DNA of 64,000 nucleotides from a virus (taxonomy: Duplodnaviria; Caudoviricetes), in the IMG/VR virus record IMGVR_UViG_3300037067_026718, positions 93,673 through 157,672 of that record, one strand, 5' to 3'. The position numbers and the translations under genes were made by a program. The notes below the pieces were generated by a model. It was not told the origin of the DNA. It saw nothing but the letters and a program-made list of their open reading frames with translations, and ran no database searches. This document shows positions 1-64,000 of the stretch, piece by piece (the first letter of the stretch is position 1; the number at the start of each line of letters is the position of its first letter).

Positions 1-865
1 GATGCTGGTAGGAAGCATAGTACTGCCCTGGCTGTCCCAGTACCATTGTATGAAAAGCCTTGTTGACATCGAGAGTCGCACCGGCATATGGCGTTATCTT
101 GACATGATAGGCCCACACGACCATGTCTCTTTCGACCGTAGGCCAGATGATGTCGAGGAAGGAAGCGTTTCTCAATGGGTTTCTGGGATGGGACTCAAGG
201 TTGAATGAACTCAGCAGGACTCCGCCGCCTTCTGCTTCAGGCTGCAGTGCGACCTGCAGATCGGACAAGTCTTGAACTGATACCGACACCGATTCTATGG
301 TCATGTCGCTTTCGGTCAACGAAATGTCGCTGTTCAAGATCAGGCAGACATCGGTCCGATAGTCTTCTTCGATGGTGAATGCAGTCCCGTCAAATGAAAC
401 GCAGTACACCGGGATGGCATCGGGTCCCCGCTCGTATTTCTGGGCTACATCAACCCGAACCGACACTTCTTGCTCAGTGTATGAGTCGCTTTCGTCGGGA
501 TAGCCTGGCATGAAAGTGCCGGCCACGGAGTCAGTGACCACTTTTCTGATGATGACGTAGTGCAGACCTTGAGGAGGTACTGTGATGAGGTGGCTCAACG
601 TTACAAGGGTTTCAGGGCACCAGAAATCGTAATCATCGAACACCACGACTCCCACGTCCGAGAGATCGAATTTCCATATACCGGCTCCAGGAACCTTGTT
701 GATAATGGAGAGATCCAGCTTGGCCTCGGGATCGTAACGAGGGCCTGGGCGGGAGCACAGCATACGCATTCTGCGCTTGAGATTGGTCTCAAACGCTGCG
801 CCTGCTCCTTCGAAGTCATCCTTGAGGCTGCCGACAAGCCCTGTCCGAACGATCCGTTTCTTCAT
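1..865 (-). CDS. Partial CDS running off the window edge; probable baseplate/tail-fibre-associated structural protein
   Basis: ATG at 865 just after the stop of the 868-2115 ORF; frame read by hand (MKKRIVRTGLVGSLKDDF...) stays open to the window end; absent from the ORF track because it has no stop; function from synteny only. Confidence 0.6.
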   Translation of the reverse strand, partial: MKKRIVRTGLVGSLKDDFEGAGAAFETNLKRRMRMLCSRPGPRYDPEAKLDLSIINKVPGAGIWKFDLSDVGVVVFDDYDFWCPETLVTLSHLITVPPQGLHYVIIRKVVTDSVAGTFMPGYPDESDSYTEQEVSVRVDVAQKYERGPDAIPVYCVSFDGTAFTIEEDYRTDVCLILNSDISLTESDMTIESVSVSVQDLSDLQVALQPEAEGGGVLLSSFNLESHPRNPLRNASFLDIIWPTVERDMVVWAYHVKITPYAGATLDVNKAFHTMVLGQPGQYYASYQH

Positions 866-867
866 CG

Positions 868-2115
868 TCAGTCCCTGTACATCCTGTTGGTGATCTGCTC
901 GCTGAACGGAGAAGTGGCGCCGTAGGAGTTCTTGAAGCAGCAGCGATACAAGGTATCTTCGATCGGTGTTGAATTGACCCACACCGGATGCACGACGTCG
1001 GCATGGTCGACAGGATACTCGCCGTCATCAACAGCGGTTGTGATGATCTCGACAGAGAGCTGGTTGAGTAAAATGTCCCCGGGAGTTACATCGCTGGCTT
1101 CAACGATCTTGATCCACCGACCAAGAGTAGGAATGGGGATGGTTTCGTCAAACAAGCCGGCGACATCCAGCTTAATGTAGCCGATGTTCTCCCAGTCTGC
1201 TCCCACCCCGGGCAGAGTTACAGAGTCCTCTCGGCTGACCAGGACTGCCAGAATGCCATCGGCATCGATCATCTCGCCGGTTACGTGAATGCTCCTGATC
1301 GCTCTGACGCCAGTGCTGGAATAGTCAGGGAAGTCGTCTTCTTCTCCTTCTATTGCTCCCGGTACCTGGCCGTTGGCCAAGTCGACCGCCACGTAGCTGC
1401 CGTTCCCCGCGGAAAGGACTACCGGTCCATCGGTCTCGATGTTGGTGAGATCGCCGGCGAGGAATGTGAAATCGCCTTCCTCAGTGCCGAACCAGTCTTC
1501 CGTGGGCTCGGCAATGGCGCCGCCTTTCAAATCTATCTGCCAGGCTGCAGGCTGACCCCATGCTTCGAAGGAAACCGAGACTTCATGAGCGGTAGCCGGA
1601 GTGATGGGGCCCAGAACGATGAACGAGTCTCCGTTCTCGACCCAGCCTTTCTGCTCGCCTGAATCGGCACTACAGGCAATGGGTACTCCGGGATCCGGGC
1701 TGTAGAACGACAGGTAGTACCTGGTCTGGAGAGCTCCGGGGAAAGCGATCGAAGTCTCGAGCTCTACGGTGTAGAAGGTGTCGGAAACCCAGCCCACTCC
1801 GTCGTGAGGAGCAGCAAGCGTGCGCTCAGCGAAATAAACGATATCGTCTCCAGTCGTTACCTGGGAGAAAAAACCGACCTTTATGCTGGCCGCAGCGTCG
1901 GTTACCGTTCCCGTCCTGAATCTGACGTGACTGATGCGACCGCCGGATGAGCTGATGGGATAGGCCGTCATGAAGTAGGTTTTGTCCAGGTCTGTTTCTT
2001 CATCCCGCTCCCGGGCTCCGCAGCCGCAGAAACTGGCCGACCCTTTATTCCTGTAGACGTTGATCCTGTTGTAAGGTTCTGTGAGATCTCTGGTGACTTG
2101 AATGACTTCACCCAT
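868..2115 (-). CDS. Putative baseplate/tail structural protein (acidic, beta-rich)
   Basis: 415 aa ORF tightly packed in the baseplate gene run; function from synteny. Confidence 0.55.
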   Translation of the reverse strand: MGEVIQVTRDLTEPYNRINVYRNKGSASFCGCGARERDEETDLDKTYFMTAYPISSSGGRISHVRFRTGTVTDAAASIKVGFFSQVTTGDDIVYFAERTLAAPHDGVGWVSDTFYTVELETSIAFPGALQTRYYLSFYSPDPGVPIACSADSGEQKGWVENGDSFIVLGPITPATAHEVSVSFEAWGQPAAWQIDLKGGAIAEPTEDWFGTEEGDFTFLAGDLTNIETDGPVVLSAGNGSYVAVDLANGQVPGAIEGEEDDFPDYSSTGVRAIRSIHVTGEMIDADGILAVLVSREDSVTLPGVGADWENIGYIKLDVAGLFDETIPIPTLGRWIKIVEASDVTPGDILLNQLSVEIITTAVDDGEYPVDHADVVHPVWVNSTPIEDTLYRCCFKNSYGATSPFSEQITNRMYRD

Positions 2116-2126
2116 GGCTGGGCCCC

Positions 2127-3497
2127 CTATTCATGAGATGTCTCTATTCTCAAGGCTGCAGGCGCCATGGGCGCCCGGTAAAAACTGGTTTGGATCCTCG
2201 TGCTCGGAATGATCGTCGGGACTCTGCTGAAGATTGTGGCAATTCGGGCTGCAGGCATCGGAGGGAACACAGACAGCCATGTCTCCAGGCTTATCTCGCC
2301 CATCGATGGCATTCTACCGTTGGAAGATTCGAGGCGGACAGCCGGCTGCAATGGAAGCCTGAATGCCGATGTCACTATTTCGGTTTCTGGTATGATGTCC
2401 ATCCACATCACAATGTCGTGATTCGTCCCGAAAGCTCTCATGCGCTCGATAAAGATTGCCGAGGCTGCTGGTTCCAGCAGTTCGTAGTCGTCATTCTTCA
2501 GCCTGACGAAAAACATGTTGCGAGCCTGGTCGAAAGAATACGGTATTCTATCCAGAATGCTGGCATCGATAACGACTGAGAGAACTTCTATGGCATCGGT
2601 CAAAATTTCAAAGTCTTCTATGATATCGCCTGCTGCAACAGGAGTCCATGTACCGGCGACTCGAGTTTGAAAATCTCTTCCGGTGGCATTGTTGATGACC
2701 CTCACTTCGCCATTGCGGAGAGATTCGACTGTAAGCTCGGTGGGCTCAACATTCAAAACCCTGGCCTTGAACGGACAGTAAGGGAAGTGATTGAGTATCG
2801 TAAGACCCATCTCCAGATTGGCGTAAGACGGCCCGTGGTAGTAAATGTAGAACAGGAGCAAGAGGTCGGTGAAGATGTCCCTTTCGTACCAGCCTTCCCA
2901 TCTGGGATTGAAATCGTAACCAACGAAGCTGCCAAACCGCTCCACCATCTCTGTGATGGACTTCATCTTGTAACCGGTAGCCCACATGGTATCGTAGTAG
3001 TCGACATCTGCATTGAAGGTAATGGTGCCTTTGGCATTGTCCACTACTGAAGTGTCGGTAACGAACTGACCGGTATCAGTGTTGCCTGTGAGATTGACTA
3101 CTGGCCTTCTGAGGAAGTCCTGGAGCCTGTTGATGCTCCTGAATCCCGACGGCAGGTAATACTGGTCTGCCACTCCGGTAGGCAGGCAGAGAACGGCTCC
3201 ATCTGGTATTTCCTCGAACTCGGCTGCCTCCCCGAAGAACAGTTGCAGAGGAACAGCGGAGAACCTTACAGACAAATACTTCTTGGACCACATGGTATGG
3301 TCGTATTCCCTGAAATCCGCTTCCTCCAGAAGGGATCTCTTGATGACGTCGTAAGAAGCCCATATGACGTCCAGAAGCTCTTTACCGCTGATCGTCTGAT
3401 AGAAATCAGAAATGGCCCCCCAAATGGGATGGGGCCTGTCGATCATAGTCCCGCGGTGGGCTAAGTAGTCGTTATCGGTAAGAGACAGCCTGGGCAT
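2127..3497 (-). CDS. Putative baseplate wedge subunit (gpI/gp7-like position)
   Basis: 456 aa, directly downstream of the baseplate-J-like pair; 'YYHGPSYANLEMGL' resembles wedge proteins; GGAG SD. Confidence 0.5.
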   Translation of the reverse strand: MPRLSLTDNDYLAHRGTMIDRPHPIWGAISDFYQTISGKELLDVIWASYDVIKRSLLEEADFREYDHTMWSKKYLSVRFSAVPLQLFFGEAAEFEEIPDGAVLCLPTGVADQYYLPSGFRSINRLQDFLRRPVVNLTGNTDTGQFVTDTSVVDNAKGTITFNADVDYYDTMWATGYKMKSITEMVERFGSFVGYDFNPRWEGWYERDIFTDLLLLFYIYYHGPSYANLEMGLTILNHFPYCPFKARVLNVEPTELTVESLRNGEVRVINNATGRDFQTRVAGTWTPVAAGDIIEDFEILTDAIEVLSVVIDASILDRIPYSFDQARNMFFVRLKNDDYELLEPAASAIFIERMRAFGTNHDIVMWMDIIPETEIVTSAFRLPLQPAVRLESSNGRMPSMGEISLETWLSVFPPMPAARIATIFSRVPTIIPSTRIQTSFYRAPMAPAALRIETSHE

Positions 3498-3504
3498 CGT
3501 TCTC

Positions 3505-5250
3505 CTATGTGAACAGAATGTGAACTGTGTCGTCTATCGTGAGGAACTGCTCTATCTCTTCGTAATCCAAGGCAATGGCCCAACCAGATGATTCGTCGGC
3601 TATGATCTCGTCAACGCTTCCGTCCTGGTTGTGACGCAACACTCTGATCTGATTGACAGTTGCGTTTCTGACGCCTTCATTCCCTTGAAGAGCTATCTCA
3701 ATGCTGTTATGGGACAACTCGGCATGGTGCTCTGAATTGATCCAGTTCACCAGAAAGTCTCGGTCTTCATAGGGCATGTTGTCGGAGACTCTCGTGATAT
3801 CCAGGAACGTCTCATACACAGTCATGGATTTGATAAGCAAGTCATAGACTACGTTTTCCCTGGCAAGCTCTTCGGTAACGGACTGAGCCTGAAGTATCGT
3901 AGGGAAAGTGAAGTAGTGGATCCTGACGTTGATCCCGACCGGAGTGAACAAGAAGTAGTTGTTCTCCCTTGTAGAGTTTCTGAGAGCTGACTCAGAAACA
4001 TGGAAGGTCCAGTCTGTCAGTGAGTCAAGGAATACACCCGTTGGCTCCATGCTGCCGTCCAAGACTTCGATGCCCTTGATGAGAGCGACCGGAAGGACAA
4101 GGTCTCCGGTTATCTTGGAGTTTGAAGAATTGAACCACTCCTGAATGTCGATGTTCTCGAGGTCGACATATACTTCTTCGAGACCTGTTTTCTCATGGAT
4201 GTAGGCGTCTCCGTATCCACCGACATGAACCCGGCTGTCACTCCATGATTCCAGCTTCGCTTCGTCTATGATGATTCTGGCATCGTATCCGCTGGCGTAA
4301 TCGCTCATAAGGGTGCTCATTACCATAATGTGCGCAGTGGAGTCGAGATCCGAGTAAACAGTGATGGGAAGGTCGTCAGCCCTCAAGGAACAGTTCTCGA
4401 TTTCGCCGGGGCCGAAGGTGTGTGAGTCCTGCAAAACCCAAGCTCCAGTGATGCAGTTCTTGACGTAGAGGCGTATCCCATACGCCCCGGGATCATTCAA
4501 GCGGTCACCCCATCCATTCACTACGACATTGAACAGGCTTGGAAAACCGGCGGTCTTCATCTTGTAGTAGTTCCCTGAATAGCTGGGATCGATGTTGTGG
4601 AGATGAAGGGCTGTCCATGTGGCTTGATATGATCCGCTTTCGCTGAGGCTTACACCCCAGTATTCGCCGGCGCTCAAAAGGCTGTGGGCTCCATAGGAGA
4701 TGTCGGCAGTTGCCGGCTCGCCTGTTCCGGCTTCCCATATTTTGAACTCGAGGGCCCCGCTGTCCCTGAAAATAAGGGTAAAGTTGTAATTGGTGTTCGG
4801 CAGGATTTCCTTCGTGATCGCAGCCAGATAAGCGTAATCGCCCCATCCGGTGTGCAGTACGTTCTCCAGCACGACATCTTTACGGGCCAAAGAGCTGTCC
4901 ACGACAAAGATATTGGGTTTGCCATCAGCGACACCCTTGGCGGTGGTTGTCATTATAGCTATTCCGGAACCATCGTAATAATGGGAGATCATCGATCCGT
5001 CTTCAACGGCATTGCGATTGGCGGTGATGAAAGCTATGAAAGGGTCTGTCCTGTCATCATTGCTTCGGAAAGTCCCGCTGATGCCTGTGTTATCAAAGGT
5101 CGGCTCGCCTGTCCCCGGGTCTAGTTTACCGGCAAGCCTTCGGATGCAGATGGATGAACGATGTTCTTCTGGCACCGTAGATGGATCAAGAATAACATCG
5201 TCTTCATACCCAGTAACTACGCCGCTTTCGCTAAGGATTTGCTCTGGCAT
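3505..5250 (-). CDS. Baseplate J-like protein, C-terminal part with a large beta-domain insertion
   Basis: 581 aa; contains 'VHVGGYGDAYI', resembling the HxGGxVDVY motif of baseplate J C-terminal regions; own SD-like GGAAGGGA. Confidence 0.5.
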   Translation of the reverse strand: MPEQILSESGVVTGYEDDVILDPSTVPEEHRSSICIRRLAGKLDPGTGEPTFDNTGISGTFRSNDDRTDPFIAFITANRNAVEDGSMISHYYDGSGIAIMTTTAKGVADGKPNIFVVDSSLARKDVVLENVLHTGWGDYAYLAAITKEILPNTNYNFTLIFRDSGALEFKIWEAGTGEPATADISYGAHSLLSAGEYWGVSLSESGSYQATWTALHLHNIDPSYSGNYYKMKTAGFPSLFNVVVNGWGDRLNDPGAYGIRLYVKNCITGAWVLQDSHTFGPGEIENCSLRADDLPITVYSDLDSTAHIMVMSTLMSDYASGYDARIIIDEAKLESWSDSRVHVGGYGDAYIHEKTGLEEVYVDLENIDIQEWFNSSNSKITGDLVLPVALIKGIEVLDGSMEPTGVFLDSLTDWTFHVSESALRNSTRENNYFLFTPVGINVRIHYFTFPTILQAQSVTEELARENVVYDLLIKSMTVYETFLDITRVSDNMPYEDRDFLVNWINSEHHAELSHNSIEIALQGNEGVRNATVNQIRVLRHNQDGSVDEIIADESSGWAIALDYEEIEQFLTIDDTVHILFT

Positions 5251-5261
5251 CGCTTCCCTTC

Positions 5262-6374
5262 CTATACCGGCGCACTGGTTGTGGAGTCGGGTTTGCCCAT
5301 TCTGAGCCCTTGCTGCTCATATACGCTATCATCATACCTTTTCTGTCCAAAAGGAAGACCGCTGTCGGAAACCACCCAGTCCGGAAGCTTGAAGTCGCGC
5401 TTGGTGCTGGGGAAGAAATCAGAGAAAAGACGACTGGAGTAATGGGTGAAGTGTATCTGATCAAGCACGGCTATCTGTCGATACTCGTCTGTGCTTAGTT
5501 CAACAGCTACATTCTCGAGCATTTCAGTGGTTATCTCATCGATGTCGACCTCGGAAGAAAACTTGTAGGCTTCGTTGGGATTTGATGAAATACTGCCGCT
5601 GATCTTGTGTATGAACGTACTTGCGAAGTAAGGGGCGAATCCACCAGGCCCTGTCAGGCCGAAATGGATATCTCTCTCCATGTGGGGGTCTCCCTTGCCT
5701 TCAACATGTACTTCATCGATGCTCGGGAAAAGCCTCATGAGGGTAGTGCGGACGCTGCCTTTGGTGATAAGAAGGTCCCTGGTATTGACGCTCTCGGACA
5801 TCCGGGCGTGGTAAGCCTCGTTGTCTTCATGTATAACTCCGCCGGTTGCCGGAACGATGTTGGTCGTCCTGGTCCACTGAGCGTAAAGCGGATCCTTGAT
5901 GTCCGATATCATTCCTGTATCGACGTTGTACTGGTCGCCCTGCGCTATGGCTTGAACAGTGAACTGGATGTAGTATTCATTGCCGATGCGCTGAGACTGG
6001 ACACGAGATGCGCTGAACTCGTGCTTTTCAGTCGTGGCGAAAATCAGATCCATTCCCACTCTCCACCCGACGGGAATTACGATTCTGGAGGGTGAAGAGA
6101 AATAGATGCGCTGTACGGTACGGGCAAAGCCCCCGGTGTTTCTGGGGAGGAAGACCATGCCTCCTATGGCATCGAGCTGAGTTTCGGACATGTCGTTGTG
6201 AGCCGCTGGATTGGTGGCAGCCGCTATGGCGTCTATGCGCCTGTAGACGTAATCAAGGATCTCGGCAACGGCGTGGATGAACAAGTCGAAGACGCCTGTG
6301 CCCTTTGCATACGCTATCTTGGGCCGATGTTCTTTAAGCCATCCTACAATGAAATTGATGATGTTATTGACCAT
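5262..6374 (-). CDS. Baseplate J-like (gp6/gp47) wedge protein, N-terminal part
   Basis: Typical motifs 'LDAIGGMVFLPRNTGGFA', 'VQAIAQGDQYNV', 'ATGGVIHEDNEAY..R'; follows a gp25-like gene. Confidence 0.75.
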   Translation of the reverse strand: MVNNIINFIVGWLKEHRPKIAYAKGTGVFDLFIHAVAEILDYVYRRIDAIAAATNPAAHNDMSETQLDAIGGMVFLPRNTGGFARTVQRIYFSSPSRIVIPVGWRVGMDLIFATTEKHEFSASRVQSQRIGNEYYIQFTVQAIAQGDQYNVDTGMISDIKDPLYAQWTRTTNIVPATGGVIHEDNEAYHARMSESVNTRDLLITKGSVRTTLMRLFPSIDEVHVEGKGDPHMERDIHFGLTGPGGFAPYFASTFIHKISGSISSNPNEAYKFSSEVDIDEITTEMLENVAVELSTDEYRQIAVLDQIHFTHYSSRLFSDFFPSTKRDFKLPDWVVSDSGLPFGQKRYDDSVYEQQGLRMGKPDSTTSAPV

Positions 6375-6831
6375 TTGCAGCTATCACCTTTCCGGGCGAA
6401 GAAAGAGTGAGGGGCCGCAGCCTTCCTGATACACTCTTCCTTTTCAAAGGTATCAACCAGATCCCTTGTTCTTCCTTGTAAGTTATTGCTTCGTCAGGGC
6501 TGAGTACGAGGTAATCGAGAAGCATGTCATCCGGATAGCCCTGCCCTCTCTGCATCGCCTTTATCTGAGACTCAGCCTGCTTTATAGACAAGGCTATCTC
6601 CGCCCTGACATCGGCGCTTTTGCTGCCTTTGCCGAGGTTCATCAGATTCACGCCGTAGGGGATGATGTTGTCGCTGCCTCTGGTGGTGAACAGTGTTTTA
6701 ACAATGATCTGGTCCAGGACATCCTCTCCGTAGGATGACATGCCCAATGTCTGATGAATACTCATGTCTGCTGTGATGGTGCCGTCGGTATTGATCACCT
6801 TCTGGACAAAGATGATGTCCTTCATCAGCAC
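6364..6831 (-). CDS. Baseplate wedge/sheath initiator, gp25/GPW-like
   Basis: 155 aa; 'LDQIIVKTLFTTRGSD..PYG' gp25-type motif; canonical position before J. Confidence 0.65.
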   Translation of the reverse strand: MLMKDIIFVQKVINTDGTITADMSIHQTLGMSSYGEDVLDQIIVKTLFTTRGSDNIIPYGVNLMNLGKGSKSADVRAEIALSIKQAESQIKAMQRGQGYPDDMLLDYLVLSPDEAITYKEEQGIWLIPLKRKSVSGRLRPLTLSSPGKVIAANGQ

Positions 6832-8678
6832 ACCCTCTCGGCTATTTCCAAAGCTGTATCGATGTTGCCCTGTAACTCATCCAAGCGCTTCTGAAGACCG
6901 GCCAGTGCCTGGAACTGCAGAGCCGGAAGCATGGTTGCCGACCTGGCTCTGGCCAAAGACGCTCCGGCTTCATCCTGATAAAGCTGCTCCACCTGTCTCC
7001 TTATACCCTTCGATTCGCCCGGAGCTATCTCGTCTTCCCCCATGTTGGATAATACTCCGGAAAGGCATTGGGCGACAGTGCTTCCAGCTACTACCGATTC
7101 AATCGTCATCTCGAGAAAGCCAGGGATGAAACCTGACTCCAGCATCTTCAACGGTGCGCTCCATCCGGCGTTTGCAAGCCACGTAATCACGTAATCGTAC
7201 TTTTCGTCTTCATACCCGGAGAACCGGTTCAGCATGTTCTCCATCTGGGCATCCCGATTGGATATGGCATTCACGTCCGTCTTGATCCTGTTGAGCTCGA
7301 ATGCCCACTGGTCATGCCGCAGGAAGAATGAAGAAAGGTCGGCCGTGGTGGCCATCAACCTGGAAAGAATCTGCTGGATCTCCGAAACACTGTAGTTGAC
7401 TTCGGACAAGGATTTCAACCCGTCGTTGGGCGTATGGGGATGAATGATGTACGCCAGGTCGGAGGTAGCCTCCTGGTTGGTCGCGTACGAACTCACTCCG
7501 AAAGGCTGAGGAAGCTGGCCCAGTGTTTTGAGCATCATGAACAAGCCTTGCAGCTCGTTACGCCATGCGGCGGAGTGGATGGGAGCGCTCGATCTGCGGT
7601 TGTTCTCAACGACGTCCCTCATGTCGGCCCTGATGTCACTGATCCTTGTTCCAACGAACCACAGGGTATTGTCGCTCAACAGGACATCGAGAGCCAGACC
7701 GGTGTACTGATTCGACTGCAGGAACTGCAGGGCGCCTTCTGCATGGACGATAAGCTCTTTGTAGTACTGCAGCCTGACTGTCGTTTTCAGAAGGCAGTCA
7801 TACCACTTTTTGAGATCGGTGAGGGTATCGCCCAGTCTGTCTATGGAATCCAGGGTCTGCGACAGCTTGGTACGAAAGAAAGCAGGATCCAACGGGTCGA
7901 AGGCATGGTCTTTCATGAAGCTGGTGAACATGTCGAGAAGGTCACCCACCAGCCCCCGGGGCGCCAGCTTCTGGATGGCCGTCAGGATCCTCCACTGTAC
8001 CATTTCCAATTGGCTGTTGTCCCATCTGCCGTAAGCAGCGTTGGTATGGGCTCTGTAGGTTTCCTGTTCTGCCACCCTCAAGTTGAGATCGGCAGCCACT
8101 ACGGCTTTCACGAATTCTCTCCACCAGTCGGTTTCCGAAAGATCGTTGATGTCACCCTCGAGGGTGGAGAGCAGATTGCGGATATTCCCAAGGATGATGG
8201 TTCTGTTGTGCAGCTCAGTCTGCATCTTGTTCACCAAAGACTGGACTGCAGCGAGAAGAATGGTCTCGGCATAACGGCATACCATGGTTTTCAGCATGAC
8301 CCACATGATGTCGCTGAAAGATTTCCCCTTCGCAGCTTCGGATATCTGGTTTACAGTTCCGGAAGCGAATGAGACAAAATCGTTGATGAGATTCTCGAGG
8401 TAATCCTTGGATTCTCCCGCCCACAAAAGAGGCTGTCTCAGCATGATCTTGCCCAAAGTGATGACACCGTTCAACGCACTTGCCAATGCCTCTTGTATGC
8501 CTGCATACCGAGTGGTGGCTGATGAGTACAGGGAAGCCACGAAACAGCCATAGAAGCAGGCATCACCCGCTACTTTGGTCATCATCTCAGCTACCTTGCG
8601 AAGGTCTCCCCCGACCGGTGGACCGTCGCAAAGCAAAACTGGTTCTTGGCACTCCGTTGAGACAAGTTCCTCAGACAC
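6825..8678 (-). CDS. Hypothetical alpha-helical protein in the baseplate module
   Basis: 617 aa ORF overlapping both neighbours; no recognisable motif. Confidence 0.6.
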   Translation of the reverse strand: MSEELVSTECQEPVLLCDGPPVGGDLRKVAEMMTKVAGDACFYGCFVASLYSSATTRYAGIQEALASALNGVITLGKIMLRQPLLWAGESKDYLENLINDFVSFASGTVNQISEAAKGKSFSDIMWVMLKTMVCRYAETILLAAVQSLVNKMQTELHNRTIILGNIRNLLSTLEGDINDLSETDWWREFVKAVVAADLNLRVAEQETYRAHTNAAYGRWDNSQLEMVQWRILTAIQKLAPRGLVGDLLDMFTSFMKDHAFDPLDPAFFRTKLSQTLDSIDRLGDTLTDLKKWYDCLLKTTVRLQYYKELIVHAEGALQFLQSNQYTGLALDVLLSDNTLWFVGTRISDIRADMRDVVENNRRSSAPIHSAAWRNELQGLFMMLKTLGQLPQPFGVSSYATNQEATSDLAYIIHPHTPNDGLKSLSEVNYSVSEIQQILSRLMATTADLSSFFLRHDQWAFELNRIKTDVNAISNRDAQMENMLNRFSGYEDEKYDYVITWLANAGWSAPLKMLESGFIPGFLEMTIESVVAGSTVAQCLSGVLSNMGEDEIAPGESKGIRRQVEQLYQDEAGASLARARSATMLPALQFQALAGLQKRLDELQGNIDTALEIAERVC

Positions 8679-9375
8679 TCCGCAGCCTCGCGCTCCAGTT
8701 CTTCCGCCATTTGTAAACGTCTTCGATGCTCACATTGAGCTTGGCCGCCACCTCGGCCGGCTTCATCTCTTCTCCGCGGTTCATGGCCAGTACGAACAGA
8801 TCGTACGCCTTGAGTTCCTTGCCACTCAGCTCCGCCCTGTAGTACCGGAGATTGTCCATGTTCCGGGACCGGATGGCTTCATGGACATTGGCTTCGGTCT
8901 CAGCTTCATCTGCTATCGAGCTGATGAGAGTAGTCGGCTGAATGCCCATGTTGACCCGCTCCACCGTGTCTTCATCAATACCGGTTGCCTTCGAAAGCTC
9001 AGTGATGTTCGGATACCGGCCTTTGGCGGTGAAGAAGTCTTCGTTGGCCTTACTGACCTGACCGAACAGAGATGATACTCCTTCGGGGAGATAGGTCGGG
9101 TTCTGCCTGGACGTCACGTATCTCTGCAGCGGGGCGAGGTTGGACATGACATGAGTGCTGATCTTGGCCTTCTCTGGATCGTACTTTTCCATGGCGCTTC
9201 TGGCGAGGATGTACGCTCTTCCCCTGATGTCGGACATAGGTACAGGGTATCCTTTGAAACGGCTGATGTAGCTTCGGATCAATGGATCCAAGGACTCTGC
9301 CAGGGATTCATAGGCTGTTTCGTCGCCGCCCTGCCATTGCTGCCACAAAGCGAGCTGATCTTCGTCTCTGGCCAT
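8671..9375 (-). CDS. RNA polymerase sigma-70 family factor (regions 2-3-4, alternative-sigma-like)
   Basis: 'GDETAYESL', 'AMEKYDPEK..ISTH' (region 2), 'GRYPNITELSKATG' (region 3), 'LSGKELKAY...EVAAKLNVS' (region 4 HTH); start at 9375 chosen for its GAGGAG SD (track starts at 9405). Confidence 0.8.
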   Translation of the reverse strand: MARDEDQLALWQQWQGGDETAYESLAESLDPLIRSYISRFKGYPVPMSDIRGRAYILARSAMEKYDPEKAKISTHVMSNLAPLQRYVTSRQNPTYLPEGVSSLFGQVSKANEDFFTAKGRYPNITELSKATGIDEDTVERVNMGIQPTTLISSIADEAETEANVHEAIRSRNMDNLRYYRAELSGKELKAYDLFVLAMNRGEEMKPAEVAAKLNVSIEDVYKWRKNWSARLRSV

Positions 9376-9376
9376 G

Positions 9377-11491
9377 CTAGAGCTCCTCAGCCTGGGTTGA
9401 GCCATTCAAGAGGTTCCTGGTGGCTTCCTTGACGAGGTTGTCTATATTGTCGCTGTTCAATACCTCGCCGTCGAAATACGTTACGTCCACAGGAACATTC
9501 CAATTTTCCTGGAAGAAGGAATATGCTTCGAAATAGACTTCCTGGCGTTCCCTGATGTAACATCCGGCTATCTTGGCATCGTCGGGGATTTTGTCTCCTA
9601 TTTCAAGGTCGCCCATGTCCTCGAGGGACACCGCCGATGTCCTGATGCTCACCCCGCCAAGGGCGATATTCCCGTCCTGAGACCACTTGCATCTCATGAA
9701 ATCAGAGAGCCACTGGTTCTTCGTTATGGGTGTTCTTCTTCCATATGCCCGGGCAAAGGCGAACTTGTTCGGAGACAGGTTATACATCTCATAGAGCTTG
9801 TCGGTGGCGTTCTTTATCGCCAAAGGATCGGCCTTGGCGGCCCGTAGGTCTTCATCGCTCATGTCTGCCACCAGAAGATGGGCCAGGATGGAAAGGTCGC
9901 TGTAGGTATCTTCAGCTTCCCTGCTTCTGGGTATCTCGTCTTCGAAGGGCAGGCCGACCAACCGAGGGTACAGGTAAGACCCGATATGCTCGGGAGCGAA
10001 GAACCTGTGTTCAAGCCAGGCGCCGCCTTCATTTGCGGTGACTGGTTCCTGATAAGGCCGCATGCCGTCGAAGTGATAGTCTGTCCTCTGGCTGCTGCCA
10101 GCGACATAAGACATCGTCACCCCTGCGAGACGTCCGATTTTATGCTGACCGTTCCTGGCGAGGACAAGAGATGGAAACCCGGGGACAACCGAGAAATTGA
10201 GGAAGTTGCTTGAAAGAGAAGTGTGATGGACGTGCTGGGCCTTGTAATACTGCAGCTCCATGTACTGCTTGATGTATTCACTGCCCATGTCGCCCACGTA
10301 CTCAGGACGGTTGAGCGATGCGTTGTGGTGGACTACTCCTGAATAACGCTCCTGGGGCAGATTGAAGTAACGGCCTTTCTTCTTCTCGGAGACATTCTCG
10401 CCTTCGGTCGCCTTGATGCCGTCCTCGAGTTCCTGGGGAAGGATTATGGTGGTCTGAGTAGAGCTGTTGGTCTGCAGGCCTCCGCGTCCTCCCACCCGGG
10501 CGATCATCCTCGTGGGGATCTCTCCAAAATCGATGCTGTGCTGCCAATCCTGGTAGTCGCACGTGAAGATCACGTTGAACCTCGGGGGAGGCGACAACTG
10601 CCCTATGTCTGGCATCATGAGAAGGTCACCGACCAACACATCGTATGGATTCTCGAGTACTACTTCATTGATCGTCTTCTCTTCGCTGTCGAACTTGGGA
10701 TTAAGGAATGACGGACAGGGGATATTCAATACTTCGTAATCGAGGAGCTGGAGAATAGTAAAAAGGAGCTGGGACACCGGCGCCGTACCGGTCATCTTGT
10801 TGACGGTCTTCTCCAGGATCTTTTCAAGCCTTGAGCCTTCGAAATACCCCAGAGCTTTGGGGTTTGATACGATGTTGATCCTTCTCTCGAGGCGCTGAAG
10901 CCTCCAGAGTATGTGAAGCCGCTCGGTGGTATTCAGGCCGGCATCTTTCAGGATATCCATCAAACCCTCGGCCAAACCCTTTTCTTTGAGCTTGGCAGAC
11001 AGGTCGCTGTAGGAAAGCGTACCGAGCTGGTCTTTCCAGTCGGAGGTTTCCAGCCCCATGCTGCTCCCGCGGTCTACCATGTAACGATGGCACTCGCTCA
11101 TGAAGTTGGCACTCCCGGCGGCTGTAATAGTCATGAGATGCTGGGGGCCCACATGGGATTGAGTGACTTTCCCGAACAGACGGCCTTCCACTACGAACTG
11201 GTCTATATCAGTCAAATCGTCATAGGCGAAGATCTGAACGTATGTATCGGGCTGAACTCCCTTGAGGTCGATGTCATTCAGAATGGTCAGGCCTTGATCA
11301 TCAACGCCGCCATCCACGCTTTTGAAAACACGATGCGAAATGGGGTCCAACAGAGGAACATACGGAAGAGTCAGGCTGATGACGGCCGGCGAATCGACTT
11401 TGAATGAAAACTGGGCCATCAGAACAGGTAGAGGCACTCCTTCCAAAAGCGCAGTGAGCCGGATATTCGGACTAAACTCAGCCTGGCTCAT
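9377..11491 (-). CDS. Putative baseplate hub protein (gp27/gpD-like)
   Basis: True start MSQAEF at 11491 overlaps the upstream stop (TGATG); 704 aa; position two genes after the tape measure. Confidence 0.5.
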   Translation of the reverse strand: MSQAEFSPNIRLTALLEGVPLPVLMAQFSFKVDSPAVISLTLPYVPLLDPISHRVFKSVDGGVDDQGLTILNDIDLKGVQPDTYVQIFAYDDLTDIDQFVVEGRLFGKVTQSHVGPQHLMTITAAGSANFMSECHRYMVDRGSSMGLETSDWKDQLGTLSYSDLSAKLKEKGLAEGLMDILKDAGLNTTERLHILWRLQRLERRINIVSNPKALGYFEGSRLEKILEKTVNKMTGTAPVSQLLFTILQLLDYEVLNIPCPSFLNPKFDSEEKTINEVVLENPYDVLVGDLLMMPDIGQLSPPPRFNVIFTCDYQDWQHSIDFGEIPTRMIARVGGRGGLQTNSSTQTTIILPQELEDGIKATEGENVSEKKKGRYFNLPQERYSGVVHHNASLNRPEYVGDMGSEYIKQYMELQYYKAQHVHHTSLSSNFLNFSVVPGFPSLVLARNGQHKIGRLAGVTMSYVAGSSQRTDYHFDGMRPYQEPVTANEGGAWLEHRFFAPEHIGSYLYPRLVGLPFEDEIPRSREAEDTYSDLSILAHLLVADMSDEDLRAAKADPLAIKNATDKLYEMYNLSPNKFAFARAYGRRTPITKNQWLSDFMRCKWSQDGNIALGGVSIRTSAVSLEDMGDLEIGDKIPDDAKIAGCYIRERQEVYFEAYSFFQENWNVPVDVTYFDGEVLNSDNIDNLVKEATRNLLNGSTQAEEL

Positions 11492-12699
11492 CAGGATTCT
11501 CCCTGCAAAGCATCCGAAGCAGCAGCGGATACCACTTCTCCCGCTGCTTCTGCATCCGTGGCGGAGCCTTCCGGATCCAACGGCTTCGATGGAAGGGCAT
11601 ACTCTACTCCGGTCTGGAGCAATCCCTGGGTGTCGGCCGACCCCACCAATTTTCCGATCTGCCCGTAGAACTGCTCGGAAGTTCCTTTGAACCGTTGGAA
11701 GTTCTGTCCGTTCTGAGAATAGACATTCATTCTCGGCAATGGGATGCGATCGGTTATGTACATCTGGAAGCTGAATGGAACCTCCGGCTCTCTGACGGCG
11801 TTTTCGAACAGGTTCAAATTGAGAAGATAGCCGCCGATGATGGTCGCCTTGTAGAGAATGTAGACTCTCCACTTCCTTCTGGCCAAAACGCTGCCTCGAG
11901 CCAGTTTGTCGTAGACTTGTTCCCATGACCGCATCCAGTCGAAGTTCTGGCAGTCTATGAGTTTACCGGAGACGGTGGATACCTGGGGGCCTTCTTCACT
12001 GAACGATCCTACGTATCCTTCCGTGGAGCGTGTGAAGTTGACGCTTTCCTTCCTGGAGCTTTGAATGTCTTCTATCGATATGTTGGTAGTGGCGTAGATG
12101 ACTTCGCCATCGATGCTCATGATCCTGAATGTGGCGTAGCGTTCCGGATGCATGGCGATGCCGCCGTGGATACCGGGACGACGAGCCGGAAGGAAACCGG
12201 CCTGAACGGCGTAGTAGATGTCGAATTTTCTCTGGTCGACTTCGGGGCCTTCATAAAGGTTACCGGCAATAAGCTCGGGATCCAAGGCTCTTATGCCTCC
12301 AGGGCCTCCGCTGCCGCCCAAGGATCCACCTTCGACAGTGTAAGCTTCTCTTGGATATATATAAGTTCTATCTTGCCTTATCTGCTGGTCCGTTATTATA
12401 TATTCTAACCCTTGGTCAACAAGATAATCATACATAAGACCATTACCAACGGAATTTGAATGCCGATATTCGCTTGTTTGAAAAAGCATTCCAAGTATAG
12501 GAGGTGATGAAAAAAGGGCGTCTATGTTGTCCTGATGAGTAAGAGTGTCATTGACAAGAGTACCAGCGGATTGTCTAACCGTCAGCCTGCCAATAATCGC
12601 ATCTTTACATTGCAGTTCTGATAGGTTGGAACCGGCTGGTACAGAGATGCTGCTTACTTGCTGGTCTATAAAGCCTGTTATATTTCCAAATATTGACAT
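11491..12699 (-). CDS. Putative tail-tube initiator/baseplate protein
   Basis: 402 aa, immediately after the tape measure (TAATG overlap); C-terminal half is beta-rich, tube-like. Confidence 0.45.
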   Translation of the reverse strand: MSIFGNITGFIDQQVSSISVPAGSNLSELQCKDAIIGRLTVRQSAGTLVNDTLTHQDNIDALFSSPPILGMLFQTSEYRHSNSVGNGLMYDYLVDQGLEYIITDQQIRQDRTYIYPREAYTVEGGSLGGSGGPGGIRALDPELIAGNLYEGPEVDQRKFDIYYAVQAGFLPARRPGIHGGIAMHPERYATFRIMSIDGEVIYATTNISIEDIQSSRKESVNFTRSTEGYVGSFSEEGPQVSTVSGKLIDCQNFDWMRSWEQVYDKLARGSVLARRKWRVYILYKATIIGGYLLNLNLFENAVREPEVPFSFQMYITDRIPLPRMNVYSQNGQNFQRFKGTSEQFYGQIGKLVGSADTQGLLQTGVEYALPSKPLDPEGSATDAEAAGEVVSAAASDALQGES

Positions 12700-15600
12700 T
12701 AACTTCCTCCCACGAATCTTCTTATTACTCCCATTGCTCCGCCAACGCCGCTGTCATTAGTAGGAGGTGACCAACCCGGGAGAAATCCTTCGTCCCAGTT
12801 CACTATGTACGAAAACACAGCATCACCGCGAGATGTTCCTCTGGGCGCTCCATCGGTTCCCGGTCCTTCTGTCAGCCTGAATTGGCCTGGCCTGAGAGGC
12901 GTCTCTACGTTCTCACTGGGCTGCAGTTGAATGTTGAAATGTTCCTGGGCCTGGGCATGAGTAATAAATCCGCCTTCTTTTTCCAAAAGGTCCATCAAGC
13001 CGGAAGGAAGATCTGCTGCAGCAATCGTTGCTTTTGCGCTGGCGTCCAGATTATTGTACCCTCCAGGCGCGAACATTGCATTCGCCATGTCTTCTGTTAT
13101 TCCCGAATTGGATGTTGTGATCCCCGCCACTATTTCAGAACGAGCTTGTATAAGGTCAGCAGAGCTGCTTGCCACTACAGCCCCGGCAAAGCCTTCTCCT
13201 GGAAGAACTTGACCGCCAAGAGCCTGGATAGCGGCTCCTTTGTCTATGTAAGCGGAATGGATCCCCTGGTCGAACGAAGAATTCTCGTTACGCTCCATCT
13301 CGTTTACAAGCGCCCTGGTCTGCTCCAACTGCTGATTTTCTGCTTCAGTCCTGTTGCTCTTGGATTCCAGAATATTCATGGTCTCGTAAGCAAACCCATA
13401 TCTACTGAGTTCCTGGACCTGATCCTCACTGAGCCCCATGACCTGCGTGGTACGGTTAAACTGGGCTACTGCGCCTTGATCTACTCCAGTCAGTCTGGCT
13501 TCAGTGCTTTGGTCAACGGCCTGTCTCGCAGTTGCCGCCAGATTTTCTGCTCCAGCAGCCACTACGTCGTCATCGAAGTTGCCCCATTCAGGGAAGTTGG
13601 AACCGATGTAGTAATTGACAGCTCTCTGCGTATTGGGATCCAATGCATCCCAGCTTTTGTTATAAAGCTGTTGTACATAGGCTTCTACAGCGGCGAATCT
13701 TTCATTTGGATCGCCTGAGCTTCTACCCCTGGTAGCGGCATCCCATGCTCCTGCGTTGTTCGAATCTATGGTTCTTCTCTTGAGATCATTCCATTCCGGA
13801 TCGCCTGAGGTAATGATTTCTGAAACGCTCTGCATGGCTTCCGGAGTGTACTGCTGCTGAGCAAACTCCAAGGACCTCTGCGCTTGTGTGAAAGCAAACC
13901 CGGCGCCTTCATCGTTACCTATAACGCCCAACTGACCTCTGGTATTCAAAGCATCAAGGATAAGAGCATCATCACGGGACGCTCCGAACCAACCACCAGG
14001 AGCAAATGCCTGCTCTTGAGCCACTGACCGGTCATTCAGATCTTCCAAAACTTCACCAAGCGGTGCATCCGTTCCATTTAGAACATAATTGACAGCGGAT
14101 CCTGCCGTTATTGTTTCAGTAGATGTAAAACGACTGTTGAAAATAGATTGAACATTGTTTGCCCCTTGTTCCAATCCAAGGATTCTCATTACAGAATCAT
14201 TAGCATCTACTCCCCATTTCACTAACCCAGTAACCTGTGAATCAACCCAACGCCCTGCTCCGCCTATGGTGCTCAGAATAGAGGAGTTTCTCACCCGCTC
14301 AGACCATGGTTGTCCTGCTGCCAACTGTCCGGACTGCAGACCAGGCCACATATCTGCATATACTTCAAAAGCGCTTTTTTCTCTCGTAACATTCGCTACA
14401 ATCTGGCCGTCTTCAACGCCGAAACCATTGATCACGGACTGAGCCTGACTGGTATCACCAAACCCTGTACCCATGGTATTGGTGGATCCAACGCCGGCAA
14501 ACGGCTGCAGTAATTCCATCGCTTCATCTGAAGTCATCGTTCCATCTGATACCCATCTGTTGGCGCTGCGGAGAAGCATTACGGCATCCATGGAATTGTT
14601 GCCCATATATCCCGCTGCTCCTGCTTCACCAGCCTGAAGTGCGGGAAGATAGTCTGCTGCTCCAGCATAAGCAGGATCAGCCATCTTCATCAATAGATCG
14701 GTAGCATATGATCCTTCTACAGCCTGAAGATCCAACTGAGAAGCAGTGAATCCAGCCCCGGACACAGTGCTCATGGCCGATGATACCATCAAGTCCCGGG
14801 CGATCATGGATTCTTCCCGCAAAGCCCGGTTATGGAAGGCTCCCTGAGCGGTAGCCAATGTCGCACGTATATCGTACGAAGGGTCGGTCCGTGCTCTGTA
14901 ATTGTCAATGTTGGCGAGGGCAGCAGCAGGGCTGTCGTAAATGCCTTGGTCGGCCAGCTCAATGGACTGGGCAATGGGGTCGTCTATATCCCGTCTCTCG
15001 AGGCCTCCCAACAACTGGCCTACATAAGCGTCCCCCCATTGATCAGGCATCTGTGAGGCTTGTATGGCGCCTCTATGACGGGCAAGCAGACGGTCCTCTC
15101 TTGACATGCCTTCGAGAGTAGTCCCGACCGACTCCGGCCTTTTTTCACCGGAGAGGATTTCGTCCATCCCGCCGGCGCCCGAAACACCCATCCATCCCAG
15201 CATGAAAGGATCTGCCATGAAAGCAGCTCCCCGGGCTTCATAACCAAGGCCTACTTCTTCGAATCCACCTGCCTGGTTCCATGCTGTCTGAGATCCAGAG
15301 GCTCTGTAAACCATGTCACTGTTGGCTATGTTGGTGGCGATGGATGTAACCACGTCAATGTTTCTTAAACCCATCCCGTTCCATGGTCCCATCGCTTCAA
15401 GAGATTCGGACAGCAGCCGCTCTCCCGGAATTCCAGAAGCCTGAGAAAGATTTTGGATACCCGAGATGAAGCCGCCCATCTCACCAAAGGTGATACCGGT
15501 ACCGGCCGATATAAGGGATTGACCGTACTGGCCCATTTCTTCGATCCCCATGCCGGTCTGTCTGAAGAACTCCTTGAACTTCTCAAGAGTGGCCAAGGTC

Positions 15601-16241
15601 TTTTCTATGCGGTCGTCGAGCGATGACAGGTCGTCAAACTCGCCCAACTGGCTCATGGTTTGCATCATGCGGCCAAATTCTACGCCTTGGAATCCGCCTT
15701 CCTGCATTCTCGCATAGATGTCCTCACCGTAACCCTGGGCATCAGCCCTTGTGATGGATCTCGACTGACCAAAGGTGCGGGGGCCTTCGTAAGCGAACTG
15801 ATGCACTGCAGAACCTATCAAGCCCTCCATCTGGCTGTCCCATGTTGCCACCGGCGGCTGGTCAAGAACACCGAGATCTTCAGCAATACCTTTCATCAAA
15901 GCATCGGCAGCAACAAAAATGGGCAGAGACAAGATACCTCCGCCGGCGAAAGCGCTGACCGCTCCTGCCGCCAACCCTGTAGTGAGCTCGAGCATGAGTT
16001 CTTTGTCCTGCCTTGCCAGCGCTGCTTCGCGCATGGCACTGGAAGCCTCCAAAGCTCCTATGAGCTCCATGGATGGCATCATATTGGACTGGTATGATTC
16101 GGTGCGCGAACTCTGATATGGGTTCTGGGGACGTATGATGTTTTCCGCCGGGGCCATCTGGTCGTTGGCCATCGCGGAAGAACTGTAAAGATCCTGACTC
16201 ACCCGATTAAGCTCTGAGCCCATTGGGTAGGTATCAGCCAC
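12699..16241 (-). CDS. Tape measure protein
   Basis: 1180 aa, Ala/Gly/Gln-rich helical with a hydrophobic segment; directly after the frameshifting chaperone pair. Confidence 0.75.
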   Translation of the reverse strand: MADTYPMGSELNRVSQDLYSSSAMANDQMAPAENIIRPQNPYQSSRTESYQSNMMPSMELIGALEASSAMREAALARQDKELMLELTTGLAAGAVSAFAGGGILSLPIFVAADALMKGIAEDLGVLDQPPVATWDSQMEGLIGSAVHQFAYEGPRTFGQSRSITRADAQGYGEDIYARMQEGGFQGVEFGRMMQTMSQLGEFDDLSSLDDRIEKTLATLEKFKEFFRQTGMGIEEMGQYGQSLISAGTGITFGEMGGFISGIQNLSQASGIPGERLLSESLEAMGPWNGMGLRNIDVVTSIATNIANSDMVYRASGSQTAWNQAGGFEEVGLGYEARGAAFMADPFMLGWMGVSGAGGMDEILSGEKRPESVGTTLEGMSREDRLLARHRGAIQASQMPDQWGDAYVGQLLGGLERRDIDDPIAQSIELADQGIYDSPAAALANIDNYRARTDPSYDIRATLATAQGAFHNRALREESMIARDLMVSSAMSTVSGAGFTASQLDLQAVEGSYATDLLMKMADPAYAGAADYLPALQAGEAGAAGYMGNNSMDAVMLLRSANRWVSDGTMTSDEAMELLQPFAGVGSTNTMGTGFGDTSQAQSVINGFGVEDGQIVANVTREKSAFEVYADMWPGLQSGQLAAGQPWSERVRNSSILSTIGGAGRWVDSQVTGLVKWGVDANDSVMRILGLEQGANNVQSIFNSRFTSTETITAGSAVNYVLNGTDAPLGEVLEDLNDRSVAQEQAFAPGGWFGASRDDALILDALNTRGQLGVIGNDEGAGFAFTQAQRSLEFAQQQYTPEAMQSVSEIITSGDPEWNDLKRRTIDSNNAGAWDAATRGRSSGDPNERFAAVEAYVQQLYNKSWDALDPNTQRAVNYYIGSNFPEWGNFDDDVVAAGAENLAATARQAVDQSTEARLTGVDQGAVAQFNRTTQVMGLSEDQVQELSRYGFAYETMNILESKSNRTEAENQQLEQTRALVNEMERNENSSFDQGIHSAYIDKGAAIQALGGQVLPGEGFAGAVVASSSADLIQARSEIVAGITTSNSGITEDMANAMFAPGGYNNLDASAKATIAAADLPSGLMDLLEKEGGFITHAQAQEHFNIQLQPSENVETPLRPGQFRLTEGPGTDGAPRGTSRGDAVFSYIVNWDEGFLPGWSPPTNDSGVGGAMGVIRRFVGGS

Positions 16242-16626
16242 TTGGTTTTTCCTCTCTCCATTCCTTTATTATACGCGAAGCCTCTCCGGGTTCAAGCCTC
16301 TGGAACGGAGGTAGTCCACCTTCAAGCGGTGCGTTCAATCCCTTGATCCTTATGTTTCTTCCCATGAGGTTGGAATTGAGCACGGCATTCGTAAGCTCTG
16401 TCGCCGATATAATGTAAGAAGTCCATGGCATAAACTTCTCTCTGACTGTCGCTTCCAGCTCTGGAGTCATCCTGGGGCTTGCAGACATAGCCTTGACATA
16501 CTCCCTCTCCTGGTATTTCTGCGTGGCAAAGACAGCAAATTTGAGCTGGAGATCGTTGTCTATCCCTGATCTTCCCCCGCGGTATTCTTCTCCAAGGTAG
16601 AATCCGTACGGGGTTCGGAGAAAAAA
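16234..16626 (-). CDS. Tail assembly chaperone, -1 frame extension (GT-type)
   Basis: Open -1 frame (FFLRTPYGFYLGEEY...) entered at slippery T TTT TTC; ends overlapping the TMP start. Confidence 0.7.
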   Translation of the reverse strand, partial: FFLRTPYGFYLGEEYRGGRSGIDNDLQLKFAVFATQKYQEREYVKAMSASPRMTPELEATVREKFMPWTSYIISATELTNAVLNSNLMGRNIRIKGLNAPLEGGLPPFQRLEPGEASRIIKEWREEKPSG

Positions 16627-17195
16627 TCGAGTGCCTTCACCTTGAAAAGGGACTCGATCTTGCTCATGAAGGCGCCGAGAACTGCAAAAGCGTTTCTCTT
16701 GAGCTCGGGATGCCATTCATCGGCGATGACCTTGGCGGTGTCGTTCAGCTTCGCAACGAAGTCAATACCGGCCTTGGGATCCGATCCGGCGGCAGGAATT
16801 GCCGGGACTTCTACCAGAACGTCATTGATCTTTCTCAGAGACAAGGCCATGATGTAGATCATTTCGGCCTGTCCATCTATCTCCAGCTTGGACCCCGGGA
16901 TAATGTTTTTGGTATCGGGATCAAAAACATCTTTGTAGTTGGTGATGGCCAAGCGCCTGGCTGCAGTGAACTCTTTTCCGAAGAGCGACTGAAACTCCAT
17001 GGTGGTGCTTTTGGCAACCATCTGGTCTCCGCTGTAAACGCGCTGTCCGGTGAGTATTTTGGCAATAGCCTGGTTTTCTTCATCAGTGTTCGTGTCTTCT
17101 GCTTTTTTTGATGCCACGTCCTTACTGACGGCTGCAAGGGCATCCCTTAGAGGCAACCCCGACGCCAGCAGGCTGGTCTTACCAAGTTCCGGCAT
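16560..17195 (-). CDS. Tail assembly chaperone (G-type)
   Basis: Start MPELGK with GGGAGG SD; 211 aa; ends ...KALDFFSEPR...; located between tube and TMP. Confidence 0.7.
   Translation of the reverse strand: MPELGKTSLLASGLPLRDALAAVSKDVASKKAEDTNTDEENQAIAKILTGQRVYSGDQMVAKSTTMEFQSLFGKEFTAARRLAITNYKDVFDPDTKNIIPGSKLEIDGQAEMIYIMALSLRKINDVLVEVPAIPAAGSDPKAGIDFVAKLNDTAKVIADEWHPELKRNAFAVLGAFMSKIESLFKVKALDFFSEPRTDSTLEKNTAGEDQG
16620..16626 (-). promoter_or_regulatory. Programmed -1 ribosomal frameshift site U UUU UUC
   Basis: Minus strand GAT TTT TTC in frame with the chaperone; -1 frame open to 16234. Confidence 0.75.
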
Positions 17196-17368
17196 AATCC
17201 CTCCCTGTGTTGAAAGTGCAAGGGTAAGATGGTCGTTAAGCAAGGGAGAGTCAATGAGGTAAGTAAAAAAAAAGAGACAACCTGCTTCCAGGTACCTGTA
17301 CTGTTATCTTATCTATCTTATAGTTATACCTGATTAAAGTAGTTTTTGGAGAGAAGAGTCTTTGCTGA

Positions 17369-17401
17369 GAAACAGAACGCCCCGGCGGTTTTGCCGGGGC
17401 G
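17369..17401 (-). terminator. Probable intrinsic terminator after the mini-NrdD gene
   Basis: cgccccggc/gccggggcg stem followed by TTCTGTTTCT on the minus strand. Confidence 0.55.
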
Positions 17402-17447
17402 CCCGGGGAGTGCAAGGCCAAAAGGCCTTTGCTTATATAACCAAGGG

Positions 17448-17651
17448 TTAGAGGCGGAGCAAGCTTTCAACCATGTCCTTCTCGGAATGGTTATGCCGTT
17501 CTTTCCATTCTTCCTGCTTGCCTCTGTTCCAGTCCTGGACCGGTCGGTAGTAGCCAACGATCCGCGAGAAGACCTCGCATTTAACGCCCTTGATTTGTCT
17601 TGTTGTTGATGCCTTCTTGACATCTTCTTGCTGCGTAAGTACATTAGGCAT
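17448..17651 (-). CDS. Stand-alone NrdD-type glycyl-radical domain peptide (67 aa)
   Basis: 'KCEVFSRIVGYYRPVQDWNRGKQEEWKER' matches the C-terminal glycyl-radical loop of class III ribonucleotide reductase; AAGGAG SD. Confidence 0.8.
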   Translation of the reverse strand: MPNVLTQQEDVKKASTTRQIKGVKCEVFSRIVGYYRPVQDWNRGKQEEWKERHNHSEKDMVESLLRL

Positions 17652-17790
17652 AAGAAACTCCTTTCTGGAGAATCTCGGGGGATTCAGGAACGACTCGAGG
17701 CGGAAGTTACAGGCTCCCGCCTCGCTTCTTTATCTCACGTCACGGCGTCTGATATTGTCATAGTTCAAGGCATTACCTCCTGAATAGATA

Positions 17791-17817
17791 GCCCCCGCCA
17801 TACAAACGACGGGGGCA
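17791..17817 (-). terminator. Hairpin after the tail tube gene (terminator or mRNA stabiliser)
   Basis: gcccccg...cgggggc inverted repeat just after the tube stop; weak U-tract. Confidence 0.45.
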
Positions 17818-17827
17818 TCATTCATTC

Positions 17828-18430
17828 CTAGCCTTCGATCAAGCCCGGGTCGACCTGATAGATCTCCTGGTACATGATCGATGCGTTCTCGGCTGCCATG
17901 TTGGTTCCGCTCGTCATGCTCAAGCTGTGCCCCGAGATGTAGCACACCTCGAAGAACAGGCCGGCATAGAGCTGCATGCGCATGTCGAACATCAGGAAGA
18001 ACAGACCTGTCGGATTGTTGAACAACTCGGAGTTGACGTTGAAGAAAGCTGATCCGAAACCCGGCTTCCTGAAGAATGCCTGAGCCTCTTCATCGGTAAC
18101 ATCGGGATAGAGGGCTCTCAGAAGGCTGGGACCTGCAAAGAGCATCCTTCCGATGGCAAGAGATCCAGCACCACGGCCCGGCACCAGGAAGTTGCCACGA
18201 GAACCGATCTCGAAGCCTCTCCCTATCTGTTTGCCTTCGCGGTGTCCGAACTGCTGGACAAGACCAACGGTTTTGATGCTGTCCAGATTGGTGTTGTTCG
18301 AGAATACTGGATCACCTACGCAAACAATCGATGACTCGGCATTGATGTGCTTGCCCAGGTAGTCTTCCGCCGAGTCATGGCCTACCCAGCCCTTCCTGTA
18401 TTCCCAGTCCTTCAGCAGGTTGCTACCCAT
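17828..18430 (-). CDS. Tail tube protein
   Basis: 200 aa directly after the sheath; 'FEIGSRGNFLVPGR', 'FFEVCYISGHSLSM...ENASIMY' tube-like pattern. Confidence 0.7.
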   Translation of the reverse strand: MGSNLLKDWEYRKGWVGHDSAEDYLGKHINAESSIVCVGDPVFSNNTNLDSIKTVGLVQQFGHREGKQIGRGFEIGSRGNFLVPGRGAGSLAIGRMLFAGPSLLRALYPDVTDEEAQAFFRKPGFGSAFFNVNSELFNNPTGLFFLMFDMRMQLYAGLFFEVCYISGHSLSMTSGTNMAAENASIMYQEIYQVDPGLIEG

Positions 18431-18441
18431 GGCTTCTCTCC

Positions 18442-21360
18442 TTACACCATATAGATCTTGATGTGACCACCATTGAAGGGCGGCGTTGCCAACCCCTCCA
18501 CTTCCAGAAGAATCAGCGTCCTGTCATCCTCGTCGACCTGGAACTTGATCATGGTCAAGCTCTGGAGAGCGCCCTTTTTGTCGACGATGAAGTTCCTCGA
18601 AGCGGTGTAGATGGTGTTGAGAAGGGCCATGCCCTTCGCATCCAGCTTGAGGGTTCCAACAACCGAGTCGAAGTTGGTGATCAGGACTGTACCAGCGTAG
18701 TCGAACTGGTGAACGATGCTCTGCTCCATGGTATTGACGGATGACATGTCAGTGGTGACCTGATGGATGCTGTACAAGGGCGAGTTTTCGGTGTCCTGCC
18801 ACACAGCCTCGATACCACCCGAGATCAGATGGTCGAGCGTGGCTTCGTCCTTGAAGCCGTCATCGGGCAGCACAATGCCGGTGAAGAAGAAGTTGACCTT
18901 GGCCTTGGTATGGGGCATGCCGACGTCATTGGAGGCTGCCAGCCTTGCGCACCAGTACACCTGCCAGTAGTACGAAGGAACGGTGTGAGTCGCCCCTCTG
19001 TAGGTCCCCTTGAGGAAGTGTGGCCAAACAAGACGGAATGCCCTGTTGGCGTAACCTTCGGCATAGGCTTTGTAGAGGCATGCTTCGTCGTAGGCTGTGT
19101 AGTAAGCGTTGACCACCCGGTAAGTCCAGTCGGTCATGTCGACGTCGGGGGTCTTGCTGTAGAGCGTGAGAGCGTCGGTTGCCACTGTCTTGATCCTCAG
19201 TTGGTCAACCACTTCTCCATCGGCATCGGAAAGCTCGAGATACCCTCCGGCAATAACCTCTGAGTCCACGAAGTCCTGAGTGATATCGGTGAAGACCAGG
19301 TTGTCTTCCTGGCCGCCCGGTACGTCCTGGGTGTCAACGGCCACGTTCTCCGAGATCCTGGGGAACGAACCGTATCCGCAGACCATTCTCGCGGTGTCGG
19401 GATCCCTCATCCAGTTCACGAACAGTTCCAGGAGGGAGTTAATCTGTGTGTTCTGAACCAGTGATACGAAGGAGTAGGCTGTTTCGTACCGGTTGAAAGT
19501 CCTCAGGTAGGTCAATGTCTTGGCCCACTCGGTTTCATCGCAGAGGGAGTTGTCGACGAAAGCTTCGGGGTCGGATTCGTCGGGGCAGGAGATGAAGACT
19601 TCCTCGGCAACCTGCAGCGCCAGCCAAGTCCCAAACGCGATGGGGTTGTCGGGCACGATCGCCTGATTGCCGCCCATGGTGTCGAGCAGATTGGACCGGG
19701 TGACCCGTATGCGGCTTTCGTTGAGGTCCCCCCTGAGGGCGTAGTAACCGACGAAAGCCTTTCCCTTGGCCGGAAGAACGATCTTGTAGTCGACATACTG
19801 AAGGTTCATCATCGCCGGCAAGGAGAACGTGCCGAGAAGAAGGAGTGAACCGTCGTCCTGGAGAGCAACGTAGATGGGATCGCTTGCCGTACCGTCAGCA
19901 CGGTAGAGAACCACCATGGAGTAACCGGTAACAAGCTCCATCTCCGAGAAGTCAACGGTGTCGTCGGAAAGGCTCATGTCCGTCTCGTCTATGACGCCGT
20001 TGGCTGCCCGGGCTACGATCTTGTAGTAGTCGAAGTCGCCGCCTACTTTGTCTCCTGCCAACGGCAATGTACCTTCGACCATAAGATTGGCGGCTACCGC
20101 GGTAATCCTCTTGATCGTTGTAGTGACTCCGTCGTCAGCTCCGCCCGTCATGCCTGAAGCCGTTACAGTGGTTTCAGTGAAGGTGATGTCGATGTTACCT
20201 GCAGCCGAGTTGTTCTGGTTCTCGAGATCGGCCTGTTCGGAATCTACGCCGTTGACCAGTGCGTCGATTTCGAGTGTCGATGCGTTGATGGCGTCAACCA
20301 AATTGGAGATCATCAAGGTGTCATCGTTGACATCTGATGAATCTCTTTCGGTGGCGACCAGGGTATAGCCGGGAGTGAGGTTGGTTCCTGGGATCCCTCC
20401 ACCGGTAAGGCCGGCAACGGTGATGTTGGCGCCGGCTGCGACTATGGCGACATCGCCATCAGCCGAGTGGAAGTTGTTCGCCACGTAGACGTACCCGCCA
20501 CCCGGGGTGCTGACCACGAAGACATCGGATGCCGCTACATGCTGCGCTGTGATTGCGTTGGCAAGGTTGGCCACTGTAGCCGGTATGTCAAGTCCGATGA
20601 GAACCGCTACGTTGCCGGGTCCCACTCCACCGCCGAGACCGTCATCGAACTCGTACGTTACGGCAGGGTCACCGGTACCGTCATCGATGACAATGGTGTC
20701 TCCATCCGCAGGAAGGCCGGTGAGGAGGATAAATCCAGTCGGACGGTTGCCGTGGTCGAACTGGAAGGTGACGGCATGGCCTTCTCCATCCTCTATGTGG
20801 ACGATGCTGCCGTTTACGTATGTGTCGGCGTTGATAACGCCTTCAGCGGGATGGCCAATAGAGAACTGCCTGAGCATCAGGTAGTCACCTATCTTGGCGT
20901 CGGTGTCAGTGCTGAATCCTACGGCCAGACTGGAATCCTGGAACTCAGAGGCTCCGACTCTCCAGTCGTAGGCCGGATCTCCGGAAGCTTCCACTTCGTC
21001 CTTGACCGGGGTTGTGGTCTGGTCGGAAGTCACGACCACGATTCCGTCTTTGATCGTGATGGAATCTCCCGTCACTTCCCAGTTGTCACCGTCTTCGTCA
21101 GGTATGATTTCCTCTTTGCCGTTGGCGTCGAGAACGATCTTTACTGTGACTTTGCTCGGTATCACAGTTGCCTGATCCATGATGTCCGGAATCGCTGCCA
21201 CCAGGTCAGAGCTTCTGTCGTAGTCACCGATGTAGGCTCCAGTTTCAACCTGGGCCAGGTGACCTACAAGCTGGAGTCTCAGAGTCGACGGAAACCTCAC
21301 CCTGGGGGTGGAGGCGTCAATGAACTCCATCGACATATGCGGTCTGCGGTAATCACTCAT
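18442..21360 (-). CDS. Contractile tail sheath protein with a nested domain insertion
   Basis: 972 aa; C-terminal sheath features ('DNPIAFG', 'RLVWP', 'LDHLISGG', 'HQVTTDMSSVNTMEQSIV..DY', 'PFNGGHIKI'); precedes the tube. Confidence 0.8.
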   Translation of the reverse strand: MSDYRRPHMSMEFIDASTPRVRFPSTLRLQLVGHLAQVETGAYIGDYDRSSDLVAAIPDIMDQATVIPSKVTVKIVLDANGKEEIIPDEDGDNWEVTGDSITIKDGIVVVTSDQTTTPVKDEVEASGDPAYDWRVGASEFQDSSLAVGFSTDTDAKIGDYLMLRQFSIGHPAEGVINADTYVNGSIVHIEDGEGHAVTFQFDHGNRPTGFILLTGLPADGDTIVIDDGTGDPAVTYEFDDGLGGGVGPGNVAVLIGLDIPATVANLANAITAQHVAASDVFVVSTPGGGYVYVANNFHSADGDVAIVAAGANITVAGLTGGGIPGTNLTPGYTLVATERDSSDVNDDTLMISNLVDAINASTLEIDALVNGVDSEQADLENQNNSAAGNIDITFTETTVTASGMTGGADDGVTTTIKRITAVAANLMVEGTLPLAGDKVGGDFDYYKIVARAANGVIDETDMSLSDDTVDFSEMELVTGYSMVVLYRADGTASDPIYVALQDDGSLLLLGTFSLPAMMNLQYVDYKIVLPAKGKAFVGYYALRGDLNESRIRVTRSNLLDTMGGNQAIVPDNPIAFGTWLALQVAEEVFISCPDESDPEAFVDNSLCDETEWAKTLTYLRTFNRYETAYSFVSLVQNTQINSLLELFVNWMRDPDTARMVCGYGSFPRISENVAVDTQDVPGGQEDNLVFTDITQDFVDSEVIAGGYLELSDADGEVVDQLRIKTVATDALTLYSKTPDVDMTDWTYRVVNAYYTAYDEACLYKAYAEGYANRAFRLVWPHFLKGTYRGATHTVPSYYWQVYWCARLAASNDVGMPHTKAKVNFFFTGIVLPDDGFKDEATLDHLISGGIEAVWQDTENSPLYSIHQVTTDMSSVNTMEQSIVHQFDYAGTVLITNFDSVVGTLKLDAKGMALLNTIYTASRNFIVDKKGALQSLTMIKFQVDEDDRTLILLEVEGLATPPFNGGHIKIYMV

Positions 21361-21369
21361 GGTATCCTC

Positions 21370-21966
21370 CTAAGGCCCACGTACTTCAATTCGGACGACT
21401 GGAGCGTCTCTATGGTAAACATAATGTTCGCTTGTCTCGACTCTGAGCAGCACCGGTACATCCACCAACTCCATTCCTGCCTTTTCATCCTTTATTGTAC
21501 TCGCTTTTCCCTCGCTGTCAAAGGTGATGCTTCTGTACCTTCCGAGGGCATAAAGCTCATCCTTGTGAAAGCGGAAGATCATGCGTACGTACTTGGCCAC
21601 TATCTCGGCGATGAACTTGTCATGGTGGAGGCAGTGGATAACGATCGGGCTCAGATCGGAGAACATGAATGAAGTCTTTGCTTCTCTAAAGTCGTGGTGT
21701 ACAAGGTTCTGATGGAATGCCTGATATCGTTCTCTCTGCTGAAGAGCTTCGACCACAAGATGAACCGCAGAGCGCTGCTTGAGGGTTTCCTGGGAAAGAG
21801 AGTCTTCGAACCTGACAAACAGAGTGGATCTCTCCGGGCTATCCGGAATTGCCAGAAGGTCCATCGTCTTCCCCGGACCTATCTCGATCGACCTCTGTCT
21901 TTGGAAGAAACTCTCGAGGAAATCCGCAAAGTCCTCCTTGACAGTCTCCTTGGTCATCACAGGCAT
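21370..21966 (-). CDS. Putative tail terminator/neck protein
   Basis: 198 aa immediately before the sheath; synteny. Confidence 0.45.
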   Translation of the reverse strand: MPVMTKETVKEDFADFLESFFQRQRSIEIGPGKTMDLLAIPDSPERSTLFVRFEDSLSQETLKQRSAVHLVVEALQQRERYQAFHQNLVHHDFREAKTSFMFSDLSPIVIHCLHHDKFIAEIVAKYVRMIFRFHKDELYALGRYRSITFDSEGKASTIKDEKAGMELVDVPVLLRVETSEHYVYHRDAPVVRIEVRGP

Positions 21967-22049
21967 CTGGTAGCACTACCTTTCCGCTGGTCCATACGAT
22001 CAGGGATCCAGGGGCGACCATTTGCAGGTCACCCCCGGATCTCCTATCC

Positions 22050-24881
22050 CTAAGCCTCTTCGACGACGACTGTCCAGCCATTGATCTCAAGGGCTGCCAT
22101 AGCGGCCAAGCCTGTCGCACTCGGCACGGCATTGCCGCTGAGGTCGATGTAGCAGGGATCCACGACACCGTCGTCGGTACCATTCTCCATTCCGGTAGCG
22201 GTGATGGAAGTACCTGCTTCAGTAATGACCACGTTCCCGGCTGCTCCACCGTGCTGGTTGACAAGGTCGATGACCAACGGGCTCAGCTCCCGCACAAGAG
22301 CATCAATGTCAAGCGCGGAGAGGTTGATGGCATCGCAGAGGTTTGAAGTCGTTTCCTCTTCGTTGGCGGTCATGATCACAGGAATGTTCGGGGCTACCAC
22401 GTTGTCCCCGGGATCCACTCCGCCGGACATCCCAACGAGCTGAAGATTGGCGCTCGTGGTTGTCATCAGTACGTTGCCTGCCTCGAGGTAAGCCGAGTTC
22501 TTGAGGGAACAGACATTGAGAAGACCTCCGGCTGCATCGAAATCAAGATGCCCCAGGCCGGCCTCAGCATCAATCGCAGCTCTGAGGGCAACGCAAGTAG
22601 CGTTTCCGATCGTCGAGTCCGCTCCTCCAGCCAACCCGACTACATCGAAGGTTGTACCGACCTCAACCATGGGAACGTCACCGGCCACTCCCGGAACGTC
22701 GTGCGTGATGTTGAGCTGTTCGTCGTCGACTCCATCTACTTCCGATGTAATACTGATACCAGCGGCATTGATCGCCGTGTTCAGAGCTGATATGACAGCA
22801 GCTCCGTCAATTGCATCTGCCTTGCTTCTTTCAACAGCGATCAGGACATTGCCTTCGGTTACATTGGCCCCTGGAGCCGCTCCGTTGGAAAGGCCTACGA
22901 CGCTGATGTTGACGCCGGAGCAAGTGATGGCCACGTTGCCGTCTTCGCTGTGGAAGTTGCTTATGAGTTGGATGGTGTCGTCTCCAGCAACAGACGCTGC
23001 CCATACTTCCGATACATCGGATGAAGAAGCCAGATCGATGGCTGTTTGAAGGTTGTCTCTGGTCCCGGCGAGAGTACCGGCGATGAGTACTTCAACATGG
23101 CCGGGGATGATGCCTCCGCCGTCATCAAACTCGTATGTCAGGGCTGGGTTGACGCCGTCATCAATCGTAATGGTATCTCCTGCCGACGGGATATCAGCAA
23201 GGGTTATGTGGCCAGTAGGCCGGTCTCCATGATCGACCTGGAACACCACCGCAGGCACAAGACCATCCTCTACCTGAACAGTATCGGCATTCTGGTAAGC
23301 GCCATAATTGATCGTACCGCTTGAATGGACGGCCGATGATCCCGGAGTGATTGCTACGGCAACATGGCCTGGCTCAACAGCAGCATTGTCATCGAACTCG
23401 AACACCACTGGGTCGTTGACTCCGTCATCTATGGTGAGGATCTCACCATCACTGGGATTTGCTCTGTTACCGACGAGGTCTTCCAAAGTGATGGATCCAG
23501 TAGCCTGAGTACCTTCATCAAGCTCGAAGGTTTCTTCGATGCCTTGACCGTCGTCGATGGTCACTGAATCACCCGTGGTGATGTTACCGGTGTTGAGGGT
23601 AAGCGTTCCGTTGGCATGCACGGCCAGTGTTCCGGCCATGTCTTCCAGGATATCGTCGACCATGGCTTCAGTGAGGCCGAGGTCCTTGAGGCTCATGTCC
23701 CATCCACCGTGGCCGCTCCAGTCACCGCCGTCGGTATAGGCATCCACAGCGCATCCGTCGAGGACGAAAATGTATCCATCCGCAGCCGCCATGTCGATGA
23801 GATCCGCCACGTCTCCTTCGATGAGGGACCCCGAGATGTCCAGGTAGGTATTGAGCGGGGTTGCAGCAATGATGGCCGCGAGATCTCCTTCGACCTGAGT
23901 GCCTCCAAGATCAAGGACAAGAAGCTCATCCATCGCTGCCGTCATTGTTTCTGCCGAACCGATGAGAGTAACGCAGCCATGAGCCAAGAAAAACTGCATG
24001 GCTACCAATGTGGCAAGGTCGGCAGCGTCGCCTTCAATGGCACTGCCATCCATTCGAAGGTCTGTCATCGCTGTATACCCTGCGAGGTTGACAATGTCGC
24101 CTTCGATCGCGGTATCAACGATGTTGAGCTTTGTGAGGGCTGCGGATGCCGTTCCGCCAAGGGATGTCAAATTACCCACCACCTGAGTTCCCTCGAGGTC
24201 GATTTCCCTGAAACCTTCAAGCAAGGCAAGCTCGCTGATGTTGCCGCGGATGTTGCTGTTGGAGCAGTCGAGATAGCAGAGTTCTTCGACCTCGCTTGCT
24301 CCCCTCAGCGTGGTGCCGAGGAAAGACCGTATGCCGGAAAGGTAGAGGGAGATGATGCCGGCTCCTTCGTTGACAGCCGCAAGGGCTTTCATTCCTCCGG
24401 AGATCACTGTCCGGGTGCCGTTGACGTGGAGGGTCTCCAGCAGCGGAAGCTTTGTCAGGACTCCCAGATCGAACCTCACCACTGCCGGGGTTTCCCCGGA
24501 GATGTTCATCTGGATGCCGGTCACTATGGCATACTCGCCGCGGATCCTTATGGGGAACACGCCGGATGACCGGTAGTAATGAGTAACGGTCATGATCGCG
24601 TCATCAAAGACTGCGGATGTTACAGAGGCATCTCCCCATTCAATGGTGAGCTCAGTGCCGTCGTAATCCGGAGACGGGCTGAAAAACCTGAATGTGAGAG
24701 GAACCACCATTCCTTCGCCTTCGACTTCCACGGCATCGGCCATGTCGACGTCTGCACTGCAAAGGCTGGCGCTGATCAGATCGATCTGCTCCCGCCTTTT
24801 CCTGTTGCTCTGGTTTCTGGAAATGAATGATTCCCTGACAACAGGGAACCGTGGAGATGCGTAAATGTCCCGGTCACTCAT
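22050..24881 (-). CDS. Leucine-rich-repeat virion protein with an N-terminal PKD-like domain and four nested repeat domains
   Basis: Start MSDRDI with GGAGG SD; 'IEWGD..THYY' PKD-like; LRRs of LxxLxLxGTxIxGD type; acidic 'IDDG..FEFD' repeats. Confidence 0.7.
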   Translation of the reverse strand: MSDRDIYASPRFPVVRESFISRNQSNRKRREQIDLISASLCSADVDMADAVEVEGEGMVVPLTFRFFSPSPDYDGTELTIEWGDASVTSAVFDDAIMTVTHYYRSSGVFPIRIRGEYAIVTGIQMNISGETPAVVRFDLGVLTKLPLLETLHVNGTRTVISGGMKALAAVNEGAGIISLYLSGIRSFLGTTLRGASEVEELCYLDCSNSNIRGNISELALLEGFREIDLEGTQVVGNLTSLGGTASAALTKLNIVDTAIEGDIVNLAGYTAMTDLRMDGSAIEGDAADLATLVAMQFFLAHGCVTLIGSAETMTAAMDELLVLDLGGTQVEGDLAAIIAATPLNTYLDISGSLIEGDVADLIDMAAADGYIFVLDGCAVDAYTDGGDWSGHGGWDMSLKDLGLTEAMVDDILEDMAGTLAVHANGTLTLNTGNITTGDSVTIDDGQGIEETFELDEGTQATGSITLEDLVGNRANPSDGEILTIDDGVNDPVVFEFDDNAAVEPGHVAVAITPGSSAVHSSGTINYGAYQNADTVQVEDGLVPAVVFQVDHGDRPTGHITLADIPSAGDTITIDDGVNPALTYEFDDGGGIIPGHVEVLIAGTLAGTRDNLQTAIDLASSSDVSEVWAASVAGDDTIQLISNFHSEDGNVAITCSGVNISVVGLSNGAAPGANVTEGNVLIAVERSKADAIDGAAVISALNTAINAAGISITSEVDGVDDEQLNITHDVPGVAGDVPMVEVGTTFDVVGLAGGADSTIGNATCVALRAAIDAEAGLGHLDFDAAGGLLNVCSLKNSAYLEAGNVLMTTTSANLQLVGMSGGVDPGDNVVAPNIPVIMTANEEETTSNLCDAINLSALDIDALVRELSPLVIDLVNQHGGAAGNVVITEAGTSITATGMENGTDDGVVDPCYIDLSGNAVPSATGLAAMAALEINGWTVVVEEA

Positions 24882-24977
24882 GATTTCTACCTCCGTTTTC
24901 TGGGCCGCAGGGCCCAACTGCTTACAATGGGCACGCCTTCATTGTACTCGTTTTGGAACAAAAGGCCAGTGGCCATA

Positions 24978-25826
24978 TCAGTCTTCTTCACGCGAGAAGT
25001 CTGGTATGATCTTGCTGCTGTCTCTTGTCTGTTTCCATCCCCTGTTTTCTCTTTTCTGCACGGCATCATACAAAGAAGGAACGCTCAGCTTGTATGTGGC
25101 GTCATCACTGGGGATCCTGTTGCCTGTGAATATCTGCCGAAAAGGAAACCCCTTCATATCGGTCACATTGATGCCAGGGGCTATTTCCCACCTTATCCCC
25201 ATGCTGTCTACAATGAGATCCTTGGCCTTGAGGAGAGGATAGTTGGTCGTCCACATTCTGCGGGAATCAATGGGGATCTCTACGCCGGCGTAAACCATTC
25301 TTGTACTGTTGAGGTTGGACTTGGCAATAAAGCCAAAAATAGGCGTGTAGTAGCCTCCAGCGACTCCCGTGCCATAACAGACATCGCAGGTTGAGGTAGC
25401 GCCGCCACGGCGTCCACAGACGGGGCAACGAGGCCCCCAGGTCCTTCGGATGAAAAAGTGAGCCGGCTCTCCTACAGTCCTGAGAAGAGCCTCGAGTCTT
25501 TTAACCATATGGAGGGCTGCCTTGATAGGCTGGATCATAAATGTGGTTGGATCGCTTTCGTGCGAAACAGTAGTTGTCTCACTGGTTACAGAGCATTTTA
25601 CTTTATAATAAAGGCGCCTAAGATACTGAGTAGGATCAATTGAAAAGTCTCTGTAGTAATTGTTGTCGCCGAGCGGTACTGAGTCCAACTCCGTCCAAGG
25701 TCCCTCCGGGGATTCAGACCTTGAGACAGTGATAACGGCTTCACCGGGAGCAATGTCCTCGATGCACCATTCTATCTCTACATGGTCTGCATGCAGCGGA
25801 AGGACCCTGACGTCGTAGACTTTCAT
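24978..25826 (-). CDS. Putative head-closure/neck protein with an FN3-like N-terminus and Zn finger
   Basis: 'CPVC...CDVCYGTGVAGGY' CxxCxGxG motif; position after the adaptor. Confidence 0.5.
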   Translation of the reverse strand: MKVYDVRVLPLHADHVEIEWCIEDIAPGEAVITVSRSESPEGPWTELDSVPLGDNNYYRDFSIDPTQYLRRLYYKVKCSVTSETTTVSHESDPTTFMIQPIKAALHMVKRLEALLRTVGEPAHFFIRRTWGPRCPVCGRRGGATSTCDVCYGTGVAGGYYTPIFGFIAKSNLNSTRMVYAGVEIPIDSRRMWTTNYPLLKAKDLIVDSMGIRWEIAPGINVTDMKGFPFRQIFTGNRIPSDDATYKLSVPSLYDAVQKRENRGWKQTRDSSKIIPDFSREED

Positions 25827-26254
25827 GTTATGGATAACCCAGATACAAGTTGCCTGTTGATGCTCTGGGCTGTCTTGTACGTCTCGGCCCTCTTGGATGC
25901 CCGGGCGTAGATATCTGCCCTCATGGCCTGGAGAACCTGTATTTTCCGGCTGGAGTCCAGCATGATCTCGCCACCGGTTACATACGCCTGATCGTTATGG
26001 ACAAGCACAAAGATGAGTCTCTCTATGACCCTTGCCAAAGCGTAGTCCAGCAGTATGGAACGGGCAGGCATCGTCTTCAGCGTGTATGTGGTCGGAGTGG
26101 TCTCGATGTTGAAGTCCTCCAAAGCGTCTTGCAGCGCTTCGTGCATGACTTCCTCACCCAAAGCCACCCCGTCTTCCACGTTGTTGTAATCGGGGATGTC
26201 CATGAGGCGAGACCGCAGCCGACCGACTAGATCGTCAGGTCGTTTTGCCGGCAT
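25823..26254 (-). CDS. Putative head-tail adaptor
   Basis: 143 aa helical protein two genes after the MCP. Confidence 0.45.
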   Translation of the reverse strand: MPAKRPDDLVGRLRSRLMDIPDYNNVEDGVALGEEVMHEALQDALEDFNIETTPTTYTLKTMPARSILLDYALARVIERLIFVLVHNDQAYVTGGEIMLDSSRKIQVLQAMRADIYARASKRAETYKTAQSINRQLVSGLSIT

Positions 26255-26263
26255 GTGCTCTCC

Positions 26264-26932
26264 CTACTGGTTGGTCGTAAGAACGATGGCTCCGTAGTAA
26301 TCCATGGTTTTCTGCAGCAGCTCGGTCCAGGGCTCTGCGCCGTTGGCTTCCTTTATCCTGGCCTCGAAAGCCTTGGTGACGAAGTCCACGATGTCAGCTT
26401 TCTTGGTGAGCTGCTTGTCGATGTCGATGGCGTACTCTTCCGCAAAAGCTTTGATCTCTTTTACGGTGAGCTTGGCAAAATGCTCACTGGTGTCCATGAT
26501 GCCATCGTTTTCCCCGGGAGCGATGGGCTCCTTTTCAGGCTCGATTGCTTCTGTCGGAGCGACCGTTTCCGCCTGGCGTTCTTCCCGCTCTTCGTCGGCG
26601 CCCATGTCTACGATGCCGGCGAGGTCACTTATGGAAGTGGTCTTCCTGAGCTTCTGGGCTTCGTCAACCTCTTCCTTCTCGATCGTTTCCTCGATGGCCT
26701 TCATCTCTTCACGGCTCTTCGCCCTCTTGAGAACGGAGTAGTTGGCCGAAGAAGGTTTTTCAACGACGGCTGTCTCGTTCTTCTCGGCATCAATCTCTTC
26801 CTGCCGGGACTTGAACCTGGTTACGCTCGATGGATACAGGGATTTCTTGGGACGTGCAGGCGGATCGGCAACCGGAGTCCTCATGGAGCGTCTGTCGGTG
26901 CGTCCCACTCTTTTCATGCGTTCAACTGACAT
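26264..26932 (-). CDS. Acidic protein with a Rho-N/HeH-like motif
   Basis: 'AKLTVKEIKAFAEEYAIDI..LTKKADIV' motif; such genes often follow the MCP. Confidence 0.5.
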   Translation of the reverse strand: MSVERMKRVGRTDRRSMRTPVADPPARPKKSLYPSSVTRFKSRQEEIDAEKNETAVVEKPSSANYSVLKRAKSREEMKAIEETIEKEEVDEAQKLRKTTSISDLAGIVDMGADEEREERQAETVAPTEAIEPEKEPIAPGENDGIMDTSEHFAKLTVKEIKAFAEEYAIDIDKQLTKKADIVDFVTKAFEARIKEANGAEPWTELLQKTMDYYGAIVLTTNQ

Positions 26933-26957
26933 TGTTGTTTCCTCTCTGAGAGACGGC

Positions 26958-26978
26958 CGGGGGGGCAGAAGCCCCCCC
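26958..26978 (-). terminator. GC hairpin after the major capsid gene
   Basis: gggggggc-agaa-gccccccc inverted repeat just downstream of the MCP stop. Confidence 0.5.
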
Positions 26979-26993
26979 TGTGAAGCCGTTTTT

Positions 26994-27929
26994 TTATTCG
27001 CTGAACTCGACGTCCACGTAAGCGCAGGCGTAGACGTTGAAAACGCCCGACCCGGTCAGCTTCTTGCCCATCATGGTGATGTCTTCGAGGTCGGTGTCGA
27101 TCATGACCTTGGTGTCGCCATCGGGAAGCACGTAGTTGGTACCGCAGAACTTCTTCGCGGTAAGCGAGACGATGCGGTTCTTGGGGAAGTGCTTCATGCT
27201 GGTGACGATGAGGCGCCTGCCGAAGAGGGTGGTGGACTTCCAGCCCTCTTTCATGGTCTCCCAGGTGCCGATGTTGAGATCGGTTTCGTCCATGGTCTCG
27301 GCTTCGTTCAGAAGCCATTTGTGGATGATGGTGATCTCGGAGAGCAGCTCACGAACCTGCGGGTCGTCGTGTGCCGGTCCACCGCCATCGATGTACTGGT
27401 TGGGGAGCATCAGCGTGCGCTTGTTCAGGCCGCTGATGGTGGCGACATCGTGGTAACCGGTGTAGTCGGCGGCGGCGTAGATCTGGTTGAGCCACATCTG
27501 GTCCTGGACCTTGGCGATGTAGAGCGCGATGTTCTCCTTGAACTCGTCTTTCACGGAGACATCGAGCATCCTGAGCTCGTCGACCTTCTTGTGGTACTCC
27601 GGGGACTTGATCGGTCTGATCGGAGTTGCGAACTTCCTGTTCTTGATGAATTCACCGTTGGGGTCGCCATCAAGGTTGGTGTCGACGGCGGTGAACTCAT
27701 GTGCGAACCTGTCAAGAACGTAGAACGTGTCGTTCTCGAGCGCTTCCTGAATCCTGATGGGGTTGTGGTCGGGTTCGAAAGCGGCATCCCTGATGGAATT
27801 CTCGAGGATGTTCTCGCGGAGAAGATCGCTCTGTTCCTGAGCTATCTTGACCCTTTCACTGGGATCCTCAATCCTCTCCGCGAAGAGAGTGTTGTAGATC
27901 CTGTTGTCGATGCTGGGATCATTTGGCAT
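26994..27929 (-). CDS. Major capsid protein (HK97-like fold)
   Basis: 311 aa; strong C/G third-position codon bias, AAGGAG SD, 3' hairpin; 'IALYIAKVQDQMWL' spine helix and 'TLFGRRLIVT' motif; canonical position. Confidence 0.75.
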   Translation of the reverse strand: MPNDPSIDNRIYNTLFAERIEDPSERVKIAQEQSDLLRENILENSIRDAAFEPDHNPIRIQEALENDTFYVLDRFAHEFTAVDTNLDGDPNGEFIKNRKFATPIRPIKSPEYHKKVDELRMLDVSVKDEFKENIALYIAKVQDQMWLNQIYAAADYTGYHDVATISGLNKRTLMLPNQYIDGGGPAHDDPQVRELLSEITIIHKWLLNEAETMDETDLNIGTWETMKEGWKSTTLFGRRLIVTSMKHFPKNRIVSLTAKKFCGTNYVLPDGDTKVMIDTDLEDITMMGKKLTGSGVFNVYACAYVDVEFSE

Positions 27930-27980
27930 TTTCAGCTCCTTCCGTATCTGAAAGCCTGAGTTTCACTTGCATTCACCGCT

Positions 27981-28505
27981 CTAGGTCAGTGTCATCTGGG
28001 AGGGCACGTCGGAAAGTCTGACCTTCATCATACCGTTCTCCACACCGGCCACCGCGGGGACGAGAACGATTCCGTACACGAAGGCCATGTTGCTGCCGTC
28101 AACCAGCTCTATGGCCGGGCAAAGCACACCGTAATCGGCGGTGTCGCCGGCGGCTGCACGCACGGCGCTCTGGTCGAATGTCCAGGCCAGGGGCATGCCC
28201 GAGAAGTACGGGTCGCCGGCGGGAGTCTTGAACATGTCGGTCCAAAGCTCGATGGGAACCTTGGCCATGGTGGCCTTGCCCGTGATCGCCACGTCGCTTC
28301 TGGTCGCGGTGTCCTGGTGGTTGACCCAGATGATGTAGGGATACTCACCCGGAGTGATGCCATCAGCACCCAGGCTGAAGACGGCTTCGCCGTCGGCATC
28401 GGCTATGATGATGCCGCCCTCGCCTTCGAGAAGGTCGGCATCGGTGTCATTCATCCTGACGCCTTCCAGCTCGTACATTTTCTTCCTGTTCACGATCTTC
28501 ATCAT
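27981..28505 (-). CDS. Putative head decoration/minor capsid protein
   Basis: 174 aa beta-rich, highly biased codons, directly upstream of the MCP. Confidence 0.55.
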   Translation of the reverse strand: MMKIVNRKKMYELEGVRMNDTDADLLEGEGGIIIADADGEAVFSLGADGITPGEYPYIIWVNHQDTATRSDVAITGKATMAKVPIELWTDMFKTPAGDPYFSGMPLAWTFDQSAVRAAAGDTADYGVLCPAIELVDGSNMAFVYGIVLVPAVAGVENGMMKVRLSDVPSQMTLT

Positions 28506-28517
28506 GATATCGACCTC

Positions 28518-28895
28518 CTATTGGTCTTCGAGAGTTGCTTTGCTTCCGTAGAGAACCAGATTGTCAAACCGTACTTCAGCGGCGCTACGCTTATCTGTGG
28601 TTCGATCCTGATCCCCGTCCATCTGCGCTGTTTTGTATGCCTTGCCTCCATGCTCGGCAAGCCTGGAAAGCCTGTCAAAGTCGCTTCGGCCCATCAAAGC
28701 CTGAGCCCTCTTGGTGATGGGGATTGAGTCGTCGCATCCGAGATGACCTTTTTTCTCAAGGATCTCGCATATCCTGATCCCATCTACCAAAGACTTGTAG
28801 TCACTGGCCTCTTTCTCAAGAGCACCGATCTTCTCGGCAAGCTTTCTCATGGTGGCTGCAGTCTTGATGAGGACTTCTGGTTCTATCTGTTTCAT
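28518..28895 (-). CDS. Head scaffold-like protein (K-x-A motif rich)
   Basis: Coiled-coil; KTA, KLA, KEA, KRA and a second KTA motif. Confidence 0.5.
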   Translation of the reverse strand: MKQIEPEVLIKTAATMRKLAEKIGALEKEASDYKSLVDGIRICEILEKKGHLGCDDSIPITKRAQALMGRSDFDRLSRLAEHGGKAYKTAQMDGDQDRTTDKRSAAEVRFDNLVLYGSKATLEDQ

Positions 28896-29158
28896 GACTG
28901 CCCTTCCATCAGTACGCCGGCCCTGTTCAGATACTTCCTGATCTGCTCAACCTCTTCAGAACGCTTCTTGTTGCTCGAGCCTTCCCTGAATGTTTCGAGA
29001 AGAGCCCGGTCAACGGCATCGTCTCCGGACTTGGCGATTTTCTCAAGAAGATCTGCACAATCAGTGGCTTCCTTAACAAGCTCAGACATACCAACGCCGG
29101 TGGAGGCTTCAAGCTCGCGCCTGACATCGCTCTCAATTCCTTCCACCAGGCTCCGCAT
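28892..29158 (-). CDS. Small head-associated protein
   Basis: 88 aa, coupled to both neighbours. Confidence 0.5.
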   Translation of the reverse strand: MRSLVEGIESDVRRELEASTGVGMSELVKEATDCADLLEKIAKSGDDAVDRALLETFREGSSNKKRSEEVEQIRKYLNRAGVLMEGQS

Positions 29159-29160
29159 GG

Positions 29161-29676
29161 CTAGTCCCTGAAGAGCAGGCGAAGGAGGTGTGCGGTTCTG
29201 ACGTCTTCTTCGGTGATGCCTTCGTCTTCGGTTCCCTCTTCTTCGCCCAGGGCTCCGAGGAGTTCCTCAAGGTTTTCCTCTTCCCCTGAATCGCTCTCTT
29301 CGAGGGCTCCGACAAGGGTCTCAACGGCTTCTTCGCCACCGAGCTCTTCGATGAGCGCGTCGACGGTCTCGTCGTCCAGTTCTTCCTCGCCGCCTTCGCC
29401 TTCTCCGCCGAAAGCGTCGCCAACGAGTTCGGCAGCGATGTCATCGGGGACCAGCTCGGGGGTTTCCTCGGCCTGCTCGACGATGGACTCGTTGATCAGG
29501 TCATTGGCTGCATCGGCGCCCACTTCTTCTTCAACTTCTTCGCCCATGGCGATCTTGTTGAACCTGATGAGAGCTTCCCTGGCTTTCGCCCGGCCCTGCT
29601 GTTTGTAAACAGCGGCCAGTTTCTGCAGTTCAGGGTCGTTCTTGAGGGCCTGAGCGATCTTCTTCATGTCGGACAT
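29161..29676 (-). CDS. Highly acidic scaffold/core-like protein
   Basis: 171 aa, Glu-rich tract; KIA/KLA motifs; AGGAGG SD. Confidence 0.6.
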   Translation of the reverse strand: MSDMKKIAQALKNDPELQKLAAVYKQQGRAKAREALIRFNKIAMGEEVEEEVGADAANDLINESIVEQAEETPELVPDDIAAELVGDAFGGEGEGGEEELDDETVDALIEELGGEEAVETLVGALEESDSGEEENLEELLGALGEEEGTEDEGITEEDVRTAHLLRLLFRD

Positions 29677-29739
29677 CTTTTTACCTCCTGTGTCCTGGAA
29701 ATGAGTCTTGACTTACGGTCATAAGAGAGTTCATACCTG

Positions 29740-30459
29740 CTAACCGGAAATCCCTTTCATGAATGCAGCCTCGAGCACAGCCTTGACTGTCTCCGGCCCA
29801 TGCTTGCGGCAGAGAGCCGCTATCTTCTCGTTTGTGTCGATCGCCGTCTCGAGCCTCTGGCTGGCCTTCTTCTTGATGACTCCTATGGTCTCCTGGAAGT
29901 ACTCTTCCATGCCTTCCAAAAGAGCAGCCTTCTTGACGGCTTCCATGATCTCAGTGGTTTTCGAGGAAGTGGCATCCGGGGCATCGGTCTTGTTCTTCTT
30001 GCCGGTGGCACCCGGAGGGGTTCCTTCATCGGGCTGTTCCCCTGATGTTGATCCGGTGTCGCTGCTGGCGTCACCATTGGCAGGAAGGGGAGCAGTGCTG
30101 GCATCAGTCGCCACGGCTTCACCGGTGGCGTTGCCTGCGAGATCATCCTGGACGGGGCCCGGGGTGACGGCACCGATCTCGGTCTTCTCGCTGTCCTGGA
30201 TATTGCCGTCAACGGCAGTTGTGTCTGCCGCCTTCTTGGCAAAGCCGGTGATAAACGTGATCTGATCTGCGGTCATGGCCCTGAAGTCGGAGTCACTGAG
30301 CTGGGCTATCTTGACCAGCGCAGTGGCCGCGTCCCTTTTCTTGCCGGTCTCAGCAAGACCCTTGATTTCTGCGAACCTCTGATCGGCCGCCACCTTGACG
30401 GTGGGCTCAGCCATCAGCGATTCCAGTAGACTCGGTCTAGGCATTGTAACCTCCTTCAT
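29740..30459 (-). CDS. Scaffold/prohead core-like protein
   Basis: 239 aa low complexity, at least 6 K-x-A motifs, directly downstream of the protease; start may be the internal MPRPS. Confidence 0.55.
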   Translation of the reverse strand: MKEVTMPRPSLLESLMAEPTVKVAADQRFAEIKGLAETGKKRDAATALVKIAQLSDSDFRAMTADQITFITGFAKKAADTTAVDGNIQDSEKTEIGAVTPGPVQDDLAGNATGEAVATDASTAPLPANGDASSDTGSTSGEQPDEGTPPGATGKKNKTDAPDATSSKTTEIMEAVKKAALLEGMEEYFQETIGVIKKKASQRLETAIDTNEKIAALCRKHGPETVKAVLEAAFMKGISG

Positions 30460-30475
30460 TCTTCAACTAAAGTAC

Positions 30476-33160
30476 TTACTTTCCGATGGGACGCAACCCC
30501 TCGAAAGACTTGTATGCACCGCCCAATCGGACGGCTGCGATTTTGGGATCTTCCTTATCGTTGTAGCTCCCTTCAGCGTACTCCTTTATTCTTGACTGAC
30601 AGGCAACTACGAGGTCGGCTCGTTTGTAGAACTCATTCTGCCAGTCGGTGTTCATGAAGGTGGCAACCACATGTTTGGCGTAGTCGCTTGAAACCATGGG
30701 GGCGCCATGGGCTACTTTCTCCATTGAAGCTGTTTTCTGCCTTGTCAGGTCGAAGCGAGGTAAAAAAGAACGGACAGGCAGGAATGGAGCAAGCAACTGG
30801 GCGACCTTGTAGTTGTAGGCTACTCTCCGCATGGGGACGTTCTTCACCGATGCCATCTTGGGGGACAGCATGATGGTAACGTGCTTCTTGATCACGATCG
30901 CCCTGGGCTTGTCACCGCTTTTGAGCGCATCGATGACAGCGTATTCCTTGGGCATGACGTGCATCCCCATCAAGCCAGCCGTATCGAAGATGTCCTCGAA
31001 AGGATGCGATGCCAGTGCTTCGCATGTCTCCATCGGAAGCTCCGGAGTAATGGCGTCCTGGTAGCCCTCGGACTCCTTTTTGTCCTTGCTTTCCACGGAG
31101 ACATCGGCGGTTATGTCTTCAGGGGAAGCTTTTTCTATTTCAGCTTCCTTGCTCTTGGCTGCTTCCTTGAAGAAGAGTGCTCCTGCATCGGCAGAGAAAC
31201 CGGTGAAGTATACAGTTGTTCCTATGCCGGCAGCCTTGTTGAGCTCCTGGATGACATTGGTTCCTTTGTCCGCTCTGGTGAAGACGAAACTCTGGTCGAA
31301 GAAAGTCGGCTTTGTGTTGTGAACGCAAGTGATCCTTCCCCGGTTCGCCATGTCGTTGTAAGGATGGAACTGAAGAAGATGGTTCTTCGCGTGGTCACAG
31401 TACTCGGCCCGGGTCTTGGCTTTCTTGCCGCAGATGGAGCAGACGTCATAAGGAACCCTGCAGTTGTGAACAGCGATGCCATCCAATAGATAACTTTCGT
31501 CGTCAGAGACAGCAAAGTTATAGACATCATCATCATATGGAACAACTTCATTCTCCTCAACAGGCGTAATGAGATACAGGACATCGTCTATCATGGAAAA
31601 GAATCTCTTGTTGTTTATTGTCTTCGATCTTCCCAGTATATGTGATGACCGGTGAAGTCGATACGCTGTATCGGTTCCAATCCATATCTGATACTCTATA
31701 GTCTGCTTGCGTACCAGAGATCGTGGGCCCGGCTTATGAACTATGACATTAACAGAAGAGATCATCATACATCTAAGCAATATGATTTGTAGTTGCTTTG
31801 CAAGCTGGAAGGATGCTGTTGATAGATAGATGGAACCTTGATAGCAACCACCATCTCCATTAGCGTAAGCTCCCAAAAACTCTTGGAGGCTTTCTTCCTC
31901 AGCACCCATAATCGATGATGACAACGTCTTGCTGGTAGAGCCAACACCGCAATGTTCAATGCATAGTTCGGTAAAAGACCGATCATAAATGGTGATGTAC
32001 TTACCATTTCGCTCTTCGATGTCACGCTCTGTGACAGAAGTGAACCCCATACGCTCTGCTAAAGACAGTATTTCTTGATGTATAGATGTCTCATGCAAAC
32101 CTGTGCAGAATTGCACAGCCATGGGAGTTCCAGCCTTTGTATAGAGAGGACATCCTTCGGCTAGATAGTACCCCAAAAGGCGGCTTTCGTCGACAGAGAA
32201 TTTCCTTGCAGCATCAAAAGTAGGTACTGGCGTTAGTAGGCGATCACCTATATCTACTTCATCAGCTCTGATCCATTCTGGCCTATATTTTATTTGTGTT
32301 TTGCAGGAAACGCAGCCTGACTTAATAAAAGGGCTATCTGGAGTACAGACCTGCTGACGACGTCCGCGGTTTATGTCGTTACTAGATGGTTTGCATAGAA
32401 TTTGGTCAGATCTCAGAACCAAGAGGGGATGTTCGTCTGTTAGAATGAGAGGATCACGGTTTCCATATACTTTGATATGATGAATATTGCCCCGGTGTTT
32501 ACGTACCATTGTTGTAGTGACGGATTTCGGTACTCCTCTATGCGTTATCACTTTGTCACCAGAGGAGATTGTTTCGATGGGAACGTATTGACCATCGGAA
32601 GATAGAATCATTGATCCCTTTGGTACGCAGCCCATGCTGACATCCGGAAACTTGCCGCTTCTGATCCTGGCTATGATCTCGATCGACTTGCTGATGTCTT
32701 TGTCCAACCTGGATATGACCTCGATCCTGTGCATCTTGAGGTTGTAGCCCGTGGCTATGACCTTGCCAATACTCAGCTTTGGATCGCTGTTGTTATGAAG
32801 CAGGAAGGGATGGGCGTTGGTGAAAGTCCTGTAGTAACCATCATAGTAGATGTTCTGCTCTGGGAAGCTGTCCCCGTTGTTGTTGGGGCCGTAGTACTCG
32901 AAGGCCGACACGATGTTGATGTGAGTGTAGACATGCTTGTCGAAGTCGGGGTCGCAGTCATGCCAGAACTGGGCAAGCTCGTCGGGCATGACAGACAGGT
33001 CCATAGTGCTGTCCAGATCGGCTGATGCCATCTTGGCCATCGATTCCCTGGAAAGCAAAAGATGCATCCTGGGGCTGCCGAGAGGGTCATGGCTGCCAAC
33101 GTTGACCAGTTTGATCATTCCGCCATCGGTTGGCATCGTCATCAGTACCTTCCGCTCCAT
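30476..33160 (-). CDS. Putative prohead maturation protease interrupted by an intein
   Basis: 'NNNGDSF', 'FLLHNN..SIGKV' (His), 'DVSMG|CRVPYDVCSICG..YCDH' (Ser plus Zn finger), 'FFDQSFV..AD'; upstream of scaffolds and MCP. Confidence 0.7.
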   Translation of the reverse strand: MERKVLMTMPTDGGMIKLVNVGSHDPLGSPRMHLLLSRESMAKMASADLDSTMDLSVMPDELAQFWHDCDPDFDKHVYTHINIVSAFEYYGPNNNGDSFPEQNIYYDGYYRTFTNAHPFLLHNNSDPKLSIGKVIATGYNLKMHRIEVISRLDKDISKSIEIIARIRSGKFPDVSMGCVPKGSMILSSDGQYVPIETISSGDKVITHRGVPKSVTTTMVRKHRGNIHHIKVYGNRDPLILTDEHPLLVLRSDQILCKPSSNDINRGRRQQVCTPDSPFIKSGCVSCKTQIKYRPEWIRADEVDIGDRLLTPVPTFDAARKFSVDESRLLGYYLAEGCPLYTKAGTPMAVQFCTGLHETSIHQEILSLAERMGFTSVTERDIEERNGKYITIYDRSFTELCIEHCGVGSTSKTLSSSIMGAEEESLQEFLGAYANGDGGCYQGSIYLSTASFQLAKQLQIILLRCMMISSVNVIVHKPGPRSLVRKQTIEYQIWIGTDTAYRLHRSSHILGRSKTINNKRFFSMIDDVLYLITPVEENEVVPYDDDVYNFAVSDDESYLLDGIAVHNCRVPYDVCSICGKKAKTRAEYCDHAKNHLLQFHPYNDMANRGRITCVHNTKPTFFDQSFVFTRADKGTNVIQELNKAAGIGTTVYFTGFSADAGALFFKEAAKSKEAEIEKASPEDITADVSVESKDKKESEGYQDAITPELPMETCEALASHPFEDIFDTAGLMGMHVMPKEYAVIDALKSGDKPRAIVIKKHVTIMLSPKMASVKNVPMRRVAYNYKVAQLLAPFLPVRSFLPRFDLTRQKTASMEKVAHGAPMVSSDYAKHVVATFMNTDWQNEFYKRADLVVACQSRIKEYAEGSYNDKEDPKIAAVRLGGAYKSFEGLRPIGK
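31463..32629 (-). mobile_element. Intein with LAGLIDADG homing endonuclease (389 aa)
   Basis: Block A 'CVPKGSMIL', block B 'LTDEHPLL', LAGLIDADG-like 'LLGYYLAEG' and 'FLGAYANGDG', block F 'DVYNFAV', terminal 'VHN' followed by Cys+1; visibly lower GC. Confidence 0.93.
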
Positions 33161-34260
33161 TCGAGGCCAGGCCTTTCGCCCAAGATGGCCTTGAAAGTGT
33201 CGGGTTCCTGCATGAGTCTCTCTTCGTTCACTGCCCCCGCAAGGGCTGGAGCGATGTTCATGGGCTCCATTTTCATGCTGGTTGCGACAGCCGATGGATC
33301 CCTGGACTGTATATCAACAAGGGCCTTCGCTGTGTTGATGTCCAGGCCGTCAATACCATAGTCGACTGCGTTGCGAAGCAGTACTGAGGCTGTTGACGGT
33401 ATGCTGGCCAGGCTGGGAGACAAGCGGTGAATGTCTTCGTAGAGAATCTCGTACCTGGGATCCTTCAAAAACTCCGGATACCTGGCCGTGAGAGCGTCCC
33501 AGTGTCTCTGCCGTGATGCTTTCTCGGTGACCTTGCTCTCGGCTATCAGGTAAGCCCTGCCGAGCTGCTGAGCAGCAAATGCCGCGGCAGCCAGTGCCGC
33601 GTATGTCTTCCATCCGAGACGAGGGTTGAAAGCTTCCTTCTGCATACCCTGCTGAAGGGATATGGCTCCAGCCAGGGCTCTTTCTCTGATGTCTGAAAAT
33701 TCCATATCTCCTCCAAGCGATGCTGTCTTACGACCGCCGTAATTTTTGTTCCACTTGATGAACGGATTTCTGGCGCCCATGGCAGCCCCTGTCTGAGCTG
33801 CATGCCTGGCTATAATGGGCCTGTTTATGGCGTAGTTGAGATAAGCGAACAGAGGAGCAGTGACGGCTCCATAGGTAATGCCTCCGGCTACATTCGAAGC
33901 CCTGCCATACCTTTTGGCGATCTGACTGAGCCTGCTGAACTTGGGGGCCGACCTGAGGTGAGAAGCAAGTTCTGCTGTTCCAACAGTGCCATGACCGGGG
34001 AGAGCATTGACCAAACGCTGGTATCTGCTGTTTACAATATTCTGGGGCATCCTTGCCAAGTGTCCGATACCAGGGATTTTTTGATACAACATGTAAGGAA
34101 GAAAAGACGCCGGTATGCTGAGCAAAGGGCTGCTCTGGACAAAACCAGGCATCAGATTGTTGATCCCACCCGCACCCGGGGTGGAAGCAACATCAGGCCT
34201 GATCTCCCCAAAGGTGGAGCGCAGTCGCTGCGCTACCTTCCTCAGCGTACTTTGTTTCAT
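33142..34260 (-). CDS. Putative internal head/ejection protein
   Basis: 372 aa, basic Gly/Ala-rich with hydrophobic stretches; KVA, KTAS and KEA motifs. Confidence 0.5.
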   Translation of the reverse strand: MKQSTLRKVAQRLRSTFGEIRPDVASTPGAGGINNLMPGFVQSSPLLSIPASFLPYMLYQKIPGIGHLARMPQNIVNSRYQRLVNALPGHGTVGTAELASHLRSAPKFSRLSQIAKRYGRASNVAGGITYGAVTAPLFAYLNYAINRPIIARHAAQTGAAMGARNPFIKWNKNYGGRKTASLGGDMEFSDIRERALAGAISLQQGMQKEAFNPRLGWKTYAALAAAAFAAQQLGRAYLIAESKVTEKASRQRHWDALTARYPEFLKDPRYEILYEDIHRLSPSLASIPSTASVLLRNAVDYGIDGLDINTAKALVDIQSRDPSAVATSMKMEPMNIAPALAGAVNEERLMQEPDTFKAILGERPGLEWSGRY

Positions 34261-35123
34261 TCGTCCTTGCCTTCTATGAGGACCCTGAGAATCGAAGCTT
34301 TTTTCTCCTGCAGCTTCTGAACCACTCTGCGCCTGATGTCGATCTCTTCCGCCGACTTCAGAAGGCCCTTCACGCTCTTGAACAAAGATGAGTTGGCGTT
34401 CGGTATGCCGTCAACAGTTATCTCGGCCAAAGGCTCTATGGGGCGCCTCCATGCCGACATGGATGCCACCTTCTCATAAGCCCTGCGGTAAAGGGCTTTG
34501 ATCCTCAGTTCATCCTTCTGGTTGTCGGCAAGCTTCAACAGCACGGAATAGGAATGGTTGATGCTTCCTCTCGCATTGCCTTCTTTGACCAAGGTGTTGA
34601 TGAAATGCCCTGATGCCACCTCGGCATCAATCTCTGCGTTGTAGCATTCCTGGGCTACCTTGTTCATCATCCCGCAGATACCGTCGTAGATGGCTTTGAC
34701 CGCGCTGCCCTGGGTCTGCTCTACCTTTATTGATGCTGTTTTTTCGGTCGGTGCGACCAGCGAAGCCTCGAAAGCGGCTATGCTTTCACCATCTGCCAAG
34801 ATAGCATTACGTAGCCCGTCGAGGCTTTTGAGCTCGGTATGGCGGCTCATCGAGGCCTCCTTCGTATCGGGTGCCGGTTTCGGCTGAAGCTCATCTATGA
34901 TGATCGTACTGTCAGCCAGATCAAACACTGCCTTGGGAGAACCAAGGGCTTCTTTCGTAGCCAGGTTCACGGCTTCGCAGAGCCTCTTGACTTGCTCCAC
35001 GTTGAGATCGTAAGAGGCTGCTATATCGACTATGGCAGCATTGAGGGTTTTGCCGTCTTTGATGTAGGCCTTTACGGCCTTCTCTGCCAGCTCACTTACA
35101 AACTGCCGTGTGAATGTCATCAT
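34257..35123 (-). CDS. Head morphogenesis protein of unknown function
   Basis: 288 aa; 'LNVEQVKRLCEAVN'; many K-x-A motifs. Confidence 0.55.
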   Translation of the reverse strand: MMTFTRQFVSELAEKAVKAYIKDGKTLNAAIVDIAASYDLNVEQVKRLCEAVNLATKEALGSPKAVFDLADSTIIIDELQPKPAPDTKEASMSRHTELKSLDGLRNAILADGESIAAFEASLVAPTEKTASIKVEQTQGSAVKAIYDGICGMMNKVAQECYNAEIDAEVASGHFINTLVKEGNARGSINHSYSVLLKLADNQKDELRIKALYRRAYEKVASMSAWRRPIEPLAEITVDGIPNANSSLFKSVKGLLKSAEEIDIRRRVVQKLQEKKASILRVLIEGKDE

Positions 35124-35148
35124 GCTCCTACTGAAAGCTTGTCTGCTT

Positions 35149-35526
35149 TCACAGCTTCACTTCACCTATGTCTATGAGGTCCTGGAGTACCGACCTCTGG
35201 TTCCCAACTCTCTTGCCGGCCATGGCCCTTCTGGCCAGGTAGGGTATTATGGAATCAACATCACTGCCGCTCGTTCCTTTGATGTTGCTGAAATACCTGT
35301 TCATGAATGGCTCGGCCTTTGGAAAGTCTTTTGCCACCAAAGCCGGATCTCCGCCGCCGTACCGCACCATTCTCCGCCAGAACTTCTGCAAGGCTGTGTT
35401 CATGTCTGGGATAGCGTTGTAGCCACCCTTTTTCTGGTAGAGATTCCAGAGCCTCATCAACCTGGCAGCTCCAGCCCTTTTCTCGAGGATGGTCTGAGCA
35501 GCGAGCTTTATGATTTCAGAGTTCAT
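35149..35526 (-). CDS. Small basic protein with IIKLAAQTILEKRA leader (putative capsid cargo)
   Basis: Starts MNSEIIKLAAQTILEKRAG. Confidence 0.65.
   Translation of the reverse strand: MNSEIIKLAAQTILEKRAGAARLMRLWNLYQKKGGYNAIPDMNTALQKFWRRMVRYGGGDPALVAKDFPKAEPFMNRYFSNIKGTSGSDVDSIIPYLARRAMAGKRVGNQRSVLQDLIDIGEVKL
35472..35502. repeat. 31-bp exact repeat, copy 1 (encodes AAQTILEKRA)
   Basis: cagcccttttctcgaggatggtctgagcagc identical to 37041-37071; degenerate copies near 37745-37790 and 45755-45795. Confidence 0.9.
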
Positions 35527-36176
35527 GAAGTTCTTCCTTTCATTCTGCCTTTATGATACTCGAAACTGGCAAGGGGGCAAGCGCAATGGTTACGATAAAC
35601 GAAGTGTTCCATTGTTCGGCGGCAGGCCGCTGCCTTGGCCAGGCTCTTCGGATTGAACCGAGTCTTGGTCTTGCCGGACTTCAACCAAACCTTGAGGTCG
35701 GCCACTGATACCTCTTCTATGGAGCCCAGGCCCTTCCAGCCTTTTTCGTAATTGGACAAATAGGCCTTCTCCGCCTCGTCTTGAGTGCTGAAGCCCATCA
35801 TCACTTTGTGCTCATCGAAGACTCCGGATCCCGGATTGACCTGGTTCACCACGAACGCTGTGTCTGATTCCGGTTTGCTGCCGATGAACACATCGATGTG
35901 GTCTTTGTCCTTGCCTTCGGTTTGCTTGAAGTAGCCGTAGTGGTGGTGCATCTTGTTAGACCACTCTTTGCCGTCCTTGGATTTGCCGCGGCGTGTTGAG
36001 CCCTTGGGGTTCTCGATGGAGATGTCCAAGCCGTGAAGCCTGATATGTGCCTTGGGGTAGTTGCCTGACATCTTCTGGGCTTCCGAAGGGTTAGTCTCTA
36101 CCTTCTGCCCTTTGATCTGGTCATCCACGGCCGAGGCCATCTTCTCGAGCATTGCCAGAATTTGCACTTGGGTCAT
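35523..36176 (-). CDS. Inorganic-pyrophosphatase-like (InPase) domain protein of the polyvalent-protein type
   Basis: 'AQKMSGNYPK.H..HGLDISIENPKGSTR', 'YGYF..TEGKDKDHIDVF', 'FDEHKVMMGF...AYLSNY'; start MTQVQ overlaps the upstream stop (ATGA). Confidence 0.8.
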   Translation of the reverse strand: MTQVQILAMLEKMASAVDDQIKGQKVETNPSEAQKMSGNYPKAHIRLHGLDISIENPKGSTRRGKSKDGKEWSNKMHHHYGYFKQTEGKDKDHIDVFIGSKPESDTAFVVNQVNPGSGVFDEHKVMMGFSTQDEAEKAYLSNYEKGWKGLGSIEEVSVADLKVWLKSGKTKTRFNPKSLAKAAACRRTMEHFVYRNHCACPLASFEYHKGRMKGRTS

Positions 36177-36634
36177 ATTCTGATTCTCCAGGAAGGCGGC
36201 CACAAGCTTGATATTTCCTTTAACGCTGACATGCTTTTCCCGGGAACAGATGGACCGGTATTCGCTGCTGCCCTGGCTACATATTGGATGAGAGAAGGAG
36301 GATGGACAGGCTGACCTAAAAGTTCACCCGGTATAGAGCCAGGCATAAGGACCCTCTTGAGATACCCCTTGGGTATGATGATCCCCAGCATCCTGCTCAG
36401 TACATCCTTTGAAAGGCCTTTCTTGTTCATTCTCTTTACATACGAGTCTATGGCCCTCTGATAAGATTCCTTCAATGCCAGTGCTTGATCCGATGGATTA
36501 CTCCACATGGAGTATGGATTCTTTCGGTAGGCTTCAGCCAGCCTGAGCAAGCGCTTGGCGCCGGCCCTCTTCTCCAAAGAGCTGCCGGTGGCCAGCAAGA
36601 CCGATGCTGCGAGCTTCACCAATGCCGGGTTCAT
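36173..36634 (-). CDS. Small basic protein with a variant leader (LVKLAASVLL...LEKRA)
   Basis: MNPALVKLAASVLLATGSSLEKRAGAKRLLRL; partly resembles 35149-35526. Confidence 0.6.
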   Translation of the reverse strand: MNPALVKLAASVLLATGSSLEKRAGAKRLLRLAEAYRKNPYSMWSNPSDQALALKESYQRAIDSYVKRMNKKGLSKDVLSRMLGIIIPKGYLKRVLMPGSIPGELLGQPVHPPSLIQYVARAAANTGPSVPGKSMSALKEISSLWPPSWRIRI

Positions 36635-37398
36635 TTTCTCCTGGCTCCGGGCAAATTCAGGGCTGTGGGGCGGCTGGTGCCGGTTGTTACTGCTGCTGCC
36701 GGCTGCGTTGCCGCTGTGCCCGGCCTGGTAGGAGTGGTTCCTATCGACCCCGCTACCGAAGGTCTGTTCCTCATGAACGGCAATGCTGCAGACAGCCTCG
36801 ACATGATGTTCGATCTCTGCAAAGACCTTGATGCCGAACCTGAAGCGATGCCATTGGTCATGCCACTGGGCATGGAAGAGGATCTCATGGGCATCGAGCG
36901 AGAAGCAGTCGCTCCGGGCCTGGCAATGTTCATTCTTTTCGTAGGAAGGATGCTGTTCCTGAAGGGGTTGTTGTAATCCATGTGCCTCGTTACGAAGTAC
37001 CAGTCCAAGCCCTGTCCAAGCCTTTTGGAAGGAAGGCCGGCAGCCCTTTTCTCGAGGATGGTCTGAGCAGCCAGTTTGATGGCACTTTCCTTCTGTATAC
37101 TCATGCCTTTGTTCTTGAGTATTTCCTTGAGCTGGTTTTTAGCCACGATGGACATCCATCCTCCGCCAAGAAACGACCCAAGTATTGTGTTAAGGGCAAT
37201 GTTTTTTCCGCTGTTTGCGGTATTTCTACCGTTAATATTCTTTTTCAGAACTTCCGTCAAGACGGAAACAAGAAGTGCGGCCGGAGCCGTCCGGGCAGTT
37301 GCTTTCCAGAAAGGGTTGCTGTCGTCAATTGCTGATTCCATGCCTTTGCTCGTTCCAAATGGCGCCAGATCCATAGTCAAGTATGAATGCTTTTTCAT
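36631..37398 (-). CDS. Two-part protein with an internal AIKLAAQTILEKRA motif
   Basis: Start MKKHSY with AGGAGG SD; hydrophobic N-half, internal leader copy, basic low-complexity C-half. Confidence 0.6.
   Translation of the reverse strand: MKKHSYLTMDLAPFGTSKGMESAIDDSNPFWKATARTAPAALLVSVLTEVLKKNINGRNTANSGKNIALNTILGSFLGGGWMSIVAKNQLKEILKNKGMSIQKESAIKLAAQTILEKRAAGLPSKRLGQGLDWYFVTRHMDYNNPFRNSILPTKRMNIARPGATASRSMPMRSSSMPSGMTNGIASGSASRSLQRSNIMSRLSAALPFMRNRPSVAGSIGTTPTRPGTAATQPAAAVTTGTSRPTALNLPGARRK
37041..37071. repeat. 31-bp exact repeat, copy 2
   Basis: Identical to 35472-35502. Confidence 0.9.
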
Positions 37399-37408
37399 TG
37401 CCTTCCTC

Positions 37409-37804
37409 CTAAAATCCGGCATCCAGCCAGCTTTGTACTCTTTGATTTCTGTATAAAGGAGACTTTGGGTTGTTCAAGAAACTCTTTTTGAACCTGAGCA
37501 CCCAGTCGTTAGGTATGATCGGTCGGTTGGCTGACGTAACACCTGGATTCTGACTGGGGCTTAATGCCTTCAGAACCAACTTGTCAAAGAATCCAGGCTT
37601 GGTTCCGTATCTGTATGTAAACCTTTTGAGGACGTCGTATGTTTGAGGAGGTATCTGACCTGGCACCCTGGCTTGGCCGCTTGCCCCCACTGCATAACGG
37701 CTCAATGCCGAAATTGCTTTCATCATGTCGTAAGGCTTCCAACCAGCTTCTTTCTCAAGAATGATCTGGGCGGCGAGCTTTATGATTTCGTTCCTGGAAT
37801 CCAT
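37409..37804 (-). CDS. Small basic protein with IIKLAAQIILEKEA leader
   Basis: Starts MDSRNEIIKLAAQIILEKEAG; GAGG SD. Confidence 0.65.
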   Translation of the reverse strand: MDSRNEIIKLAAQIILEKEAGWKPYDMMKAISALSRYAVGASGQARVPGQIPPQTYDVLKRFTYRYGTKPGFFDKLVLKALSPSQNPGVTSANRPIIPNDWVLRFKKSFLNNPKSPLYRNQRVQSWLDAGF

Positions 37805-37846
37805 GGTGTACCTCTTTCATGAATACCTGTGTACTACTTCAAAATC

Positions 37847-37874
37847 ATTATACTCTGAACCGGAGACGATGCAA
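37847..37874 (-). promoter_or_regulatory. Sigma70-type promoter TTGCAT-N16-TATAAT
   Basis: Intergenic, upstream of the leader-gene cluster; same geometry as 46058-46085 and 47879-47906. Confidence 0.6.
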
Positions 37875-37876
37875 TA

Positions 37877-39517
37877 TCACCAGGCATCGGCTCTCGAGCT
37901 TCTGTTCTCCATGTCTTCCCGGGATGGCATGTAAACATCGTCCACAGCCGGCATTCCTCGCATCACCCGATGGCATATGTTGGCGTAGATCGTCGACATC
38001 AGACCGTCGTCGTTACGGCCTTCAGGAAGGATGTAGTTGAGGTTTCCGTACCGGGTGGTCTCGACTTTCTCCGCGGTGTAGTGAGGAATGAACTCAGGAA
38101 TGTCGTCTAGATTGGGGAGCTGGATATTCCCGCGATGAGTCAAGTCGGACTTAAATGTGCTGAGGCACGGAGTACGCCCCACCCTGAGGACCCTGGTGTC
38201 TTCGATGAACTTGCCGTAGTAATCCATGGAGTTGACGTAATTCACCTGTATCATCTTGAGCGGGTCTCCCATGTGCCTGGCTATCCTGATGTTCCGATCT
38301 CCATGACATCCGTGGTCCGCTGCAACAAGGTTGACATTGAACCGGTCAAGAGCTTGTATCATGTCCCTCATCTGGTCGTCGGCCGACATGAACTTTGGGT
38401 ATATCTTCATCCACAGCGGTCGCCATCTCACTCCATCGACGTCGATACCAATCACGGCCGAATTAAAGGCGCCGGCCCTGGTGTTCTGTGACCAGTCGAT
38501 GCCCATGAATGTCCTGCGTTGCTTCATGGGAAACGGAACATCATCCACCAAGTGAATGTCCGTCCTGGAAGCAGCATTGAGATCCGTCAAGGACAGATAC
38601 TGTTCCGCGGAGTCATAGCTCAAGCCAAGCACTTCGTTGGCTATTACGTTCTCAGACTGCTCCTTGAGGGTTTCCCAGTACAGCTTGTGGAATTTGGTCC
38701 ATACCCCTATGCCCTGAGGGATTCTGAACCCCTGGATGCTGGCTCCCACTACATGGTCTACCCACATTCCCAGCAGGGGATCGATGAACCTTCCGCAGCG
38801 ATCGCAGATCAAGCCTTTGGGGGTGAAGTTGCGCAGCCCGATGATGTTGTAGTAGTTCCTTTCTCCGCCACTGCAATGCTCGCACTTTATGTACCACTCG
38901 GTCTGAGTTGATCTGTTCCAGTCTGCCTCTATGGGGTTGTCGAAGGTCAGCGGTGTTCCGGAGAAAAACTCATAGCCGTACTCCGAGTGGGAAAGCATGT
39001 GGCTTCCCACCGATACAACGCCCGGGCCGATGAGCTGGTACTCGTCATACTCGCAGAGATCCACCGTGGGGCCTCGAAGGTTTGCTCCGCCTCGAGCTGC
39101 GTTTCGGAGACGGTAAGTGGATCCGTTCCTGAATCTCCACTCGCTGAACGATTTCTTGGCGCCTTCACCTGTCAGCAGATACTGCCTTATTGCCGGAGAG
39201 TTGGAAAACACGCTCTCAAGTTTCTCGTCGCTGAATGTATGAAGGTCGGTGTCAGTGGGCGCCACATACATTGCCCTGAATCCAGGGTGGGCTACCATCT
39301 TGGCCACGGCCATTCCCAGCAGCTTGAAGCTCTTCTCCACCTGGCGGCCGGTCTTCAGGAGAAGCCGCTTCCAGCCTTTGTTGATGATCGCGTGGTCATG
39401 AGGACGATCATCGAACCCTACCGGAACGGCGTAATCATCCTTGGGCCCCGGGGGGATGCAGAGAATGGAGGAAATGATCTGCGTCAGAGGCCTTCGAAGG
39501 AATTCTACCGCAGACAT
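37877..39517 (-). CDS. terL: Terminase large subunit (lambda GpA-like)
   Basis: Walker A-like 'LLLKTGRQVEKS', 'MYVAPT', Walker B 'LRGPTVDLCEYDEYQ', 'SGTP', CxxC..CxxC, nuclease 'FMGIDW' and 'DDGLMS'. Confidence 0.9.
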   Translation of the reverse strand: MSAVEFLRRPLTQIISSILCIPPGPKDDYAVPVGFDDRPHDHAIINKGWKRLLLKTGRQVEKSFKLLGMAVAKMVAHPGFRAMYVAPTDTDLHTFSDEKLESVFSNSPAIRQYLLTGEGAKKSFSEWRFRNGSTYRLRNAARGGANLRGPTVDLCEYDEYQLIGPGVVSVGSHMLSHSEYGYEFFSGTPLTFDNPIEADWNRSTQTEWYIKCEHCSGGERNYYNIIGLRNFTPKGLICDRCGRFIDPLLGMWVDHVVGASIQGFRIPQGIGVWTKFHKLYWETLKEQSENVIANEVLGLSYDSAEQYLSLTDLNAASRTDIHLVDDVPFPMKQRRTFMGIDWSQNTRAGAFNSAVIGIDVDGVRWRPLWMKIYPKFMSADDQMRDMIQALDRFNVNLVAADHGCHGDRNIRIARHMGDPLKMIQVNYVNSMDYYGKFIEDTRVLRVGRTPCLSTFKSDLTHRGNIQLPNLDDIPEFIPHYTAEKVETTRYGNLNYILPEGRNDDGLMSTIYANICHRVMRGMPAVDDVYMPSREDMENRSSRADAW

Positions 39518-40467
39518 TACTTTTCTCCTTGGTAGTCTTCAAACCTGGTCTTCTCGGCCTCAAGGACGAACGGTAGCTGGCTCATATCGGTGTAGTTGCT
39601 GACATCTCCTTCGATCTGGCCTATGCTGGTGGGCGATTGTGTCATCGGATCGTCTTCCAGTTCCCTTACCCTGTCGATCGCCCTTGCGAGTTCTGCATCC
39701 TGGCCTCCTGTCTCGGTCTTCTTGCCGAGATAGCTGCTCAGTGTCTTGGCCCAGCCCATGGCGACCTGCTGGCGATCGGGCTCCTTGCCATTCAATACCT
39801 TCTTCATCTGCATGAAGCATGTCTCGCTGGTGACTTCATGCATGAACTGAGAGCTGAAACCCTGAAAGACGCCGGCGGCGTCGAACGCTAATTCCTGGCT
39901 CTTCACTCTTCGAAGATTCTCGATGTGGTTGTACAACGGGCTGAAATCCTCATAGATGGAGAAGTAGCGCTCCCAATCCGATGGAGACATCTTCTCCTGG
40001 TCCCAGAAGAACTTGCGGTAGAAAGCTATTTCGAAGGCATTCCATTTGTATTCAGGAAGGTTGGAGCATTTCAGAAGCCGGATCTCGGCAGCATCGGCTG
40101 GAATCTTGTAGTAGAGCATGGTATCGACGAGGACCCTCAGCCTCGTACAGTCAAGGGTCTTCATGAATCTATGTACAAAATCGACATAAGCCGGGGTTCT
40201 GTTGATCCCCCAGGCTCCGTCGATCACGTAGGAGTAGAGCGGCTCTATATCCCTGGATTCAATAAACTCGTTGTTGAGCCTGAAGTCGAAGTGGGATAAT
40301 TGGGCCTCCCGGCGGTAGTGGTCGTAAGCTTCCATGAGATGTTCGTCAGGCGTGGGGAAAAGAGCAGTACTCAGGACCCCTTTAAGCGACTCATAACTGC
40401 TGCCGGCGTAGGCATAAGTCGCTATCGCCAATTCGCATGGCCACTTTATTTTTTTCTTTGTTGCCAA
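39517..40467 (-). CDS. Hypothetical protein upstream of terL (possible small terminase position)
   Basis: 316 aa, TTG start, stop overlaps the terL ATG. Confidence 0.5.
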   Translation of the reverse strand: MATKKKIKWPCELAIATYAYAGSSYESLKGVLSTALFPTPDEHLMEAYDHYRREAQLSHFDFRLNNEFIESRDIEPLYSYVIDGAWGINRTPAYVDFVHRFMKTLDCTRLRVLVDTMLYYKIPADAAEIRLLKCSNLPEYKWNAFEIAFYRKFFWDQEKMSPSDWERYFSIYEDFSPLYNHIENLRRVKSQELAFDAAGVFQGFSSQFMHEVTSETCFMQMKKVLNGKEPDRQQVAMGWAKTLSSYLGKKTETGGQDAELARAIDRVRELEDDPMTQSPTSIGQIEGDVSNYTDMSQLPFVLEAEKTRFEDYQGEK

Positions 40468-40482
40468 ACAACGTCTCCCGCC

Positions 40483-42768
40483 TTACAAACCATATCCTAG
40501 AGATATGATAGCGTCCCGGGCCTGAGTGATGGCTTCCAATGCGTTTTCCAACGCCTCTTCCTCTATTGGCATGGCGGTGAGTCTCGTGGTGATGAGCAGT
40601 TTGCAGAAGAAGTTCTCGGCATCGTCCAGGAGATCCCTTTTGTCGTTGAAGTACTTCAGGTTGCGGTCGTTCAGAAGCCCGAGGTTGAACAAGGTATTGA
40701 GGCTTTGTTCCTGGTCTCTGTCGATGTCGCCTTCACCGAAAGACGCGAGCTTGGAGTGGCTGATGACAGGTTTGGCGCATTCCTGAAGCGCTGTGAAGAT
40801 GTCCCCGGACTGCTTGATGATGTACGGGATGGCTGTTGCCAGCTTGACCAGGCTGTCGGCGGGAAGTCCGTCCCTGATGACCTCGCACGCCTTCTTGGTC
40901 AAAGCCTTGTTCCTGTTCTTCACCATGGTCGACACGTTACGCAGGGATCCTGCTCTGAGACTGGCCAGCTTTTCTGTCCTCACGGTGGCAAACTGTACCT
41001 TCGTGCTGGGAGTCTTCGCCATGATCTCGAGAAGCTGCTGGGTGTACGGTATAGCCGCCACCTTCATGTAGAATCCGATCTCGGGGAAGCGACCTGTGAT
41101 GTACCCTGTCTTGGGTGCTTCCACAGAGATCCTTGAGTCTTCGGCTATCTTCTCGTTGAACTCGGCTGGAAGCGGGAGCCATTCCACAGAGGGGATGACC
41201 ACTTCGTAGCGTCCACCGACCTGCCATCCTTCTCCGCGTCCCCCGAATGACTCCTGTGCCAGCTTTACGTGCAGCATGTTGATCTGTTCGTCCTTGGTCG
41301 CTACCTTCACCAATGTCTCAGGAAGGGGCGTAAAGACCATCATGGACGGGATGATGACATTTCGGGCTGAGGGATCGTAGCTGCCGGCAAACTCCTCGAG
41401 TTCGGGGCCGAACGGGATGATACCCTGGGCGTCACTGGAGACGATGATGTTGATCTTCGTGAGCTGTCCGAGGTCCACTGCCTTGATCTGGGTACCGGCC
41501 TTGCAGGTGTACATGGTCTTGATCCTCAAGGGGGGAGTGCAGATGGCGCGGCCCTTGGAGTGATAGACAAAGATGCCTTCCCTTTCGGGCTCTATGCGTC
41601 CTTCGGGCGGGAGGATATCGTGGGCAGCCCGGCGGCCATGCATGTTTTTCTGAATGGACCATCCGTCCCTGTTGAGGAACAAAGCAGACTTGCTGTCTTC
41701 GCCATCCCAGTCGAACACCGGTATGACCAAACCGATGGCCGGCTCACCCGTTCCTTTGAGCATGACGTTGTAAGTGCCGTAGGCATGGACAGGCTGGCCC
41801 ATGGCGAAGTTATTGGGGTCCATGCCGAGCGTGGCATCCAGACCGGCTTCTCCGATGTGCCTTGTAATGCCTTCCGGATGTTCATCGAGATCACCGAGGA
41901 TCTTCTCGGCTATCTTCGAACCGAACTTCTCAAAGAGCTCTCTGATACCTACCGAGGAAGTCTTGAAGGACATCACAGGGTTGCATCCGGAGCGCCCGAG
42001 CTTGACGTGGTATTCATCGAGAGCTGCCTTCTTGACAAAAGCAACATCGAAGAAGGTGTAGTCCATGGCAGGGATGATGGCGTCAGCAGCCGTCTTGGTC
42101 TTCATGGATCCGGCGACAATGCTTCCGACTTCATCAATGCAGCGCCTCACCCAGTCATCGGTGTAGGCCATCCTGGCTTCTTCATGCAAGGCTGCTGTCT
42201 TGATGGCTGCCACCTTGTCTGCGACTTCCGGAGTGGTCAGGCAGGCGTCCCTGAGGTTGAAGGTTTCGTGGGTGACGTTCTCTCGCATGCCGGAGATGTT
42301 CGACCAGCGATCGCTGTCATCGTATTCGTCGGACTTCAGCTCAGTCGGGAGAGGCGTGGCGCCCTGGAAGACACTCTTGCGCCTGACCTTGCTGGATATG
42401 TAATTATCGGTGGCATGGTGCCATCCGCCATCCTTGAAGCTGTGGACAACGTCGAATGGAGCCAGGGTGCCGTAACGGATGATAACGGGGAACAGCAGGA
42501 TGTCCGTGCCTACTGTAGCGGTTATCGCTCCAACACTGCAGCCTTCAACCCAGTCCTTGTGACGATGCTCGAGATGAGGAACAGAACCGCTTGGTGATAT
42601 ATCCGTGTGCTGGTTGTTGAACGCTGATATGATTTCATCGTTCCAGGAGTTGCGGTCCTTGTTGAGGGTGACGTTGGCCTTCTTGATCATGTCCTCTATG
42701 TAGCGAAGAGGCGGTCTCACCAACGAACCGGTGAAGGGGTTCTTGAGTACAAGGTCGGAACTATTCAT
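40483..42768 (-). CDS. Large head-associated protein of unknown function (K-x-A rich)
   Basis: 761 aa, AGGAG SD; more than 10 K-x-A motifs. Confidence 0.6.
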   Translation of the reverse strand: MNSSDLVLKNPFTGSLVRPPLRYIEDMIKKANVTLNKDRNSWNDEIISAFNNQHTDISPSGSVPHLEHRHKDWVEGCSVGAITATVGTDILLFPVIIRYGTLAPFDVVHSFKDGGWHHATDNYISSKVRRKSVFQGATPLPTELKSDEYDDSDRWSNISGMRENVTHETFNLRDACLTTPEVADKVAAIKTAALHEEARMAYTDDWVRRCIDEVGSIVAGSMKTKTAADAIIPAMDYTFFDVAFVKKAALDEYHVKLGRSGCNPVMSFKTSSVGIRELFEKFGSKIAEKILGDLDEHPEGITRHIGEAGLDATLGMDPNNFAMGQPVHAYGTYNVMLKGTGEPAIGLVIPVFDWDGEDSKSALFLNRDGWSIQKNMHGRRAAHDILPPEGRIEPEREGIFVYHSKGRAICTPPLRIKTMYTCKAGTQIKAVDLGQLTKINIIVSSDAQGIIPFGPELEEFAGSYDPSARNVIIPSMMVFTPLPETLVKVATKDEQINMLHVKLAQESFGGRGEGWQVGGRYEVVIPSVEWLPLPAEFNEKIAEDSRISVEAPKTGYITGRFPEIGFYMKVAAIPYTQQLLEIMAKTPSTKVQFATVRTEKLASLRAGSLRNVSTMVKNRNKALTKKACEVIRDGLPADSLVKLATAIPYIIKQSGDIFTALQECAKPVISHSKLASFGEGDIDRDQEQSLNTLFNLGLLNDRNLKYFNDKRDLLDDAENFFCKLLITTRLTAMPIEEEALENALEAITQARDAIISLGYGL

Positions 42769-42852
42769 GATAATCTCCTGTCATTAGACTATTCCAGCTT
42801 TCGCCTTAACATCTGTATTGTAAGCTTTCCGAGGCATAACGCCAGCCCCCCG

Positions 42853-43629
42853 TTATCTCGATACAATCAAGGCAGTGTTGTCATCCACCTTTTTCTCGAT
42901 TTGTTCGATCTGGTCTACAGCTCCATCAAGGCCCGTCATTGTCTCTCCCATGGAGTCTACATTAGTGTGGTCAGCCCTGGCGGCATCCCATACGGCGTCC
43001 TCGACCACCGCTGCAACATCCTCAGGAGTTCCGATAGCAGCCATCCCGGAGGCCACATAAAGGTTGTGGTCGTCTTTCATCACCCAGTAGTAGAGGCCGA
43101 CGGTGGCGGGGTAGGTGGTCATGTTGACCGTGCTCCAGCGGTAGAAGCCGTCGATGAACTCAGTACAGATCTGGTCCGTAAGGAGTTCAGCCAGGCCAGC
43201 CGAGTTGTAGACGTTGATGGTCACGGTCAAGCCGGCGGGAAGTTCGCCGACGACCCAGGGAGTCTCCACAGTGATGAGGCCTCCGGGCGTGGAGATCAGA
43301 GAGTTGAGGGTGGCCAGAATGTCAGTCTGGTTGGCTGTCTCAGCCACGAATGATTCCACCCTGGCTCCCATCGAGACTCCGCCGACAACCATCGTCACCA
43401 TGACGTTGTAGGAATGGTCTGCGGTGTAGATGAGAGGGTCTACGAAAGTGATGACTCGGTAATGACCGGTGAGGACGCCTATCTGCTCGACGGTAGGGGT
43501 GTCGACGGAGGTATCAGTGTCGTCTTCGTAGACGGCGGCAACCGGAAGAGCATCAGCATTGGACAGGGCTCCAGCAGCGTCGTGAACCGTGAACGTCCAG
43601 GTGTACGTGAGCCCTATCTTGCGTGTCAT
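42853..43629 (-). CDS. Putative virion structural protein (tandem Ig-like domains)
   Basis: 258 aa Thr/Val-rich beta protein with 'AVWDAARADH' motif. Confidence 0.5.
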   Translation of the reverse strand: MTRKIGLTYTWTFTVHDAAGALSNADALPVAAVYEDDTDTSVDTPTVEQIGVLTGHYRVITFVDPLIYTADHSYNVMVTMVVGGVSMGARVESFVAETANQTDILATLNSLISTPGGLITVETPWVVGELPAGLTVTINVYNSAGLAELLTDQICTEFIDGFYRWSTVNMTTYPATVGLYYWVMKDDHNLYVASGMAAIGTPEDVAAVVEDAVWDAARADHTNVDSMGETMTGLDGAVDQIEQIEKKVDDNTALIVSR

Positions 43630-43844
43630 CTTATCACCGGGACCCTTGTGTTACCGATGGCGGGGTTGACTGCGGGAGGAGGGGTTGTCTCTGGAAGCTG
43701 AATTACCGCTGCGTACCGACAATTAGATATCATATTGTAGTATTCTCTTCCCTGTTCGTCGGGCGAGGCTGGCCAGAATCTAGCAAAAGTCGGCTGCATA
43801 TCATCCACATCGAGATCTAATATGAAAGCTTTCACAGCGGCCAT
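43626..43844 (-). CDS. Hypothetical small protein
   Basis: 72 aa, coupled at both ends. Confidence 0.5.
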   Translation of the reverse strand: MAAVKAFILDLDVDDMQPTFARFWPASPDEQGREYYNMISNCRYAAVIQLPETTPPPAVNPAIGNTRVPVIR

Positions 43845-45043
43845 TACGGGTTTCCTATTGTCTCTTTAGCGGCAAATACGGTAGAAAATGCGTAGTACGC
43901 TTCTGTACAAATCATGTACCCCGTCCCAGCTACCGGATTAGTCACCCAGTTTTGACCCACTACGATTCTCGTAGCCGTGTTCGATGATATATACCTCGAC
44001 TGGCCTGCACCCGTGCCAGTGGTCAAAACAAGGATCTTGCCAGCATAAGCATTAACGGTCCACGACTGCCCGGCGTCATCCATAGATCCTGCTGCACCTG
44101 CAGTGGCCGTTCCGTTTATGAAGCGATCGCTTCCCTTGCAAACCATGTAGATGTCTCCGATGGCAGCAGCAACGTATAAGAAGTTGGACTTGAAGAATCC
44201 GTACAGGGACGAGTCGGAATTGACTCGACCAACTCCCCACGGAAGCAGGGTGTACAAGTTCCTTCTCAATTCGGGCTCAGCAACCAAACCGAAAGAAGAA
44301 ATATCTGACATATAAGCTACGTTGTACGCAGATCCGCATGCCCCGGTTCCTGAAACCGAATAATGGCAAGTAGGATAAAAAAGAAAATCAGAAGTAGGAT
44401 ATCCGTAAACCCCGAAACTCGACGGCTGCTCTCCGAGCTTAGTTCCCGAAGCATAATTGTTGGCCAGGTTTGCAGTGACGGATACTCCTGGATTGACATC
44501 GAGAATTGTTATCGTCTCTCTACATCCTGTAGAATAGTCGACAAGCTGGTACTTGTTCCCTATGCTAAACCCATCCGTGCTGCCAACTGACAACACCTGG
44601 GATAACCCTGTTGATGCAGGAGCGGTCAATGCTGTATTGGCTATCTGCGTAGGCTTTACTGGAAGGTGTCCCCATCCTTTTGTTGTTCCCGCGCCATACA
44701 CCATAAAGCACCAATCTTTATCACCGTAGAACCGAATGGTGACAGCCGCAGCGAGCGCAGTGTATCTCGATCCTGCATGAGTGTTAGACTGTCCAGCTCC
44801 TGAATGAGCAGCCGCATCCCAGAATACGTACGTGTCGTGGTACACGTTGTTTCCGGAAACCCAAAGGTGGACAAACTCAGGATTCTTAGCTCCGTCTTCA
44901 CCTGGAGACGTTAGCACTTGAGAAGAAGCCGATATGTTATCATGCACGGTCCATCCCATCGCTTGCATCCATGTAGAGAGGTCAGCCATTATAGTAGCCT
45001 GAGATCCTGCTCCGTACACCTTCAAATAACTCTTGTAAGCCAT
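43844..45043 (-). CDS. Putative fibre/receptor-binding virion protein
   Basis: 399 aa Gly/Thr/Tyr-rich; C-terminal 'WTVNAYAGKILVLTTGTGAGQSRYI.SNT' domain typical of phage structural proteins; lower GC. Confidence 0.5.
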   Translation of the reverse strand: MAYKSYLKVYGAGSQATIMADLSTWMQAMGWTVHDNISASSQVLTSPGEDGAKNPEFVHLWVSGNNVYHDTYVFWDAAAHSGAGQSNTHAGSRYTALAAAVTIRFYGDKDWCFMVYGAGTTKGWGHLPVKPTQIANTALTAPASTGLSQVLSVGSTDGFSIGNKYQLVDYSTGCRETITILDVNPGVSVTANLANNYASGTKLGEQPSSFGVYGYPTSDFLFYPTCHYSVSGTGACGSAYNVAYMSDISSFGLVAEPELRRNLYTLLPWGVGRVNSDSSLYGFFKSNFLYVAAAIGDIYMVCKGSDRFINGTATAGAAGSMDDAGQSWTVNAYAGKILVLTTGTGAGQSRYISSNTATRIVVGQNWVTNPVAGTGYMICTEAYYAFSTVFAAKETIGNP

Positions 45044-45255
45044 CAGTCGTCCTCCAATAATCTATCAAGGGCCTCGCATGAAGCCTCGAGTTTATCTTCT
45101 ATCAGGCTGTCCCTGAGAGCAGCCAGCTCGGGCGTCACTCTCAGAGGGTTCAGCGCCAGTATCTTCTCGAGCACAAGTCCTCCTACGATGTCGACGTGAA
45201 CAGCACGCCAAAACCTATCCCCAGCAGGTCCATTCCGATGTCGATCCAGCTCCAC
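45043..45255 (-). CDS. Hypothetical small protein
   Basis: Short ORF ending in a TGATG overlap; real start probably internal. Confidence 0.35.
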   Translation of the reverse strand: MELDRHRNGPAGDRFWRAVHVDIVGGLVLEKILALNPLRVTPELAALRDSLIEDKLEASCEALDRLLEDD

Positions 45256-45461
45256 CCCGAACCCCTGAGCTTGTCATACAGCTCTTTCAGAACTCCGATG
45301 GCGAGAACGACCATCACATTCGTAAAGGTGTTGGTCCTTGCAATTACGTGCAGGGCGATTACGAGAACGAGCGACCCGAAGAGATGAAGAGCTCCCGACT
45401 CGCGTATCTCCTGCCAGCCCCGTTTGTTCAGAAAGTCCATGACCTTCTGCCACCAGTTCAT
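45183..45461 (-). CDS. Small membrane protein
   Basis: 92 aa with 2-3 hydrophobic helices; 'KELYD...SWIDIGMDLLG'; GGGAGG SD. Confidence 0.6.
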   Translation of the reverse strand: MNWWQKVMDFLNKRGWQEIRESGALHLFGSLVLVIALHVIARTNTFTNVMVVLAIGVLKELYDKLRGSGWSWIDIGMDLLGIGFGVLFTSTS

Positions 45462-45477
45462 GACTACCTCCCCAAGG

Positions 45478-46026
45478 CTATCTGATCTGAGACATTATCC
45501 TGTCGTCCTGAATTCCGGCCTGGCCCCGGGTGACATACCCTGAGTTGCCTCCGCCCTGTGGCGCTGCCGGAGCAGGTGCATTTGCCCGGTTACGCATGGC
45601 CCCAATTGTTCCGGCTCCAGGAATACTGGTGTTCATGAAGTTGTTCTGTCTGGCTTGCCCTATGGCCTGCTGTGCAGCCGGGGAAAGAGCTGGCATCTGC
45701 GGTGCAGTGCGGCTGGTGCCTTGCTGAAGCATCTGAGAGAGCTGGTTCATGAAAGCTCTCTTCTCGAGAATGGTCTGAGCTGCAGCTTTGATGACGGCAG
45801 GCTGGTACTTGATCGAACTCGACTTGCCCAGAAAGTTACGAACTGTCTCGGTTCCCCTGATGACGCCCTGGCCCCCGGGGCTCAGTTTGTACGGGATTCT
45901 GTGGTAAAGCGAATCTCCACTGGCTGGATGAGCAGTGGGACGGGGATTCGGATCATCGGGAACTCTTATGTTCTTGCTGTTCTTCACGGCCTGTGCGGCC
46001 AACTTGATTACTTCCGGTGGATACAT
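45478..46026 (-). CDS. Basic protein with two copies of the IKLAAQ leader
   Basis: Start MYPPEVIKLAAQAVK (AAGGAGG SD); internal PAVIKAAAQTILEKRA. Confidence 0.65.
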   Translation of the reverse strand: MYPPEVIKLAAQAVKNSKNIRVPDDPNPRPTAHPASGDSLYHRIPYKLSPGGQGVIRGTETVRNFLGKSSSIKYQPAVIKAAAQTILEKRAFMNQLSQMLQQGTSRTAPQMPALSPAAQQAIGQARQNNFMNTSIPGAGTIGAMRNRANAPAPAAPQGGGNSGYVTRGQAGIQDDRIMSQIR

Positions 46027-46057
46027 GCTTCCTCCTTTGAAAGATCTTCCTGAAACC

Positions 46058-46085
46058 ATTATACCTGCATTCGAGGGGAGTGCAA
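46058..46085 (-). promoter_or_regulatory. Sigma70-type promoter TTGCAC-N16-TATAAT
   Basis: About 30 bp upstream of the start at 46026. Confidence 0.6.
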
Positions 46086-46175
46086 GCTCCATATACAATC
46101 ATCGCATACTGCGATTAAAATATCGTGCTTGGTAAAACCTAACGGGCAATCTCCGGGAAGTAAAAAAATAAACGG

Positions 46176-46847
46176 TCATGTCACTACCCATGAGATGATG
46201 CGGTTGTCGACGTCTCTGGTGAATGTCCAGGTCCTGACACCGTCGGTCACTTCCTCAATGAAGCCATGAATGTCCCGGGTGACATCTATGGTTCTGCCGG
46301 CTGTCAGTTCAACCTTGGTGAGATTGCCGTCACCGTCTCTGGTGATGACACCATCTCTGATCTTCTGGTAGACGTCTTCATGCTGGGCTTCAGTAAGGTG
46401 GTAGTATTCATCCGTGGTTCCACCCTGCAGACCATCAAGATCGTTGTGCTCCTCGAGAGGGCCTGGAGGGCCCTGGGGACCTGTGGCGCCGGCAGGCCCA
46501 GTCGGCCCAGCCGGTCCAGCCGGTCCAGCCGGGCCTTCCGGACCGGGTTCTCCGGATCCCCCGCCCCCTCCCGGCTCGAAACCTTCGAAGGCTTCTGCTA
46601 TTGCTGCCGAATCCAGGGCTGCCGACCAGCGGAAAAACTCGATGAGAGCTTCGGTGGTAAGCTCAGCTCTTTTCTCACCCATGATGGTACGAATGGTTTC
46701 AAGGTCGGAATCATCAGGCCAGGGTTCCGATGCAGCGAAAACCCTGAACTCATCCTCTACTGCATCGAGGAGGTCCTTGAGCTTCTTCTCGGCATCCCTG
46801 CCGAGGTTGGCTGCTCTGAGCGAAGCAAGAACAGTTTCTATGCTCAT
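46176..46847 (-). CDS. Collagen-like repeat virion protein
   Basis: (G-P-X)n tract GPEGPAGPAGPAGPTGPAGATGPQGPPGP, 'HNDLDGLQGG..YYHLT' motif, YD-like C-terminus. Confidence 0.65.
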   Translation of the reverse strand: MSIETVLASLRAANLGRDAEKKLKDLLDAVEDEFRVFAASEPWPDDSDLETIRTIMGEKRAELTTEALIEFFRWSAALDSAAIAEAFEGFEPGGGGGSGEPGPEGPAGPAGPAGPTGPAGATGPQGPPGPLEEHNDLDGLQGGTTDEYYHLTEAQHEDVYQKIRDGVITRDGDGNLTKVELTAGRTIDVTRDIHGFIEEVTDGVRTWTFTRDVDNRIISWVVT

Positions 46848-47008
46848 GACTCTTTGATCATGCCGCTGCCATCAGCCATTTCTTTTTTGTCGTGGCGGAT
46901 GATATACCTTTTGACCTGCCTGGAGAATCCCCGGGCTTTCTCCATTTCTTCTTCAGTGATCTCGTCTTCCTCTATAACCGGTTGCTCTTTGGGCTTGCGT
47001 TTGAACAT
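46844..47008 (-). CDS. Hypothetical 54-aa protein (not in the ORF track)
   Basis: MFKRKPKEQPVIEE...; AAGGGA SD; ATGA overlap with the next gene. Confidence 0.5.
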   Translation of the reverse strand: MFKRKPKEQPVIEEDEITEEEMEKARGFSRQVKRYIIRHDKKEMADGSGMIKES

Positions 47009-47020
47009 TGGTCTTCCCTT

Positions 47021-47857
47021 CTACACAACGATCTCAGCGAACACCTTTTTGCTGCAGCCTACATGTCCTGGAGGGCCGGCAGCGCACGGAGTGGATCCCG
47101 TTACCAATCCAGAGAGAGGTTTCGTTGGATCTCCCAGCACAATGGTCTCTCCATCCACTGCCATGACGCCTTCGGTCTTTATGAGCGTGTTGGCTGTCAG
47201 AGGATCAACGGTGGCCTTGAATTTCTTCCCGTTGGCAGCAACGAGCTCGAACTCGAGGTCGGTGCCGCCTTCTATGGGAAGGGTAAGATGCTCTTTGTTG
47301 ATGGTCACCTTCAGTGTCTTCAGGTAGTTGAGTCTCGTCTCGAGCTTGCCGAGGCCGGCATCGAACTTGGTTTCGACCACCGCGGCGCCATCAATGGAGC
47401 GAAACGCCGACATCTCGGCCTGGCATCCACCAGGCATGTCCTGGATGATCGTGTTGAAAGTTGAGTTGAGGATCCCAATGACCTTGCCGAACATGTTGAC
47501 TACTCCGGACTCGGAAACCGAGAACCCGGTAGCAGGGTTGGCTTTCATTACGAGCAGTCCGCCTTTGTAGAACCCAAGGACGGCACCCTCCGGAGACGTG
47601 ATGCAGAAATCTCCGCCCATGAGTTGCTCGTCACTGAACTGCTGCTGAGACTCGGGGTCTTCATTGATCAAGTAGCCGGTCACAACATACTCGGCACCTT
47701 CGGACATAATCCTGCAGGAGGTTCCTATGGGAGGCAGCATCTTGGCTCCGGGCATGGGCTGTTGTACCATTACGTCGTGCAGAGTCGTGACGCCCTCGCT
47801 GTCTCTGACCTCCACACTGACGGTGCTACCAGATATGCTTGTCACAGTCCCGATCAT
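47021..47857 (-). CDS. Putative baseplate central spike (gpV/gp45-like)
   Basis: N-terminal OB-like 'MIGTVTSISG.TVSVEV..P..G', beta-helical middle, C-terminal 'PCAAGPPGHVGC' apex motif. Confidence 0.6.
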   Translation of the reverse strand: MIGTVTSISGSTVSVEVRDSEGVTTLHDVMVQQPMPGAKMLPPIGTSCRIMSEGAEYVVTGYLINEDPESQQQFSDEQLMGGDFCITSPEGAVLGFYKGGLLVMKANPATGFSVSESGVVNMFGKVIGILNSTFNTIIQDMPGGCQAEMSAFRSIDGAAVVETKFDAGLGKLETRLNYLKTLKVTINKEHLTLPIEGGTDLEFELVAANGKKFKATVDPLTANTLIKTEGVMAVDGETIVLGDPTKPLSGLVTGSTPCAAGPPGHVGCSKKVFAEIVV

Positions 47858-47878
47858 GCTATCCTCCTTCCATCCCGA

Positions 47879-47906
47879 ATTATACCGGAATGAAGGGTAG
47901 TGGCAA
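47879..47906 (-). promoter_or_regulatory. Sigma70-type promoter TTGCCA-N16-TATAAT at the start of the structural region
   Basis: Lies between an upstream terminator and the AAGGAGG SD of the spike gene. Confidence 0.6.
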
Positions 47907-47916
47907 AGTAGCCGGT

Positions 47917-47945
47917 AAAAAAGAAAGGGGGCTTGTGAGCCCCCC
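47917..47945 (-). terminator. Intrinsic terminator
   Basis: gggggct/agccccc stem followed by a T-tract on the minus strand. Confidence 0.75.
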
Positions 47946-47955
47946 TCCTTCCCGG

Positions 47956-48792
47956 TTAAGACTTCTCTCCAGCGATGCTTTGGAATCGACTTGAGATATC
48001 CGCCACGATATCATCCGTGGACATCAGACCGTTCCAAGGCCCGTAAGCTTTGGAAAGCCTTTTGATGATCCACTTCACGCCAGCGAAGTTTACTACAACC
48101 TGGGTGTAGGGATAGTTGAAATGGCCTCCGTTTTGCCGAGTCGCCCTAAGTTTGAAGTACTGGTCATACTTGGCATAGAATGAGTACGGCTTCTCCTGGC
48201 GCGATGTTTTGATGAGAATACCTTCCCCAACGAGGAACCTGAATATCCCGTTGGCGCCAACATGAGGATTCCCGATGATCTTCGCGGCATCGCCCAGGCG
48301 GATGTAACCCTGGGGATCCAGGATATGCTGGAGTACCTGACGATCCTGCTCGGTTTCCACAAGCTGGCCGGAGACCAGTTGAAGCTGTTGTTGGGTGCGC
48401 TCCGCCTCATCGACCTTATCGGCCAACATGCGGAGGGCCTCGCTGTAGGTTGCTGGCAGCGCGGAACGAGCTGTGAGCTGTTTGAACCCTTTCTCGCACT
48501 CGATGAAGTACTTACGGGCCTGCATCCCTTGAGAATTGTTCTCGACCATGCAGAGCTGCTTGGCCATATCGAGGGTCAGGCCGTAATCGATCGGGGCTCG
48601 TAAGTTGTTGGTAGATTCGTTGCCCGGATTTGGGTAATGGGTTATATAGTCTGAATCCTCTATAAACCCATATTTGTTAATTCGTTCCTTGATCCATGCA
48701 GCGAAGTGCCTCCCCACACCCAAGAAGGCATGCAGGGTCCTGGCGTCCACCAGTTGGATGCCCTCCTCCTCCCGTATCGGTATCAATTCCAT
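47956..48792 (-). CDS. Phage antirepressor (AntA/AntB N-domain plus KilA-C/ANT C-domain)
   Basis: 'VDARTLHAFLGVG..F..WIKERI.KYGF', 'DYGLTLDMAKQLCMVE...ARKYFIECEK', 'LPATYSEALRMLA'; start MELIPI. Confidence 0.85.
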   Translation of the reverse strand: MELIPIREEEGIQLVDARTLHAFLGVGRHFAAWIKERINKYGFIEDSDYITHYPNPGNESTNNLRAPIDYGLTLDMAKQLCMVENNSQGMQARKYFIECEKGFKQLTARSALPATYSEALRMLADKVDEAERTQQQLQLVSGQLVETEQDRQVLQHILDPQGYIRLGDAAKIIGNPHVGANGIFRFLVGEGILIKTSRQEKPYSFYAKYDQYFKLRATRQNGGHFNYPYTQVVVNFAGVKWIIKRLSKAYGPWNGLMSTDDIVADISSRFQSIAGEKS

Positions 48793-48812
48793 TCTATCCC
48801 CTTTCCATGCAG

Positions 48813-48847
48813 AAAAAAGAAAGCCCCGGGTTTGAAGTCCCCGGGGC
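48813..48847 (-). terminator. Intrinsic terminator
   Basis: gccccggg/cccggggc stem with T-tract. Confidence 0.7.
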
Positions 48848-48852
48848 AACCA

Positions 48853-49170
48853 TCAGTCGTCGCAGTTGTGGATAGCTTTTTCGATGCCATCCATGCAGAG
48901 CTGCTCGAAAGCCGCTCTGTCTCGGACGAAATCCCCTTCTTCGACTTTCCACTTCCTGGCCTGGCGCCAAGAAGTTCCAGCCTCCACGATGAGGATATCA
49001 TTTTGAGCGCAGTTACTGACGAAGACTGCCTCTAGGCGAATGCTTCCCGGGGCGCCAAACCCCCGCGGCCAGCAGTAGTGGCCAAGAAACCCCAGATGGT
49101 CCCTGCTGTTCGCGTCATTGCGAGGATTCAACTCTCTCGCAACTGCCTGTGTCAACTCATCAACCCACAT
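48853..49170 (-). CDS. Hypothetical protein
   Basis: Start MWVDEL preceded by AAGGAGG. Confidence 0.5.
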   Translation of the reverse strand: MWVDELTQAVARELNPRNDANSRDHLGFLGHYCWPRGFGAPGSIRLEAVFVSNCAQNDILIVEAGTSWRQARKWKVEEGDFVRDRAAFEQLCMDGIEKAIHNCDD

Positions 49171-49285
49171 CTCAGTCCTCCTTCCGATGCGGGGTTCCCA
49201 GGGTCGTCCTGGTCCGGGAGATTGTTTGTCTCCATAGTATTTATACCACAATTACGAGTATATTTTCTATATCTATTGGCTCGGT

Positions 49286-49316
49286 AAAAAAAGAAGAAGG
49301 GGCCCGAAGGCCCCCT
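49286..49316 (-). terminator. Intrinsic terminator with UUCG tetraloop
   Basis: GGGGCC-TTCG-GGCCCC followed by a T-rich tract on the minus strand. Confidence 0.8.
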
Positions 49317-49335
49317 CCCCCTTTCTGTCTGGCTG

Positions 49336-49758
49336 CTACAGCGCAGGTCCCGTTGGTACTTCCTCCACAGCGACCGGCTGTATGTCAGGCTCCACCGGCA
49401 GCAGCTCGCAGCTCAGGATGTCCATGAATATCTTGACCAACGCTTCCATATTGAGGCCCCCGTCTCGGAGATCATTCCCCCGAGTCCAGGTTTCTCCAGG
49501 AAGAGGAGATCTGTTGCCCATGAACCCCATGAGACATCCTTTGCCGCTCTTGGTGACCGCTGCCACTATTCTGTATTGATGCCTGTCGGTGTAAATGGCA
49601 ATGGAATCCAAGACACCTTTTGCTGCTTCTTCGAGAGTTGCCAGGTTTATCTCCACCTGTTCAGCTCTGAAGAACTTCCCTTGCATGAGAACATCAATTA
49701 CGAACTTGATGCCAGTCGGCAGGGTTTCGTACTGAATGTCACTCAGCCTTGTTGCCAT
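49336..49758 (-). CDS. Hypothetical protein
   Basis: Start MATRLS with GAGGAGG SD. Confidence 0.55.
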   Translation of the reverse strand: MATRLSDIQYETLPTGIKFVIDVLMQGKFFRAEQVEINLATLEEAAKGVLDSIAIYTDRHQYRIVAAVTKSGKGCLMGFMGNRSPLPGETWTRGNDLRDGGLNMEALVKIFMDILSCELLPVEPDIQPVAVEEVPTGPAL

Positions 49759-50086
49759 CACTGGCCTCCTCTTCTTTGCGGGGCTCCTCATACACACAGA
49801 ACCCAAGCAGCTTGCACCGTCCTTTTTCGTCTCTCTCCTCGGACCACTTGATAGCCACCTTGGGCAGCCCTGCAGCCGACAGCATGCCGTTGATGACACC
49901 CATCATGCTCAATGTTTTGAACTGATCGTTGTAGGCATCAACCAAGATATGGGGCATCTCAATAAGCCCCTGGTTGGCAGGAACGCAGTTGCAGAGCAAC
50001 GCATGCATGGCGCCGGGATCTGCTTCGAATGCCTGGTTGAGAATGTCAACCATGGCATCCGTTATGGGCTGGCGGTAATCAGGCAT
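49739..50086 (-). CDS. Hypothetical protein
   Basis: 115 aa, AAGGAG SD. Confidence 0.55.
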   Translation of the reverse strand: MPDYRQPITDAMVDILNQAFEADPGAMHALLCNCVPANQGLIEMPHILVDAYNDQFKTLSMMGVINGMLSAAGLPKVAIKWSEERDEKGRCKLLGFCVYEEPRKEEEASDGNKAE

Positions 50087-50095
50087 TGGTTCTCC

Positions 50096-52795
50096 TTAGT
50101 TAGGTGCGCAACCGCACACAAGGTCATGGATACTGTCCGCTATGAACGTATCTTCGGGGCATTCTTCGAGCTGATCGAGCCATTCCTCCCAGTGTTCGTT
50201 CAGGAGAGTTATGAAGGCGTTGTCGTTGTGTCGACTGCGATACCTCTCCAAGAATTTTTCCTTGTCTTCCTTGGGTGGCATAACGATCATGAACTTGATG
50301 CCAGCATTTCTCAGGGCATCACGAACTGCTGCATGCGATGACACGCAGATGTCGACATCCTCGTTTAAGTGGCTCTGGATGTGCTTGATGTAGTTGCCGG
50401 GGAACTCAGGGTTTCGAACGCCGGGCGAAAGCCAACTGAACTTGCTGCTGTCGGAATCCAAGACTCTGTCGGGATGCAGGTTGTGGTAGTAAGTCTTGCC
50501 GACTCCCGGGAATCCGCAGATAACTCTGGCCTTTTGCGCAACGGGTTCAGCGCATGGCTCTTTGCCGTCCGGCTCGGTGGCTTCTTCAGCGGCTTGCTCA
50601 TCGGCCACGAGCTTGTTAAAAGCCGCCCTGAGTTCGGGCTCGCAGGCGTCCATCAATGCTTCGCCGAGGGGACTCTGCGGCTCTGGCTTGGCTGTTGCCT
50701 TTTCGGTCTCGTCTGGAGGCTGAGGTCCCATCATGTTCGCCGGAAAGTCAGGGAAGGATCCCCAAGGAAAGCTTTCGTTGGTCTCCATGGCTTCATCGCA
50801 AGCCAGCTCGCTTACCTTGACCCCGTCTTCCCAGCGCTCCCTGCACATGGTCTTGTGGTTGTCAAAGACTCCGGATACCAAGAGGAGAGTCCTTGATTCT
50901 TCTCGGGCGAGATCGATGTGGATGGACCTGAGCTCTGGACCGTCATTACCAATGCTGTAGAGGTATCCCAGAAGGCTTTCGGGGCTGTGCGTGCAAGTGG
51001 TCTCTGCCATGGCCCCTAGCCCCTTACCAGGAACGAGAGGTTCGATGACGTCCCCATTGCTGCCCTGTACCTTGAAAACGCCCATGGCCGGCGATGGGTG
51101 ATCCTTCCGTTTCTCCTTGGCCTCTCGAATGCGCTGCTTGATAGCCTCGCGTTCCTCCGGAGACATGGCAATGATGTCAGCTCCTTTCAGCATCCCAAGG
51201 CCGAGAAGACCTGCCTCCGTCTTGAAGCGGAGGATGTTTTCGAACGCTGCCTTCGCTTCCTCATTGGAAAGCTTGCCTGAGGTCGGTTCTTTGGGGGCTG
51301 GCTCCTCAGACATAGCAGCAGATGGCGCGTTCATGACGGAACCGTTGGCAGCCAAGGCTTTCAAGAGGTGAGCCAAGTCGCAGTTATCATCCAAGTCCTC
51401 GAACCCTTTTGTGCTGCCGATTCCAAGCTTGGCGTCGCCATGGATGGATTCGTTAATCACCTCGGCGATCTTGCGAATGGCCTCGGCTCTGCCATCTCGC
51501 AGCGCCTTTGCGCTTCGAAGATGAGCTCTGATGCCGCGCATATTGCCGGTTGAGTAGACGGCTGATGTAAGCTGGTCACGATCTCCGATGGTGATCAACC
51601 CATCATTGATCTCTCGTATCAGCCCAGTTTCTCCAGGGAACTCGGCTGTAAGCTTGGCCAGCAGATCAAGCTCTGCCAACTCTTCAAGGTTGATATCCTT
51701 TCCCGGATAGAGATAATGCCATCCTATTTCAAGGATCCTCAGCTCCTCGCGTGACTTGGCGTAGAGATCTTTGCACTCGGCACTGCAGAACATGACAACA
51801 TCGCTTTGGTATCCTGAAGATACCATTTTGGTCGACAACGGCTTTCTGCAGAACGCGCACCGAAGGAGCGGTTCTTTGGGATCATTGCCTCCGATGTAAA
51901 TCTGGGGTTCTTCAGGGGCACCCCACGGCTTGTCTTCGTCCTTGGGACATTCCGGTCCTGTCTCTGGCTCCGGGCTTTTGTTGGGGTTAAGTGGCTTGGA
52001 AGGCCCTTCATCCTCAACCTTGATGCCTGTTGTTTCCTCGATGAACGCCTTGAGCAAGACTATTTCATGCCTGAGATCATGCTCTCTTTGCTTCAGCCTT
52101 GCGTTTTCTGCCAGCAGCCTTTTGGTCTGCTCGCCCATGCTGTAGATGTAGGCGTCATCCCTGGCTGACTTGGCATTGTCGAACGAACGGTCAGGATCTC
52201 CTCGGAGCGCAGAGTTCTCTCTCTTCAGCCTGGCGTTTTCTGCCAGGACTTCACAGAAGACGCTGTCCTTAATGTCAGTCCGCTTCGCAGGGTCTTTCTC
52301 GACCACCTTGAGAAGATCTTCGGCCCTTGCCTGATTCGAGTGGCTTTTGATATGAGCCAGGGTATCTTCGGCATCGTGCAGGTCGGCCATGAATTCGTCC
52401 GCGCTTCTTCCTGGCCCCATCAAAGAGCCGTCAGCCATCTGGGCTTCAAGACTGTAGAGCTGATTGTTGGCCTTTTTGAGAATATCGTTGGTCTCTTTGA
52501 AATCTGCCGCCATGCGCTCACCGCGAGGAGAGGCCATATGATAAGTATTCTGGACATCACGGGATCTTTCCTTGAGCCACGCCAGCAGATGATCAGCTTT
52601 CCGTTGGTTGCTGCATGTTCTTTCTGCGCTCTCGGTATTCTGTATGCCGGTGACAATGGACGATGCTTGCTCCCTGAGCATCTCCTGAAGCCTCTGCTTG
52701 CTGTAGATGACAAATCCTTTGCGCTCGATTGACATAATGATTAGTCCAGTGGCTACGCCAAGGACCAAGCCGATTACGCCGGCATACCAGTTCAT
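50096..52795 (-). CDS. Mosaic protein: N-terminal TM helix, coiled coils, TRASH/MYM-like Zn finger, C-terminal P-loop kinase-like domain
   Basis: 'AGVIGLVLGVATGLII', 'CAFC..FCSAEC', 'ICGFPGVGKT..DSDSS'. Confidence 0.65.
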   Translation of the reverse strand: MNWYAGVIGLVLGVATGLIIMSIERKGFVIYSKQRLQEMLREQASSIVTGIQNTESAERTCSNQRKADHLLAWLKERSRDVQNTYHMASPRGERMAADFKETNDILKKANNQLYSLEAQMADGSLMGPGRSADEFMADLHDAEDTLAHIKSHSNQARAEDLLKVVEKDPAKRTDIKDSVFCEVLAENARLKRENSALRGDPDRSFDNAKSARDDAYIYSMGEQTKRLLAENARLKQREHDLRHEIVLLKAFIEETTGIKVEDEGPSKPLNPNKSPEPETGPECPKDEDKPWGAPEEPQIYIGGNDPKEPLLRCAFCRKPLSTKMVSSGYQSDVVMFCSAECKDLYAKSREELRILEIGWHYLYPGKDINLEELAELDLLAKLTAEFPGETGLIREINDGLITIGDRDQLTSAVYSTGNMRGIRAHLRSAKALRDGRAEAIRKIAEVINESIHGDAKLGIGSTKGFEDLDDNCDLAHLLKALAANGSVMNAPSAAMSEEPAPKEPTSGKLSNEEAKAAFENILRFKTEAGLLGLGMLKGADIIAMSPEEREAIKQRIREAKEKRKDHPSPAMGVFKVQGSNGDVIEPLVPGKGLGAMAETTCTHSPESLLGYLYSIGNDGPELRSIHIDLAREESRTLLLVSGVFDNHKTMCRERWEDGVKVSELACDEAMETNESFPWGSFPDFPANMMGPQPPDETEKATAKPEPQSPLGEALMDACEPELRAAFNKLVADEQAAEEATEPDGKEPCAEPVAQKARVICGFPGVGKTYYHNLHPDRVLDSDSSKFSWLSPGVRNPEFPGNYIKHIQSHLNEDVDICVSSHAAVRDALRNAGIKFMIVMPPKEDKEKFLERYRSRHNDNAFITLLNEHWEEWLDQLEECPEDTFIADSIHDLVCGCAPN

Positions 52796-53004
52796 GACTT
52801 CTCTCTTTCTTTTGGGGTTATTCCCCGGGCGATCTTACTCTGTCTGTCCAGCAGGCCGGCTTTGACGAGCTGGTCGACATGCCACTTCGCACCGCCTCTG
52901 GTTTTGAACCCGAAGATCCTTCGAATGTCTTCCAAGCGAGGTGGGTACTGGTGCGTGGCAGTCCAGTCCTTGATGAAGTTCAGGACTTCTTCATTCTTTG
53001 CCAT
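52792..53004 (-). CDS. LexA-type winged-HTH DNA-binding protein (no peptidase domain)
   Basis: 'EVLNFIK....YPPRLEDI...GF......HVDQLVKAGLL.R....RGI'. Confidence 0.75.
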   Translation of the reverse strand: MAKNEEVLNFIKDWTATHQYPPRLEDIRRIFGFKTRGGAKWHVDQLVKAGLLDRQSKIARGITPKEREKS

Positions 53005-53121
53005 GGCTGTCCTTCCCGGGAGTGGTCTTCACCGATGGTCTATTCCATGGCTTAGGCCACGGCCACTCCAAGGGCTTGATGCATGGAGATCCGTTCCTGA
53101 TTACGTACGAATAGTCTTCCA

Positions 53122-53609
53122 TCATACCTCTTCTCGCTCAGGCGTCGCCAACGGATACTTTTCCCAAAGGGCCTGTAGTGCCTGGTGTAAAGCAGTGCTG
53201 CATCCGCCATCATGTTGAGGCAGCCTGTCCATGTAGTCGGTCACTTCCTTGGTCTGACTGTGAGTCAAACCATAGTGAGCTGCCAGCTCGGCATGCAGCA
53301 CTGCTCTCCTGTTGTCGGGACCGTACATCCCGGGCATAAGAGGCATGTCGACCATCACGAGCTGCCAGTATTGCCGTGTCACTTCCGGAACGATGTATGT
53401 CCATTCCCTGTTCATGGCTTGCCTATCTTTCGGCACGTAAACCGCCAGGCCATCTTGAGCTCATCCCATGGCGTCCAGAAGGTATCGAAATCCTTGGCCT
53501 GTATTCGACACTGAAGGATGGATGAATAGAACCCAGCAACTGCAATGCCTTTCTCCTGCTGTGTAAGCAGCCGTAGGCAGTACCTTACGCGCCTGAAGAA
53601 CAGTTTCAT
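53122..53609 (-). CDS. Two small hypothetical genes (about 53122-53415 and 53412-53609)
   Basis: Translationally coupled ORFs with ATGA overlaps. Confidence 0.45.
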
Positions 53610-53914
53610 TCCTGGTGTTTTCCCTCCACTCCACGGGACTGGCGATTGAGAGTCCGCTGCTCGAGAAGAGCAAGGGCTCCTCTCAGATGGTCAAGAGCAC
53701 CCAGGTTTTCCTTGCAGGGGCATCTGTCCTGGAGAAACTCCATTCGATCGATGAGGACCCGCAAGACTTCTTCGTTGGTGGTTCCGTCTTCGAGGGTCAT
53801 CATCTCGGTTGTTCCGGCATGTCTGGGCTCTTTGTGGATGAACTGCAGTGTCTGAGGCTTGCTGCCTTCGAAGTTGTCGAGTTGGTATCTGTGGCCGGCG
53901 ACGAGTGTTCTCAT
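53606..53914 (-). CDS. Tad1-like anti-defence nucleotide sponge
   Basis: 'GTTNEEVLRVLIDRMEFLQ..CPCKEN.GALDHL..AL..L.QRT..R..RGVEG' parallels the Tad1 pattern G...DLL.I..DRL..FQ...F..REN..AL.H.EEAL.W...R...R..R.V.G as recalled. Confidence 0.7.
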   Translation of the reverse strand: MRTLVAGHRYQLDNFEGSKPQTLQFIHKEPRHAGTTEMMTLEDGTTNEEVLRVLIDRMEFLQDRCPCKENLGALDHLRGALALLEQRTLNRQSRGVEGKHQE

Positions 53915-54666
53915 ATCGGATCCCCTTTCTCCATGCTTGCCTTGTAGGCGGCAACGGCTTCTTCCAGCGAGTCGAAGCGATGGGTGTTGTAGTAATCGTC
54001 ATCTCTTTCACCGCGAGGCGGCTCTATTTCCCATTCCAGATCGTGGCAGAGAACGTTCAAGCCCCTCCGGACCGCCCAGTTGTTGCCACAATAGCGGTCA
54101 CTGAACTGACGGGTGAATCTCACAGAGTAATCTAAGGCATGCTCTGACATCGGATTGAAGGTGTGTTGGCTGGCGAGCATGTACTCTGTCGGCACCAGCA
54201 TTTCGTTGATATCAGCCTCTGCTTCCTCTTTTTTCTTAGGGACCATCACCACTTCATCAGATCCCGGAGTCAGTACTATGTAGCCTTTCTGGATGCAATC
54301 CAAGAACGTCAGCAAGCAGTCGAACACGTCGACGACTCGAAGATGTGCGTCCATCGTGACGACATTGCCCTCTTTCAGAGATGTCAGCCTCGAATCCATC
54401 CACTGCTTTGTGCATTCTCCACGATCTCCAAACGACAGTCTTGCCGTAACAGATTTCGTTTCGCCAATGCTTGTCTGCATAATCATCACAGCGCAATGCC
54501 TTACGATGGCAAATGCGTATTCTTCGGAAGGATCGTTTTTGCGAGTGAACCTGGGTGCCTTGGCGAATATGGCTAAATCACGACATCCAGCAGCCCATTC
54601 CTCGACTATTTCTTGAGTGAAGGGAGATATCTCGTCTGCCTTCTCCTCGGAGATGTTACGCTCCAT
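53911..54666 (-). CDS. Hypothetical protein
   Basis: 251 aa in a coupled gene run. Confidence 0.55.
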   Translation of the reverse strand: MERNISEEKADEISPFTQEIVEEWAAGCRDLAIFAKAPRFTRKNDPSEEYAFAIVRHCAVMIMQTSIGETKSVTARLSFGDRGECTKQWMDSRLTSLKEGNVVTMDAHLRVVDVFDCLLTFLDCIQKGYIVLTPGSDEVVMVPKKKEEAEADINEMLVPTEYMLASQHTFNPMSEHALDYSVRFTRQFSDRYCGNNWAVRRGLNVLCHDLEWEIEPPRGERDDDYYNTHRFDSLEEAVAAYKASMEKGDPI

Positions 54667-55207
54667 CTGTTATCAGCTCCTTCATCCTGTTGTAAAGCTT
54701 CGGGCCTTTCCCGGTTGGGCTTTCTTCATCCCAGAGAGCTCTGAGCTCATCCCAATGATCGACCAGTCGTTCCCATACGGGGGACACATCCTTCATGATG
54801 TAAAGGTGGCTCTTGAGTTCCGGAAAGCGATCGAGGAACCTGAAGCAGCGTCCGATGTCGTCGGGATCCCACGGGTGGTCTCTTTCTGCATAGGGAATGC
54901 CACTGAGCCTGCAAGCCAATGCTTTCGATGACAGACCGGTGTCGGCGCCGGCAAGCCAGGCTGCAACGCTGTCGCCGTGATCTCTCCTGGCCTTGTCATC
55001 GATCTCCTTCCGCCACTTCTTACCGGATTCCTCACTGACATAAGCGGAGTGCGCTCCAAGAGAACTGGCAATGCCAATATGCAGATGCGTATACCCCATG
55101 GCCTCAGCCATCTTCGTGATGGCAGACATGTCTTCGATGGGTAGCCCGGGGGCGGAGACCGTTCGGACTAAGAGTCCGTGCTCATGAACTTCGATTACAT
55201 ACTTCAC
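54656..55207 (-). CDS. Hypothetical phage protein
   Basis: 183 aa; 'WL...DTGLSS...HPWDPDD.GRC' motif. Confidence 0.55.
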   Translation of the reverse strand: MKYVIEVHEHGLLVRTVSAPGLPIEDMSAITKMAEAMGYTHLHIGIASSLGAHSAYVSEESGKKWRKEIDDKARRDHGDSVAAWLAGADTGLSSKALACRLSGIPYAERDHPWDPDDIGRCFRFLDRFPELKSHLYIMKDVSPVWERLVDHWDELRALWDEESPTGKGPKLYNRMKELITDGA

Positions 55208-55632
55208 GATCGTCCCTCCGTCTTGAGTGAAAACAACCCCAGTTCATGGCCGCAGTTGTTGCAGAAAGTCCGTTGAGCCAAGCCATCAATCGTGGTAACA
55301 TAGCCCAAGCATCGGCACTCAGGACATTCGATTGTGTAGGTGATGACTGTCTCGGGTGGTTTCAGGGCATCGGCGATAGAGGCGCGGACGGGACTGATGT
55401 GGGAAAACACATCCTGATACTCATGTTTGACTACGAACGGGTAGTCTTTTCTGCCGGAATATCCGAGGTAAACACATGGCAAAAATCGAGGGTCACCATG
55501 TGTGTTCCTGCAGCGACGGTATGGACATTCTGTTTCCGACTCAGGCTGTGGTTTGACTACTCTCCTCACCACCACCCGCCCCGTCTCCAGCACCTCTCGC
55601 ACTTTAGGGCTGGTCAGGATTATGCGCTTCAT
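55204..55632 (-). CDS. Hypothetical protein with an ASCH-like start and C-terminal Zn ribbon
   Basis: 'RRVVKPQP'; CPEC...CNNC. Confidence 0.5.
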   Translation of the reverse strand: MKRIILTSPKVREVLETGRVVVRRVVKPQPESETECPYRRCRNTHGDPRFLPCVYLGYSGRKDYPFVVKHEYQDVFSHISPVRASIADALKPPETVITYTIECPECRCLGYVTTIDGLAQRTFCNNCGHELGLFSLKTEGRS

Positions 55633-55634
55633 GA

Positions 55635-55859
55635 TTACCTCTTTTCCATCAATTCTGCAGGGGTGGGGATGTCTTTCGGTCTGCTTTGTGTGTCAGCAAA
55701 CTGAAACCCCACCCTCTGCTCAACAAAGGTCTTTGTTCGACCCTGCAGTCCTTCCGTCCATACATACCGGCAGCTTTGGCAACGGTAAGCTCTGCGCCCA
55801 TCCATGGCTCTACCTTTGTCTATGCCGGTATGCTTACAACTCGGGCAGATGCGCTTCAC
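55635..55859 (-). CDS. Small Zn-ribbon protein
   Basis: GTG start overlapping the HNH stop; CPSC...YRCQSC. Confidence 0.5.
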   Translation of the reverse strand: MKRICPSCKHTGIDKGRAMDGRRAYRCQSCRYVWTEGLQGRTKTFVEQRVGFQFADTQSRPKDIPTPAELMEKR

Positions 55860-55879
55860 TCCCCGCCCCCGTTCTGCTC
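55853..55879. repeat. 27-bp imperfect direct repeat flanking the HNH gene (downstream copy)
   Basis: gcttcact-N6-ccccgttctgctc, also at 56263-56289. Confidence 0.75.
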
Positions 55880-56269
55880 TTGCTTTTCGTACCAAAACAC
55901 AATTGGCTGTTCTTTGATTTCGAGAAACCCGAACCGCTTGGCTGCTCTTGCTATTGAGTGATGGAAAATTGAGGTTTTGATACGCTCAAGCAAGTAGCGA
56001 AAATCCTCTGCAGTATTGCCACCCTTTAGTATGTTGCATGCAGAACACGAAGGAACAAGGTTATCGATGTTCTCACGCTCGGGATAGTTTACTTCCCCGG
56101 TAGGAACCAGTCTGTCATATCCGTTTTTGCGTTCGGACTTGAGTTTCCGCTCGACTGGCAAGAAATGGTCAGCATGCCATCCGGTAGCAGGGAGGTCGCA
56201 ACCGCAGTACCAGCATTTGCCTCCAGACTTGTTCCACACCTGAAGACGCTGTGCTTTGCTCAGCTTCAC
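55856..56269 (-). CDS. HNH endonuclease
   Basis: 'GKCWYCG....WHADH..P...IDNLVPSCSACN..KG'; GTG start VKLSK. Confidence 0.85.
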   Translation of the reverse strand: MKLSKAQRLQVWNKSGGKCWYCGCDLPATGWHADHFLPVERKLKSERKNGYDRLVPTGEVNYPERENIDNLVPSCSACNILKGGNTAEDFRYLLERIKTSIFHHSIARAAKRFGFLEIKEQPIVFWYEKQEQNGGGE

Positions 56270-56289
56270 TATTGTTCCCCGTTCTGCTC
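56263..56289. repeat. 27-bp imperfect direct repeat flanking the HNH gene (upstream copy)
   Basis: gcttcact-attgtt-ccccgttctgctc. Confidence 0.75.
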
Positions 56290-58282
56290 GGCGTCGAGGC
56301 TGCTGCATCCTCCGCACTGTGTTCTACCTTCGCCCTTGCAGCCTCCGATGGGCATATCTGACGGCTTGAGTTCGACGAATCTGCTGCATCGTTCGGCGTC
56401 GAGGCTGGAGAGAACATCCTTAGCAAGTTTGTACGGGCAGTCGGACGCATGGCTAATGTGCGCAAAGTCATCACAATCCCAATTCCCGCACGCACGACAG
56501 TACACTCTTTCAGCCACATCAGAGTAATGATCGAAACTGGCATTCTTCATAACCCTACGAAGAACCTCCGCCAGTTCCTTCTTGTCCACGAGCAGCGCTT
56601 TCAGCTTCCGCATGACGTGGGCGTTCCCTTTGGTCGGGCTGGGATTAGCGAAGGACGGCAGGCAGTCAAGCGCAGCAGCCACAGCGGCCATGAATGCTTC
56701 GAGAGATTGGATGTACCTCACCGTACCGCTAATTTCACGTTCATGTTTTTCGATGGATAACCGAAGGAAATTGTTCGTTTCCTGATCAATGTCAGCCATT
56801 ATTGGCCGTCCCTTCCGATTTCCGCATGGAGGCATTGCATGTGTTGTTCTTCCCCACCGGTATGGTGCAGGTATAAGCGCCACCCTTGCAAGGATTCTTG
56901 CCAACGAAGAACTGGCAAGAGTAGCACTTTCCCCAGCATCTGCCTCTTGTTTGGTTGTCGCCTGGGGGCCTGTAGCATCGGCACTCTTCACATGGAATGT
57001 CTCCGCGTTTTGCTTTCCTGTAGTGGGGAGCTGGCCAGTTCATCACTCCCCGCTTTCTCCGTCCTGGGCTTCGTAGATGGCAAGAAGGGTAAGAGCACGC
57101 AGAATGCGGCGGCAATGGGAACACTCGTCCACGGAACAGAGTCCGTAATGGCATGGGGCATTTTTCATGTGTTCTCGATACTGCTCGGGGGTCATATGAT
57201 AGCCCACCTGTTCCTTCAGCGCCGCTGCCAGAATCTGCATGGTAATCTTTTCTGAGATCGGCTCCGCTGAAGTAATAGACCCTTCTTCGCTCCTGGATGG
57301 GCAGGCAATCCATCCATAGTCAGGCTCTGATAGATCGCCGTCTGGGTCTTCGTGTACCCATAAGCCTTCACCGTTTATGCGGATAGGCTCTCCGCAGTGC
57401 TTGCAAATGCTTTTGATAAGGGGCTCTCTTTTGCTTGGTGTCGCTTCCAATTGACTCATGAAAGCAATGGCCTTATCGCGCTCCTCTTCTTGCATCTTCA
57501 GCATGGCATCGTAATCGTCTGCGGCGATGATGACAACGTTGAGTCGGTATAGGTTACGAGGATATGCCTTGAGATGGCCCCAGTCAGATACGGCCACGTT
57601 GACACGGTTGTAGCCGCCCTCGAGTTCGGGGGCTACCACTCCGGCTTCCAGTACGTAGCCACGGATAACACTCGGCGTTTCGTTGTTACTCATTTATGCA
57701 CTGTCCCTTCATGTTCTGCGATCAAAGCCTTTTCCGCACACGCATCGCAGAGAACTACGTTTGGGCCTTTACTCCTGAAGGCAATAGCCATCTTATCGCC
57801 ATTCTCGAATGGTTTTTTGCACCAGAAGCACTGGTCCATGGGGCGCCTGGATTTGGACCTGATGGCTCTGAACCTGTCGCTCATCACCATCCAATCCCTC
57901 TTTATTGCCGTGAACTGAATCGTCTTCGTCCTGGCAGGCACCCTTTTTGTAAGGACGCCAGGCTTTGCTGCTTTTTCTGTCGCAGTTTTCAATCCGGAAA
58001 TCCTTTCTTGGCTTTATTGCCGGGGGTTCCGCACATGCAGTGTTCTTCATTCTCGCCGCATGAGCAGCCTCTTCGATATGTTCCTGCGGGTGGCAGAACG
58101 CCGTCATCCAGATCTGTATCAAGCATGGCTTCGTAGCACTCGGGGTGCATCCTGGTCATGACCCTCTCATCGTAGCAAAACCATCGCCAGTACGTCGTAC
58201 CTTTCTCGATGACTTCGTTGCACCAGTCGCAGGTATGGGCCTTGCGGGATTTTTTTACCTGGAGCGCGTCACTGGTTTCCAT
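56269..58282 (-). CDS. Run of five small Cys-rich hypothetical genes (about 56269-56799, 56792-57043, 57043-57693, 57690-57992, 57989-58282)
   Basis: Coupled ORFs, each with CxxC pairs; typical phage accessory region. Confidence 0.5.
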
Positions 58283-58299
58283 TATTCCTCCTAGAATAA

Positions 58300-58650
58300 T
58301 TAGGCATAACCGACCGCCTTGCCGGTGTTGTGCTCAACTTGAACAGCCCTGTCATCCCAGAGCTCAATCATTTTGAAGTCTTTCTCGGCTGTTACATCAA
58401 GGCGGGGAAGACCGTTTTCTTCGAGCCAGTCCTGGATGGCCTTCCTCGCCTTTCCAGCGAATCCTTCAGGCTGAGAAGAGCAAACCCTGGCGGTCATTAT
58501 CTTGACCTCGACCTGGCCACTCGACAGCCACTCAAGAATTCTATCTTTCATGAGTGGAATTATCGGACCTATTGAACAAGGGCCATTCCATTCGGCATAT
58601 ACAGCCAGTGTCCCGTCGAGGTCTACACCTATCCAAGGCTTTCCCGTCAC
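58300..58650 (-). CDS. HAD-superfamily phosphatase (polynucleotide 3'-phosphatase-like)
   Basis: 'WIGVDLDGTLA' DxD motif, 'IMTARV', 'K...LWDDRA'. Confidence 0.75.
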   Translation of the reverse strand: MTGKPWIGVDLDGTLAVYAEWNGPCSIGPIIPLMKDRILEWLSSGQVEVKIMTARVCSSQPEGFAGKARKAIQDWLEENGLPRLDVTAEKDFKMIELWDDRAVQVEHNTGKAVGYA

Positions 58651-59264
58651 GGTTTCTCCTTCGGGAACAGGGCGACGGCTTCGTCAAAGATTCTGCCAAA
58701 GAATTGGTCAGATGTTCTATCGCAGAACATATCACGATTGGCCGCCAGCTTACGGCAGATAGCCACTGCCTTCTGTTCCCGTGTCGTCTCCGCAGCGGGG
58801 GCGTCGAGGCTGAATAGAATGTGGTCGGCAGCCGCAAGGGTTCCGCGACATACCTTGACGCACGCCATGTATTCAGCCTTCGATGCGTCACCGTGGAGGT
58901 CTACAGCGTACTGGACATTCATCTCTATGATGCGATTCAAGGCTGTTCGCATCATGTTGATCGACTTCGCCATCTCCTCGCGTGTTACAGTTTCCATCTC
59001 TTCCTTTCTTCGGCATCAGAATGCCGTCGGGAAAACCATCTCGCCTTGAGTGATCTCCTCGAGCGTTGATATGGTATCCTCGAGTTGATCTATGGCGTCA
59101 CCCAGCTCTTCGTACTTGGCACTGCCCTGGAGGTTCTCAGGCATGTTGTCCTGCCAGTCCTGGAGCTCGTCGCGCAGCTCAGTGATGCCATCAATTACAG
59201 TCTGCAGGTTCTCCTGGAGATCTGCATACCTTGTAGCTCTACTTTTGGGCTTGGGCTTGGGCAT
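58647..59264 (-). CDS. Two hypothetical genes (58647-58997 and 59016-59264, the latter an acidic coiled coil)
   Basis: ORFs with SD sequences. Confidence 0.5.
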
Positions 59265-59274
59265 CTTCTGTCCC

Positions 59275-59979
59275 TTACATCACAAGATGTTGTCGGTCTG
59301 CGATCTCACTCAGGAATACGTAGGGGTTATCTGAGTATCGAAGCCCGGGTTGTTTGTAAAGCAGGTTCCAGTGCGTCTTGAATCTTTCGATGATCTGGCC
59401 GGCTGTCGCTCCACACGTAGAGCAGGATCCGTCTATGCCGGCGCGGAGGCATTGATCAAACCTGAGTTGCTGGACACGGAGGACTTTGTTACTCCCGACC
59501 ATCCAATCAAGCCGGGAAGCCCATCGCGGCATGTGAGTAGGAGATCTCCATTTTCCGCGGGGAGATTTGGTGTCGAACCCGAACTTGGGACTGTTGGAGT
59601 AGTACTCATTATCGGCATCGAACCACACCGGCCAGTGGAAGATATCCTTGGGCTGGACTGTGTCCAAAGAACTTTCGACAGCCCATTTCTCCTTGCACCA
59701 CATCGTTGTTGCCGGAGGTCCAAAGGGAGGCCATACGCGCTGGATGGTGGGCTCTCCGTACTTGCCTCCGCTTTGAGAGACATGAATGTACTGGTCTTCT
59801 GGAGGTCCATCGATCCAAGCCCGGTCCCAGTCCGGAGCGCCATAAAAGAGGTTTGGCTTTACCGGTCTGATGATCAATGACCCCACGACTTGTGTTTGCA
59901 TGAGGATGCCTCTGAGGATCGCCCGGACTTCATCACCACGCAGGCATATGGCTTGTTCCTCGATGTCAGTCATAGTCAC
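59275..59979 (-). CDS. ASCH/PUA-like phage protein
   Basis: 'EVRAILRG', 'W.KE.W', 'KWRSPTHMPRWASR', 'F..HWN.LY....NPYV'. Confidence 0.6.
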   Translation of the reverse strand: MTMTDIEEQAICLRGDEVRAILRGILMQTQVVGSLIIRPVKPNLFYGAPDWDRAWIDGPPEDQYIHVSQSGGKYGEPTIQRVWPPFGPPATTMWCKEKWAVESSLDTVQPKDIFHWPVWFDADNEYYSNSPKFGFDTKSPRGKWRSPTHMPRWASRLDWMVGSNKVLRVQQLRFDQCLRAGIDGSCSTCGATAGQIIERFKTHWNLLYKQPGLRYSDNPYVFLSEIADRQHLVM

Positions 59980-60094
59980 CTTCTGTCTTTCTGTTCTCTC
60001 TCTTGTGATAGATCGTCAGTGCAACCAGAAAGCCCAGGACGTATCCCACCATGCCAGCTACGATGGCCACAGCAAGCCATTCGGATGGAGTCAT
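59966..60094 (-). CDS. 42-aa single-pass membrane peptide (not in the ORF track)
   Basis: MTPSEWLAVAIVAGMVGYVLGFLVALTIYHKR...; ATGA overlap with the upstream gene. Confidence 0.45.
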   Translation of the reverse strand: MTPSEWLAVAIVAGMVGYVLGFLVALTIYHKRENRKTEGDYD

Positions 60095-61178
60095 AGGTCC
60101 ACACCTGCCTGAGTAATCTCCCCAAGGGGTGGAATGTATCCTTCAGCCACACATTTGCGACTTCTATAGGGAGTGGCCTTGATCTCGACGATGCCTCCTC
60201 CTACTTCCCTCATGAAGACCATGTCGTGGTGTTTCAAGCAAGAAGCCATGTCGGGTGTGCTCCAACCACAATCGATTGACTGCTTGCTTACATACAGATA
60301 CAAATAGGGGCAGTCACGGGGGCATTCACCGCGCTTGATCAAATCTTCTTCGGTGTCTTCGTACTCTAGATCTTCTTGCTTGACCGGCTTTGCCGTAGGC
60401 TCATACAACACCGCAAAGAACAGCGCAGCTACAGTAGATACCAGAAAAAGAATGACTGCCAGATGAATCTTGCCTGCAGCCAGAATGGAGTTGCCGTGGA
60501 AAGTAGTGGTATCCAGCAGAGGCCATGCCCAGAAGATCCCCAGGTAGAACACTGACAGCACGAACCAAGCCAATACTTTATGCATCACTTTGCCTCTCGT
60601 TTCAACAGGAACTTCCTGTAGCGCCAATGCTTGGGGTTGGATTGTATTTCCTGACATCTCTTGCAGGTAACAGCTTCTGGATCATCAGAGGAATTGTAGC
60701 CGTCACGACATTTTCTGTTCGATCGACCGCAGAGCGTAGTTGTAAGGCAGGTGTTCTCAGTCAATATCTGAACCGCTCGATGAATGACCATTGTCAACCG
60801 CTACTCATCATCGGGTTCGGTCTCGTTGAGGCCGTCATCGAGGAAGTCGTCATCCTCTCGAATATCATCAGCAACGTCGCTGTCATCGATTGCATTCAGC
60901 TCATCGAAGTGGAGCTGCACGTTGGCGGCTATCTCTGCCACCTTCTTCTCAGCGGCTTCAATGACGGCCTTGAGCTCGGCCATGGATGAAGCATCGCTGT
61001 TGTTGATGATGTCCTGGAAGGAATCCTTGATGAGGTCGCTCAGCTTGGGATAATGCCCGACAAGGGACTTGGATTTGCCTTCGCTTTTCCTGCGATACAT
61101 GGTCCAGCACAGGGAATCATGGGTCATGGAGTAGTCAGTGCCTAAGATGGGGATCTCTACGACTTCTTTTCTTGACAC
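60091..61178 (-). CDS. Three hypothetical genes (membrane protein ending at 60091; 60585-60797; 60801-61178 with an acidic tail)
   Basis: Coupled ORFs; last one starts GTG with AAAGGA SD. Confidence 0.45.
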
Positions 61179-61327
61179 GATGGTATTCCTTTCTTTTATT
61201 GGGGCGCCCACTGGTCAACCACGCGCTACCCACCTTGAATCGGCCTGCTTTGCTGGGGGACCCCCGAAGCATAAATCGCAGGCCTACAAGCCTAAGCCTT
61301 GTCCGTTGCGTGGGCACCTTGATGCAT

Positions 61328-61651
61328 CTACAACACCTTCACGATGTTTCGGTACATGGAAAGAAATGGGATTCGCCATCCATACACCTGGACCTGGTAG
61401 GTCTCTCCGATCTCGAGCTGACCGTAGACGTCCGAGGAGTTGAACTTGCCCAAAGCCAGGCAGTCGGTGTTCTCGAAGACCTCGGTTTCAGTGAACACGA
61501 GATACTTCGAATCGCCGCTATCTACCACACGCTCCTTGTCGGTCACAGTGATGGTAACGGTTTCGGAGGTCATAAGAGGAAACCCGATGGCTATGGCGAG
61601 GATGGCCACTACCGCCAAGATGATCAAGTACTTCATCCTAGTTCCTCCCAT
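61328..61651 (-). CDS. DUF1523-like membrane-anchored protein
   Basis: N-terminal TM; 'VTDKER...KYLVFT..EVFENTD....KFNSSD......G.......YGWRIPFLSMYRNI'. Confidence 0.6.
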   Translation of the reverse strand: MGGTRMKYLIILAVVAILAIAIGFPLMTSETVTITVTDKERVVDSGDSKYLVFTETEVFENTDCLALGKFNSSDVYGQLEIGETYQVQVYGWRIPFLSMYRNIVKVL

Positions 61652-62685
61652 GAATATTGAAGTTCACACTTCTTACCATATCCAACTGCTTGGTATTCGT
61701 CGGCTATATCCTGCAAATGGTTTCCCAGCACATGGAAGCGCTGTTCCAAGCAGCTATCAGCCAGCTTTCGCAGCCTCTTGGCCATTTTGAGATGAGGCTT
61801 GCTCGGAATGACCTTGACCTCCATTTTACTGATCCTCATTTTCCCAGAAGCCGTAGTCGGCTCCGTCGCCCGGATGAGCCCCGAAGAAGCAGCCTTCCGG
61901 GGCCAGTGCGTTGAGCTTAATGAAAAGCTCATCGAGAAAGAATCCGGCTTCCTCGGAATCCCACCATTCATCATCGTCGTCCTTTTCCTGGGACAAGATG
62001 TACAGTGGGTCCGTGGCCATCAGGTCCATCTGCTCTTCATCAAGAGATTCCAGTTCGGCAAGGAAAGCCGGAATGAGATCCTGTGGCTTCATGGTGCCGG
62101 CCAGCACCGTTCCGCATACCGGAGTAGGCATCACTTCCTCCTGTTGATCTTACGGGATTTGCTGGCCATCTTGGCCCTGGCTTTGGCCTTGGCCTTCTCA
62201 GTTGGTTTGGGCCTGGGCTTGAAGGCGCCATCAGTTCTGTTCAGGACTTCTTGTATCTCGGCTTCCGTGGGCCTTCTTCTGTGTTTCTTGAACAGGAACG
62301 CCCTGACTTCGTCTCGGAATGATTTCAGTGGAATGTCATCGACTAACATCGGACCCTCTTATTCCTGGCCCCCTGCTGCGGAGGCTTTCTGTGCTTCCTC
62401 GAGTTGTCTTTTCTTCTCCAGGTACTCATTGGTCTTGGCTCGGGCTTCCTTGACCAGCAGATTGATGTCACGCATGGCTTCGTGGTCATGCAGCACGGTC
62501 TTCAGGTGCGTACCGGTCTCCTGGACATAGAAGAACAGGCAAGGCACGAATCCTTCATCCTCGGTAGTGATCCCTATCCAGTGCGAAGGGGTATCTCCGG
62601 GGAACTCTTCCTGCAATGCCTGGATCAAGTCCTTGATGTAGGAGAAGATCTGCTGTGTTTCCTTCGACGTACGAACCTTAACCAT
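61633..62685 (-). CDS. Four small hypothetical genes (ending at 61633; 61826-62134 acidic; 62131-62349 basic; 62359-62685)
   Basis: Coupled ORFs with SD motifs. Confidence 0.45.
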
Positions 62686-62770
62686 GGGATTCCCTCCTTG
62701 ATTGGCCTGCTGCCAGAATGTGAAGCGTTTAAGTAATCTAACCAAGGCTTTGTCAAGGAGGGAGTGGCCT

Positions 62771-63544
62771 TTAGCACGCGACGAGTTCATTACCACATTG
62801 AGGGCAGTAAGCCACCTCATCTACGACTACCGCCGTGCCTTTGTGCTCGTAGGTATTCGATATCGGAGTCTCTTTTGCTTCGAACAGGTCGGGCTGCAGG
62901 ACAGGCACAAAAGGAACCGGTGGCTCTTCCATCTCTACGGCATGGATTGGCTTTCCGTGCTGCCAGGCCCAGTTGTCGTACTCAAAGCGGCAGGAAGTGC
63001 ATGCAACCCCCCTGAAGTCCCAGCATCCCAACATTTCATCAGCACGGAATATCCGGGGTTTGGTGTACCCACCTCTGAGATCGCAGCCGCCGTGGATCTG
63101 AAGGGCAACGAACATTTGACCTTTGACCTCGAAGTCGAGGAACTGAACGTCCTGAGAGAGATCGCAATCACTGTTGGCGGAATTGCCCCATGAATGGTGG
63201 CAATGAGGTTCTATCTTGTCAGCCCACATCTTCAACGTGTGGGTATACGACTCTTTCTGGTGCTTCGAGTCGAATGCGTAGTAGATCTTCGTCATCCTGG
63301 TGTCGTACTCGAGGATGTTTCTGAGATAGTGGAAGACGCTGATCCTTCCGGAGAATTCCAGCGTCTCATCTCTTGTGATATCAGCACGATACGACTCCGC
63401 AGGCTCAGTCATGAATGCCTGCAGAACCTTTCCTTGGTTGTGTTGCCAGTGGCGCCCCAGAAAGCAGCCTGAGTCCAGGAAATGGGATCCAGTGCATTCA
63501 GTAAGCATCTCCACCAGCACTTTGTCCGTGTCTGGTCTTTTCAT
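62771..63544 (-). CDS. Hypothetical phage protein
   Basis: 257 aa; 'TGSHFLDSG...GRHWQ', 'LQIHGGCDLRGGYT.P' conserved-looking motifs; GGAGG SD. Confidence 0.6.
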   Translation of the reverse strand: MKRPDTDKVLVEMLTECTGSHFLDSGCFLGRHWQHNQGKVLQAFMTEPAESYRADITRDETLEFSGRISVFHYLRNILEYDTRMTKIYYAFDSKHQKESYTHTLKMWADKIEPHCHHSWGNSANSDCDLSQDVQFLDFEVKGQMFVALQIHGGCDLRGGYTKPRIFRADEMLGCWDFRGVACTSCRFEYDNWAWQHGKPIHAVEMEEPPVPFVPVLQPDLFEAKETPISNTYEHKGTAVVVDEVAYCPQCGNELVAC

Positions 63545-63556
63545 ACATCCCTCCGG

Positions 63557-63955
63557 TTACGAATGACTGCTGAACGAAAAAGTGAGAGGGTCGGAGTCCT
63601 CTCCTCTGCAGTGTGCGGTCAAGATGGCATCCGGCATCTCCATGGAAAGCCTGCACATCAACCCACCGTTGCTGATGGTCTGGCTGACGTTCATGTGGAA
63701 GGTGGCTTTGTCGATGTCGTAGTCCTTGGCTTTGTTGATGAAGTTGAAGCCCCAGAGGATGGAGCTGTCATAGGTTGACGGCAGGTAGACGATGAAATCG
63801 AGATCAGTGCTCTTCACTTCGGGATGGTTGGTTTCCCATGCAATCGCGTCCTCGAGATTCCTCAGTATCCAGTTGCACACCCTGAATCGTTCTTTACCCA
63901 GTCCGACCTTGTCGAGAGGTTTAAAGACCTGGGGATAGATGCAGTGATGCGTCAA
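63557..63955 (-). CDS. Hypothetical protein
   Basis: 132 aa ORF; start uncertain near the window edge. Confidence 0.45.
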   Translation of the reverse strand: MTHHCIYPQVFKPLDKVGLGKERFRVCNWILRNLEDAIAWETNHPEVKSTDLDFIVYLPSTYDSSILWGFNFINKAKDYDIDKATFHMNVSQTISNGGLMCRLSMEMPDAILTAHCRGEDSDPLTFSFSSHS

Positions 63956-64000
63956 CGGACCCGCTGAACACTGAGCGCACTTCCGTTCCCAACATTCTTC

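Follow-up and report, generated by a model that had tools for sequence, protein, structure and literature searches.

A probable LRR protein of a phage tail module with four, very probably nested, copies of one small domain

How does a single polypeptide come to hold four N-terminal halves of a repeated unit in a row, followed by four C-terminal halves of the same unit, behind a set of LRRs? The question is raised by a protein encoded in a 64,000-nucleotide stretch (here, the window; positions 93,673 to 157,672 of IMG/VR record IMGVR_UViG_3300037067_026718) of an uncultured phage, where a sequence-only reading had proposed that each copy of the unit is inserted within the previous one. The protein, 942 aa long, is a member of the tail module of this phage. 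We number its residues by the longer of two open reading frames, such that the database form starts at residue 14 and the block originally proposed to be nested (22179-23618, minus strand) corresponds to residues 434-913. The gene and the parts of its product outside the block are as follows:

22050..24878, minus strand: gene of the protein with LRRs and the putatively nested domains, 942 aa (database form P0003, ATG start at 24878)
22050-24917, minus strand: longer listed open reading frame of the same protein (TTG start at 24917)
24468..24878, minus strand: N-terminal part, residues 14-150, beta-rich in a weak first model
23610..24467, minus strand: probable LRR region (residues 151-436), composed of some eleven units, each 23-26 aa long
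22053..22178, minus strand: conserved C-flank, residues 914-955, '..CYIDLSGNAVPSATGLAAMAALEINGWTVVVEEA', 98% and 83% conserved

About eleven units of the pattern L..L.L.G..I.G are legible in the LRR region when read from the sequence; searches of Pfam and PHROGs yielded no match to the protein except LRR_4 (Pfam), which stayed below its cut-off of 27 (E 8.7e-4, 19.9 bits), and the Atlas leads were viral LRR clusters at 0.85-0.87 only. No match was obtained by tblastn against 50,697 phage records, and no relative was found among IMG/VR viral contigs. [quoted passage not shown] The LRR region ends in a conserved N-flank ('LKDLGLTEAMVDDILEDMAG', 96% conserved), and this N-flank and the C-flank are the best-conserved parts of the protein, with 96-98% identity to an orthologue, P0004. 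The C-flank might represent an additional LRR-like unit with which the host domain closes. The more specific suggestion that the block splits a cap motif gained no clear support: the flanks are nearly identical to those of P0004 but were modelled poorly (pLDDT 40-65), and the local alignment of the C-flank with an LRR unit was not significant against shuffles (z 1.2).

Between the two flanks, the block can be divided into seven fragments, in the order in which they are translated:

23499..23609, minus strand: A1, level-1 N-fragment, residues 437-473, strands 1-3, cut at insertion site 1
23319..23498, minus strand: A2, level-2 N-fragment, residues 474-533, strands 1-4 including 'PGHVAVAI', cut at site 2
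23214..23318, minus strand: A3, level-3 N-fragment, residues 534-568, cut at insertion site 1
22881..23213, minus strand: D4, innermost copy, complete and contiguous, residues 569-679
22623..22880, minus strand: B3, level-3 C-fragment, residues 680-765, strand 4 first
22419..22622, minus strand: B2, level-2 C-fragment, residues 766-833, beginning at the helix, without strand 4
22179..22418, minus strand: B1, level-1 C-fragment, residues 834-913, strand 4 first

This division is supported by an independent profile, built from 184 contiguous copies in other proteins and excluding the window proteins and their orthologues. The profile cuts the protein into seven matches, with single-sequence E values from 6.5e-5 to 7.8e-30: residues 437-474 (profile positions 2-38, E 1.6e-8), 484-528 (7-50, E 1.4e-17), 535-565 (3-34, E 6.5e-5), 569-678 (2-108, E 7.8e-30, the complete copy), 684-765 (34-109, E 5e-15), 772-833 (50-109, E 1.7e-10) and 836-912 (32-108, E 1.1e-17). 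The order A1-A2-A3-D4-B3-B2-B1 read earlier from the sequence is therefore real, far beyond chance. The pieces align well with one another, and a BLOSUM62 self dot-plot, which had been suggested as a check, likewise showed four copies of the N-half (at about 437-473, 479-529, 532-567 and 569-618) and, after them, four of the C-half (at about 654-696, 735-770, 808-850 and 883-918). Since no long DNA repeat was found within the gene, the domain copies must be old. Automated counts of balanced A and B strings with the independent profile were noisy and too insensitive for 30-aa fragments, and were not used as a statistic.

The repeated unit, of about 110 aa, appears from sequence comparison to be an autonomous domain, since its family comprises 1609 clusters at E<=1e-3 and many copies are contiguous, including whole proteins of 91-164 aa. 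Pfam holds no model for it. Flagellin_IN (PF07196) matched 3 of 56 relatives below threshold (best E 0.0059, 17.2 bits; cut-off, 22.7), the weak matches of single-domain relatives centring on the helix 'NL..AIN', and did not match the LRR protein of the window. Many of the relatives are sheaths with PF22671 or PF17482 matches, and the family also recurs on baseplate-like and other virion proteins. Rhodobacter phage RcTitan, represented among the BFVD matches, is one phage that carries the domain. Its architectures include AADBB (in tail sheaths), forms with five and seven levels, tandem DDD, and A[D][D]B. Nesting depth among relatives thus runs from one to seven levels, next to tandem arrays and mixed forms, and on this evolutionary scale the earlier notion of an extendable structure was borne out. 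The suggested search for homologues with zero to three nested copies succeeded in part: the variation in depth is seen among relatives at large, whereas the orthologues of the LRR host protein have four levels in six of six cases. No form of the host protein with zero to three levels was found among its orthologues or shorter relatives, and when the LRR part was used to look for shorter relatives lacking the block, a 54-aa fragment was the only match.

We consider it very probable that the block (residues 437-913) consists of four copies of this one domain, recursively nested. Even if so, the block could be a neutral relic with no role as an adjustable arm, the function of the protein residing wholly in its LRR part. 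The exactly four levels in all six orthologues, the lack of recent DNA repeats and a ~110-aa domain without known function would all suit such a relic. However, every level is intact and has its own orthologues, with identities of 43-97%, which argues for purifying selection on all four levels and, at the same time, for an old four-level array; furthermore, the recurrence of the family on sheaths, baseplate-like proteins and other virion proteins speaks against a relic, and we regard this explanation as improbable.

A predicted structure bears on the pairing of the fragments. The AlphaFold2 model of residues 340-955 (mean pLDDT 85.6, with the nested block mostly >90) was made from a 56-row alignment that is itself concentric and, as such, carries no pairing information; a full-length model from a six-sequence orthologue alignment had a mean pLDDT of 39.6. 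In an unbiased structure search with the former, all 50 of 50 rows fell into four concentric range classes (of 9, 20, 8 and 13 rows), none of them crossed. Contiguous solved domains of 90-125 aa aligned over model ranges of about 93..578 (level 1), 129..497 (level 2), 189..429 (level 3) and 225..343 (D4), each range holding just 58-102 aligned residues; matches were read here as the first and last aligned residues, and discontinuity was deduced from the aligned length. In the AlphaFold model, then, each outer level is predicted to be one compact domain made from two fragments and concentric with the others, in line with the discontinuous domains anticipated by the sequence-only reading. Among the matching structures were the sheath of cyanophage A-1(L) (residues 91-184 of 8kee_A, with Z 10.5 and an rmsd of 2.0 over 90 aligned residues), that of phage Mu (9khy_a, 99-215; Z 9.0), 9cb9_A (Z 8.6), Pseudomonas aeruginosa FliC (4nx9; Z 8.1) and FliD D3 or FliD chains (Z 7-8, about 95-100 residues aligned). 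The predicted beta/alpha fold (~110 aa; four strands, then a helix and another four to five strands) would thus be shared with the domain that protrudes from phage tail sheaths and with the outer domains of FliD and flagellin.

The same data weigh on the possibility that the N-halves and C-halves are two different small domains, strung together as a sequential array of four A domains and then four B domains. The linear order AAAABBBB is compatible with this, and in a first classification giant proteins appeared to contain 'A-only' arrays. These 'A-only' matches span profile positions 8-80 at a spacing of about 100 aa, so that they represent tandem whole domains with a divergent end, and they were discounted as a sign that the N-half is autonomous. 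Moreover, in at least 184 copies A and B form a single uninterrupted unit, and the fragments of the LRR protein end and start at complementary profile positions (2-38/32-108, 7-50/50-109 and 3-34/34-109, plus one full copy), with strand 4 present exactly once per level. Given also that, in the model, single solved domains match each level across its insert, an array of separate domains is very unlikely.

Finally, the pairing of the halves might be crossed or swapped, with A1 joining the first C-half and A3 the last one, and yield an interlocked bundle, for the alternation of strand 4 (short, long, short, then long, short, long) is symmetric and therefore compatible with a fully crossed as well as a nested order; yet we give this next to no credence, since the identities to P0004 match half by half when pairs are nested (A1 97 and B1 91, A2 78 and B2 79, A3 63 and B3 63%, with D4 at 76%), whereas crossing would combine 97 with 63 and 63 with 91, since the asymmetric relative P0100, in which A fragments end at profile positions 45 and 31 and B fragments start at 33 and 46, fits nesting only (misfit of 1 for nested and 27 for crossed pairing), since no structural match extends across a crossed range such as 98..426 or 195..574, and since linkers of 0-6 residues between levels, on the outgoing and the returning strand alike, favour concentric stacking. 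Profile complementarity, matched divergence and the concentric domains of the confident AlphaFold model thus all point to the insertion of each copy in the previous one, as originally proposed.

Directly relevant to the origin of the array is the neighbouring gene:

18442..21360, minus strand: probable tail sheath gene P0002, 972 aa
20140..20841, minus strand: two-level nested module in P0002, residues 174-407 (A, complete copy, B)

P0002 itself has no Pfam or PHROG match. The Atlas model of its C-terminal residues 510-972 matches sheath clusters (TM 0.53-0.62 by query), those in which 92-100% of members carry Phage_sheath_1/1C being matched at TM 0.53-0.55 by query and 0.59-0.77 by row; an hhalign comparison of P0002 with a sheath alignment gave a confident match for the nested module only. 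P0002 and the LRR protein share 38% identity over 362 aa (E 8e-57), levels 3 and 4 of the latter being the homologues of the two-level module in the former. In a tree of reconstituted levels, level orthologues grouped with UFBoot values of 95-99, level 4 with the inner copy of the sheath at 94, and levels 1 and 3 with the outer copy of the sheath at 98. Through the shared module, the surface of the sheath is connected with an accessory LRR protein of the tail or neck. Pfam and PHROGs searches of ten neighbouring genes returned only intein/HINT, plus two PHROG families of unknown function on one protein.

In the nested arrangement that we favour, the chain would pass through the opening strands of levels 1, 2 and 3 on its way outward, build the complete level 4 at the tip and return through the remaining parts of level 3, then 2, then 1. 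Each of the three outer domains would thereby combine two segments that are far apart in the chain, and the block would have its two ends next to each other at the point of re-entry into the LRR host. Two permissive loops would take up the inserts: the loop that follows strand 3 in levels 1 and 3, and the one that follows strand 4 in level 2. The location in the tail module and the sheath-protrusion fold suggest that the LRR protein is displayed on the virion, where the block, carried by an exposed protein of the tail or neck, may form a rather stiff side arm. The length of such an arm could evolve by gain or loss of matched fragment pairs, leaving the host domain undisturbed, and the array may have grown, at least partly, by reuse of the pre-nested two-level module common to the adjacent sheath gene.

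The sequence-only reading had called this way of lengthening a structure unusual, which overstates its novelty. In the sheath protein gp18 of phage T4, domain I is inserted in domain II, II in III, and III between the termini (PMC3004832). As proposed for the block described here, the chain of contractile tail sheaths goes out and back, with discontinuous outer domains and a contiguous, surface-exposed tip domain, and the domain repeated here has the predicted fold of the protruding domain in the A-1(L), Mu, Milano and PhiTE sheaths. However, the nested domains of gp18 differ in fold and occur once each, in a sheath, whereas the host in the present case is an LRR protein, with a single domain very probably nested four times within itself; a profile search of PDB sequences, moreover, gave no significant match between the nested protein and any solved chain, that is, no solved relative by sequence. 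In the flagellin of Geovibrio thiophilus, D5 is a duplicate of D4 inserted in a D4 loop, and D4 is related to FliD D2 (PMC11532411). There, too, a domain sits within a loop of its duplicate, and does so on the outside of a helical polymer, and flagellin and FliD outer domains would belong to the same fold class as the domain here; still, the Geovibrio protein is flagellar rather than of a phage, and has two levels versus four here and up to seven in relatives. Si3 of the cyanobacterial RNA polymerase beta' subunit contains eight SBHM motifs, four of them from distant segments (PMC10895346). It likewise forms a long arm of one repeated small motif, with several copies made discontinuous by fold-back of the chain, inserted in a loop of a host domain, but it belongs to a cellular enzyme, has an unrelated fold (SBHM) and function, and has a mixed rather than strictly concentric arrangement.

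Sheaths, flagellins and RNA polymerase Si3 are established examples of nesting, and therefore no new principle is opened here; the case is a deeper, same-domain version of the nesting in sheaths and flagellins. What it adds is a single small domain self-nested four times (seven in relatives) and still predicted to fold confidently, along with names and boundaries for a large family of phage surface domains without a Pfam model. An annotation pipeline built for contiguous domains will overlook proteins of this kind or divide them in the wrong places. For the display of foreign domains on sheath-like scaffolds, the fixed permissive loops that follow strands 3 and 4 would be natural sites. More tentatively, and with the odds somewhat against it, the ~110-aa domain might be a general phage surface scaffold that inserts into itself at two or three fixed loops, is exchanged between virion genes as pre-nested modules and builds arms of one to seven or more levels, the depth of which tunes the reach of the tail surface. 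If this were so, length would be set on a principle that differs from both tandem repeats and coiled coils.

The gene for the LRR protein and its pieces can be laid out as follows (residue numbers are those of the full ORF product, P0001):

22050-24917, minus strand: ORF of the LRR/nested-domain gene, 955 residues (P0001)
Start ATG at 24878, minus strand: database form (P0003), 942 residues
Residues 437-473, minus strand: A1, N-fragment
Residues 474-533, minus strand: A2, N-fragment
Residues 534-568, minus strand: A3, N-fragment
Residues 569-679, minus strand: D4, complete copy
Residues 680-765, minus strand: B3, C-fragment
Residues 766-833, minus strand: B2, C-fragment
Residues 834-913, minus strand: B1, C-fragment

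For nucleotides 22179 to 23618 of the window, corresponding to residues 434 to 913 of P0001, the sequence-only reading had claimed this very order of N-halves, complete copy and C-halves. The self dot-plot that it had called for (BLOSUM62, residues 401 to 955) recovered four N-half and four C-half segments as two sets of diagonals, one linking residues ~437-473, 479-529, 532-567 and 569-618, which align to G.I.L...GD.I.IDDG....FEFD, and the other linking residues ~654-696, 735-770, 808-850 and 883-918, which align to NL..AIN.....(strands)..GNV.I......V.G..GG. As a guard against circularity, an independent profile was built from 184 contiguous domain copies from other proteins, with the window proteins and their orthologues excluded. 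This profile cut the window protein into the ranges 2-38, 7-50, 3-34, 2-108, 34-109, 50-109 and 32-108 (single-sequence E-values of 6.5e-5 to 7.8e-30), so that both approaches bear out the claimed order.

The further proposal, that each copy was inserted in the previous one, is upheld by the complementarity of the fragments, by the asymmetry of a relative (P0100), by matched divergence and by the concentric ranges in a predicted model. In profile coordinates, the N-fragments end and their nested partners begin at 38/32, 50/50 and 34/34. The fourth strand (PG.V.V.I) is present in A2, B3 and B1 and absent from B2, A3 and A1; of the six possible pairings, this pattern, which is symmetric in the window protein, eliminates four and leaves the fully crossed one standing. 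In P0100, the ends of the two N-fragments lie at 45 and 31 and the starts of the two C-fragments at 33 and 46, which gives a misfit of 1 for nested pairing versus 27 for crossed pairing. Finally, identities to the orthologue P0004 (A1 97%, B1 91%; A2 78%, B2 79%; A3 63%, B3 63%; D4 76%) indicate that both halves of each nested level diverged equally, whereas a crossed order would join 97 with 63.

With the six orthologues only, AlphaFold2 reached a mean pLDDT of 39.6. Residues 340 to 955 were modeled from a register-checked alignment of 56 rows, covering relatives that have between 1 and 7 levels (model residue i being ORF residue i+339), yielding a mean pLDDT of 85.6 and a pTM of 0.64, with the block (model residues 95 to 575) mostly above 90. 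The topology was inferred from structural alignments of this model to solved chains. In an unbiased VIA-align search against 48,161 chains, each of the 50 listed matches fell into one of four concentric range classes, with no crossed ranges among them:

Model residues ~225..343: class D4, 9 of the 50 listed matches
Model residues ~189..429: class A3 to B3, 20 of the 50
Model residues ~129..497: class A2 to B2, 8 of the 50
Model residues ~93..578: class A1 to B1, 13 of the 50

Per match, 58 to 102 residues were aligned, usually to 90 to 125 contiguous residues of the solved chain, and another structural search of the model gave this pattern too. Since a range of 240 to 480 residues contains some 90 aligned residues at an rmsd of 2 to 3 Å, the matched domain in the model would be discontinuous, with the inner levels skipped, in line with the expectation of discontinuous domains.

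The block had also been said to split a cap motif. Its flanks are the best conserved parts of the protein (identity of the N-flank and the C-flank is 96% and 98% with P0004 and 91% and 83% with P0006, versus 40 to 63% for the block pieces), a conservation that would fit two parts of one conserved unit. The flanks are of low confidence in the AlphaFold2 model (pLDDT, 40 to 65). By eye, the C-flank looks like the ninth LRR unit, with an alignment that is not significant (z of 1.2 versus shuffles), and a search for block-less relatives of the LRR part turned up none. Insertion before the last LRR-like unit is as good a description as a split cap motif.

A profile made from the window's own pieces, searched against 1.84 billion representative proteins, matched 1609 clusters at an E-value of ≤1e-3 and 431 at ≤1e-10. 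Because many of these proteins hold a single unbroken match to profile positions ~2-106, some being only 91 to 164 residues long, the unit is an autonomous domain of ~105 to 110 residues. Pfam and PHROG searches returned no model for it, the one hint at sequence level being a subthreshold Flagellin_IN (PF07196) match in 3 of 56 relatives (best E-value, 0.0059), which falls on the helix that bears the AIN motif. Neither was a sequence match to the domain found in a profile search of solved chains, nor any further copy in the same genome outside the genes for the LRR protein and the sheath. The best structural matches of the model are protruding domains of tail sheaths: those of cyanophage A-1(L) (8kee_A residues 91 to 184; Z 10.5, rmsd 2.0, 90 residues aligned), Milano (8foy; Z 9.4), phage Mu (9khy; Z 9.0) and PhiTE (9cb9; Z 8.6). 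They are followed by the T7-like phage nozzle domain (7ey7; Z 8.4), T4 gp11 residues 80 to 189 (Z 8.1), Pseudomonas aeruginosa flagellin (4nx9; Z 8.1) and FliD head domains (Z 7 to 8); while a Z of 7 to 8 would by itself be weak, the sheath matches score higher and agree with the many sequence relatives that are sheaths.

A fragment-aware scan of relatives (48 from the block query plus the best 150 profile matches) revealed a range of arrangements. AADBB occurs in a family of ~870-residue proteins with sheath Pfam domains (PF22671 in eight, PF17482 in three). AAADBBB is the arrangement of P0055 and of the window protein's six orthologues. Five levels are found in P0015 and in P0052, a 614-residue protein that is nearly all nest and equals the top BFVD match, A0A6J7VL40, in length; P0009 has seven. 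Tandem-only copies occur in P0012, in P0019 (Haliangium genome) and, at ~100-residue spacing, in giant proteins of 2.5 to 8 thousand residues. Such arrays are seen in P0056, P0079, P0120 and P0174 (2,867 to 6,111 residues; spacing, ~100 residues), and the giant-protein matches end at about profile position 80, the last strands being divergent. The sheaths P0024 and P0031 to P0033 show a mixed form, A[D][D]B. Compared with P0018 (all ~870 to 890 residues, ~45% identical overall), they carry three copies in the same place in a different layout: nested AADBB versus two inserts in tandem within a host copy. P0070 and P0187 use a third insertion site (~profile 60/72, after the helix) in place of the two sites of the window protein.

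The nested array is old, and its inner half, at the least, is a module common to both neighboring genes, since neither of the two contains a long DNA repeat, orthology runs level by level, and the sheath module is collinear with the LRR protein. Identity is 25 to 36% among the four levels versus 43 to 61% for the same level between orthologues. In a maximum-likelihood tree built from the reconstituted levels, each split level (L1 to L3) clusters with its own orthologues (UFBoot, 95 to 99), level 4 joins the sheath inner copy (UFBoot, 94), and the sheath split outer copy falls with levels 1 and 3 (UFBoot, 98). The two-level sheath module matches the LRR protein at 38% identity over 362 residues (E-value, 8e-57). 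Simple unequal crossover yields tandem copies, so that a copy entering its own loop would require a two-breakpoint event, e.g., double template switching or copy insertion. Outside the clear two-level module of the sheath-like neighbor P0002 (18442-21360, minus strand), residues 97 to 173 and 408 to 441 can also be aligned to A1/A2 and B2 in the LRR protein, with a faint profile match at 97 to 108, and may represent a degenerate third, outer level.

Domain nesting is classical in sheaths; in T4 gp18, domain II holds domain I and is itself inserted in III, which lies between the termini (PMC3004832). Self-insertion in this fold class has one described case, the G. thiophilus flagellin, where a second copy of D4, called D5, is inserted in a D4 loop, D4 itself being a relative of FliD D2 (PMC11532411), and the solved long arm of cyanobacterial RNA polymerase Si3 contains four discontinuous copies of one motif (PMC10895346). 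The present finding is therefore a variation on a known arrangement. No paper describing this nested phage protein was found in the literature; new are how deeply a single domain is nested in itself (four levels here, seven in relatives), an LRR protein as the host, the module common to that protein and the sheath, and the size of a family without a Pfam model.

All genes of the window are on the minus strand, and all ORFs read in it look like phage structural genes. The window sits in contig 3 (C3, 93673-157672) of a 4.85-Mb bin (295 contigs, 95% complete, 6.4% contaminated), and the contig represents either a large prophage or a phage that was binned. Ten large genes around the LRR gene, at 9377-28505 (minus strand; 311, 282, 143, 198, 200, 1180, 894, 849, 372 and 402 residues), form a very divergent tail and head module, in which Pfam and PHROG matches were found only for the 894-residue product. 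Within residues ~178 to 568, the 894-residue protein (30476-33160, minus strand) has subthreshold Intein_splicing, PT-HINT and Hint_2 (intein/HINT) matches and a LAGLIDADG_3 match of 27.4 bits (cutoff, 22.5); its gene, of the head module, probably carries an intein.

The LRR gene is found two genes upstream of the one encoding P0002 (972 residues), whose C-terminal 460 residues match tail sheath clusters by predicted structure. In T4, the outward-facing sheath domain is exposed and dispensable for subunit contacts (PMC3004832). Because the nested domain has the fold of such an outward-facing domain, we think that the block would form a side arm exposed on a protein of the tail or neck, and the links of 0 to 6 residues between levels on both strands, seen in the sequence and with the independent profile, suggest that this arm may be a fairly stiff stack.
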